Assembly (NCBI GenBank): GCA_965202585.1
Contig: OZ241834.1
Location: 22,692,001-22,756,000 of the forward strand
DNA length: 64,000 bases
Direction: 5' to 3'
From: Thalia democratica
Taxonomy: Eukaryota
Position numbers and translations under genes: made by a program. The notes below the pieces were generated by a model. It saw only the letters and a program-made list of their open reading frames with translations. It did not search any database and had not been told where the DNA came from. Below are positions 1 through 64,000 of the stretch, piece after piece (the first letter of the stretch is position 1; each line of letters starts with the position of its first letter).

Positions 1-72
1 TACTTAAAGGACGGTAGATATGCTTTTTAAAATTTTAAAATATCTTCGAAATCTTCATGAAAATGCACCGTT

Positions 73-482
73 TTACCAGAAGGAACACCTGTAACAAAAT
101 TATCATTTTTAGCACCAAATTAGTAATTTGTTAATTAATAGCAAACCTCAAAACTTAGTCTTAAGTAGAAAAGCACAAAATTAATGTTATCTGAATTAAC
201 TTAAAATCTAATAAGTCTGAAAATTTGATATAATTACTTAATAGGTTAAGTTTACTTTGTTATGCAAACTTTTTGTAAATGTTTACTCTCTACGAAATAA
301 TTAAAACCATGTGGATGTAAACAAACAGCAAACAAAAAACAGCTGGGTATAAAAAAAATTCCCCGAAACAGAAACTAACCATCCGACGTATGATTGGCAC
401 AAGTTATCGGCCCTGGTCGCCTCGTTGATAAGAGTATCCACTTGACCTTCGACCAAACCCGCGTTTTCAGGGTAGTCCAGTC
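73..482 (-). other. TOR FATC domain, ending in a 16-nt terminal coding exon
   Basis: [26 protein letters not shown]|GTTAGT at 380, spliced to cag|G TGT TCC TTC TGG TAA at 88-73, gives ...GWCSFW*. Confidence 0.93.
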
Positions 483-3400
483 CTGATACATTTTGTTTGC
501 ATTTTTGATAATTAGTAGTGAAAAAAATAAATGTTCTGAAAGGAACTTTCACGAGCTCTCACTCAAAACTAATATTTGTGCATGATGCTCAGCAGAGATT
601 TTATTTATAAAAGTATTATAACGCAGCTAACGCACCACAAAGCTTGTTTTCCACTCTCTTCAAAATGCTCACGGCTCTCTGATTTTTCAGTTCTTCCCTA
701 TTTTGCGATATTTCTCCGCCTAGAAACAAACACAACTTACTTCACACAGAACAATGTTTACGTAAAATTATTTTACTAAAAAAATTAACTAAATGATACA
801 AAAAACAATTGATTTTGTTTTGGTTTGTTTCATTTAAACAAACGCTATATCAAGTAAAACATCCGTAAAATAATATTATACTATTTAATACAGACCAGGC
901 CACATATGGACGTGATTCGGTTGATTTTGCAGCTGGTTCGCTCGAGGTGAGGGTCCGTTGTGATCTGTTTTTATTAAATGTATTGACAAAAATTAAACTT
1001 TATTACGTAAAGTTTTTAAAAAGTTTAAACAAGAAAAATTTATCTGTGAACCTAAAACTGTGTCAAAAACAAAGAGAACTCAACAAAGATAATACAACGA
1101 GCTTAAATAAAACGCTTAAGTTAGTTGAAGTTTAAAAAAATATTATTTATTAGATATTTTTGTCATACTTGTATTATGCTTATAACCTCCTAGCAAATTA
1201 AGTTAACAATTATTCAACTAAGCTTTTAACTAAATTATTATTCATTTAAGCTTTTAACTAAACTATCAAAAGCTGTGCAAAGTAGAGAAAATTTCTGTGC
1301 ACACTAGACAATTTAGTAAGTACTTTTTTCTACTAAAACTACTCTTATCATGACTGAACTGTCTTGTTTGCGAATAAAGTACTAAGACGATTTAGAACTA
1401 TTAAAGTGACTTAGCCTGAGTTAAGCTAACCTGAGTTTATGAAAGTATAATTATTATAAGCCGAAAACTGAAACTAAATACTTTTACATAGATTAATAAA
1501 ATACTGTTAGAAACTAATACTCTAATAAGTTCAAGCTCGAAACAATTTAGCAAACAGCAAAAGCACTTGGAAAATAATCTTTGAGAAAAGTCTTAGAGAT
1601 AAAAAAATATTCAGAGTAGCCTGAGTACATGGAAATTTCGATACATCATAAGATATTTTAAAATAGTTTTTATTACCTAAATTAATTTCTGTGAACAAAA
1701 AAAAAGTACTGGTTTAAAGTAAATACTACAACGCAGGTTTTTCAGCTCTGAAAGAAGCGTCAATGAATAAAAAGTTTACAAGTTACTTTGAAATAAAACA
1801 TCACAAGTCACAAGTAACAACTGACGATTGACAATTCTCCAGCTGAGCAGGGGATCGTACACGAAAGCTTCTAAAACCGCCATTATGGACGGTCTGTTTG
1901 ACCTCAGCACGTTCATGGTGTTGACGCACACATTCCTGAAGTTGCCGCCCACTCCTACCACCTTTGATTAAATTAAATTCCTACCACCTTTGATTAAATA
2001 AAATTCCTACCACCTTGTAATGTTTTACTAAATTTAATACCTTCAAACTTAGATTAAATCATTAAACATTGAAATAATGAACGTTTTTATTAAATTAAAC
2101 CAATGTTTTATTTGCACTTGTTTTTTACCACTCTAGATTTTTCCAAAAAAAAAAAAAATGGTCAACTTCAATGGTATTTCTGTTTTCGAGAAAAGAATAT
2201 TAGCATGCAAGGAACAAAGGTAGTTAAGAATAGTGGTTGGTAAATCAATTTATGATTGTTAATTTATAAACAAACCTCCATCGCCTGAACGAGCATTCTT
2301 GTCAGCCTGAACGGAATTTTTTCTGGAAATTTTTCACGGACCATGGCCACCTGAAAACATGTTGATTTTAATAAAACAAATAAAATATCACTTTAACAAA
2401 CTTTCCGCAAATTGTACGTTTGAATCAGAAAGACACAAAAACGAAACGAGAAAGTATATATTCATCAAACACATTTATACAACTCTTAGAAAACAAAAGA
2501 AAGCAACTGCTATAATTTTACTAAATCTATTGTTGTTAATAATTTTCTCAATAAAATATTACCACTTAACCTCGAAGCAGTCGCCGAAGTCGATGTGGAG
2601 CACCTTGCCGGTGTACCGCTCCAGCATGATGTTGGACGGGTGCCGGTCACCGAGCCCCAGCACGTACCCGACCATCGACATCACCGCCAGTGTCCTCGTG
2701 TAACTCGTCCTGCGTTCCAACCAAATCTGCACGAATTCGATTCAACTTTTTGCGAAACTTTTTTACGGTATTTAACTGAATCATTTACAACCAAGTCTGT
2801 ACAAATTGTGGGGCTTTTCAAAATATTTTTTTAGTTGTTAGTTGAAATTCTTGCACTTGTTTAATAACAGTAACCTTTTTAAAGTTTTAAATATAAAACA
2901 TGCGGCTCTAGTTTTAATAACTATAAAATCTTTACACGAAAACTTTATTGTGTTTAATTTTATAAAACTTTATTCAGTGCTTAATTAAATAACTTAAAAC
3001 CCAGATCTGTGCAGAAATTAAATTTTTTATAATATAGGTTTGAGTCTCGACTGTATTAACATGAGTAATTTTTTATACTTTTTAAATAATTGACTAATTG
3101 TATAGAATTGAATTTCAAATTCTCCTTTTTATCCAACAAGATATGTATACAGGAAATGGATGTCAAATAATATTTTGAAACTAATTGTTTAATAAAATAA
3201 CTAACAAACAGAATAAATTAAAGAATATGTTTTACGACCTCCGCGGTGGGAGCTTTGAGCCACATGAGGTTCGCGAGGTCGCCGCCGTCCGTGTTCTTCT
3301 GAACGTACTCGAATATTTCCACCTTGTTCATCAGCGGCAGGTGGTCGTAATCCGGCGACATCTGAAATATATGTGTGAAATAAATAACAATGTTTGAACA

Positions 3401-6400
3401 GCTTTTTTCCGGTGCATAACTTACTAAAAATATATAACAGAATACATTTCATTTTCTGTAAATTTATTTAAGTACTTTCAAGTAGGACTCGTCAGAAATA
3501 GTTTCCTACTCTACAGAAATAGTTTTTAAATCCTTATATTAGTAATTTTAAAGTAATTAGTTTCTTGTTAAACTTTATTTTTAAGTATAGTTTTTATTTT
3601 AATTTTTATCGCTTCTTTATTTATATTGTTTTAATTCTACCGAGTTTTATTAGTATACCAAATTTGTTTAGCATTAGCACTTATTTAATTTTTAACATTT
3701 GATTATTACGTCATTTTATATCTTAAAACTTTAAACTGCAGTATAATTTTATTTCAATTTGTATTCATTCCAATTCAGTAGGAAACTATTTCTGACGAGT
3801 CCTACTTGAAAGTACCTAAATAAATTTAAAGAAAATGAAATGTATTCTGTTATATATTTTTAAATAACAATGTGTGTGAATTATTATAATAAAGACATGT
3901 GCGCCAACGATAATTATAAATCATACAAAAACACGCGTGCAAGATGATTTACTTTAACATTTTACTGGGATTTTTGATATGCAGGTTAAATATCTAAAAA
4001 ATAATTTTGTTGTTTGAACTTCACACACGTGAACGCGTTTGGTGTTTTTAGAAGCTGTATGATTGTTTGTTGAACTTTAGATACAGTGATACGAATGCTT
4101 GTTTTAATTATAGAACAAAAGTGTGCATCTAAGTTCTAATTTGTGTCAAACATGTAGCATATTGTAAGTGAACAGCCTTTTATAGTCTAGTTAAAATAAT
4201 TAAGTTACTTTTAAGTTTAAAGTGCTTGTACTTAAAAAGGTGAAAAATTAAAAAGGGAAATGAAATATTTTGTACTACAAAAAAATTTGAGATTAGTGCC
4301 CTATTTATTTTGTGAGTAATCTTTTTAAAATTTAACTATTCGTAAAATAATAATGAAACAGTACACATTTAAAATTGGGCTTTTCGTTAGTGATACTTAA
4401 CTCGGGTATATTTATGCATGCAAACAATATAATACAGTTAATGATACTAAAACACATAAACTTTAAATATTTATTCTTTCAAGACTTTATTTTGCAAACT
4501 AAGTTTCGGTCAAAGACCTCGCCAGTGCTTAAATAAACTTAGTTTGCAAAATAAAGTCTGAAATAATAAACTTATTATCTCTCCTCTAGTAGTTGAGATC
4601 TCTTTATTTTTTTTCTTAATTCGAAACATACAATACAAAAGCTTTACGTGAAAATCAAGTAATTCAAAGTTCATACTTTTTGCATCAACTTGTGCTCGAG
4701 GTTGATCAGCACGTGGGTTTTTTCCCGGTAAGATTTGATCAGTCCGTGCAACGTGTCGCAATTCGGCACCCAACCGATCAAACCGGAGTTCATCGAGAGC
4801 GGCACCACAGACAGCTGGATGATACTGTTGGTATTTGTAATAAATTTAAATTTTCCAATGCTAATAAATACCGTTGCTTTCTGCTATTAGGAAAACTTAT
4901 TAGTAATAATGTGGATAGTATCTATGTTTTACATAATCTGATGGTAACAAATACTGTCTCTGTTTTTGGGAAATTTATTCATGCTAAAACAATGAAAGTA
5001 TTTACATAAAATTTTAATACGAACTGTATTTTATTTTGTAACAATTATGATGCGATTAACAATATTGTGCGATATCTATTCGACGAGTCTTTGAATCTAA
5101 TTTCGTTATTTACAAGCTAAAATGAGTTTCCTTATAATATAGAAATTTATAGTTTTTATTTGTAGTTCACATTGAAAAAAGTAAAAATTTTAGGACCGTA
5201 AAAACTATTCAGTTTTGTAACAATTGTATAGGTTATAATTTATGCTATTTTGTAATCAGCGTTCCGCTCAAAAAATGCTCTACATTTAATCTGCTCCTCT
5301 GTAGCTGAGAACTCCTATTGTTAGTTTACAAACCAGTCCCATACTCATGGTTGCCACTAATCAAGCTGAGTAAAATTTCCTGACTGTTTACAAAAATTTT
5401 CCTGACTTTTCTTAATCAAACTCTTAAATTAAACTTATTCTAAAATACATAACCTAACACTTTAAACTATATAAAGCTTTCAATCTAATTTTAATACAGG
5501 TTAAAAAGAACAGTTTTTTGCTGAATTCCATCATCAAAATTCCAGTACATCACTTAAACCATCTGTGTATGATTGATGTTTGTAATAAACAGCTCTATCA
5601 GCAAAATACTTGTATTATCACCTTATAAACACAGCTTGTCTGAAAAAAGACACAATTTTTTAGCATTTCCTAGCATAAATGTATCTAGATAAACAAACGA
5701 CATATAAGAAACTTTTACAATTGAAACCTTGAATTAATTAAGAACTTTCACAAGTCAAACCTTAAAACAATAACGAAATTTTACAGTTAAAAAATTTAAA
5801 CAATTAAGAAGTAAATCAAATATAGATTTTTTAAATGTATGTACTAAAATTTATTTTCTCCGTTTTTTTATTAGCACTTCAACCTCTTCATCTAATGAAG
5901 ATATGGTTTCCTTCATCTGGTCTGCATTCCGCTTCAGTATACACATTAACTTGTTACATCAAATACTAAACTAACTGCTTAGTTATAAAGAACTCAATTA
6001 TTTACTTAAACAAAAAACAGTTTGATTTAAAAATTATGCTAGATAAACTTTTGTTTATATATCACAGTTCCACTATGGAAGTGTCCTTGCTACAGATCAT
6101 CAATACTAAAAAGCTTACAAAGCTCCTTGTTCAAGTAGGGTACTTGTTCAATATTTTAATAGAAAATTTTTGCAGTTTAGTAAAGGATATTTTACTAATT
6201 TATACCAGATGAAGGCATTGGAAATAAAATTAAATATTTTTATAAATTTCTAGGAAAATTAAGAAATTTTTTCCTGACTTTAAAGGACTTTGAATTAATT
6301 TTTACCATTTGAAGGCTTTAGAAAACAAGGAATTTTGTAAATTTAAACTGACAAAATCTGACTTTTTTTTTTTTTGAAATTTCCTGACTTTTTTTCAAAA

Positions 6401-9400
6401 CCCCCCATTTTTTCCTGACTTTTGTCATTTTTTTTTAATTTTTCCTGACTTTTCCTGGTTTCCTGACCGAGTGGCAACCCTGCATACTGTAGTAATTCGA
6501 AAATCAACTTGACTCGACAGTTTGTTGTTCCTCACTCAAATAAGCTGCTTACTCACCCGAGGTTCTGCTTGTTGCACTTGGTGTCTGCGGACAGCAAGGT
6601 GTTCACCATCCCGAACAGCTGCACCACCCGCTCGTCCTGTCTGATGTCCTCGTTTCCCTTCAGCAGGAACGAATGGGACTTCCCGTCGCTGCCTGTTGAA
6701 TTGGGAAAAAATTATATGATGCGCGATATGGGGTTTGAGTGATAGAAACTCGAGTGGTTACAAGAGCATCTTCGGCATGAAAATGGTAAAAATGTGAACT
6801 AATTAAAAAAAACAGTTTGGGTCTATACAGTGTGATGTTTTACAAAAAATAGAAACTTAAACACTCAACACATCTTCAAATTGACAGTGAGCGCCTTGTT
6901 TTTTATTTAGCAATAAAATATTTATTTCCTCGAAACTTCCAGTCATTCAAAAAGCGAACCTTTGAACTGCATTTTCCTCGGTCGCTGCTTGCTGGTGATC
7001 ACTCCCATGGTCGAGTGCACCCCGGTTATGTAGATGACCGGCTGGTACGGCCTGTAAGTGCCCGGGATGACCAGTTCCAGGTCCCTGCAGTTGTACAGCA
7101 GGGGAGAGACGTCTTTCAACTGAAACTGGCTCATCTGAGAGATGTGTTTTGTGTTTTAATACGATATATTAATGGCAGCTTGTTTAGTTGATATAAGAAA
7201 TTTTGATTCAATATTTCACTTAATTTTTTTTTAAGAAATTTGAATATTACCTTTTTAAATACTTTAGTTAGTTTTAAAATTAAAGCTATTCAAAAACAGT
7301 TTTTGCATAAACTGTAGCTATCTTATTTTTTTTAAGATTTAGGTTACGTAACTTAAAAGTGAAAACTAAAAAAAAAACTAAATGAAATCAAGATTAAAGT
7401 TTTCATAACGTTTTTACTATAAAAACTGTATTAACGATCAAAAAAAATAAGCAATGTATAAGAAAAAAATTAAAAGTATAATCATTAAACAAGTTAAACT
7501 TTAGAAAGATATCAAAAGTATTACAAAGACTAACAGCGGTAAGGGCCTTGCAGCACTTTCTGAAAGTTTGGTAGTAGAGGTCCCATGCCTGATTCAAATC
7601 GTCGACGTTTAAAGATCGCTTGTACTTCTGCGTCAGGCTGTACGCTTCGTTCAGGTCCGTTCCGTAAGTCTGTTGGGATTAAAAGAAAATCTAACTTTTG
7701 TACGAGTTTTGTCGCAGCAAAAAAAGTTAAATAAAAGTTTTATTGGTTTTAATTTATATTAAAATTACAACAAGCATTAGATAAGCATAAATGTGTTTTT
7801 AAAAATATTTCGCTGCCTTTTGCAGAATTATCAAAGCAAAATAAAGTTTATTAGCGATGAAACTAAATAACTAAGACGTAAATATAATAAAAATAATTAG
7901 TCTAACCTAGCTTATTTTTAAAATAAATATTTTGTAAATTTTCAATAAAAAATTCAACCAAACATTAAAACACACAGTTTATTATAAGTATTGGCACAGT
8001 TTTGAAAATTAATTTTGAAAAGTTATTTGATGTTATTTTACTGTTCGTAACCTAAAAAGAAAATTATTAGTTTTCAACAAAATAATATATAATTTGGAAT
8101 ATTTGTCGTTCAGTTTTTAGATTTTGTCTGAATTTGCCTAATTTAAAATGTTTCTAATTTTTAAGGAGGTCGTGTAAAAATATCACAGTAAACAGAACAA
8201 ACCCAAGGCAAATTTAAAATAATAATAAAGTCAACAAACATTGAAGAATTCCTGCTCGTTGTTTGAAGAAACGTTCTTGAGTTTTTCGTGGACTGGTTGC
8301 AACACTTGCAGCATTCCTTTGAAGTCCTTCTCGTTGAACCACAACCTGCATTATTATTATATATATATATATATATACATAGAATATAAGATAGAGAATA
8401 TATTTAATTAGTTATTTTTCATATATAGCTCCGCAACAACAAGTTGCATCGAAGCACTGTGCCAAAAGTCAAAACAAAAAAAAAACGAAGTATAACGTCT
8501 GATATATAATAATAACTCAATTCTCAAACCTTGAAGATTCTTCCAACGCGGCGTGCCATTCTTCTAACCACAAGATGGCGCTCCTAATTAGCTCCTTTGA
8601 TACCTAAACAAGTAATAATATTTAAGAAAACGTTTCAAAAATTGTTAACAAAAGAAATCTTAGCAGCTCTTTCTATACCTGTATAGTTGAGACGTTATGT
8701 GATCTAACTTATACTAGTTATACTATAAAAAAGTCCAGAAAAGGCAGACTACCCGCTTTTCTGTCACTCTTATTTTGAATATTTAAAAAACGTTGTTAGC
8801 AGAAGAGATACGATGAGCTGATAATTTACTTGCATATAAAATATTCTTTAATAGATATGTAGTTAGTAAGTTTACAAAAAAAAAAAACTGTTTGAATTAA
8901 TCTAATTCGAAATAAAATCACACACTCAAATTGACACGGCTATTTTGATACCTCTTATGTATTAAATGGAAAAAATTCCAACAACTTAAAAAAAAGAACG
9001 AAGTTATAAAATAGTTCTTAACTGCTCAGTAAATTGCTATCATAATGGTTCAAAACAAACTTTTACGACCTTGTAACAACTTCAAGAAGTTTTTAGTGTA
9101 TTTTAGTACAATTAATAAATTTTTATCCACAAAAGTTGGTTGGGTTATTTAAAAACAAACGCCAAATTTTTTATGGAGCCATAAACAATTATAAATAATA
9201 AACTTATTTGGTGCTATATTTTCACAAAGTAAGTTTAATCTAATTCAAATACACAACAAAAAACATCTTACAATGTACAACTGCAAATTTCATACACTCA
9301 CCATTATTGCCTGCTGCACGAGTTTGTTGGAATGTTGGCACATTTTCTGAAGCAACTTGTTGGCAACCTTCATTTGCTCCTCCGTACCTTTCGACGCCAC

Positions 9401-12400
9401 CGTCAGCGAGTATATGATCGCCTGAAATTACATGAATTAAATTGAACTATTTGAAGTTTTTGTCCCATACATTAATGATAATAAGTGTGAAGTTTATTAA
9501 AATTTAAAACAAAAAATCTAGATTCGACACCTACAGTTGCTAAAAAGAGTAATTCATACTTGATATTCATATAATAATTTAAATGATCAATCCGACTGAT
9601 TTTTATTAGAAATTTTTTTTGAACCGTATTTATTAACAACCTTGTTTGTTTATTTCGTTAATAATTTTAATCTTATCTATTTGCAAACATAATCACTTAA
9701 TAAAACGATAAAATTCAGTAAATAAAAGTTTAACAGCTATCATATAAAAACAAGAAAGTTACCATCCAGTATCAAATAAACAAAATGTAATATTGTTAAC
9801 CTGAGGGTGTTCCTTGCTGATGTTTGCGATCAGCTCGTGCAACAGTTCAGCGCTCGACGAATTGCAGTTCGCCAATCTGGCTATCAGCTGCGGGATGACC
9901 TGTGAAAATATAAAAATACCTGTGAAAATAAGTGTTGGTGAAAATGACCTGTGAAATTAAGTGTTGATAAACAAAATGTTAAACAAAGAGTTTAAAGTAC
10001 AACATTTGCATTTAAAAATTTTCTTTAGCATTTAGGGTAAAGCATACATTTTGTAATATAAAGCATCGGTGTTTTTTTTGAAATTCTTTTTTCCATTACT
10101 GCTAAAGTAACTAACAAATAATATGTATGTATAAACAAAAAGCACTTTTTCCAAAAACAACAAAATTTTTATAATAAATGAACCTGAAGCCAGTGTTCGA
10201 TTTGAACGTTCCTCAGTCCCTGTACGAGAACGCTGTAGACATCCGGTATCGAGCCGTAATCGAACCACAAGTCCAGAACCCTGCAAACATACAAGTTTTT
10301 AAAAACATTTTTATTCTATGAAGGTTTTTCTTATCTTAAATATTAAATCCGCAACTTGGAACATACAAGTTTAAACTACTCTTTTATTTTCACAAAAATA
10401 CGTTTATTTTTCAAACGTTTGTAAAAATAGAAAATGGGTATTTTAAATCTAAATATACTAAGTTGCAGACGGTATACTGAAATAATATTCCAAAACTTGT
10501 TTGTTACCTGAGACAGTCGGTTTGCGAGTTGAACTTGCACAATGAGATGGATTTGAAAAATCCGTGCAAGGCGTGAGACGTGAACCTTATCAGCTTTTTC
10601 GTTTCATTCTGTTAAATAAAAATTAAACTTTTTGAACATTTGTATTTTAGTTGATAATGTTGTCTAAAAAATTGGAGTAAAACGTTAGATAAAGAAATAG
10701 TAAGTTCAACAAAAAATAAATATTCTAAAAGGTTGTTGAAGGAAAGTTAAACTAGTTTGAAATACAACTATCGATTATTTTTTACTATTATATATTTATA
10801 CGCTCATTAATTCTAACAGTATATAAATGCACAAGTCTAAATAAATACAATCCGTAAAGACTTAGAAATAGAGCTTAAAAAAATAAATTCCAAGTTCTTA
10901 GAATTTTCATAGAAACAGTGTTACTTCTAAATAGACTTATTAGCTAGAATAAGCATTTTATATCTGCTAAATTAAGTATTTTAATGCGAAAAATCAAGTT
11001 AAATAACTAACTAAAAATACTATATAAATGACAAAATCTTAGAAGATCCAATGATTTTTTTTTAAATCAAAAGCAGAAAATAAAGAATACAGCTCTTAAA
11101 AAGTATCAAAACTTTAAATATGTAAAACTATATTTTAAATTAAAGTTATTTTAATATTTTAAATACTTTAAATTTGTATTTTTAACAATATAAAAAACTA
11201 ACAGAAGCGGTTCTCGGTTGTTTTTCGTTTACCTGATCGACAACTCCCTCCCCTGCTGCGCTATCTAGAATTATTTTTAGTGGTAAAATTAAAATTTGTT
11301 TAATCTACTAAAAATTAGTTACTTTTTAGCAATTCTATTATGCTTTGTATGCACAATAAGCTAACGCCTGTTAAAAACCTAAAAAATAATAAAATAGTTA
11401 TATGAAAAGTTCAGTTTCTAAAACTTTAATACTCATACAAAGCCTTAGAAGAACATAAATTTGAGAGAAATGTAATACCTTGTATGTAGGAATTGCCGTT
11501 TGAATTTTCCTCCGGGTAGTTTCCGTTCATTTTCATGCTTATTATGGATTTGTAGTATTTGACGAACGTGTGGTTCAGTGTGGACATCGTGTGCCATGCC
11601 TTTGAAATAATTGTTTTTATTTGTTAGAAGCAGAATTAACATTACTTAGAAATAAATGGAAAACTTTTATTATACACCGATATGTATCAAAATAGTACAC
11701 AGATATAAATTTGAAAGTGTGGTTTTATAAGCAGATTATAAAATTATGTTTGATGAAAATATTATTGTAAAGACTAAACTTATTTATTAGAAAAATTTAA
11801 ATCAAAAGTTAAATGTTGTTTTTAAAAAAAAAACTCAAACTTACTTTGTACCACTTAAGATCTTTTTGGGTGCTCTCGTGAGCCCACTTTGAAATTGTCT
11901 CAATATTTTTCTCGTTCAAGCTGTACAGCTCGCTGCTCCATTTCGCCAGACAAAGATAAAACCTGTAAAAATAAACACATACTATGTCTATTAACGAAGG
12001 CTTTATAACTAGTTATACACATTCGAGCTTCATTGAAAACTACTTTATTAAATCTGAAGCAATAAACTTGTAGAATTTTACCGAGTTTTATTTAACCGAC
12101 TTGTAAATTAGTACTACAACACTTTCTTCTACACATGTTCTCGGCTTCTTCTACGGTCAAAACAAAATTCAATAAACCAAAATAACACGTAAAAATTAAT
12201 AGCAAACTTGGACAGCAAGTGAGGGAAATTTTCTCGGTCGTTTGAATCGATGAGCTCGATGGGGGTGTTGTGAATGTCGATTACAAACTGCTCCATCATC
12301 ACAAGTGCTCGTTGCTGGTTAGTTAATTATACATATGGAATTTAAAAAAAAAAAGATTTCATCAAGCAGAGCAGAAGGTAAAATAAAAGTTTTATAAAAA

Positions 12401-15400
12401 AAGTCAAGACGAACACTGTCTTTAAAAACTAAAGTAAAAAAACCATTAAAAATTAAATCGAATAAAACCTTATCGCCGTCGTTCCACAAGTGCTTGAGGT
12501 AGGCGTAAGACAAGCAGGGCGCTTCAATCGGCAGCTGAAACTTGTTCTCCTCGTCGAAATGGTCGGGGTCGATCCGCAACAAGTTGTCCAGCGTCTTGCG
12601 CGCCAATTTCTGATGTTTATATACAAAAGAATTATTTCAAAGTGTTAGCGGCTCAATTGAAGTTTGAAGACCCATTGTATTTTAAAATTTATTTAGACAA
12701 GTCTATTTTTCAAGTTTATAAGATTTGTTTAGCCTACTAAACTAATTGCCTAAAAATACTAACTTTTTTTGTTATATATGGAAAAAATGTTCAACAGTGT
12801 ATTTGAAGCTACTATTTTACTAAACGTTTGATACTAAGTTTGATACTTTAATTGTAAGTTAAAACTTTTAAATTTATCCACCCTAAACCACTAGAAAACT
12901 CTATCTATGTTTAAAAACATATTAAATCTTAAATTAATTAAAAAGTTAAGGTCGAAAAAACAATTTATCATACTAAAAAATACAGCAAAAACTCCAGCTG
13001 AATCTATTTTCACACAAGTCAATCTTTCAGATAAATCTATTTTCACCTGAGTACAATAAACTCACCACTCTGCCGCTCTTCCTGCACAAGTTGGCGAACT
13101 TCAGACTCGTGTGGAGCTCCTCCGACGGGGACATCACCAGGCTCCTCACTTGAATAATCCGCTGCCAATCCTCCAACTTCCCCTTGTCTATGTCCTGTTA
13201 TGAAAATTTATGTCAAGTCTCTGTTTACATGCCTTGTCAGTATCTTGTAGAGAAAAAAGTAAAGACAAATACAAAAAAAACAAGTTTCGTCATCATTTGT
13301 ATATGTTTGTTGATACGAAGGTGAAAACAGGTAAACGCTTAAAATAAGACTTTCGGCAAATTCTATGTAGCATTGTGATTAAGTTGCAATTAAAGATAAA
13401 AACAATGTTAAAGTTTCAAATCAAAGTGTTGCAAAACGTTTGCTTAAAATAAGACACTCACTTTACACTCATAAAAAAAACATGAAGCTAATTAGCCGGC
13501 AAAATACAGTTGAAACAACTCGCCTGCAAACGCAGCTTCCACAGTTTCTTTATTCCGTCCTTCATGTGCGGGTTTATCTTGCACTTGATGGCTTCTTCCA
13601 GTTCGCTGAGCAGCTGGCAGTTTATTATCGCCTGGTAGGACGCCGTGTGGCTCTCGCCCGCCTGCGCCACCAAATCAGGATCTAAAACTTGCCTCGCCTC
13701 GTGGATGCACTGCGGTTTGTTAAATTGAATTTAAATTGATTGTTTTTTTAGCAATTGGCCAATGGGTCCACTTCTTTTGATTTTAAATATTTGGGAAAAC
13801 AAGTGCTTTCGTAAGCACAGGGTTTGTTAAGATTTTATCTAATTAATGTTTTATAACAAAATGATGCACTTCGGTTTGCAGTGAACTTTTATAAAGAAGG
13901 TCTTACAGATTTTGAATTAATATCGGTTTACAAATTTCCAATGGAAGTACTTGATATTCCGTTATTTTAAAACCTTAGAAAGAAGTACTTCTAATGGCAG
14001 AAATTTTGTTGAAACTCGTATTTAAATAAAATATTAACATAAAAAAATGCCTAGCATTTGTAATTGTAAAACTTAAAAAAAAACATGGTAAGCTTTAAAA
14101 AAAATACTACAGAAAAACAAACTGCTTTTGCTTGCTTGTAGTGTACCCTGTTAACCAAAATAAACAGTAATTGATTAAATAAAAAGTTAAATAAAAAACA
14201 AACTGCTTTTGCTTGCTTGTAGTGTACCCTGTTAACCAAAATAAACAGTAATTGATTAAATAAAAAGTTAAATAAAAAACAAACTGCTTTTGCTTGCTTG
14301 TAGTGGCCCCTGTTGACGGCGCTCACCGCTCGGTACAGCCTCCCGTCGAACTGGTCGCGCGGTATGAAGTTGGCGAACTCGTCCAACGAGTTCCACTCCT
14401 GCAGGCCCCACGCCGACGCCGCCGACAGCTTGGCGATCTTGTGGCGGTAGCAGTCGTCCGCCTGCTGCCACGCTCCAGTGCACAGCTCGTACATCTCGTC
14501 CCACTCACCTGTGTGACGTAATAATGTTAATTATTTTCGATATATTTCTGTTATTCAGGGATAGATCTTATTGGCAGAAAGCTTCCGTCCTAATTGCCTG
14601 TTTGAATTATTTGGATTGATAAAAATAATTTTTATTTATCGCTTGTGGGTGAGATTTAATAGATTTGAATCAGAATTTTATTTGGAGTGATCTCAAAATA
14701 AATTGATGAAATCGTAGAAGAGCTTTCATTAGAAGGATGCTTTATATAATACTAATAGTGATAATAATAATCATAAAATACTTTTTCCAATGGACGCACT
14801 TGTTTTACCAGATCTAGAAAATCTTGGAAAATAAGTGCTCCCATTGGCTTTAGTCCAATTCCCCTGAAAAATGATTAATTGAATAATAAGTAAGTAAACA
14901 ATCTCGCCCCATTTACATATGAGTTTGTCAGGTTTAAACTAATAATTGTTATTTACAGATTACTTGTAATAGAAGAACTTCTTTCAGGGGTTATAAGAAA
15001 TTAAGACAAAAAGTGCTACCATCGGCAATGGGCTTTGAGTAATTATATTACAGCAAATTTGAGAATTTTTATATTTCAATTTATATTAATTTTAAAGGGT
15101 CCTCAGACATGCGCACTTCTGCTTACATCGACAAAGGCTTTACTTGTTAACAGCTAGTTTATATTTTTTGTTGATTGAAACTAATACATGTTTGGATATA
15201 CACAAAAGTATGGGAAGAGAAGTTTAAAGTTACTACTTAATGTTTTAAAAACAATTGAGAGGTAATCATAGAAACAAGAAAAGACTAATTATTTTAAATA
15301 AAACATTTTCAATTCAAACAACTTAAAAAAACTAACCCAGGGCTTCCAAAATTGCTATTTTTTAACCCACTAAAATCTAATCAAAAAAAGACTCAAAAAT

Positions 15401-18400
15401 TACTTATTTAAGATTAAACATAAGTATTTTTATTTTCAAGTCAAACAAATTAACAAAAACCGACCTAGGGCTTCAAGACTCCTCATGTAGCCCTGCTGGT
15501 TGTACGAGTGGCGGTCCTCATTGGACAGCTTGGCCAACTTGGCGTTCTGATTGGTCAATATGTCATCGGGAACGTAGTAGCTGTTGTACGATTGGTTCTG
15601 CATGTTGTCCAGGTAGATTTCCTTCGCCTCTTCCCACCTCCCCAGCATCTCGAACCACTCCACGTCGACACCGTGCGTCGTGTACCTAAGTAAATAGTTT
15701 TGATTAGTTTTGATTTTTATACATGTACCTGAGTAAGTGGGTTTAATTGGTTTTGTGTTTGTACATCTAATCTATACTACTATTTTGATTATGCACATAT
15801 ATATAACATGATTAATACAGGGTTGCCACAGACTGGTCTGAACAAAATTCCTGCATTTTTTCAGCGTCGTATACCTGCGTAAATGTTTTAATTGGGAAAA
15901 ATATTATTATTGTTTCTCAATAAAAACAAAATGAGTTCCATTTTTCATATTAAAAACCAGCGTAAATGCTTTCAATTAATGAAAAATTTATGCGAGGTCG
16001 TATTGAAAAAGTCAGGGTCTTTCTTCGTGTGTGTACGTCAGCCCATTCGCTACAAACGTGGCCAGAGTTTAAAAAACAACAACAAAAACATATTTTTCGC
16101 AAAGTCATTTATTCACTAAGAGCTTCCTACAAACTTCTTCTGGTTCTCGCCCAGCTTCTGCGCCTTGGCCTCCAGCTCCTCCTTGTAGTTCTCCAGCACC
16201 CCGTCGGCGGCTTCCGGCTGACCGAGCTTGGTGTAGCAGTTGATCAGGTCGCCGGTGACGTCGAACGGCATCAGCCGGTCCTCCTCCTCGCACTCCTTCC
16301 TCATCTTCTCCCACCGCTTCTCCTTGTAGTAGAGCGTGCGCGCGTACGCCTTGCAGTCGCGAGCCGTGTTGCCCAGCACTTCCAGCTCGTTCTGTTGGAA
16401 AGTGTTGAGGATTAATACAAATACAGTTCAAGTGATGTGATTGGATAAAACTTTCAGCTGGTTCTTGAAACATTAATGGGAATAAATCAATTAAATTCTG
16501 TTGTTAGAATTTTTTTATCTGAGGTTAAAAAATTTAAATGCATGCTTTTTTTTTAATAATTAGCATACTTAACACTTCCAACTCGTTCTTGTGAAAAAAT
16601 TTAATAGTTTAATAAAGCTAGGTAGTTGGAATACTTTATTAAAGTTTAAGTGCCGAATTTGCTAGCAAGTAATTAATAAGTTTAACACTTCAAGCTCGTT
16701 ATTGGAAAAAAAAGTTGATTTCAACACAATTCAAAATGGTGATATGACTGAACAAAACTTTCAGCTTGTTCTCGACATAAATATTTAAATAAAATATATA
16801 CAAAACTCACCTCAATTGGAAGAGGCCCGATGTCAGTGTACTTCATGAAATCGCACAAATTCAATATGACGTGCTTCACCTGAGAGTTTGAAAATACAAT
16901 TTAATAACAAATTAACTGTCTACATTTGATGTTTTGATGCTCATCGAATTAAGCATTAATAAAAACAGAATCGTCCTGTATGAAAGAATTGTAGTGTAAA
17001 CTTGTATGAACTGTTCACTTGACAATATCTTAATTTAAAAACATTTCAAACTAGCTTATTTTTTTAACCACCTCAAATTAAGTAAAAAATAAATAAAATG
17101 AAAACACTAAAACACGAAAGCAACCTCGGCCGGGCACTCGGGCGACTTGATGGCCGCCATCAGGCTCCTGATGATGGAATCCTGAATTTTCTCGTTCAGG
17201 ATCCGCCAGCAGCTGAGGAAGGCGGCGCTGAAGAGGTTCTGCGCCAGCAAGTTGTGCGAGTTGGCCAGGATGCTGCACGGCCGCAGCGCGAGCGAGGGGG
17301 ACTGCTGGGTGAGCGTCCGGGTCGCCTCCACCATCCACTGGCTCCAGTCCTCCCTCGAAACCGGCTGCTTCTTCGTGAACGCCTGCGTGGAAAATTGGTT
17401 TGATGATTTAAAAGCTTCCTTTTTGCAAACAAATTGCACTTGTTTTGCTGGGTTTTCAAAGTCTGATAAAACAAGTGGTTCCGTCGGCAAAGAAATTTTA
17501 AAAATAGCAGCTAAAAAACTAAATAGGTAGTAATGGCTAATTGATAAAGAAAGAAACAGTCAAAGAAAGTTTCAGTGAGTGCTTTTCACATCAAACTTTG
17601 GAACAACAACAAGCATTTTCAAGTTTAATAAGCAAAAAAAATATTACAAATTCGCTACGTCAAACAAATACGTACTAAAACTAGAAATATTCAAATACTT
17701 TACAAATACGTGGTCGAAAAGATACCTTACGCGCAAATGTTCAATACAACATTGACAATAATTTATTTGTTAACTGGCATGTTAAAAGCGCGAGGAGTTA
17801 CCGCATGTTATCTCACCTGCTGTATGACTTTGCTGTTGGTGATGGGCTTCTTCGGCTCGCTCATGTCGATCACCGTCGCCGTCTTCACCGTCTCGCTGAT
17901 GCTCGGGTCGCAACCCTTCCACAGCACCTCCTCCCCGGCATCCCCCTCCAAACACTCCACCACCCTCAGCACGCCCTCCAGCGACGGCGCCCTGCCCAGC
18001 ACGTGGTGCTGCTTCAAGGCTTTCTTCACGGTGGGCAGCATGACGACGAAGTTCTTGCCGTACTGCCTCGCCGCGGCTTCCAGCGCCGTCAGGATGTGCG
18101 CCAGCACTTTCTCCTCCGAGTACACCTCGAACACCTGTGAGTGAAAGTTGGAAATAAGTTGTGGGAATTTTTTATTACTTTGATACACTTGGTGTACTTC
18201 AAACGCCTGAGAGAAATTCAAAAAGCAATGAAAAAGTTGGTGAGTTAAAAAAAAGATATTTCTCAACTGAAAAACTGAGTTGGAAATGATTTTAACTACT
18301 CAGAAAATGTTTATGCTCAACTGAAAATTTGTACTATACTGTTGTCAGGTTTAGCAACTTTATTCTGTTGAGTGTTAACCGAAATTAATAAATGAACACT

Positions 18401-21400
18401 CAGAATGAATAATTCATCTATAAATTTTCTAAAAGCAATCAGTAGCAAAACATTACTTTTTGACTACTCGCGCAAAATTAAAAAAATAATGAAAAAGTCA
18501 ATGAGTTTAAACTGTGAAGAATGTTCTAAAGGTTATTTTATTCCAAGAATAAAATGAGACTGATAAACTGAAAAAAAATAATTTAAGTTCTACTAATTAT
18601 TGGATTTGGAACTATTACAAATATTTAAAAAAAACCTTCACACAGGAAAACAACACAACTTAAGAGTCAAACTCCGTATTAATAACCAAATAAGTGTGAT
18701 AGCATCAATGGAAAATAAAAATGTTACATTAAAAGTAAAAACAGTTAACCTTGAGCAGGGAGTGAACCACGTTGGACATCATGTACCGCAGGTCCATGCA
18801 GTCGAGGAAGGTCTTCAGCGTTTTCAGGGCCTGAACCCTGGTGTCCGGCAAGCACTTGTGATTGGTTAATAAGTTGAGCAATGAGGGCAGGATTATGCTG
18901 ATGTAGTCGTCCAAGCTCACCGCCACTATCTTCAGCGTTTTCAGAAGCTGAAGAGAAAAAAGCGTTACTTCTAAAACTTCTCAGTAAAATTAAACTCGAA
19001 CATAATGTGCGGCATTACAAATAGCTTGCAACAGATTAGTATGAAAATTACATACAAGATTTTTTTTAAACAGACAAATTTAATTAATTAATCTCGTTTT
19101 GCGTAAGAATCGGTAGAAGTATGCAGCTCGTAAAACTTTTAAGAACTTATAAACTTGAGAGGGTTGAAAAAAATTAAGCAGCACAAGCTTGAACATATGA
19201 AAGCAGTGATGTGTAAAACCAATACAACGGAGGAAAAAATAATATTTCTTAATATTTTAATATTTCATTTTTAATTAATTCACACAAACTGCGACACACC
19301 TCCCTGGTGACGGTCTGGTTGGGCGAGGCGTCGAACTCGAGGATCCGCAGAAAGTGGGCGAGGAGGTTGGGGAGGTGGAACTTGAAGTCGGAGGAGAGGG
19401 CGGAGGAGATGGACCTGACCAGCGAAATGAGCGACTTGGTCAGCTTGTCGTTGCCCCGTTCCCACAACTCCTCCACCGACTGCATTATCAGCGTCGTGTG
19501 CTCCCGGATGTGCTGCTTGATCTCGTCCACGATGTCCGACAGCTGCTTCACGAAAAACTGCGAAAAGTTGAATTTTGAAAAGCTTGTTGAGCAGTGTGGC
19601 TGGGTCAAAAAGTGAAAGGAAAAGCAAACAATAGTAATAATTAAAATTTAATACTAGTTCTGTTAGAATTAGCACTTAGCTTGAATACCTTGAGAACCTT
19701 AAGGTGTAATTTATATATATATATACAGGTATTGTTTATTTTTTAATTTGTAAAAACACTGTAGAACTCTACATAAAAATATAGTGAAAAAAGTATAAAT
19801 TTACTATAAAATTAATAATTGTTAAAAATTACTCCAAAAAATAATTTATATTCTAAAAACAAACGCTCGACTAACGTCTTTCTCTTCAAACTTGGATCCT
19901 TTCAAGGCTTTCAAAAAAGTAGGAATTATTTCTTTCAAGTACGGTATGCATTTCGTGCTTATCCTGCCGAACATTGTCACCAGAGCCTGAACTGCAGCGC
20001 TATAAATAAACAATTTTCTATATTTATTACAAGATATAACAAGATAGAATAAATACAACATATCATATCATTATTTTCATTACCAAAACAGTTGAAAGCT
20101 CATAAAAATGTTCTACGAAATTGACAGGCGTCAAAAACGCACGAAGGATCTCTTTTGCACGACTTGAGTTGCTGAAACTTAAAATCAAAACTAACAGTGT
20201 AATTATTTGTAAGCGTTCAAGTAAAACTAAGCAAACAACACTTGTCAATCTTCTGTCCTTGAAACTAAATATCAAAGTTAAACTTTCGCAACTCATCGAG
20301 CGCTGCAACAAAACAACGAACCGGTGAATGCCCCTCTCCTGGGGATTGGACAGGATCTTGATGAGGGAGCGGACGGCGACGATGGTGAAAAACTCCTCAC
20401 TCTTGCACCCGAACGTGATCACCAGCTCGTTCATCGAGTCCTTGGGCAGCTCGTGTTGCTGTGAGTCGATTTTCAATTAAAACAAAAACAAACGGTTTTG
20501 AAATTATGTTTGAACGTCAACTGAAATCTTGAATCGTTTTAACTCTGCCATGAGAAATTAAATTTATTGTTGTTAAAACAGTAAGTATATAGTAACTGTG
20601 AAGCTAAAAAGAGTACAGCTTGCTTTCAAAAAAAAAACTAAAAAAAACAAGCTTTTAAATTTGTTCACTCATGTTTTTCCTAACAATAAAAACAAAACTC
20701 ATTCAAAATTTTTAAATTCTTAAATACTTTAAAACAACATACAAATTAAATTCCCAATAAAAAATTACTTTTTGGTGATCTTGCTCGGGTTTCTTGCACT
20801 GATCCTCTTCCTTGAGATCGTAGAAGGTCATCTCGTCCCTCCGCACCTGAGTCAGCGTCTCCACTCTCTTGTGCTTGTCGTGTATTCCCAGTATGCCCAG
20901 CACTTTCAACACCTTTGGTTTTTTCAAGTTAACATTATCAATACTTTTTTTTTGTGCACAGCCGTATTTTCGGGCTAAAGCATTGTTTTGCATAAAAATT
21001 TTAAATTTTATAAAAAGTCTTATTTATTAGTAGTATATAGTTTCTGCAAATTTTTTTAAATTTATTAAATCATAACAAGTTCACTTTTATTTTAGATTTC
21101 ACATAAAGCCAAGTTAAACTTTACATGACCTAATACAAGTAAAATAAAAATTCGAAGCATGAACAATAATAAAAAAATGTACCTTCAATCTAAACTTCTG
21201 AGAATACTCGTTGGTCACAAAAGAAAGCAACTTTTTGTGCAAATCAGGGTACTTGTGATAAGGCTCGACGACGTACCCGGTGGACTGGATCAACTTACCT
21301 GCGTATAAGTGTATATAGAATAAAAAATAAAAGGATAAAATATGTAAAAACTATAAAAATTTATCTTTTACAAATAGAGAATCTGGAAGCTGAAAAAACA

Positions 21401-24400
21401 AAACATAACTGATTTTATGCATGCTTTTATATTATAAAACTAAAACCTGGAGTTAGTCTCATTTTATATACTTTTGTTAATAATCTATCACTAACTTTAT
21501 CTATAACAAAGTGTTAAAAAAAATGAAACTAAAACTTTGATTCAAATTAGTTTTTAAATTTTTTATAAAAGCTTAAATATTATTAAATAAAAACTATGCA
21601 TATTCAAGTTTGTTATTTTTACTTTATAAAAAAATTGTTTAAGTTTTCACTGATAAAAACCCACCCAGAGTGACGAGGGCCGCCTGCCGCTTCGTCAGCT
21701 GCTCGTTGGACGACAGCTGGTCGATGACGGTGGGCATGACGTCATCGATGATCGACATCATCTCGCCCCCGCCCACCGCCGCTAGGTGGCCGATGGTGGT
21801 CGTTATGGCGACCGACACGGCGCACGTCTGCTGGGCTTCCTCCCTCAGCTTTTCAATCAGTATCTTCACGGTGGGAATGGCGTAGCGCTGCATGAAGAAG
21901 GGCGCGTTCTTCGCCAGGTGACCTGAAAAAAAAAATTGTTCAACTTGTTGTGTAAAAGTTACTTAAAAAACTCATAAGTAGTTTGTTATACAGGGTTGCC
22001 AAGTGTTTTTGGCAACCCTGCAATCCAGGTTTTCAAAATTTTCTCCAGGTTTTTAAAACTACACGTTTCAGGTGTATTTTGAGTTTTTAGTTAGGTTTAA
22101 GGGAAGAAACTGTGTTAAGTAGCATAAATACATTGAAAAGATACTGAAAAGCTACTTTAAATGATTATATTAATTTTAAAAAATTTGATGATGGCAATTT
22201 TTTTTATCTATATAATAGATTTTTTGTGTCAGATCGAAATTTAACTACTATTGGCAACCCTGATTAAATGAACATTTTTCATTTTACCAATCCTCAGCCT
22301 TTTGAATTCAATTTAAATTTTTGCATTAAATTTTACAAAAGCCTATTCAAGTGGACTTAGTAAAAAAGTAGAAATTTATTTAGCTTACCCATGTTGTTAT
22401 ATATACTGGGTTGCCAAAGATTTTTTGGAATTTTTTTCAGGTTTTGTAAATTTCTTCCAGGTTTTTGAAAGTACAAGTTTTTTTTTGTCCGTTTTTAACA
22501 TAAAATATAGTTAAGTTAAAGTAATTTCATAAACTGTATGAAAAGATACTATAATACTACTTTTAAATGCCTTTTATAACTAATAAAATTTTTAATGCTA
22601 TAAAAACAAATTTTGAACATTAGCCTGCTATTATTGTACTTGATCAAAAACAAACAAGGTTTTTTATTAAACACAAACATATTTCAACAAATTTTCATCA
22701 CTGTGATACAATTATAACAAAATAAACAAAATTAACATGGTGCTATCCTGTTCACCAAAGAAACTGAAGTAAGTAATCAAATATAATTATTGGATGTTTC
22801 GACCAAGAGAAAAGATAATAAATTCATCGCGTCGGTATTCATCACCTTCATTCACAAGTCAATATCTAAATTTCCAATTTCATTGTATCAAGAGGAGAAA
22901 AATTGGTTTAATTAATCTCTTAACTCACAGAGCTAAGAAAATATATTTTCCATAAGTTTTGGAGATTGAAATCAACGTTGTAAAAGAAATGCTAATAAAG
23001 AACGTATATCTTGATCCTTTGATTGATAGAGTTTTAAAAACTGAAAATAACAGATTAAATTACATAAAACCTTGTGGTCCTAAGAAATGTCCAGTTTTTT
23101 TTTTTTAATTTTGCCTTATGCAGGTGAAAAATAGACTCAGATTGAAAGAAACATAAAGAAGTTAACGGGAAAAGTATATCGTGCTGCTAAACCTAGAGTT
23201 ACCTTTACATCATTTTCTGCTTTGAGTCCTAAAGGTAAAGACCTCACATCTAACAAACATAAAAGTTGCGTGGTCTACACGTTTGAATGCTGTTGCTCAA
23301 ACAGCTATAATGATCAACTTCTTAGCACTTTGAAACAAGAATTAAAGAGCACATTCCAAAGTGTGTAAGAGAACATATTAGCAATCAGCCTAAGACAATT
23401 AGTTTAGCAACTTCAAATGAAATGATCGTCAATATCAGAACACATAGTTGAAAATCCGATTTGTGAAAAAATTTATAATGAAACGAAATTTAAAATATTA
23501 AGAAGTTGTAACAATATTTTTGACCTTGTCAAAATTGAAGCCAAATACATTCATTTAAATGAACCAATGTTATGTAACCATAAATATTTTGAATATTCAT
23601 TATCATTGTTTAGTTAATTAGTGTATCATGTTATATCTAAGTTAGTTTACTTAGAACTTCAATTACTTGTTTGTTTTGAGTAGTGCTTGATTAACTAATT
23701 TCTGATGCAATTATAAGGCTATTTAACTCTTTATTTTGTTTCAATTGTATCACACAGATGCAACTGTGTTGAAACATATTTGTGTTTAATAAAAAGCCTT
23801 TTTTTTTTTTCTGTTTTTTTAATATTGTATTTGATAAATTTTTCGTATATAATTAAATTTTATTACTTTATATGTAATTTTATTGCAGGTTTTTTAGTGA
23901 ACTTTGTTTTAAGTTTTTTGGCAACCCTGTCACACTTTAATACATTTACAAAGAAAACATCGGCGAAAGTCTACAGAGCCTGGACTATCGTATGCCGTGA
24001 GACAACCTCAAGTTAGCATAAAAACGACACAAGTATTTTTCGGTTGCCACTCACTGACAAGCTTCAATAAGAACGAAATCCAGGTCAGTCAACCAAAACC
24101 TGGTGGTCTAATGATCGAATTGGTGTGATCAAACTTTTATGCTAACTTTAATAAATAAGTTGGATTCAGTTTAAAATTAATAATACTTTTAAATATCATG
24201 TTTTAAATAAATGAAATCAACTTTAACTTTATATGATGAATTTTTCAATTAATAAATTGGAAGATCCAAGCCTTCATTTTTTAAAACTTCCTGCTTATTT
24301 TATTCTTTTAGCATGAAGGTGATTAAAAATTGCAAAAATAAAAACATTGCATTATTTGTGATTTAAGGTGACCACATAAAAATTAATTCTATGATTACGT

Positions 24401-27400
24401 CACTAAACACTTGAGATGTAAAAACTAATATTTTAGAGCAGTGCTTCTGAAATGGTGACGCCTCTCAGGAATTCCGCGAAGCCTTTCAAAATTTAAAAAA
24501 GAACATTTATTTAATTGAACATTTTACGTAAAATTAAACTAGGGGTTCCGCGGAAAAGTTGAACTTTGGAAAAGAGTTCCGCCACTAGAAAAAGGTTCAG
24601 AAGCACTGTTTTAGAGGATATTAAATTGTAAAATGGTTTTTACGAATGAACTTGAAAACTAATCTCTAGAGTAAAGGACCTATAACAGACGTGATAAAAA
24701 GCAAAAATTTAGTATTATAAAATCCCTAGTTTTTACCAGGTTTTTAAAAGTCCAAGTTTTTTAACCGTTTTTAGTATAAAACTAAGTAGAAGGCAAAAAA
24801 CTGTGTTAAACAATATAAAATATTGAAAAGATACTGTAATGCTACTTAAAATTAAATATAATATTTCATAATAAATAAAATTCTACATGACACAATTAAA
24901 AACTTATGATAGATTTTTTGTACCTAATCAAAATTTCTTTATTTTACATGTTATTAAGTGATTTTTGTTTTAATCTCCAGGTTTTTTTAAATTTCGCAAA
25001 TTCAATGTTTTTTTTTGCCTAATTTGTCAACTTTAAGGATCTTTTGCAACTCTGTCACTTTATAATACTTATGTAGAACAAAGTTACTTTATTTAACTTT
25101 AACACCTTTTTTAATGCATGCAAGCTCATTTTCAAAATAAATGAATTCATCTTTAATTTTATATAAAAATAAATTTCATAATTCAAAATTTGGAAAACTG
25201 TAAGTTTCCATTTATTTAAAATTAGCTGCTCATTTTATCACCTAAGCATGCAGGTGATTTCAAACTAAAAAAAAAATTAAAAAATAATTGACTTGTGTGA
25301 TGGTAGATAATTATACAGAAATTAAATCGGAATTTATCCATATTACGTAATTTTATCCATATTACGTCACTAAACACTTGAGATGTAAAATTAATATTTT
25401 TGAGGATATCAAACTGTAAAATAGTTTTCACGAATGATCTCGAAAATTTATACTTCTGGGGTAAAGGACCTACATGTTTGTGACAAAACTTTTTTTTATT
25501 TGAGAAATACTCTAAATGGCTTAATTTATTATAATAGCACAAATTTCATCGAAACTTATTATAAGTAACAACAATTAGACCGAAAATAAGATAAAATATA
25601 TATTTTTGACAATATTTCACAGGTCACAAAACTTACACAGTACGAATATGTCTATACAAACATGGTTGTAAACATATCTGCTGAGTCTCGTTCCGGAGAA
25701 AAAACACGCGAAAACGGTATAAAAAGCCGGACACCGTGAGAGAAGGGCGTATTTTAGATAATTCGGCTTGTTTGAGATTCTTTGGACAACGTGTTTTTGG
25801 ATTATTTAAACAAACGATCGCCTATCAATTTCATTCACAACTTTAAGTTACTAGTTACAAACTTTATACACAAACAAATGTTGAGTTTCGCTTTAAATAT
25901 TAAAAGAATACAAACAAACCAAAATAAACAAAAAACGTAAATGTTTTTTAACTTCTTTTTTATTTACCATTTGCAACTTATTATTAACAGATTACTCATT
26001 TTGTTTTATATTTTATTTCACAAAGCTTTTCAAAAATATACAAGTTCCATTTTCAAGTGATAAATGAAAATAACTTCATTTAGCTAGTTCATATAAACTC
26101 TACTACCAGCTACAAACTTTACAAACGAACGGTCGTACCTATCAGTTTGACGGAATGCAGTTTGTTCCTGCCCACTCCGGAGTACTTCAGCTCGGCCACC
26201 ATCTGCATGAGGATCTTGCGGAGTTGCGGAACCACGAAGGCGGGAGCTGATTGGCTGAGACGAGAGAAACACTTGATGGCCGCCTCACGCACCTGCGTTG
26301 ATTGGATGAAAAAAAGTTGGTGATATTTGTATTGGGGATATTAATTTTTTATTGAGTTAAATTGATAAAAATTTAAAAAAAAAAGATTTAACAGAACACT
26401 TATTTGGAAAGCTGGTGTTTCGATTTATTTGTGTTTGTCGCACAAAACAGCAACATCACCTTACTTACACAACCATATCATTCCATCAACCCATTCAAAA
26501 TAAAAACACAAGACAGCATGGACAAGCAAGCTGTTTTAACTATTAGCTGAACATTAATTCTTTAAAAACTTCTTTTGAAACTACTCTTCAAAAGTTCTCA
26601 CCCTGAAGTCTTGGTCGTGCACTGCGGTCAGGAGAAGAGCCAAATTTTCGTCCAGCACCAAGTAGTTGTTGAAGTGGGAGTCTAAATTTTTCAACACTTG
26701 GAGTCGCACTTCCGCGTCTGTTTTTATTTTTTAAATTTATGCACACTACAAAGATAAATTGGTTTGAATTAAAAGGTTTAGTTCCTGCAAAGTTTGCATC
26801 GACAGAACATGAAAACACTTTAACAAAATCAGAATGGACTTGATGTATAACAAACGAACTAACTCGGATCGGTAATGACGAGATCGAGGACTTTCTTGAG
26901 ATGCTCCGTCATCCTCACCGAAAGAACCGGGTGAACGACCGTGTTCTTTTCACTCCTGCAAAAAAATATAATAGTATTGAAAAAAGTGTAAAAACTGTCA
27001 AACTGTTTTACTATCAAGCAATTATGGAAGACCAAACAAAGCAGTTTGTTGAAACTCCCGTTTCAGCTTATTCATATTTCTACAAATACAAAAACAAAAT
27101 CATAGTTCGATGCGATTGAAACACGCAACGATATTCAACTTGATTATTTTTGTTGAAAACACGAACCTGTATATGGGAAGCTTTATGGGCCTGATGAGGT
27201 GAAGCACCGCCGAAACGGCCGCGTTCCTCAAGCTCGCCTCCTGATGCTGCAGGTACTTGGTCGATGTTATTTCCTCGCACAGCACGCTGAACGGCGGCTG
27301 CAGGTCGAACCCCTCCGACGACTCGGAAGCGAAGCGGAAGTTTGCCAGCATCTTCAGCGCCAGCTTCGTTTCGTGCGGCTCGCCTGTGTTGGGAAATGAC

Positions 27401-30400
27401 AATTAGCAGGCGTTATTTTATAAACTGATTTTCACTTTCGGGCGAGATTTTCCTGTGATAAGGTGACTGAGGTGGTGAAAATTTCACGTTCGTCTTCGAG
27501 TGAAAAATAAGTGAAAATAAATTATTTCGGTTGAATTTCGTATGCGGAACTTAAACTTGTATCAAATAAACTCATCACACGTTTTCACAGCAACTTAACT
27601 ATTTTATGTAAACAACAACCAATTAAATCAAAACCAAACCCAACATTTAATCCTTGATTATACTTTTATCTATTCTAGTACACTTATTATTCTTGATACA
27701 ATACAATTCAAAAACTCACTCAAGTGTGACAATTAGAAATATTTACATTAATAATTTTTGATACCATACAATTTAAAAACACACTCAAAATTTAACCCTT
27801 GTTGAAACAAAAATAATCCAAAAACACACTAGAAATTCAACCCTTGTTTTACTTATTGTACCATATTTGATCTTGTTTAAATCAATATGTTTTATAAACT
27901 CGCTCAAAATTGACAAGTTAAGTTGGTTTACACTATTATTAGCGGTATTTACTGATGAAAATTAAACTTGCGTTAAACGTACTCTTTACACAATGTTAAT
28001 ACAATTTACAATAACAACAATATGATCCAAAAACACACTCAAAATTTAACCCTTGATAACACTTTTTTTCATTGTACCATAGTTATTCTTGTTTAAATCA
28101 ATATGATGCAAAAACTCACTTTTTTTTACAACAACATACAATAACCACGTAAACAACAATTAAAATTTAACCCTTGATAACACTTTTTTTCATTATACAC
28201 ATAGTTATTCTTGTTGATAACTCACTCAGGTGCGACAAGTTGAGGTGGTTGATGGAAGAGGAGGCGCTGACGTTGTGCAGCTTGCTGGAACTCCCGCTCA
28301 GGTTCAGGTGGGACACGGAGTGCTCTATGGACGCGTGCGAGGGAGTCCTGTGGGAAAGAATGTATTAAAACAATATTGCTTGAGAAGAAACTGTTAGAAA
28401 GCAGTTTGTATAATATGCATGTGAGAAAACGTCCTGTGATAAGTGGTTTGTTGAAAACTAGTTTGAAAGTTGTTTGTGTGAAAACGTGCTTCAGATCTGT
28501 GAGCAGCACTTAATTTTCTGTGCAAAGGCGCCATGTAAAAAATTTATGTTCGGTTTAAGCTGTTGCTTCAAAAAAAATTGTATGGTTTTTTTTTTTAAAC
28601 TAAAATTCATAAAACTTTGATATTTTATATCTTTATGCATGAAAACTTTAAAAATTGTGAGTTTTTCTTGCTGTTTTTCAAAACTAGTTTAAAAACTGTT
28701 AAAATGGTAAATGTTTTTAATTTCATGAATATATATACTAAATTGAAATAAAATTACAATTTCCAAGTAGAAGTGTCATATTTTAAACGCTCTTACAAAA
28801 ATATTAATTTGATTTTCACCATTAAATTATTCACTGGAAAACATAAAAGTATTAAAAAAAAGCTGCTAAACATTCCAGTACAATCAGTCTTTCACAAGTC
28901 AAATTAATAAAAAAAAACAATAAAATTTTCAGCAAGAACCTGTTGAGCCCTGCGATGTGGGTGCTGGAGGGAGAAATGATCCTCTCGTTGGTGACGTGGA
29001 TGTAGGGAAGGAGGATTTGCTGTATTATTTCCATCGCTCCCTCGTTCACTTTCTCCTTCATCACCTGGCACAGGTCCTTTGAGGAGGTTGACAGCTTGTA
29101 GAAGAGGTTGACCAGCGGCTCGCTGCGTTTATAATGAGTACTTGGTTTTTATCCCGGCATTGAAGTTAAAAAAAAACTTTAGCTTAACTTTGTAAGGAAT
29201 ATTTTAGGTTTTAATTTTTTATAAAGTAAGAATTGAAAGAGCGTTTGTGATAAATTTAAAGTAACAGATCAAAAAAAAACTTTGAAATTAGCTCGCTCTT
29301 TATGTATTTAAAATTATGTTTAATTGACATCTTATAAAAATTACTGATTGAGAAAAAAAAATATTAAAAAGACTATATCTCAATAAGTAATATAAATTTG
29401 AAAAAAATAAAAAAATACATATGTAGATCTACAAGGCACTTTTTTCTTTTTAGAAAAATCTTAAATACTTTTCAAGATATCTTGAAATTAATAAAAAAAA
29501 TTATGAATTTTACTTTATTTAAGCCATAACTCAAAAAATATTTAAGGTTTAGCAAAAAGAAAAAAATGGCTTTTAGATATTAATATGATCTACATGTGTA
29601 TGTTTTACATTTGACAAATGTACATTACTTTTTTATTAGTTGCCCTTTCAATTTTTTTTTTAACAATTTGAATTGTCCGAATTTTAATAGTCGTGCACCG
29701 GAGAAGTTGTACGTAACCGACCTTATGTTAATTTTAAACAGAAGTTGTACATAACCGACCTTATGTTAATTTTAAACAGCAGGGAGAGGACTTCGTTTTC
29801 AAGCAAGCTCCTGTGGTTGCCGGGGCACATGCTCAGCACGTACACGCAGTGGTACACCGCCTGGTCCAGCGCGTCCTCCGCATTCCGCTTCTTTCTGCAC
29901 GAAATATACAAACTATTTTTTTTAATTTGGTCGGGAGGTTTAACACGTTTTTGATTATAAAATATCAGAACTGAGTAGAGACGAAGGCAAAGTAGTTTGC
30001 TATCCAATACTGTACTTTGAAACTTATTTGGAACCCACAACTGCACTCACTACCTTTTAGTTAGCTAGAATAAAGGATAAAAAATTAAAAACATAAATTC
30101 AAAATTGTTTAGTTTTGTAAAAAAAATTAAAAATGAATTACATTTCTCATAAAATTTATTAAAAAATTATTTATTTAGTCCTTATTTTATCAACCTGTTA
30201 ATTAACGTTGGCAAAAAGTTTTTAATGAAGTTGGTGATGTCTTTTATTTGATTTTTCATGTCGTTTCTCATAACTCTGCACAGAACAGCCAGAGAATTGA
30301 AAGCCATTGCTTTTTGTTTGTCCTAAAAAAACAAGTCGAACTGAAATTAAAAGTTTTTTATCTAAATCTAAGACAACTATGATTTAAACTTACGAAAAAT

Positions 30401-33400
30401 AGTGAATAAAAACAATTCAAAAAAATTCATTACAAGCATGTTAACAAAAATTATCCTTTTCTAAAACACAAGTTTAAATTGTGCAAAAAAAACTTGTAAA
30501 AGCTCACCTTTTTAATTGCGCCGTACAAAAACTTCAAGCTGTGGTCGAGGTGGCAAGCGAGGAACTTTTCGCAGTCGAAAGCGGCCAACCTCGGCAGCAG
30601 CTTCATGATTATCAGCTGTATGAAGTTGTTCTTGCTGCTAAAGTTCTTCTCCAGGCACTGCAGTATCTGTTTGGGTTTTTACAGGTTTGTAGTGAAATAC
30701 AAAATTTATTTAACTTTTTTGTGCACTGATTGGTGTTAAAAAAAAGAATTTTTCATCGGGTTGTCTGGAAAAAGTGGTCGAAATAATCATATACTAAATT
30801 TATTTTTTTAAACTAAGTGACCACCAGTAGGCAAATCGTTTCTGTGCAGAAACTTAACAATTTTAATTTAGGCACGTGATCAACTCATTTACGTATAAGT
30901 TTATACATGTTAACATACGTCGCATCAATATAGGTTTTTTACATAAAACATACACAAAGGCTTCAACAGATCAACGTGGTTATGGTATACCAAAAGCAGC
31001 AACCATTTAAACACGTTTAAATACATTACACAACTTTTTAAATGAAACAAACGTCTTCGTAATTGTCCTTGATCATTTGCACGCAGTAGCTGCTGGTCAT
31101 GTTCCTCTTCCCCGGCTGACCTCCCGACGATTCCTCCTCCTTCTCCTCTCCCGCCTCCTCCTTCTCCTCCTCCCCGTCGCTGTCCTCGCCCCCCTCCTCC
31201 GTCGGCCTCGTCATCTCGTCTGCGTGGACAAGATATAAGTTATTTTGAAGTCAAACTGAAAAATCAAGTGCAAAAATTTAAAAAAAAAACTTCCGGTGCC
31301 CTTTAAATTGGTGTGAAACTTAAGAAATTTAAAAAAAATCCGGTGTGCACAACTGGGTTGTTGAAGAAAATCCAGTGTGCACAACTGGACTGTTTTAGTG
31401 CGCGCAATTTGATTATTAAAATCGCCCTTGTTCTACTGTTCAACTGCGGTTTGGTTTTGTGTTGAAACTTTAAAAGCAGCTTTTAAGATGGAGCTTGATC
31501 GAACGCGCTTAACCCATTTAACATTAATTTCACTGGCGAACATTTGTTTACAGTAACATAATTTCAAACTCTGAGAAACACTGAATCAAGTCAGCAATTT
31601 AGAAAGTAAACAAATCTTTCCTTTGATAAAAGTTTGTTTTAAGTTTTCAAAAACATGGGAAAAATTATAAATACATATTCAATGCAGGGTTTCCGAAAGT
31701 GGGCTTTCCTAGTCAAAACATGTTTTAAATAACTTTATTTTATTTCCTGAAGTAATTTTGCTGAAGTAAAAAGCTAGAAAATGTTTTAAATAACTAACTG
31801 CTAGATAAAATTTTATATAAATTAAGAAACTATTTATTATCGTAATCTCAATAGCAGACACTTAAATTGTTTTTAGTTGGTTTAATATTTCTTAGTAGTT
31901 AATTTAAATTTAGACATTAAGTTTTTTTTGCTATAGAGATTGCCACTTAAACTGGTCATACAGACCATGATAACCAAGCGGCGCCTAATAATAAAATAAA
32001 TTTTCGGTGCACGGAAAATTAAAAAAATAAATAGTGAATTTTCAAGAGTTATTTAGTTAAAATTATATTTTTCTGCTTCATATAATTTTAATCGTTTTTT
32101 AACAGGTAAAACTGTTTTACATTGCTCTGTGTAAATTAAAATAAGTGTTTTTTTATTGTACTGTAAATTTGATTGTTAGAAAACAGTTAAAGATCTTTTC
32201 TTCAGAGGAAAGAAAAAACATTTTTATTAACTCAAAAACTTACTCACCAAACTAATTTTAGCTCAAAGAGCTCGTTAGTGCATTTTATTCAAATAAAATG
32301 CTATTGAAGTAGAATGTTTCAGCGTTATGATAAAATTTGTAATAAGATAAATGTAACAGATATTACCTTTTAAATATTCAGATAAAAATACAGTAGATCA
32401 GGGTTATTACACTCAGGTGAAGTTTCAGAAAAAATTGTGAGTAATGAGATTTTTGTTTACACGTATTAAAAATCAAGGTATTTTCAAAACCTTTTTTTAT
32501 AATTTCTTTTAATTACTTTAAAATCAAGTAAATCGTTACAACAGTAGGTTTGGTTAAGTGATCGCTAAATTATTATCTAATTTTAATTGATTTTGCTAAA
32601 ACGCTTTTTTTCAGTGGTTAAAGGACTTTTCAAAGTTTTATAACGTTGAACATCTAAAAGTTTAAACTTGCAAAAAATAAAACAACTTACGAATTTAAAC
32701 AAAAGATATCAAAAAATTATTATAAATATCGAAACCAACTTGCGGCCTGACAGAATTTGTTTTCAGCGTTTATTTTGGACGAAGCTACAAACTGCTTGGA
32801 AGTGAACTCTAGTGTGTTCTGCAATATAAACATCATTTGTTTCACTTTCTATTAAGTTTAAACACGTTTGTATAAAATAAATAAACTTCTAGTTGTTAAA
32901 GGTTGTACTTTAAATAATAATAACAAAAAAATTAAATAGAAGAGCAATTTTCAGTTTGTAAAATTTAATTTTAGCAAAACCTAAGCAAAATCGAAATTTA
33001 GTTAAATTAATTATACATAACCTAATACTTTGTTACATTAATAGTAAAAATGTTTGTAAAACTTTATAGTAGTAATAAAATCATATTACTCCTTAACAAC
33101 TTAAAAATAGTAATTTTAACGAAAATTATAACAGCGAATATAAACCCCTTTTTTTACCGAGATAATTGTTTTAAAATATAAAAAGCGTCTTTTGGTATAA
33201 TAAAAGCAAATAAGTATAAGCAAACTTTAAGGATATGTTATTAAATCATTTATATAAAAGCAAATTCTCTTATTTTTAAAATACTAAATAAGTAAACAAT
33301 ATTTTTCTTACTTTTTCTTCAAAATCTGTTCTTAATGAGTTGAATTCTTTGAGGTCGGTTGTGTCTAAAAATATACATTTTTAAAATTCTACATATCATA

Positions 33401-36400
33401 TTTAAATTGATTAATTTACATAAATATAACAAAATAAAGTTTCAAAATTAAAACATAAAACAAAAAAAAAACTACTTCAAATTGTAAATTAAAAAGTAAA
33501 AAAACATTTCAGTAGTATAATTAAGAAACAGACTTTTTGTTAATAAATAAACAGTAGACAACTTATAAATTCAAAATTGTTCTGTCAAGTTAATAATATC
33601 TCCTTTACAATATGCAAGCAACAATGTTAGCTGTAAAATTAAACAATTGTTTTTGTAACCACGCGATCAATCAAGTTTTTCTGCTTCACACAAGCAAGTT
33701 AACAGCTAATTTTATATTATTTCTTATTTACAAGAACTTGTCCAATTTAGTGAAGGTTTAATTTTTTTGTAATCATAAATCATAATATATATTAGAATAA
33801 AAAAACGTTGCAGGCAAACTTAATTAAAAACTGTTAATAGCGAAGCATTTTTTACATTAATCTTCTTTAGGTTACATTAAAAGCTATTTTTTATCAATAA
33901 CATAGGTGATGTTATTATCACTCATAATTAAAACCAATTGCTTGTATTTAATTTGTTCCAATAAACCAAGATGAAAACCATAAACATTTAAAAACAACTA
34001 AAAACCAATAATGGTGCCATAATTGAATTGAATTCATTGGTAAACATTTTACATGTTATTAAATTAGGCACATGACTTATTATTAACGGTAATTGTGTAA
34101 AAAACAAAAAAAAATTCAAAAACAAATTAAATAACTTTATAACTGTAGCTACAACTCTAACCTTTCAATAAACAGCTTTCCGGCGTTTAATCAGATTACA
34201 TTACTTTTTTTATTCAAACCACATTTATAAAATAAAAAATTCGAACAAATGCAATTACAGTCTTATAAAACTATAAACAGTGAACTGGTGAATATCACTC
34301 TTCGAAAACAAACAAGTAGTTTAAGGCAACTAATTAAACATATCTTAAAAAGAAAGTTTTAGCGTGAAATGCAGTCGTTTAACAAGTAATATTTTTGTAA
34401 GAAAACCGCAGACTTGTTGTTCAAAATTTTTAAGCTGAGCTCAGACACAAGTATGCTAGTCAAAGCTTTTGTATCAATACACTAAAAAGCACATTATCAC
34501 AACAACTTTCTCACCGTCTACAACTGAGACTGTATACAGTTAGTTTATAAATATATTTCTCCAAAAACAAACAAAAGTATGAAACAGTTAATTAGATATA
34601 TCTTAAATGGTCCGTCATAAATTTCAGCGTAAAAAGCATTTTTTGATCAGTAATATTTATAAGCAAACAACAGATTTATTGTTCTAAAACTTAAGGTTGA
34701 ACTCAGCTTTTGTAACATTAAAATAAAAGATTTAAACTTTTTAAATTCATCCATAATATTGAACTTTAAAATAGCAAGAAACCATAGTGCTAATCGACAA
34801 TTTCGGTAAAAAAATTATAATTATATTATAAGAAAAAAAAAATTACCACCGTCCGACATCTCAAAATTCAAAAGCAACGTCAGACATACTACTTTTGTAA
34901 CATTTAAAAAAAAATGAAATTTAATAAAAATCATGGCATGCTCACCGTCCGACGATATCTTCACCATTTCCTGCAGGAGCAGCAGCGCCCCGTGGACCTG
35001 CTCGTCGGTGATGCTGGCGGGGGCGCGGTACTCGGTCGGCATGGTGACCGCGCAAGTGCTGGGCGCCAGTATCGACATCACTTGCTCGAAGCAGACCTTC
35101 GCAAAACACGTAAAATTTTAATCGCAATTCATATTTGTTTGTTCATTTCGCGTGCGGGTATTTTGCGAAAAAAAAAATACCAGCTCAAACGCAACTTGTT
35201 TTGCTTTAGTTTGGTTTTAGCTTTTTTTTATTTTGATGTTGTAAAGTTAGCACTAAAAGTTACATGTAAGAAAATAAAGTTATGAGCACGCTATTAACTT
35301 GATGAATAAACAATCATATATTTTTCACAACCTGAATAAAACATTTGTGCTTCTAGTTTTAATAGCTATAGTTTCTACACCACTTTTTTTTTAATTTATA
35401 CTCGGTAGACTGTACAATTTATATTTGTTTATCATTTTAGAAGGTATCAAGATTGTATTATTTTTAAATAAAACACTCTCTATAAAAATACTTAAGTATC
35501 TTATAGTAACTTGCCCTAAATAATTAAAAAACAGTAAAACATTATAACTTCATAGTAAAACTATAACAACAAAAAAAAGGAAGAAAATATTAACACTATT
35601 TAAGAAAAAAGTATTAGTTTAACACTCGGCAGCCTTGGTTCAAGAACTGCTAAAAAATCCTTCTAATTAAAAACGCAAACTATCCAATCACCCTGTAGTG
35701 CTTGTTGAGGTCGACGTGGGAGTGCTGATGCTTCAGCTCCCTCCGCATTATTATTTGGAACGCGCCGCTCACCGCCTGCATCGCGAACTCCCTGATGGTC
35801 ATCTGTTTTCAGTTGAACGGTTCAAAAAAATACAAAAAAATATTTTTCAACTTTGCACGGCCGCGCTCGGGCTGTTTTGTTTTAAAAGTAAGAAGCAACG
35901 TGATAAAGGCAACTAATTTTGTCTGACACCAAACTTGAAATTTTAAACGAAAAGTAAGCAAGCTGGTCAATGGACTTATCAGGCATTAAATAGCATTTTG
36001 ATAAAACTTTACAATGTGGAGAACTTATACAATAGAACCTTGACTGGTTCGAATGAAGTACCTTTGGATCGAAGACGACGAAGAAAATTTGAAAGAAGAA
36101 GCGCTCGATGAGAGTGTAAAAAGTGGTGGGAAGCCTGTACGCTATTTGCTTCAGCAGTAGAACCTGTGCGGGAAACAATCAGTTAGATCAGTGTAGTTTT
36201 TTAGACACTTTAATATATTTTACTAGAAATAGTTTACTAGATCAGCGTGCAAAAAAAAAAATCCTCGTAGACTCTATCTTACATGAAAAAAGCAAACATT
36301 TCTTCAATTCAAAAATATTAAATCTACCTTTTATAATAATTTCAGTAAAAAACTGCGATTTGAATACTTTTACAAAAATTATTATCTTTAATTAACTTTT

Positions 36401-39400
36401 ATTAAAACTGAGCATCTCATTAATATCTATCAGTAGTTGAATGAAAAATTGTTTTACAAATAAACCAACGAGCCAAAAAAAAAAGGTACAAAATACCGTT
36501 CACGGCCAACTTTTGTTAAAAACTGACCGCGGAGCACCGGTGGAGTATTTTTAAATTACTGTTTCAAATGAAAAGTTGTGTGAAACTGACCGCGGAGCAC
36601 CGGTGGAGTATTTTTAAATTACTGTTTCAAATGAAAAGTTGTGTGAAACTGACCGCGGAGCACCGGTGGAGTATTTTTAAATTACTGTTTCAAATAAAAA
36701 GTTGTGTGAAACTGACCGCGGAGCACCGGTGGAGCATTTTTAAATTACTGTTTCAAATAAAAAGTTGTGTGAAACTGACCGCGGAGAACCGGTGGAGTAT
36801 TTTTAAATTACTGTTTCAAATAAAAAGTTGTGTGAAACTGACCGCGGAGCACCGGTGGAGTATTTTTAAATTACTGTTTCAAATAAAAAGTTGTGTGAAA
36901 CTGACCGCGGAGCATAGGTGGAGTATTTTTAAATTACTGTTTCAAATAAAAAGTTGTGTGAAACTGACCGCGGAGCACCGGTGGAGTATTTTTAAATTAC
37001 TGTTTCAAATAAAAAGTTGTGTGAAACTGACCGCGGAGCACCGGTGGAGCATTTTTAAATTACTGTTTCAAATAAAAAGTTGTGTGAAACTGACCGCGGA
37101 GCACCGGTGGAGCATTTTTAAATTACTGTTTCAAATAAAAAGTTGTGTGAAACTGACCGCGGAGCACCGGTGGAGTATTTTTAAATTACTGTTTCAAATA
37201 AAAAGTTGTGTGAAACTGACCACGGAGCACCGGCGGAGTATTTTTAAATTACTGTTTCAAATAAAAAGTTGTGTGAAACTGACCGCGGAGCACCGGTGGA
37301 GCATTTTTAAATTACTGTTTCAAATAAAAAGTTGTGTGAAACTGACCGCGGAGCACCGGTGGAGCATTTTTAAATTACTGTTTCAAATAAAAAGTTGTGT
37401 GAAACTGACCGCGGAGCACCGGTGGAGTATTTTTAAATTACTTTCAAATAAAAAGTTGTGTGAAACTGCCCGCGGAGCACCGTTGGAGTATTTTTAAATT
37501 ACTGTTTCAAATAAAAATTTGTGTGAAACTGACCGCGGAGCACCGGTGGAGTATTTTTAAATTACTGTTTCAAACAAAAAGTTGTGTGAAACTGACCGCG
37601 GAGCACCGGTGGAGCATTTTTAAATTACTGTTTCAAATAAAAAGTTGTGTGAAACTGACCGCGGAGCACCGGTGGAGTATTTTTAAATTACTGTTTCAAA
37701 TAAAAAGTTGTGTGAAACTGACCGCGGAGCACCGGTGGAGTATTTTTAAATTACTGTTTCAAATAAAAAGTTGTGTGAAACTGACCGCGGAGCACCGGTG
37801 GAGTATTTTTAAATTACTGTTTCAAATAAAAAGTTGTGTGAAACTGACCGCGGAGCACCGGTGGAGTATTTTTAAATTACTGTTTCAAATAAAAAGTTGT
37901 GTGAAACTGACCGCGGAGCACCGGTGGAGTATTTTTAAATTACTGTTTCAAATAAAAAGTTGTGTGAAACTGACCGCGGAGCACCGGTGGAGTATTTTTA
38001 AATTACTGTTTCAAATAAAAAGTTGTGTGAAACTGACCGCGGAGCACCGGTGGAGTATTTTTAAATTACTGTTTCAAATAAAAAGTTGTGTGAAACTGAC
38101 CGCGGAGCACCGGTGGTACTCGTTGTGGCGGTCCTTGAGCCGGTCGAGGGCGCGCGTGAAGTGAAAGTAGATCAGGTCCTTCATGTTGGCTTGGAAGTCC
38201 AGCGCCAGCGAGGCCACCCTCACGGTCAGGAACGCCGCCACGTCCAGCACGGCTGCAAAAAAAAATTCATTTGAACCTTGTCGAACGCTTTTTTAGTGTA
38301 AAATCTATATAAGATGTAACATAAGTATCAAGTTTTAAGTTCAGCATCATAAAGTTTTGTTGTTGTTAAACTCCAAGTTTTTAAACCATAATTTCAATAC
38401 TTTTGTTTTCATTTTGTTTTATTTAATATTTTTACATAACTTCCATTTATTTTGTTCAAAAACTTTTTTCAGATTTGTTTATAACAACTGATGATCTACT
38501 ATATCCCAGTATAGGAATGAAACATTGTTTTGTTGATAATAAACTGTAAAAATAAATAATAGATAAATTGTATAAAGAAAATCCTTGCGGATGTGTACTT
38601 TGAATGTTTGTTTTCGCGTACAAACCGTCAAAACTTGATAAAAATAAACTATTTGACAATGAAATTGAGAGGTAACTGACATTTATTAAACTTATAGAGT
38701 TTGATGACCTGTGAATAATAATGCACTAAAAATTAAAATTACAACTTAAATGTTAGTGTTTTATTAAAGTACACCAATATTTGAAACTTTTCTTTAACAA
38801 AAGTTGGTTGCAGTTTAAAAGTAAAAACGAAATGAAAAACCTAAAATAGACAACTTTATACTTCACTAGTAAAAATAAAACTTACAAAAATCGCTGATGA
38901 CTATAGAGTTTCTGAATGCAATTGAACATTTTTTCATGTGGTCATAGTTCAGCTCGTAAAGGTTCACCAGACTAACTGTTGAAAAATTAATTGATCTGTT
39001 AGTGAAAACAGAGATACATTACTAACATTTAAAATCTACCAGTAGTTAGAACAATATTGACACAAAGTTTACTAAAAATAAGTCAGAATTTATTTGTGTA
39101 AGAGTTGAAAAATAGTTCAAAAGTGTACGTTTAACATGTTTTTTTTTGGCAGTAAATACTTGTTTCTATATTAATTTCAAAACTTTTAAAACCAACAGTA
39201 TTTTTACTTGATGATACTTAATTAAATTTAAAATAAAAAAAACAAAGCTAGCATTATGCAACGTTTTTACTTTACATAAACTTACAACAGTTTAAAATCA
39301 GCATAAAACTAAATCATTAAACTCTAGCACAAAGACTAACTAAAACTCTCATTTGCTAAATACTAGAGACTTTTGTGAAAGAGATAAAACTCAAAAAACA

Positions 39401-41035
39401 AAATTTTAAAGGCAAACGTTTTGTAGTTTTTTCAATTATAAAATAATCAAAATGATATTTTTCATCTATAAATAATAAATAATTAAAAATAATAATCGAA
39501 CTCACCAACTCCAAGAAGCCCTCCCTTATACTCACTAACATCTTGGCTAATGAGCAGTTTTCTCAGACGTTCCAACAAATCGTCAATAAACTTATTTTTT
39601 TCATCGGGAGAAAGTTCTTGTATTTCTGTTTCAAAAGAGTAAATCTAAGTATGAGCATTTTTTAAGTCAAATTTTAAAAAATTGTTTCATAAGATAGGAT
39701 ATATTGAAATTTAGTTTTAGTTTTGTATGTAGAATGTTAAGTGACACTTTTATAATACTTAAACAACATGCTAAAACATATTTTTACTTACTTAATGTCA
39801 TTTGTATCAACTCTTATAATTTAAAGCAACAAACAAAATATAAGTTTTTACAAATTAGTTTTTGTATGTATTGTTAAATTTATCTAAAAGAACTTTCATT
39901 TCAACTATAACTTTTGTTAGCTTAGTTTATATCATTAAGGAAAACAAAAAAAAATATTTTTATTTATTAAAAGTCTTAAAATATTTGAAGATTAAAATAT
40001 TCTTAATGCAAAAACAAGCAACTAAACAGTTTATCCAAAAAATAACATGGTAAATATATAATTATAAACTTTTAAAAATAATACTTATTGACTTTTTATT
40101 AATATATATTTGTCCTTTTAAATCAAAATAATGACAATATAAAAACAATATCTAAAGGATAACATAATTTATCTATCATATTAAATTAGGTAATAAATAC
40201 AGGGTTGCCACTCTTTAAAGCAAAAAAGCTATTCTGAGCTACATCAAACTAGCCTGATTTGGTATGAATTTGTGAGAAAATTGAAAAAAAAAAAGCATTT
40301 TTACAAGCCTAAAAAGAAAAAAAAACTTTAAATCAAGCCTAAACAAAAAAATATTAACAAAACTACTTAATAAAAAAACAAAAAAAATATTTAAAACTCT
40401 AAATAATTAGCATTTAGAATTTAAAAAAAGCCTGAGTTTTAATTGAAAAATTCAAATAAGTTTTAACTAGCCTGAGTTATTCTAAGAAGCCTGAGTGAGT
40501 GGAAAACAGTAAATAAAATTTAGTTCTTATATATTTTGTTTAGAGGATAATTTTTTTTTGAAATACTCCAATATATATAAACCCTATAAAAGGTCAATTC
40601 CTATATCTCAAAATATTTTTTTATTTAACACCTAACTTATAAATAAAATAAAAACAGTTTTGTTAATTTTAGATACTTTTTTTTCAACAAAACAGAAATT
40701 AAAACTTTACTAAAACACCAAAATAAGGGTATAATAAAAACTTTAAGAGAGTTGATAAAATAAAATATTTAATAAAATCGTAAATCATAACTGGTTGGAT
40801 CTCTTTATTGACAGAACACCAATATCAAAATGATAATCAATTGCTTTGTATTTCTAATTAGTAAAAATAATTTAAATACTCTCTTGCAAGCCTACAGAGC
40901 TTTGTCAAATCCCATTAATTAATCAAATCACATACCTGTGTTAACAAGCTGCTGAAGATTTTTAGCTGCCTTCAGTCTCAATGCTTCTTTGTTAGACTTG
41001 AGATCGTTAATTAAATAATCAGTACTGATTCCCAT
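73..41035 (-). CDS. TOR: Serine/threonine-protein kinase TOR (mTOR/FRAP), spliced, 57 coding exons, about 2,599 aa
   Basis: Hand-assembled exons (5' to 3', minus strand): 40936-41035, 39506-39625, 38886-38975, 38101-38252, 36062-36163, 35692-35802, 34946-35096, 33312-33364, 32740-32818, 31053-31219, 30508-30666, 30195-30322, 29760-29894, 28940-29122, 28226-28347, 27167-27383, 26864-26955, 26602-26717, 26139-26292, 21665-21922, 21183-21298, 20769-20912, 20322-20458, 19876-19999, 19300-19557, 18750-18947, 17817-18134, 17125-17382, 16811-16879, 16135-16391, 15465-15685, 14285-14508, 13524-13709, 13066-13194, 12469-12609, 12208-12314, 11845-11962, 11479-11599, 11233-11264, 10508-10608, 10184-10280, 9801-9899, 9302-9421, 8530-8603, 8240-8345, 7535-7669, 6960-7134, 6557-6692, 4677-4824, 3239-3361, 2571-2726, 2276-2350, 1826-1961, 896-964, 636-719, 380-482, 73-88. 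All phases are compatible, all acceptors are AG, and donors are GT except one GC. TOR hallmark motifs are present: [95 protein letters not shown]. Confidence 0.97.
1953..2016. repeat. 26-bp tandem triplication spanning a TOR acceptor and exon start
   Basis: tcctaccacctt occurs three times at 26-nt spacing. Confidence 0.93.
3425..3862. mobile_element. Foldback/MITE-like element with roughly 86-bp terminal inverted repeats
   Basis: 3425-3510 is the reverse complement of 3777-3862 with 2 mismatches, around an AT-rich non-coding spacer of about 265 bp. Confidence 0.8.
5346..6482. mobile_element. Non-autonomous DNA transposon with CA(G/T)GGTTGCCAC termini and a 6-bp TSD
   Basis: Left end catggttgccact, right end agtggcaaccctg, flanked by CATACT on both sides (5340-5345 and 6483-6488). 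Many subterminal tttcctgact repeats at both ends. Confidence 0.85.
7535..8603 (-). other. TOR FRB (FKBP12-rapamycin binding) domain exons
   Basis: Three exons give [34 protein letters not shown]...[38 protein letters not shown], which aligns by eye with the human FRB ([25 protein letters not shown]...DLTQAWDLYYHVFRR). Confidence 0.95.
8358..8377. repeat. (TA)n microsatellite next to a TOR acceptor
   Basis: tatatatatatatatatata immediately upstream (minus strand) of the acceptor at 8345. Confidence 0.9.
13195..13523 (-). other. GC-AG intron in TOR
   Basis: The exon ends LRLQ CAG|GCGAGT and the next exon starts cag|GAC in phase 0. No nearby GT gives the correct phase. Confidence 0.85.
14110..14305. 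repeat. 81-bp tandem triplication spanning a TOR exon end and donor
   Basis: caaactgcttttgcttgcttgtagtg starts at 14118, 14199 and 14280. Confidence 0.95.
22790..23617 (+). mobile_element. Decayed Penelope-like retroelement (RT C-terminus plus GIY-YIG endonuclease), frameshifted
   Basis: [19 protein letters not shown] (23261-23317), then [10 protein letters not shown] after a frameshift, then [25 protein letters not shown] and a frameshifted [31 protein letters not shown]. This is the typical layout of a PLE GIY-YIG domain and tail. Confidence 0.8.
24439..24608. mobile_element. Non-autonomous hAT (Charlie-like) MITE, 170 bp
   Basis: Perfect 13-bp TIRs cagtgcttctgaa / ttcagaagcactg and a perfect 8-bp TSD ttttagag (24431-24438 and 24609-24616). 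A paralogous segment near 25360-25470 lacks the insertion. Confidence 0.92.
29703..29778. repeat. 38-bp tandem duplication spanning a TOR exon end and donor
   Basis: gaagttgtac(g/a)taaccgaccttatgttaattttaaaca starts at 29703 and 29741. Confidence 0.95.
36520..38116. repeat. 63-bp minisatellite (25 extra units) built from a TOR exon end plus 5' splice site
   Basis: Unit (+ strand): aaactgaccgcggagcaccggtggagtatttttaaattactgtttcaaataaaaagttgtgtg. The first actgac is at 36522 and the last at 38095; the 1573-nt spacing equals 25x63 minus a 2-nt deletion near 37443. The last copy runs directly into the TOR exon 38101-38252. Confidence 0.98.
40200..40509. mobile_element. Short member of the CAGGGTTGCCAC-ended family with a degenerate right end
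   Basis: Left end cagggttgccactc, right end gagtggaaaacag, flanked by TAAATA on both sides (40194-40199 and 40510-40515). Internal tagcctga repeats. Confidence 0.65.
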
Positions 41036-41063
41036 TTTTATATGGTGTATCTCTCTTTTGCAT
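41019..41063 (-). promoter_or_regulatory. Out-of-frame uORF ([14 protein letters not shown]) overlapping the TOR start codon
   Basis: An ATG at 41063 lies 28 nt upstream of the main ATG (41035), downstream of the putative acceptor ctacag| at 41077. Its stop TGA (41021-41019) falls inside the TOR CDS. Confidence 0.55.
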
Positions 41064-43136
41064 TATCAAATTTAAAACTGTAGCAAAAGGTAGTTTTTTA
41101 AATATCAATACAAACAAGCATCAAAACATTATAAACTTAAAAGACTTAAGAATATCATTGATTAAAGCAGATTCTACCACATTTTTAAGTGTGTAACTTT
41201 TATTTTATTTTTGGACTTTTTTTATTTTTAGCAATGTCAAGTTTTCAAAGTGCACAAGTGTAACAAGTTTTTTAAGAATAAATTTCAAAAAAAAATTAAA
41301 AAAATAATAATAAGAACAGTCTTTGAAAATGGTTCTTATTTTTACAAAAAAAATGAAGTAAGTTATTTTGAAATAAATACTTATTAAGTTAATATTGATG
41401 TGAGGAAATTTTAGGTAAATTGCTGTAGAAGTTAATTATATTTTCAGTTCTGGTTCAAAATTATAGAAGTTTTTTAAAAAAACAAGTATTTATATTTGAA
41501 GAAAAGGAAATCCTCCTAAGACTAAATAAATTCAATAATAAGAAACTCAACAAAATTATACCAAATTAAATGTAAAATAATTGTAAAAACAATTATGTTA
41601 AGTGCTAATATATAGTTCAAAAATATGCTGCTTTACCAATTGCTTAAGGACAAATACTTAAGACAAGTTCAAAGTAAAATTTAAAAATATGATTTTTAAG
41701 CTAATAAAAACAGTTTGCAAAACACTATTTTAAAAAGGAGTGATATGATTCAACAACTAAAAATATTTTTATCTCTACTACCCGTTACATTCCTGCACAA
41801 AGATTTAATTAAACTATCAAGTTATCACAGAAACAGAAAGCTGATCAAATCAAGTTGCTCCAAAACTAATATTTTGGAAGTTTTAAAGTGTTAGCCTAAC
41901 TGGTAGCACTGCTAGTGGCTAAACATTAAGCTATAGCTTAGAGTACACCCTTGGGTAAAGGTTGAAAAAACAGGTTATAAAAATTTAAAATAATAAAAAC
42001 AAGTAAACAAAATCACTCAAGCATAATGGTAAAAATTGCATGCATATGTAGCAGCTAAAAACTCGGCCAACACTTTAAGGCCTCCCCTGATATTTTTTTA
42101 AAGGGATTTTTTAGATCAGGGTTTCCCAAATTGACAATAAATTAATGAAGGAGCTAAATTTAAATGAGTAATTAGCTAGTAAGAATGATATGTAGTTATA
42201 GGAGGCAACTGTTTATTTTAAATTCTGCCAAGCAGCAGTTATGATATGATTTTGGGAAACATTGATATAGGTACATTTAAAAAATTTAAATAAACTTCTA
42301 ATTTTTACTAATTTTATATTGTATATGTGCTGACTATAAAGTGAGCCCTAATTGCGCTTAACTGAAGTCAATGAAATTTCTTAAAAATCAATATTAGTAA
42401 ATCTTGTTACAAATATGTAATATTAGTTTATTACAAAGTTGTGATTATTGAAAATCATAACAGATTAAAAGTTATCAGTTTTTTAGTGTTATTTCTTATA
42501 AAGCAATGTTGCTCTAAGCATTTTCTTATATTGAAAATATGTTTTTTAATAAAAAATTAGGCAAACTAAACTTAAATTTTAACTAATTATAGTTTAAAAC
42601 AGCTTGTAGATGTTAAGTAGTTACTAGAGCTTCAACAATAGAAAAGAGCTATCTTATTAAAATTCTTTCATGAAACTAAAAAACAATTTCTAATGTTATC
42701 AAAAAACAGTATACTTGCAATATGCTTTTATCTACTTAATCTGAAGTTATAATATATACACATATATAGGGACAGCAAGCAAAAAGTACCTAAATTTTAT
42801 AGAGTTAACTAGAATGACAATAAAAAACATTCAAAAATACATAATTATAATTTTTACTTTCAAAAAAAAATCTTTTTTTAGTTGATAAAACCACAAATAT
42901 ATATTAAACAAATCTTTAATAAAATACTTTTTTCAAAATATACAAAAAATAATAAAAAAATCTTATGCTAAATTAGTTTTTTATTTAATTACAAATGCAA
43001 ATACAATGCAATTGAAATGACATTACATCAGTAATATCTTTCTGCCTAGCTGACTCGAAACATTTTATATTCTAAATCAAAAACTTAAAACAAAACAGCA
43101 GAAGAATTTGCTTTTTATAGTAGAAAAAAAAAGAAC

Positions 43137-43830
43137 AATTTTACAGACAAAATTTGCATATTTAGTGTAATAATGACGTCTTAATACAACAAAAGCAGTT
43201 GAAATGTCATTAACTTATGCCTACAATTATCAACTTTCATTTAAGATATAACGTATAAGTCTAGGACATGTATAATTTAATTACTGTAGAAGTCAAAAAT
43301 TGAAAAAATATTTAATTTTTGGGGTTGAAATCAGTTTTTTGGGCAGCAAGTTTTTTTTTTGCAAAATTATAGTTTTTTTTAGATACTTTTTAACTATGCA
43401 AAAACTTATTCGAATCATATGTACTTATTTAAATTATTTTACAATATGACCAAAAAAATGTGCTGTACTACCTGCCCCTACATTTTACAGACAAATTTTG
43501 CGCATTTAGGGTGATTATGACGTCATTATACATCAAAAGCAGTTAATATATCTTTATTTATATGTCTATAATTATAAGCTTTCATTTAAGACATAAATTA
43601 TAAGTTTAGGTCATGTATAAGTTGATTCTATTACTGTTTAAGTAAAAAAATCAAAAGGTATGTGATTTTTGGGGTTGAAATTGGTTTTTTGGGCGGCAAA
43701 CTTTTTTTTTTTATTAAATTTTTTTTTTTACATTCTTCTTAATCAAGCAAAAACACATCCAAATAATATGTACTTGATAAAATATTACAATATGACCAAA
43801 AAAATGTGCTGTACTCCATACCCCTACTAA
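43137..43830. repeat. Diverged tandem duplication of about 345 bp, intergenic or in a 5' UTR intron
   Basis: ttttacagacaaa...ggggttgaaa...acaatatgaccaaaaaa(a)tgtgctgtact occurs twice, starting near 43137 and 43481. Confidence 0.8.
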
Positions 43831-44162
43831 ATTTAAAGACAAAAGTTGTATTTAGTAGTATTAAGTTACTGAAAAGGTGCTGTAGTACTATTTTAATTGC
43901 GTTTAAATATTATATAGTTTTTTGTGCTTACTTGTTATTTCTTATCTAATCTAAATGTCATAAATTTTCATGTAAAAACTTCCATTACTATTTACTGTTT
44001 ACTATCTACAGTTTACTATTTTATTATACTTGAAAAGGTTGCAATTTTTTGCCACCAAAACCTGATAGTAATTGAAATACTTAATTTGCACATCTTTATG
44101 TAAAAACTTCCCAAAAATTCAATTTTTTTCTTTAAAAACTATTCCATCTGAGGTTAAATGGC

Positions 44163-44203
44163 TACCCTGAACAATACATTAGTATAATGTATTGTTCAGG
44201 GTA
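44163..44203. repeat. Perfect 19-bp-stem hairpin
   Basis: taccctgaacaatacatta-gta-taatgtattgttcagggta, with a degenerate related palindrome at about 44218-44256. Confidence 0.9.
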
Positions 44204-44420
44204 TAATGGATTACAAGGGAACAATACATAATACATCAATATAATGAATTGTTCCATAATTTATTTTAGGTCTTCTAAAATTCTTCAAGGTTTTGTAAAT
44301 ACACGTTTTAGGGTCTATTATTAGTTTAAAGTAAAGTTAAAGGTAAAAAAAAACTATATTATTACAACATTAATAGCTGTCATATTTCTTATTTTTGAAA
44401 TATGGATTACTATTTCAAAT

Positions 44421-44448
44421 AGAAAGAAAGAAAGAAAGAAAGAAAGAA
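44421..44448. repeat. (GAAA)n microsatellite
   Basis: About seven consecutive gaaa units. Confidence 0.9.
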
Positions 44449-45289
44449 AAAAGTGAACGCTCACAACTATGGTCAATGGATTGGTGTGGAGAAAGACCTT
44501 TCAGTCATCGAGCCTCACACCATATATGTATAAATAACTTTGATAAGCTTTATTTAAAACTTTGATAAAACCTAATTTTAAGTTAAATGTATGATTTTTT
44601 TTAACTTAAACTAATTAAAGAAATTAATTATTAAAGGAAAAAAATGGTATGCACTCTTTTTTAAACCCATTACTGCCAATATTAACCATGAAAATCATAG
44701 TCTACCATGGGCACCACACCGTCTCCTCCCAAAGATTTCAATTTTTATGATCATGTACGTTCACATTTTTCTTGTTGCCCTCTCTACAAGAGCAAGCCTG
44801 AAAAATGCAATAAAAAGGTCAATAATAAAACAAAAAGGGAGAAGTTGTGAAAATGCTATAACTAACATATTTTCTTTTTCTAAAACTAAATGTGTTTAAA
44901 AAAGAAAACAAAAAATAAGAAAAAAAAACTTAACAGCTACTTAAGTAACTAAAAAATTAATTATTAAATCTCACTTAGAAATAAAAATAAACTAAGTAAG
45001 TTTCAACTACATCTGTTCAAAAACCATGTTACTCTAAAACAAACTCAACAATTATTTTTAAAAACTTAAAAAATAATAATAAATAAATCAAAATTGTAAT
45101 CATACTTAATTATAAACTCACATAAAAAAAAGAAAAAAAATTAAGTTAGTAAATAAAAACTGCTTGTTTAAAAACTATACCCAAGACCAAATCAACTCTG
45201 CTCACACCCAGCCAACACAGCTGCCATTGATTTTTCTCAAAAAAAAAAATAGAGAGTAAAACTTAATAACTAAGAAATCATTTTATGAG

Positions 45290-46310
45290 ATACTATTTAA
45301 AACTGAAAATTAAGATTGACGTTTGTCTGATTGATTTCTAAGCAATACACTTTTCAGTACAGATTTAAATGCTATAAGATAGTTTTGTTCTTTTAAGCTT
45401 TTTGGAATTTACTCTCATACCTTACATCCAAGATATGACAAGGATTTAAAACCGTAAAAACTATTTACTCAAGGAAAAAAGTAATTTGTCTCTGAAAATC
45501 TCGTTGAATGGTTATGAATCTTGTTTATACTTGTAAAGTAAGGATTGAAATTAACAGGCAACATGCTTTTTTTGAATTTGTACATAAAGACTCCTAACTC
45601 ATACCGAAACATGTTTTCAACATTTAAAAATTTTTTGATATTTTTATACTACTAATATTTTCATTCCAACTTTTAAAATGTATGCACCTTACCTTTATTG
45701 ATCTCAGAAATTTTGGTTCTGCTTGCTCTACCCCAACAAAGTAATCCATATCTAACATGACTCATAAGAAGTGAGTTAAAAATGTAATACAAAGAGTTTT
45801 GATTTAAATAGTACCGTATTTTGTATAAAACACCTATTGTCTTTAATAATTTTGTTTTTAATGTTTCAATATGCTTAGACCAATTAAGATTACTGTCAAT
45901 TGTAACACCCAGATATTTATAATTATTTACCTTTGATATAGTTGAATTACTAATTTTTATATCTAAGTTTATGTTTTTCCAAATATCAATCTTGCCAGAG
46001 TGGAAGAGCATGTATCTTGTTTTATTTACATTTATTAACCATCTTGATACGTTTTTTAATTGGGAGTTTAGGTATTCATTATCTTTTTTATATGTGTTTT
46101 TCTTAAATGTTGTATATAATAAAGTATCATCAGCAAAGCTTATGATTTTTAGTGTTGTATTATTCTGTAATTATTGATGTACACCAGAAAGAACAAGGGT
46201 CCTAAAACCAAGCCTTGTGGCACTCCTGCTTTGATACTTTCACAAGTTGATGTGTGCCCTGCAAAATCTACAAATTGTTTTCTTTCAGCATAAAATAAAT
46301 AGCATAAACA
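45290..46310 (-). mobile_element. Decayed CR1/L2-type non-LTR retrotransposon reverse transcriptase fragment
   Basis: RKQFVDF...AGVPQGLVLGPLFFLVYIN (46310-46170), then SFADDTLLY after a frameshift, then NYKYLGVTIDSNLNWSKHIETL...LMSHVRYGLLCWG (ORF 45673-46011) and YELGVFMYKFKKSMLP. Sequence down to about 44450 may be its 3' UTR. Confidence 0.88.
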
Positions 46311-48577
46311 AAACAAGCTTTACAATAATTTTTTTGAAAAGTAGCTATAAAAACAAAAACCTTGAACGACCTAATCATTTTTCTTTTTTGTGTATGTTTT
46401 GACCACTGGGTTTCAATGAGTTGAGAGTTTTCTTTGCCATCAGACACACAATTAAAGTAACTAGAACAACTTAATTAGAACAAATTCAGCATCATTTAAT
46501 AATATAATAAGAGTAACTTAATAAAAAATGTTTAATATAGTAGTTTATAACAATTATATAGTTGGGGTTCCAATAATAATTACTTTGAAAACTATTTGTG
46601 TAGTGAAGTGACTAAATAATTAATCAGTTTTTTTCTGCTCAGCTGACACCAGGATAATTGTGCACACCCTGAAGTATTTACCCCTGGTGCACTCCAGTCT
46701 TGGCATGCATCCATAATACTAGCACTTAATCTCTTACCTCCTGATGGCAGGAACTCTTCTAAAGTAGAGTTCAATATATATTTTATGTGTATTTAATGTT
46801 AGATACTTTTTTTGGATATTTTTGTCAAGGAAAATATTTAATGCTGTAAAGCTCAAAAGTCTTAATTTTTCATATAGTTTTTCCTTTAGAGTTTGATTTT
46901 AACTTTTTTTTCATGTTTTAGATCATTATAATTTTAATTATAGTTGGGTATGCAACTTCATGACCAAGAGGTCTTTTTGTGTACCCAGGTCCTTAAACCA
47001 AAAATTTTGAGCAACTTTTCTTTTTTTTTTTTGTTTTTTTGTTCATTAAACTATATCTATATATGTTGACAACTGGGTTTCAATCTTGCAACAATCAACT
47101 CAGCAAGGTTTAAAAGTCATTAGAACCCCTACACCATCATTTCACAACTTTTTTTTATAATGTAAAAAAATTAACTAGTTTTTTATAAGTATAAAATTTT
47201 TTGGAAAGTCATTACAAGTTAATATTTTTTTAACCAGCTAATACTATATTAGGCGTTTAATAGGAATAATTGAGTGTATTTTGATTCTAAATTTACTATC
47301 TATTTCTGCATATTAACAATTTTCAGGTTTCATAGTTTGGCTTGGTTTTAAACATAAACATCCAACTTAGCTTTATAGTCTGATATAACATGTACTAAGC
47401 TCTAATAAATGAGTCATAGTTAATACTGTAGTTTTATTCCAATTACTTCAATATTTATTATTTATTTAACTTTTCAAGTTTTCCGTAACAATTTCAAGTA
47501 CTATAATTTGTTTAGTTTACTGTTTACTTTTTATATACGTATACTTTTTTGAATGACAAAAAAACGCTCAAAATATTTGGTCCTAAATTCTGGTGCACGA
47601 AGAACCTTTCAGTTATCGGGTCGTTTTAAAGATATGAAGATAGTTAACAAAATAATAATAATTAAAGTAGCTTTTTTCTAAGAAATTCACATCTTTAGTT
47701 AGTATATACGTTGTTTTGTTATTAATTAATAAAAATATAGTAATTACAAAGTTTTTTTTTTCATTTGTAGCTCATTATAATTTTGATTAAGTTGAGCATG
47801 CAACTCGATGGCCAAGACCAAGAGGTCTTTTTGCGTATCCAGGTCCTTGAACCAAAAAACTTTGAGCAATTTATTGTTTTTGTTCAATAAATCACACTTA
47901 CAACATACGCAAAAATTTAAAGTTAAAAAAATAGTTTTATCACAATCAAACTTTTGTTCACATCTTAAGAACTTTTTTGATTGAGTAAATACATTCACAA
48001 GTTTAAAAAATTTCTTAATTATAAAGTTGGGCAGCTTTTACAGTTAGGTTGCAACATTTACCATACAATAAACTTTTACTGAATGTAACTGTTTTCAAAA
48101 TCTTATTTTGTCATGTGTTTTAGAAGAATGTATTTTAAATCTCTTTAAAAGCGAAACTGCAATTAAATAAACATTTTATAGATCCTGGAATTAAATAAAC
48201 ATCCTGGACAAGAAGTCAAGCTGTTTATTTTATCAAAGTAGTGAACTACTCGATAACCGAAGGTTTTTTGTAATTAGTTCTTTGGACTTAAATTTTTCAG
48301 CGCGTTTTTTTCGTCTGAATAAAAATATTTATAAGTTAAAAAATGTAAGTATGACAGCGTTAAGGGAATAAATTAAAAGTGTTATTTTCAAAAATGTTAA
48401 TTATAAAAGAGTTCATCTTACTTTTTTTGCACAAGCTGTTTTCACGTTAAAAATGTCGCAGGTCGTGCGATGACAATACTATTTAAGTCGCCATCTTTAT
48501 AATCGTAATACATATTAGTTTTAATTGATGCATATAGTTAACTTGTAAATAAATAACTGCATGGCTAATCAATAAAA

Positions 48578-48583
48578 TTTATT
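48578..48583 (-). terminator. Candidate polyadenylation signal of the poly-AbfB gene
   Basis: AATAAA on the minus strand about 210 nt after the TGA. Weak evidence in such AT-rich DNA. Confidence 0.3.
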
Positions 48584-48792
48584 AAAAGTACAGTACTGTA
48601 ATTACTGTTACAAAATTAACCAAAATGCTTTGATAAATGAAAAAAGTGAATGAACACTTTTAATTAAAAGCTGTAAGATAATAAAAACTTAAAATTTGTC
48701 AAAACTCATTGAAAAACTATATTTTATAAAAATTTAAAAACATACAAACAAAAGCGTTTTTTCTTGACACTATGAACTATAACTTTAAGATA

Positions 48793-49304
48793 TCAAATAT
48801 CATAATGTGCCTTAGATTTTTTTTCACTCTTTTTTTTGCAAGTCAAATTCACACCTCTGAATTTCTTGAGGTCTGCTGAAGACTCAATGCAAACATACAA
48901 AAGTTGGGCCACAATCGGTTCGGAAAGTCGGAAATCGGTCGTACCGTGCCCTTCGAAAACCTACAAAGTGTGAATTTTGAGTAAAAAGAAACCAAATTTA
49001 GTTTATTGAGAAGCGTGTTGATTGTTTACTGTTGCTTTTATTGATTAATTTACTATACTTTTCTAGTTTAAAACTTTCTATCAAAGTGGAAAAAAAAGAC
49101 CGATTACAGTACAAATAAAAACAATCAAACGACAACGACTAACAACTTTTTTATTGTTTTCGTCAAGCAGAGTCACCATGCTGCTCGCGTCGTTTCCGTG
49201 CTTGAGAGTGCACGAGAACTTGGTCATGCTGTTGGGGGCGAGAACAGTAAAAGTGTTCACTCGCATTTTGCTAGACAGCTTGATTTTTTCAACCCGCTGG
49301 CGCA
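48793..49304 (-). other. Degenerate discoidin / F5-8 type C-like C-terminal domain
   Basis: IKLSSKMRVNTFTV...TLKHGNDASSMVTLLDENNKKV|VFEGHGTTDFRLSEPIVAQLLYVCIES...GVNLTC resembles the FA58C pattern (IDL...I..I..Q...YS.DG..W...KVF.GN...F..PI.AR..RI...L.GC). Resemblance judged by eye only. Confidence 0.5.
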
Positions 49305-52300
49305 CTGGAAAAAAGTTGAAAAAATTAGGTTTAACTTGTTTCTTGACTGACGGAAGGATTATTTTTGATGAGGTTTTATTGAGATTGTTAAAATGTTAAA
49401 GTTTTGTTAAAGGAGTACAACTAAATTATAGTGTTTTTTGGCAATTTAGTATTTTTTTAAACTTTTTATTTTGTTTAATAAAACAATGATTTTCATTTTT
49501 AGAAAAGTTTATAAGTTTATATTGGATATTATTAGAACATAAAATAAACGTCTACAAAAACGCTCACCTGTTGTTGTTGTTGTTTCTTGAGAGATTTCTT
49601 CATCAGCTTTGGCCGAAACTAAAAAAATAATTAAGAATATTTTGATATAATTATAAACATCTTTTAAATAATGGTTTAAGCTTTAAAAACAGTGTTACTT
49701 AGTTAATATATATCAACTAATTTGAAAACTACAGGTAAAAACAATAATTTAGATAGGTTTTAGAAAACAACTTTTTATATTAAAAGGACAAGTCAAAGTT
49801 TATGAAAACTACCAAAGTTAAAGTTTATATATTCAAACTATACACTTACTTATTTTAAAACTAGTTTCGTTTTCAAACTCGGTTCCAGACCCTTTGCTAT
49901 ACTTAAGTCTGTAATTTTCGTAGCGAATAAAGAATCCAGGGTTGCTCACCGATTCGAAAGACACATAGCTCTGTTTATTTATTATAAATGTTCTGTTATG
50001 GCTTTTACAGCTTTTATAAAAGATTTTTAAAAATCAGTGATAGTATTATAATAACTAAGTTTTTCAAATTGTCCTACTGGCATTACAACCGTCACTGGTG
50101 ATTTTTTTGTCGTGATCATACACTATATGTAAAAAACTATACGCAGTGTATGGTAAAAGTTTTAAAAGTTAATAAACACTTTAAGCAACAACAACGAGCT
50201 GAAAACAAAAGATCTGTTGATTTTTAAACACAAGTTTTGCATGACAAAAATAACCTTGTTGAGCTTGTTGGCCACCACTTTGAAGCTGGCATCGTTCTCG
50301 AATTCAGTTTTGTTCACCCGCTGCCCCAACATGACGCTAAAGTAATCCGCAACCTGAAGGAAGTGGTCCGGACACTCAACCGACTCGAACGAAACTGTCG
50401 AGTCGGTTGCGACGATGCCCCTTCTAAGCTTGAACTTCTGGTTGACCCCGTCCTTGGTTTCGATGATGTAGGCATCCACGGCGTTCTTAAGACCCACGGC
50501 GTAGTTGGGAAAGCTCAGCGGCAGCACCTCGACGCTCGTATCTAGTTGTAAATTGTTCTTTTTAGATTAATCGCGTAGATAATTTGTGTAGTTTTTGAAA
50601 TTTAATGTTGTTATAAAGCTGCGATTGTTGCTTTATATTTAGTGTTAAAAGAGCTCAAAAAATAGAGTAAACAAGTATTGGCTTTATTTATTAGTATACT
50701 TAAAACTACCAAGTTTAAATATTAAAAATATATTTGCAAGTTATTAATTGGTATGGCGATCGAAAAAAAAAAACTGTTTTAAAGCTAGGCTTGTTTTTTT
50801 GAGGTTGTTTGATTCTTTATTTCAAAAAAGGAACAATTTATCTAAATAATTTTTGTAACTTGCCTGTATTTTTAAGCTTAAAAACAGTCCGGATAAATTC
50901 AAATTAATTTATTAGTAATTGTAAAAACAAAATATACTTCAGATGAAATTGGGTCATGGTTTTGAGTACAGATGTATATTATGTATTTAAAAGTAATATA
51001 ATGTTCTAATAAATATTTTTTTTATATAGTTATTATTACTAAATTAAAATTACAAGTAAAATTTGATGATAAATAAAAATATACATATTTTTAAACACTA
51101 ACCAATTTTTTTGAATAATCCCTTAACGGCGTCTTCTCCTAAAATAAATAATTAAGTTTAGTTATTAATAATTTTTACTGTTATTTTTTTAAGTAATTGC
51201 TTAAACATACAGTTACAAAAAAAGCATCTATAAACAAACTAATAAACATACCTTTCGTGATTATAAAGAATAAATTTGTTATTTTTACAAAATTAACTTT
51301 TTATACAAGTTTTTTTTTTTAATAATAACATATAAATGAAATATTCTCCATTTTAATTTTAACTGAAAAATTTGTTTAAAAGATCATTTACTAAAGTTTT
51401 TAACAGCTTTGTTTTATTTAAAAGACCAAAAACTTTAACTTTTTAAGTAGTTTAATAAATTATCGAATATTATAAGACTAAAAAATAATTTAGATAAACA
51501 TAATTACCTATTGTTGTTTCTTGGGAGGATGCGTTATCAGTTTTTGCCGAAACTATAAAACGAGTTTAATTTGAGAATACTTTTATTTATAAAATTAACT
51601 TATTTTAAAACATACTTTAAATTATTCTAACAGTGTTACTTAGTTTATTAAACAAATTAACTTATAAATTACAGCTAAAGAATTTAAATTGAAAACATCT
51701 AATAAAACAACTACTTAACTAAAACGTTCCCAAACCAAACTGTATGTAAACATTTTAAAATTATAGTTTTACTATATTGAAGTACTCTAAACAATCATCG
51801 CACAATCAGAAACTAAAACTTTTGTTTAAATAGCTGGCAAACGATATCTAAAACAAAGTTATTAAATAAACTTAAAAATATACTTATCTGGTCGACTGAA
51901 AATGTTGATATAATATTAAGAACTAAACACCATTTATTCATTGATTTGTTACAAGTATATAAATTTTAAATTTTACTGCAGCTTTTAAAATGAATTTAAT
52001 AATGAAATAGAATTTAAATTACTTTATATTATTTGCTAGTTTAAAAAATAAAAAGCTTAGTATTTTTGACAAAGGGTTAATCAGTATCAAAGTAAAATAT
52101 CTTTATAGAAAAAATAACACTGATAAATATCCAAACTTTTTAAATATACAAAAAAACTTTTCAAAAATGTGATGTGAAATTTGAGAAAACGCAAGTCCAA
52201 CAACCTTTAAAAGTAGATTTCAACACATGATGATGCGTAAAAAAATATAAGAACAGCTTAGCATAGAAATTAGACAAAACTTTTAAAATGTAAAATAAAA

Positions 52301-55300
52301 ACTATCAAAGTTTATATATTTAAAACACACACTAACTTATTTTGAAACTTGTTTCGTTTCCAAAATCAATTTTCAGTCTAAAGTTTTCGTAGCGAATAAA
52401 AAGTCCACGTTGGCTCACCGACTCAAAAGACAGATCGCCCTGTTTGTTTATTACAAACATTATGACTTTTACAACTTTTATAAAACACTTAGAAACTGGT
52501 GACAACCAACTACTTATTATCAACCGCTACTTATTACATTTTGACTTTATCATACATCACAGGTAAACATCATACGTTAGGTATGATAAAAGTTTTGAAA
52601 AACTTAAAAAGTACTTTAAGTACCAACAGTGAGTTTAAAACGAAAGCTCTGTTGATTTTCTCGAGTTGTAAAGTTTGGCGGGTGCAGCAAACACGTTTGT
52701 GACAAACAAATACCTTGTTCGTCTTGTTGACATCAACTTTGAAGCTGGCGTCCTTCTTGAACTGAACAGTGTTCTCCTCCTTCCTCATTTGGATCACGAA
52801 CCCCGCGAAATTGTCAACGACCGCCAGGAAGTTACCCGGCTTCGTAACGGACTCGAACGACACGTTGCCGGCGTCCGCGACGAGCCCCGACTTCAGCTTG
52901 AACTTCTGGTTTACCCCGTCCTTGCCGGTTTCGATGATGTAAGCGTCCACATCGTCCTGAAGACCAACGGCGTAGTTGGGAAAGTTCAGGGGCAGCATCT
53001 CGATGCTCGTATCTTTGATAATTGTTTTGTATTATTTGTTTGATGTATGGTTTATATTGTTAATTGTTATCGTTCTGCTAACTTGTCGACCGAAATAAAA
53101 TGTTATTTTAAAGCTTGCATGTTTTATTCGAGATTGTTCGATTTTTAAAATCACTGTTATTATTGTTTGTTGAAAGATAAATAAAGCGCTCATAAAGTTT
53201 GGTCCTTGGACCTGTGCACGAAAAACATTTTGGTTATCGAGTCGCAAACCACTCGGATACCTTATAACGTCTTGTCCTGGATAATATACGATTATGATGT
53301 AATTTAGAAACAATGTGTTTTATGAGTTTTTGATAAGTTGTCTGTGTTTTCTAGGCTTAATTACCGTCCAGGTTGAATTAAATTTAATTGATTTGTATCT
53401 TATAGTTCAAGTAAAGCTGGTACAAGGTTTTGAGTGTAGTTGTACATTGGATATTTAAAACTTTTTATATTATTGTAAGAATTTGTTGTTATCAACATAC
53501 TTAAATTACTAAATGCATTTAAAGGTGAAACTTACTTATTATATGATTATTTGAATTCAAACAGTTATTAGACACTAACCAATTTTTTTTAACAATTCTT
53601 CAACGGGATTTTCCTCCTTTGATCCTTCTTCTAAAAAATAAAATTGAGATATCAATAATTTTACTTTTAGTTTTAGCTAGTTTTATTTAATCCAAACGCA
53701 TTAAAAAACCAGTTACAGTTTAATTCCACACTGGTGTTTGTTATTTACGATCAAACTATTCATTCTAAACATTAAAAATCTTAATCATATTAGTTTCTCA
53801 CTCAGGATCATCTAAAGTTTTGATTTTTTAGTATTTGAATAAATCTTGTTTTTATTTAAAAAATGATACAAAATCTCTCTTACCTATACTAAAGCTAGCA
53901 TCGTTTTCGAAAACATCGTTCGACCACTTTTCAACTTTCAACCAGTAAACACATTGTCGAATGTAATATCCTGTCCAGTTGACGGATTCAAAAGCTACAA
54001 AGCCCTGTAAAAACACGAAAACAGGTCACAATGTTTTCGTCTTAATCTTACAAGAAATATGTAAGTAGACTGTTTGCAACATACATCATGAAACGCGCCC
54101 ATAACTGGCGTGAAACTTGCGCATTTTCTCCAATCTTCGTCGCTTGACTGCTTCTCCAACTTAACCCAGCAGCCCTTGGTTTGTCTTAAGAAATACCCAG
54201 GAAGTTTTTTGAACTCGAACGAAACAGTACCCAAATCTCCACAGAGACCAGCTCTCAGCTTGAAATGTTGGGAAATTCCGGTTTCGTTTGTAATTTTTCC
54301 CCATGAATCTTTGTCGACACCCATCGCATATTCCGAATGGCTTTTCGACACAAACCTCAAAACTTTATCTAAATAATTTGATTAATAACTATTTTGTTTC
54401 GCAAGTTTAATATTTTTAGTTGTAAAGTTAAAAAATTAAATGTTTTCTAAATCGTAAAATTCTTGTAAGTGTTAAAACAACTTAAACTTTGGAAATAAAA
54501 TGATAACGTTTAAATATGAGTTTGTTTTTTGCTAAAAGTTTGTTTCTAACAACTAAAAAAAGTAGCTTAGGCAAGTCTAAACATAATCGAATCTTCTTAG
54601 ATTTTATAAACTGCGTAAAATATTCCCAACATGTTTAAGTTGTTTATTTTGTTATTCGAACTATTTAAACCAGTAAATATAATTATGAATCAAAATTTTA
54701 TAATGCATTGGTTGTTAAAATTTATTTTGTTTAAACCATACCTGATCCAATGTAACTAGCATCAAATTTGGGAACTTCTTTAGCAACACCTGAAATAATT
54801 ATGTTTTAGTCGAAGTATAAGCTGTTATTTGTTATATGGTGTTAATTTTAGACCCTTCTTACTTATGCTAAAGCTGGCATCGTTTTCAAACGAATCGCTC
54901 GACCCGCTTTCTATTTTCAACCAGCGGTTAGAATGTCGGATGAAGTATCCCGACCAATTGACCGACTCAAAAGACACGAAACCCTGTTGAAATCATAAAG
55001 TAATACGAAACTTACACTTTCTTAGCATTATAAAATCTTATAAACTGTTAGCAACGTACATCATGAAACTTGTTCATAACCGGCTTGAAACTCGCGTCTT
55101 TCTTGAAATTTTCATTGTTTTCCTCCTTCTTTAATTTTACCCAGTAATCTTTGGTCTGCTTCAAGAAATATCCAGGCGATTTGACGGACTCAAACGAAAT
55201 GGTGTCCGCAAGTCCGCAGAGGCCGCGCGTGACTTTGAAATGTTGAAAGATGCCGGTTTTGTTTGTAATCATTCCTCGTAATTGACTCGTAATGCCCATT

Positions 55301-58300
55301 GCGTAGGTCGGGTAGTTTTTCGAGACGAACCTCAAAGCTGTACCTGAAAAATTTAAATGTTAAGCGCTTTGATATTCAGTATTACAATATTTACAAGGTT
55401 TTTACAAAAGGTAATTTAGATCTTTTTCTTAAACTTAGTTTCGGCCGGAGCTTTTTTTTTAATGAAATACAACTGGATCCAGATCCTGTAACTCTTTTTA
55501 ATCGTAATCCCTTTGGAACTGGATCCAGATAATTTAAATCTTTCGAAAATATTAATTTCAAATGTCATTTTTTAATTTATTACCTAAAATTTAAATGTGG
55601 AGCTTTTATAGTCTAGGGGCAAGACTTATCAGAAAAGTCAATCGTTATCCAGGCATATCAAAAAACAAGTCTTATTGACCGAAGCAATTTTATAAAATTT
55701 TACAATATATGTTTTTTTAATCTTCTAAACCAAATATGTATTAAAATAAAAGTCGAATAGCATTAATGTAGACGAATAGTTAAGTTGAAAGCATATTTGA
55801 AAGAGCTTGTCATTGAAATGTTAAGTTTTAGCTCTCTCAGTCAAGTTTTTTTAAGCTAAAATTGTTTTTTTGCTAGAAGGATCGGGACAGACTCTCGGAC
55901 CGTAAAAAGCTCGTTCCTGACCTATGATATTTTCTGACTTTAATGGCTATAAATGAAAAAAAAGCTTAAACTTTAAGTGTTTTAGTTTTAAATTTAACCA
56001 ATTTTGTTTCAAAGAACAGAAGTTGACAACATACAGGTAGTAGGTTGGATCCGTCTTGCGACTAAATTTTTAATTATAAAGTTTGTACTAAACAAAGAAA
56101 CTAAAAATTGCTCGAAAAAAAAAACTTAACAAATCAAAATGAAAGCGTATGGTTGTAGTTCATGTTTATTTTTGTTACAATTTTGAGCTTAGCTAAGTCA
56201 AATAACTGTTTTTAAGTATAGCTTGACGAAATTAAAAGTTGCCTGCGAAAGTCTTAGTCGAAAAAATTTGGTCAATTGTGTAAAATATCCTACCACACAA
56301 GCCATCCAGCAAAATGTTTTGCTCAACTGTTTTATTATTGAAAAGTAGTAAAAAATTAAAATTTTCTACAACTCAGAAATAAATAAAATTAAAATTAACT
56401 CTTTTCATAAAAGATATTTATAACTTCTAAATCAAAGAGAAAACGATTGTAAGTATTAATAAACATACAATTTATATCGAGTCAAACTCTTAAATGTATC
56501 TAATACTGTGGAGTTCCTTATGCTGGATGGTTTACTTGTATCATCCCAAAAAGCTATTTTAAAGCATAGTGCGCATTTTTGTAAAATACTGATGTTTTGC
56601 TCACACGAATATAACTATTGCTTATTTCGACTAGTTGCACCCGGTTCCGGCCTAAATGCTGGACTAAATTTTAAATAAAAATCCAGCTGGATCCGACTAC
56701 TTTTAAGAAACCAGAATATTGGCGTTACGAGAACCTCGAAGTGTGGTAGATCACACTTTAAGCGAGTCTAGAGTTTGTTTTCATTTCTTAAAAGGTTAAT
56801 TTGCTTAAACTTTATTTTTTCTACTATCAGATTTATACGAGTGTTTTCAAAAAAGTTGTTGTTAAGCTTAACACATCAGTTAATAAAGTAAATTCGAAAA
56901 AAAACACACCTGATGTAATGTAACTATCATCGAATTTCGGAATTTCTTCAGCAGCAGCTAAAATAATTAAATAAAAAATTAACAATATTAAATAAACAAT
57001 AGCATTAACAAATGTATTAAAGCAAGTGCAAAGCGTGTTTATGCAAAATCCTCATCTTAGACATTTCTTACTTATACTGAAGCTCGTGTCGTCTTCGAAC
57101 AAGTCGCCCGACCCCTTTTCAACTTTCAACCTGTAATCGCCGTGTCGAAGGAAGTATCCCGACGAGCTGACCGATTCAAAAGACGCGAAGCCCTGTTGGA
57201 AGGTAGCGTGAACAAAAAAACGCTTAAAGTTTATCTCAAGCTACAAAAGCAACGCACGTCGTGGAACAAGCCCATGACCGGCCTGAAGCTGGCACCGCTT
57301 TTGTACTTCTCGCTCGGTCTCCGTTCCGTCAACTTCACGTAGCTGTCTTTGCACTGCTTCAGGAAGTGTCCCGGCGACTCGATCGACTCGAACGAAACGG
57401 TTCCCGCCATCCCGCACAGGCCGCCCACCAGCTTGAAGCGCCGGAGCGCGCCCGTTTTGTTTGTTATGTTCGCAAATCGGCAGTCATCGACGCCAATCGC
57501 GTAGTCCGGGTGGGTTTTCGGCACAAAAGTCAAAGCTTTGCCTGAAACGTATGAACAAATGATAATTTGTTTTGCCAAGGGTTGATGTGTTCTAAATACT
57601 TACGTTAAAAGTATTGTAACGTTGAAAAACACTATTTCTGTAGTTTTGCTCACTTTTAACTAGTACTTTAAAAAAATTAAAACAAGTTTAAAGGTTGTTA
57701 GTTCTTTAAATAACTTAAACTGTATGTGCAAATTACACTCGTCTTAACTATATTTTTCTAATAATGAGTTTGTTTAACCTAAGTTTTATGAAAGTTTTCT
57801 AAAGTTCAATACGTCAATAATAAAACTTGATGCAATTTAAATTGTCACTTAACCAGTCGGTTGGTTTTTAAACTTACCTTCTGTGATGTAACTGTCATCA
57901 AACTTGGGAGCTTCTTCAGCAGTACCTAGAAAATTTTTAAATATTTTAGTGGTAATTAAAACTTTGTTTATGTTTTAAGCTTTATTTTATTTTCTTACTT
58001 ATACTAAAGCTGGCATTATCTTTGAACGAGGCGCTCGACCCCCATTCTATTTTCAACCAGTAGTTAGAATGGCGAATGAAGTATCCTGGCCATCTGACCG
58101 ACTCAAAAGACACGAAACCCTGCGTAAGAAGATGATAAAAACAGTTGAACATCATGATTATCATCAAAACATGCTTTGAAGTTATGAATTATATTACTGT
58201 TGTTATGCTTATTTAGCGTCAAAAAAAAAACGTTTAAAATATTTGGTTATTGGACCTGGCGGACTAAAATCTTTTAGTTATCGAGACGTGACAAATCGAA

Positions 58301-61300
58301 TACTTTTTAACATAAAAACTAGGACAATTAGTATAAGTAATTAATATAAGTCCAGGACAGTTAGCATATGTTATTAAGATAAGTTATTAATATAAGTCCA
58401 GAACAATTGATATAAGTAATTGATATAAGTCCAGGAAAATTGATACAAGTAATTAATATAAGTTAAATTGATATGAGCAACGTACTCCGTGAAACTTGTT
58501 CATGACCGGGTGAAAGCTGGCGTCCTTCTTGCCTTCCTCATCCTTGATTTCCTCCAGCACCAGCCAGCTGTTCTTCGTCTGCCTCAGGAAACGTCCCGGC
58601 CACTTCACCGACTCCAGCGAAACGGAGTCCGCGTCCTTGCAGAGGCTGGCACTCACCTTGAAGTGCTGGAAGATTCCGGTGCGCTTCGTGATCTTTCCCC
58701 AGTTGCAGCCGTCGACGCCCATCGCGTAGTCCGGGTAGTCTTTAGACACGAACCTCAGTGTCTTGCCTGGAGCGTTTGAACAATAAATATTTGATCATCG
58801 TTTGAGATTTTATCGTTGGTTTTTGCGAAAGAATAACATATTTTTAGTTGCTAAGATGTTATGGATTAAATTTTTTTTTTGAATGTTTGAAAATCGATGT
58901 TGCTGTTGCTTATCTTTGTTAGTAGCGGCAAATTTTACATGAAACAAGTAAATATGTCGTTGATCGTTCTTAAAATATGAACTTAAAACGTATACAAAAA
59001 TTTATGATTTGTTTAAACATATTATTTGATTATTTTTAATTTTTAAGTTAATTTTTTATACGTATTCAAAAAAAAAAACAAGATACATTTGTAGGTGTAA
59101 CTTATTTATAGTAAGATTTTAATAACCAGCATATTTGTTGAATACTAACCGAGATGGCTGTAAAATTCACTAAGGGGTTCGGCTTCTCCTGCAATTAAAC
59201 AATTTAGTTTACGTATCAAAGATATTTTACTATTAGTTAATTTTTTCTTTTAAATCAAAACATTTATACAAACAAATTACAGCTCGTCTTTCATATAAAG
59301 GTTGTATTAATTATCTCCAACCTATTACGAATTTTGAAAACACGCTAAACCTAAATGACGTTAACTCACTTATTATAAAGCTTGAATGATCTTCGAAATC
59401 TTTTCCGTTTCCTTCTTTTAGCTTCAAACGGAAGTCCCCGTGACAAATAAAGTGATCTGCATAGTTAACCGATTCAAAACGAACGCGCCCCTGCAAATTT
59501 TGGTTGAAAATTTAACAAGCTAAACCAAACTTCAAACTGGGGGCAGAAAAATTTTCTGAAGTACGGCTTTGAGCGCCGTGACGCTTTTTTAAGTTATGGT
59601 ATAAAACAAAGAAAAGGCTCTTTCAGACCGAAGCAGTGATGCAATGACCGTTTTATAAAAACTGCTCAGTATATTGCAAACCAAGTCTAGAGCACGTTTC
59701 AAAATATTCTTTGTTAAGTTCTTTACTTTACTTGCTTTGCATATTAGTTTTTAAAATAAAAATACCTTTGTTGATAAAATAAAATTAATGTTGGTCGGAC
59801 CCGTACGCTGTCAAGCCCCTGCTCTGCACTTTTTTAAACCGTTACAAAAGCATAAAGGCTTCGTTTATAAACTCACAGGAATGATAATCATAAAGCGAAG
59901 AGTGGTTTAAAAGCTGAAAAATTAGTTTCTAAAGCTTTAGAAGCCTGAAAACAAATGCTGGGCGGACCGGATCCAGCTAGGGACCCTCGTTTAATTTCGT
60001 CATACTTTTATTAACACTACCGTTACAAATGCAACGAACCGTCTTAGTTCTGCTCGGGTAGAAGCTGACGTTCTGCTTGAACAAGTTCGTGCCGTCGTCT
60101 TGCGCCGACCAGAGCACGAAGTCGCCGTGCTTCAGAAAAGTCCCCGCATTGTTGGCAGACTCGAAGGAAACGGTGCCCGGAAGGCCGCAAACTCCGCGCA
60201 CCAGCTTGAACTTTTGGTTCTGGTCGCCGTTGTTTTTCATGATGTAGGCCTCGTTGTTCTTGACGCCGAACACGTGGTCGGGAAAGTTGTAAGACGCGAA
60301 CCTCCAGTACTTATCTGCAGTTTTTGTTTGAGTTTATTTGGTAAAAAAAATCATTGTTCTGTCGCAACAATTTTACAAGTTTTTTTTGAACACTCCACCT
60401 CTGTGTTTAACAGTGAGTATATAACTAGTTTTCAGCAAGTGATTTAATATTTTTTTAATTAAAAAATAAAAAGTTAGTATGTAAATAACTTATTCGTTGT
60501 TTTAATTGGTTAAGTATTTGTAACTTTAGTAAGACTGAGACAAAAATCAGTTATAAAACAAGGTTTCAATTATTGTGTTTTATACTATCTTAAAACTTAA
60601 TTGAACGAAAAACAGTAGTTGACAATCTGTTTTGTTAAAACAGTAATTACTTTTAATTTTTTAAATAGCATCTTCGTAGTCAGTTCTTTAGTAAATTGAA
60701 TGCGTTTTTAAAAACAGCAACATTTGTTGTTACAACATTAATTCGTAAGTAGGTATATTTTTAAAGTCAACATATTTGTTTGACACTAACCTATTTTGGC
60801 ATAAAATCCTTCGAGGGGATTATTTTCTCCTGCAATTAAAAATAATTAATTTGTTTATTGATAATTGTTACTGTTACTTTTAATTAAATTTTAGATAATC
60901 TGAAAGCTTTCAAAAACTGTATACAGTTAAAATTTAAAACAGACGGTGTTTGTTTTTGTATTTATATAGTATTACCTCGAAATGCAACAAAATATATTTA
61001 GCTTTCAATAGTATTTACTGTTAGTTTTAAGTTTTTTTTAGATAACCCAAACATTTTCAAAACTACCTCTTTCATTTATTTGTTAAAAAAGTGTTATGTA
61101 CATTTTTTTGTTTTAAATATTTATTCGAAATACTGCAAGTTGTTTATGTCAAACTCCTCCCACTTATTTTGAAGCTGCAGTGGGCCATGAAGTCGTCTCC
61201 CGACCCGACCTTGAGCTTCAGCCTAAAGTCCTCGTGGCAAATGAAGAGACCGGATTCCGTGTACGACTCGAAAGTGACGCACCCCTGAAAACAAAACAAA

Positions 61301-64000
61301 AGAATTGCAACCGAGCCGGAGGTGGAGAGACGTGGAGCTTAAAACGTGCATGAAAAAAACAACAACGGAACGAACCGTTTCTGTCATGCTCGGGTAAAAG
61401 CTGGCGTCGTTGAAGAACTGAGCCGTGCCTTCCACTGCCGCCAAGAAAACCGTATTGTTGCTGTTTCTTAAGTAAGAACCGCCGGTGGACACGATCGAAA
61501 CGGCTTTAGAGTCGCCGCAGAGGCTGGCCACTATCTGGAACTTCTGGCTCTCCCCGCCCGTCAGCCGATTGATGTAAGCTTCGCCGGAGTTGTTGGCGCT
61601 CCAAACGTGGTTGGGAAAGTTGAAAGACGAAAACATCAGTGTTTTACCTGGGTTTGTTTTTTTTAGTTTTGCGTCGTTTTGCATAAAATTACATGTGACA
61701 TTATGCACGTGGAAAAGTTTCTCTACATGTGTATACAATAAGGAGGGTGGAAAACTAGATATTGTTAATTAAAACGTTTCATGGCATAAAATTGAAATTT
61801 ATATCAGATAAAGATATATATGTATATATATGTATATACTAAAAAGTTCTCTATGAAATACTTTTAGTAAAAGTATGCGTAAATAAGTATTTTTTTTGTT
61901 CATTTACTACTTCAAATATGTCTGCTAAAGAAAAATAAGTTTATGGTTTTTAAATAAATACTTTATTTTATTATAGTTTTCATTTGTTTTAGTGTTATAA
62001 TTCTATTTAGATTTAAAATCAAAATACCAACTTTATAAAGTAATATTTAATCTTAACTTCATTGTAACTTAAATAAAAACTTGTTTAATTTCTACTTCTA
62101 ACAGTATTATTTTAGTTCTAACTAACTTTTAAATAGTTTTAATAAAAAAAAATTATACTTACATAAATCAGTTTTTTGATTTAGTCTTGGTAAAATTTTA
62201 GCTTAAATTTAGTTTGATTTTTATCTAGTTTTTTTTAAAACTTTGTTAGTAAAGATTGAGTTAAAATTGCCACGAAGCAAAACGAATTTATTTATTAAAA
62301 GTAAAAGTTTGAAACAAATGAGTGATAAAAGCAAAATGTCTCACTTAAAACAATTTTTTGTTTGAAAAAATTTTAGTGTCTTATTTGCAGTAAATCTTGT
62401 CTGATGAAAATTTTCAAAAAATGAACACGTAAGTTATAAAAATATGTTGTGACTTAAACACTAAAACACACCCGATGTGACGTAACCGAGATCAAATTGC
62501 TGTTTTTCTTTTTTGACATTACCTAAAATTGTTACAATTTAGTTGAAAATAAATTTAGTTTGAAAGTTTTTTACGATCTATTTTACATCTGCCTTACATA
62601 TTTTAAAGCTGGCATCGTTTTCAAACAAATTTGTTGTTCCCCTAGCAATTTTCAACCAGTAGTTAGTATGTCGAATGAAGTATCCCGGCCAATTGACCGA
62701 TTCAAAAGACACGAAACCCTGTTAAAATTTAACATTAAACAGTGTTGAAGTTGATAAAATTGTAAACTGTTAGCAACTTACATCGTGAAACGCGTCCATA
62801 ATTGGCTTGAAACTTGCGTCCTTCTTGAAACCTTCATCGTTTTCTTCTTTGTTTAATTTCACCCAGTAATTTTGGGTTTGCCTCAAGAAATGTCCGGGCG
62901 ATTTGACCGACTCGAACGAAATGGAGTCCGCTTCCCCGCAGAGACCACGTCTCAGCTTGAAATGTTGAAATATCCCAGTCGAACTTGTGATTTTTCCCCA
63001 ATTCCATTTACTAACACCCATTGCATACCTTGGGTAGTTTTTCGACTCAAACCTCAAAGTATGCTCTGAAAAATTTCTATTATGAATCCTTTGTTTTGCG
63101 GATTTCAGATGCTTTTTTGTATGCGTTTATAAGAAATTAAATTGTAAAATATTTTAGAACTTTAAAAAAAAAATTGTTTGAAAACCATGTTTTTGTTATT
63201 TTGCTTACATTATTTTTCAATTAGAATTCTTTTTTAGAAGTCTAAAGTTTGTTTCTTTTATTTTTACTATCTACATCGTGAATTAAAATAACTATTTACT
63301 AAAACAACTTTGTTTTCGTAACCATTGAAATTAGTTACATCAAACTTAATGAGAAAACTAAAAACTGTTCATCACACAAACTGTTAAAGTACCGTTATAA
63401 TTCAAACAAACCATTTTGAATGTAGGTTAAAAATGCAGTATCAAAGGCGGGCACGGATCCGGCGTCACCTAAAATGTATTTTATTGTTTCAGTGAAAATA
63501 CAAAACTCCTTCTAATTTTATCAGATCGTTCTTACTTATACTAAAGCTCGCGTCGTTTTTGAACGAGGCACTCGACCCCGTTTCAATTTTCAACCAGTAG
63601 TTAGTGTGGCGAATGAAGTATCCTGGCCAATTGAACGATTCAAATGATACGAAACCCTGTGTAAGAAGATGATAAAAATAAAACTGCATTGCATTTACCT
63701 AACGTTAAATTTTTTTAAAGTTTAACACACTTCGTGGAACGCGCCCATGACGGGCCGGAAACTAGCGTCTTTCTTGAAACTTTCAGTAGTTTCTTCTTTG
63801 CTTAATATCACCCAGTAGTTCTGGGACTGCCTTAAGAAATACCCAGGCGATTTGATCGACTCGAACGAAATGGTGTCCGCATTTCCGCAGAGACCACGTG
63901 TCAGCTTGAAGTGTTGAAAAATTCCGGTTTTTTGTGTGATTTTTCCCCAGTAAGCATTGTAAATACCAATTGCGTAGTCCGGGTAGTTTTTGGACACAAA
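48793..64000 (-). CDS. Poly-AbfB (CBM42-like beta-trefoil) repeat protein with degenerate C-terminal F5/8 type C-like domain; 5' end lies outside the window
   Basis: 33 exons in the window, about 4,850 nt. Cassettes as exon A / exon B / linker: 63731-64000 (partial) / 63536-63656 / 63412-63468; 62782-63065 / 62598-62718 / 62472-62522; 61376-61647 / 61164-61284 / 60791-60829; 60040-60314 / 59370-59490 / 59150-59188; 58486-58766 / 57999-58119 / 57878-57925; 57258-57541 / 57072-57192 / 56910-56957; 55060-55343 / 54863-54983 / 54742-54789; 54085-54368 / 53884-54004 / 53580-53630; 52714-53012 / 52337-52439 / 51508-51552 plus 51103-51138; 50255-50541 / 49850-49970 / 49568-49618. Terminal exons are 49144-49304 and 48793-48960 (TGA). 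The recurrent motif SFESxxxPGxFLR[H/Q]...FxxDASF is the AbfB/CBM42 subdomain signature. Confidence 0.88.
58325..58475. repeat. Degenerate short-unit intronic minisatellite
   Basis: Repeated (g/a)atataagt(ccagga/aatt) blocks just downstream of the donor at 58486. Confidence 0.7.

Follow-up and report, generated by a model that had tools for sequence, protein, structure and literature searches.

The stretch of Thalia democratica DNA analysed here (the window: 64,000 nucleotides, positions 22,692,001 to 22,756,000 of contig OZ241834.1) carries on its minus strand an intact protein-coding tunicate gene built of 13 tandem AbfB (PF05270)/CBM42 modules, 10 of which lie within the window and three just upstream of it. 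In the mitochondrial COX1 of the host AGR codes for Gly, which marks it as a tunicate; the COX1 sequence matched plankton metatranscripts only, at 92% identity. From sequence and from analogy with a Hydra homologue, we consider its product to be probably a secreted, long multivalent lectin, whose task would be to cross-link glycans, or coat them, in secreted extracellular material. CBM42 is known almost solely from microbial plant-cell-wall enzymes, to which it is attached as a targeting module. Animal proteins made up of AbfB alone are annotated in hydrozoans and tunicates yet uncharacterised, and the tunicate gene is a new member of this group.

Each module of about 134 amino acids is encoded by a pair of exons, about 284 and 121 nt long (phases 1 to 0 and 0 to 1), and each repeats itself internally three times, as a β-trefoil does. 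An earlier, sequence-only reading had described ten modules of about 135 amino acids with three trefoil subdomains each, and both the repeat and the PF05270 matches bear this out. When the 26 module exons are joined at their canonical GT/AG sites, the predicted splicing yields 5,238 nt and 1,745 amino acids with zero stops, and the modules abut without linkers. Past M13, two 3′ exons encode a 109-amino-acid C-terminal tail that is not AbfB, and the acceptor (ttttccag/TG) and donor (GTT/gttagt) of the first of them, exon C1, hold the frame from M13. The whole predicted model thus comprises 1,854 amino acids from 28 exons, all in frame, with 27 introns, and is complete except for the first exon. 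The sequence-only reading had placed the gene at 48793-64000; a stop codon does lie at the beginning of that interval (48793-48795), but the 3′ end of the gene is the tail rather than AbfB. It was also right that the array runs off the window, and it overstated the visible protein at more than 1,600 amino acids, since the window carries about 1,450 coding residues of the entire model. A read-through after M13 ending in KISKCIV and a stop was dropped; the tail of a plankton metatranscriptome protein (P0174) matches the two downstream exons instead. The modules fall into a core type with nine members (M1-M5 and M8-M11) and two divergent types, 'd1' (M6 and M7) and 'd2' (M12 and M13). M4-M13 occupy window positions 49850-64000, exon A of M4 beginning 14 nt past the window end. 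In the order of transcription, and in window positions except for the first two lines, the features are:

G000:C10:22,760,947-22,761,007, 1.7 kb upstream: candidate 5′ exon encoding a poly-Val peptide, (GTT)n repeat.
G000:C10:22,756,505-22,759,237, minus strand: modules M1-M3, upstream of the window.
63536..64000, minus strand: M4, core type; exon A from 14 nt past the window end to 63731, exon B 63656-63536; PF05270 E 3e-12.
62598..63065, minus strand: M5, core type; exon A 63065-62782, exon B 62718-62598; PF05270 E 6e-12 and 7e-9.
61164..61647, minus strand: M6, 'd1' type; exon A 61647-61376, exon B 61284-61164; PF05270 E 2.5e-9.
59370..60314, minus strand: M7, 'd1' type; exon A 60314-60040, exon B 59490-59370 with donor AA/gtgagt; PF05270 E 3.5e-13.
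57999..58766, minus strand: M8, core type; exon A 58766-58486, exon B 58119-57999; from the genome PF05270 scan, splice sites and tree.
57072..57541, minus strand: M9, core type; exon A 57541-57258, exon B 57192-57072; PF05270 E 4.5e-7.
54863..55343, minus strand: M10, core type; exon A 55343-55060, exon B 54983-54863; from the genome PF05270 scan, splice sites and tree.
53884..54368, minus strand: M11, core type; exon A 54368-54085, exon B 54004-53884; from the genome PF05270 scan, splice sites and tree.
52337..53012, minus strand: M12, 'd2' type; exon A 53012-52714, exon B 52439-52337; PF05270 E 5.1e-9.
49850..50541, minus strand: M13, 'd2' type; exon A 50541-50255, exon B 49970-49850; PF05270 E 3.5e-8.
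49304-49144, minus strand: exon C1, first half of the tail; phase 1 to 0.
48960-48796, minus strand: terminal coding exon, second half of the tail, with the stop codon at 48793-48795; acceptor ttgtag/GTT, phase 0.

The assignment of the modules to the AbfB/CBM42 type, first made from the letters alone, was confirmed by profile searches. Scored singly against PF05270 (cut-off 22.8 bits), nearly all large exons tested matched above the gathering score, with E values from 4.5e-7 to 3.5e-13. An exon-by-exon scan of the whole genome agrees, with 94 exon matches, and the family occupies at least four loci in the host genome. A profile of the modules matches solved CBM42 structures (3AKF with E 2e-19 and 1e-20; also 3KMV, 9FNK, 9NXI and 1WD3), and a profile of the γ exon aligns with all three subdomains of 3AKF, 3KMV and 9FNK. 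The module that was folded with AlphaFold belongs to a relative with 48% identity and is not one of the window's own; its model has a pLDDT of 97.9 and superposes on CBM42 with a TM score of 0.90-0.91 (0.91 with 3AKI and 3KMV) and an rmsd of 1.4 Å, in agreement with the β-trefoil modules proposed earlier.

Terminal arabinofuranose is the ligand of CBM42 (PMC12493170; PMC5802718), and in AtAbf43C the sugar is contacted by H70/Y73/D89 in the β pocket and by H118/N120/Y121/D136 in the γ pocket (PMC12493170). Mapping of the residues on AtAbf43C found the γ pocket complete (His-Asn-Tyr-Asp) in three of the 13 modules (M1, M4 and M5) and its His/Tyr/Asp triad in five (M1, M2, M4, M5 and M9), the other eight γ pockets being non-canonical. 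The γ Asp is absent from M6, M7, M12 and M13, to which one tally adds M8. All 13 β pockets differ from the His/Tyr/Asp set: Gln stands in place of His in 10 modules, Asp is retained in 10, and M1-M5 share Gln-Asn-Tyr-Asp. Given these departures from the canonical set, sugar binding, valency and ligand are matters that we infer, and arabinofuranose or galactofuranose would be the ligand by default of the family. One might go further and regard the product as a structural matrix protein, in which the β-trefoils, largely unable to bind sugars any longer, serve as rigid beads that make up a fibre or coat of the tunic or mucus. The His to Gln change in every core β pocket and the loss of the γ Asp (M6, M7, M8, M12 and M13) are what such a protein might show, as is the adjoining of modules without linkers, and human AbfB domains are confined to the extracellular matrix (PMC4224354) and are a hallmark of otogelin (PMC4948705). 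However, the conserved Gln-Asn-Tyr-Asp of M1-M5, together with the five γ triads, fits a selected binding site better than decay, and we find a purely structural role distinctly improbable.

The gene is under purifying selection, as indicated by an allelic pN/pS of 0.17 in comparison with its 98%-identical haplotig and by a median paralogue dN/dS of 0.18 among the core modules (dS about 1.2). The haplotypes differ in copy number (13 versus 14 modules), and on the haplotig exon B of M6 bears a 1-nt insertion, be it a true frameshift or a fault of the assembly. This possible frameshift, together with a first exon that is only a candidate, could be taken as a sign of a non-functional or decaying tandem array keeping its open frames by chance. 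That is very hard to reconcile with 28 exons in frame and no stop over 1,854 codons, nor do the pN/pS and dN/dS values favour it, and we give it little credence. As regards growth of the array, we observed phase-symmetric two-exon units, old module subtypes and a copy number differing between two haplotypes.

Relatives of the protein have clear signal peptides, among them the proteins of Clavelina, Hydra, Hydractinia and Clytia as well as P0184. Scans of the 14 kb upstream of the tunicate gene brought up no convincing exon for a signal peptide; the sole candidate is the poly-Val peptide of the (GTT)n repeat listed above. A paralogue on contig C1 (72.93 Mb) has a clean signal-peptide candidate, MKFKNLLIVSILVSLDLCDE. 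The earlier claim that the array has no catalytic domain stands: none was found in the 1,854-amino-acid model, and the open frames of the 14 kb upstream matched no Pfam domain of any kind. The sequence-only reading had proposed to look upstream for a signal peptide, more modules or a GH domain; three more modules were indeed there, but no GH domain, and for the signal peptide only the poly-Val candidate. The GH54 catalytic domain (PF09206) has zero matches in the genome, but control genomes were equally silent, so that this blank is a weak one.

The tail resembles that of P0174, with 39% identity over 79 amino acids for the spliced sequence (E 7e-14) and 52% over 31 amino acids for the terminal exon (tblastn, E 6e-7). 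A word-indexed search returned no relatives of it, and the paralogous loci in the genome are without a tail. Against the F5/8 type C (discoidin) profile PF00754 it scored E 0.012 and 16 bits, under the 28-bit cut-off, while its Atlas feature scores for discoidin are about 0.8. A low-confidence structural model built from three sequences (pLDDT 62) has retinoschisin, neuropilin b1 and CBM32 as its top Foldseek matches, at TM scores of about 0.5. The tail is possibly a discoidin-like β-sandwich, as far as these models go.

In a domain tree built without otogelin, a branch (91/82) separates all 25 bacterial domains from the plankton transcripts, a copepod and the domains of the window, Clavelina, Hydra and Hydractinia. 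A Clytia domain, on a long branch, stands with the bacterial ones. One starred clade unites all window modules and a eukaryotic plankton transcript; within it M7 is sister to M6 and domain 1 of P0174, and M12/M13 are sister to domain 2. The string quoted as 'module 4' in the sequence-only reading is present and corresponds to M7, but the bacterial likeness attributed to it did not hold up. M7 finds its best matches in the eukaryotic proteins that the remaining modules match as well, and a tree constrained to unite M6 and M7 with the bacterial domains was rejected (AU test, p = 0.007). These results bear on a recent horizontal acquisition of the array, or at least of M7, from bacteria, for which one could cite that AbfB is chiefly bacterial and fungal, that multiple copies also occur in a protein of Maribacter, a marine member of the Bacteroidota (2,546 aa), and that the distribution in animals is patchy. 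The 27 introns, a module exon structure held in common with Clavelina and a composition equal to that of the AT-rich host argue against it along with the tree, and recent transfer is largely refuted; we regard it as extremely improbable. The gene is no evidence for recent gene transfer; these results neither demonstrate nor refute a transfer in the distant past at the root of the animal AbfB family.

As to function, a multivalent glycan-binding role, already put forward in the sequence-only reading, seems the most reasonable interpretation of so long a non-catalytic array. The product would be secreted, and its length would give it many binding sites as a lectin. The furanoside-contacting His/Tyr/Asp pocket persists in several modules and most others have conserved variant pockets, so that one molecule could bind many glycan chains simultaneously and might cross-link or coat them in mucus, tunic, adhesive or another extracellular secretion. 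The four-module Hydra homologue, which is secreted with the basal-disc glue, presumably acts in the same way. In situ hybridisation placed that protein (XP_002159690, identical to P0164, LOC100202073) specifically in the basal disc, and mass spectrometry detected it in the secreted material (PMC5080974). Its domain was interpreted as a glycosidase in the same study (PMC5080974), a reading that the domain alone does not support. The functional parallel spans a different animal phylum, at about 30-39% identity.

Alternatively, the product might serve innate immunity or food capture as a soluble pattern-recognition lectin or agglutinin that binds microbial or algal Galf and Araf and clumps or traps the cells. 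Such a role would agree with the binding of terminal arabinofuranose by CBM42 (PMC12493170; PMC5802718), with the canonical pockets that persist in several modules, with a high valency suited to low-affinity surface recognition, with the difference between haplotypes (13 versus 14 modules) and with the expansion of the family in the genome (at least four loci, 94 exon matches), as is typical for immune lectins. However, the sole experimental datum in the family is for an adhesive secretion (PMC5080974), and the modules, which are old by their dS of about 1.2, evolve under purifying rather than diversifying selection; we view this role as possible, though on the unlikely side. A cross-linking or coating lectin of an extracellular secretion is the reading that we prefer. 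Unlikely as well, and a little more so, is a furanoside-specific animal lectin of 13 modules, anchored by its discoidin-like tail in the mucous feeding filter or the tunic of a pelagic tunicate, whose many weak pockets would capture microbes or algae via arabino- or galactofuranose. To our knowledge, animals make neither arabinofuranose nor galactofuranose. If this were true, tunicates and hydrozoans would have in common a lectin class that had so far gone unrecognised, and its origin might lie in an ancient marine-bacterial transfer. M5, with an intact pocket, and M7, with a diverged one, are concrete targets on whether animals possess furanoside-binding lectins.

Arrays of this kind are not as rare in animals as the sequence-only reading had implied. 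AbfB-only tandem arrays with signal peptides are already annotated in Clavelina, Hydra (up to 2,804 aa, in a neighbouring product), Clytia and Hydractinia, and one Hydra member is published (PMC5080974); our literature searches found no published work on tunicate AbfB proteins. Among members with counted domains the tunicate gene has the most modules; the Hydra product of 2,804 amino acids, which falls outside that count, is the only longer one. The top match in the profile search (E 4e-83) was LOC143450202 of the tunicate Clavelina lepadiformis (585 aa), which has the same two-exon module with the A/B split before the γ subdomain and a separate signal-peptide exon of 22 amino acids. However, its identity to our gene is about 40%, and it has four modules, short linkers and no tail. 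Hydra vulgaris LOC100202073 is likewise secreted, consists solely of tandem AbfB modules and groups with the tunicate gene in the animal clade of that tree, but it has four modules versus 13, about 30-39% identity and no such C-terminal tail. In its neighbour LOC136089702 (P0002), the β and γ subdomains lie in one exon, unlike the intron positions of the tunicate gene. P0174 (421 aa; 'merc', ERR1719466) is the nearest relative of M6/M7 through its domain 1 and of M12/M13 through its domain 2 and has the tail in common with the tunicate gene (39% over 79 aa), yet it comprises just two modules, and the nine core modules have no counterpart in it.

Vertebrate otogelin and otogelin-like also place AbfB in a secreted chordate matrix protein, but there, by architecture alone, a single AbfB domain sits amid VWD-C8-TIL units of mucin type (PMC4948705). 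A functional parallel is offered by the PPOD proteins of Hydra, which are secreted, consist of β-trefoils only, agglutinate cells and have been proposed as glycan cross-linkers; their trefoil is fascin/FRG1-like and not AbfB, and they have two tandem domains, belong to the cuticle and are restricted to Hydra (PMC3531485). With the CBM42 domains of SaAraf43A (3AKF-3AKI), AtAbf43C (9NXG-9NXI), C. thermocellum CBM42A (3KMV) and A. kawachii AbfB (1WD3), the tunicate modules share the Pfam family and the three-subdomain β-trefoil, and the motif RHxNY...DA(S/T)F of the microbial pockets is still recognisable in them. Unlike the microbial domains, they have Gln for His and a one-residue insertion in the core β pockets and lack contact residues in the α pocket. 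In microbial arabinofuranosidases CBM42 is attached to a glycoside hydrolase, whereas the tunicate gene carries 13 copies, none of them so attached, with introns and in an animal host.

Along the minus strand of the AT-rich stretch that holds the gene (GC about 0.27-0.35), stop-free segments of two kinds alternate from 49.8 to 64.0 kb, one of ~95 amino acids reading ...LRFVSKNYP...SFES...KKDASF... and one of ~40 amino acids reading GFVSFES...RHxNYW...NDASF; no stretch of N was found along the sequence examined. Every module consists of two exons, with GT/AG sites throughout: exon A (272-299 nt) is entered in phase 1 and left in phase 0, and exon B (121 nt; 103 nt in M12) is entered in phase 0 and left in phase 1. 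The array continues past the window, as the sequence-only reading had anticipated, with three further modules (M1-M3) in the 20 kb beyond its end, the rest of which held nothing AbfB-like. When joined, the 26 exons give 5,238 nt, or 1,745 amino acids, with zero stops, and the 13 modules of 130-135 amino acids apiece abut directly, without linkers. A protein end just past M13 was considered and dropped, since the C-terminal tail of P0174, a 421-aa plankton transcript and the closest relative of the final modules, matches two more exons of the window:

49304-49144, minus strand, tail exon matching the P0174 C-terminal tail
48960-48796, minus strand, tail exon matching the P0174 C-terminal tail

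These exons are in phase with a strong donor at 49850, and the stop codon that follows (48793-48795) coincides with the start coordinate, 48793, that the sequence-only reading had given for the gene. The spliced tail of 109 amino acids shows 39% identity to that of P0174 over 79 amino acids (E 7e-14). With the 26 module exons and two in-frame tail exons, the full model thus comprises 1,854 amino acids plus a putative first exon. The sole upstream candidate for a signal-peptide exon, MAVVVVVVVVVYFQQHFYYK, is a tentative one, encoded by a (GTT)n repeat (69007-68947 in extended coordinates).

PF05270 (AbfB) was matched above the gathering score by nearly every large segment tested (E 4.5e-7 to 3.5e-13), so that the AbfB modules first read from the sequence alone are real, far beyond chance; the exons at 60314-60040 and 59490-59370 do encode the string quoted at that time from "module 4", our M7. 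Built from the 13 A exons, a profile matches solved CBM42 structures, with SaAraf43A (3AKF) at E 2e-19, together with RsgI5 CBM42 (9FNK), C. thermocellum CBM42A (3KMV), A. kawachii AbfB (1WD3) and AtAbf43C (9NXI), and a profile of the γ exon aligns with all three subdomains of these trefoils. The fold was predicted from a 50-row alignment for a module of P0161, the closest multi-module relative (~48% identical), which stands in for a window module; the model reached a pLDDT of 97.9, and CBM42 structures topped the Foldseek list (TM 0.90-0.91, rmsd 1.4 Å). The profile matches and the fold predicted for a close relative place the gene in the CBM42/AbfB family. Its product is not an arabinofuranosidase. 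The tail gave three concordant hints of a discoidin or CBM32-like β-sandwich, all weak and none of the three significant.

Contig C1093 carries the other haplotype, at 98.1% identity over 10 kb. Between haplotypes, the 21 syntenic exons differ at 35 synonymous and 24 non-synonymous positions (pN/pS = 0.17), and among the nine core modules (M1-M5 and M8-M11) the median dN/dS is 0.18 at a dS of about 1.2, the youngest core pair being M2/M4 (dS 0.62). These are old modules, every one of them maintained by purifying selection. The haplotig has an extra M1 copy (G000:C1093:13819-15867), hence 14 modules versus 13. Its M6 exon B (G000:C1093:8183-8304) bears a 1-nt insertion, CC to CCC, which would shift the frame; it reflects either a genuine null allele or an error in the assembly. 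Most core modules have one conserved cysteine in the motif RGLCG, as at 62782-63063 (minus strand), and extra cysteines are seen in the alignments of M8 and M9; with one unpaired cysteine per module, a secreted chain might be joined to others by disulfides.

In AtAbf43C (PMC12493170), the β-pocket contacts to arabinofuranose are H70, Y73 and D89, and those of the γ pocket are H118, N120, Y121 and D136. We located these positions via HMMER alignments, through the motifs RHxNY and DA(T/S)F. The γ His-Asn-Tyr-Asp set is complete in M1, M4 and M5 and its His-Tyr-Asp triad is retained in M1, M2, M4, M5 and M9; one residue is changed in M3, M8, M10 and M11, and two or more in M6, M7, M12 and M13. 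The β pocket reads Gln-Asn-Tyr-Asp with a one-residue insertion in M1-M5; across all modules, His has become Gln in 10 of 13 and Asp is retained in 10 of 13. The α subdomain of the window modules lacks contact residues. Pocket residues are thus conserved only in part, and with this partial retention multivalent sugar binding by the array may be called plausible, not more; the ligand need not be arabinofuranose.

The sequence-only reading had also described "module 4" as bacterial-like. In an IQ-TREE phylogeny of 73 domains, 25 of them bacterial and none from otogelin, all 13 window modules fell with P0174 in one clade (99/92, starred in the tree), within which a lineage-specific clade (100/99) holds all nine core modules. 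P0174 domain 1 groups with M6+M7 and domain 2 with M12+M13, which places the origin of both divergent subtypes before the split from the P0174 organism. One branch (91/82) sets apart all 25 bacterial domains, joined on their side by the long branch of Clytia, and constraining M6+M7 to group with bacteria was rejected (ΔlnL 26, p-AU 0.007). Given this placement and the rejected constraint, "module 4" is a eukaryotic subtype that has diverged. With this sampling, the animal AbfB family may or may not trace back to an ancient transfer at its root.

The host is a tunicate, since mitochondrial COX1 (contig C1833) is intact only under the ascidian mitochondrial code (AGR = Gly, ATA = Met, TGA = Trp). 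Its closest matches, at 92%, are sequences of a marine plankton metatranscriptome catalogue, which suggests a pelagic tunicate. Degraded COX1 copies with many stops (NUMTs) lie at G000:C4:56,842,736-56,945,724 and C757:31,294-32,138. The 802 Mb assembly holds at least three AbfB loci besides the window gene, all sharing the two-exon module:

G000:C1:23,567,154-23,590,561, plus strand, AbfB array of about 12 modules (haplotig C668)
G000:C1:72,930,902-72,938,567, plus strand, five-module AbfB gene preceded by a clean candidate signal-peptide exon, MKFKNLLIVSILVSLDLCDE
G000:C9:30,890,025-30,890,618, minus strand, single AbfB module between MAM-domain exons of the array at C9:30,782,237-30,894,357

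The single module amid a very large MAM array indicates that an AbfB module was shuffled into another secreted protein. Elsewhere in the window, a minisatellite (36568-38164, plus strand) repeats a 21-aa unit ~25 times in a single long open frame, and several exon-sized open frames at about 14000-20500 on the minus strand (e.g. 17107-17490 and 17808-18266) look, when translated, as if they belonged to a gene for an mTOR-type kinase. Downstream of the AbfB gene, ~2.5 kb past its stop codon, reverse-transcriptase motifs (...FADDTLLY...) mark an open frame at 45676-46319 (minus strand) that is probably a non-LTR retrotransposon fragment.

When 1.84 billion representative proteins were searched with the profile, 1,804 matched. 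The best named matches come from Clavelina lepadiformis, Hydra vulgaris and Clytia hemisphaerica and are uncharacterised proteins with AbfB modules only. The other matches comprise Hydractinia, a protein of the salmon louse, numerous plankton sequences, and bacterial proteins, among them one of 2,546 aa from Maribacter. Signal peptides were found in relatives of the window gene; the Clavelina gene has the same A/B exon pairs, preceded by a 22-aa signal-peptide exon. Unlike the window gene, the Hydra gene that we mapped, LOC136089702 (P0002), carries the β and γ subdomains on one exon, and intron positions are therefore not common across phyla; next to it, the Hydra locus encodes an AbfB product of 2,804 aa.

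The one experimental anchor for function comes from Hydra XP_002159690 (profile match P0164/P0008, four AbfB modules), which is among 21 transcripts expressed only in basal-disc cells whose products were detected by MS in the secreted adhesive (PMC5080974). That study named the product a glycosyl hydrolase, although it holds the binding module alone. A search for RNA runs containing the window gene's locus found none; the function of the gene rests on homology, and we infer its transcription, secretion, ligand and tissue. The Hydra anchor, the signal peptides of relatives and the weak discoidin/CBM32-like hints in the tail lead us to favour, as the probable reading, a secreted, rod-like, multivalent glycan binder whose array would cross-link or coat the glycans of a secretion. 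That the protein is instead an agglutinin recognising microbes or algae seems unlikely, and a mainly structural role as a matrix protein is improbable. The gene belongs to a group of secreted animal proteins made of AbfB modules only, whose members have been annotated while their function is unstudied, and to these it is an unusually long addition, not a new kind. Very long AbfB arrays are present in Hydra vulgaris too, where three neighbouring AbfB-repeat genes lie at CP147950.1:17,853,030-17,868,402, one of them with the product of 2,804 aa.
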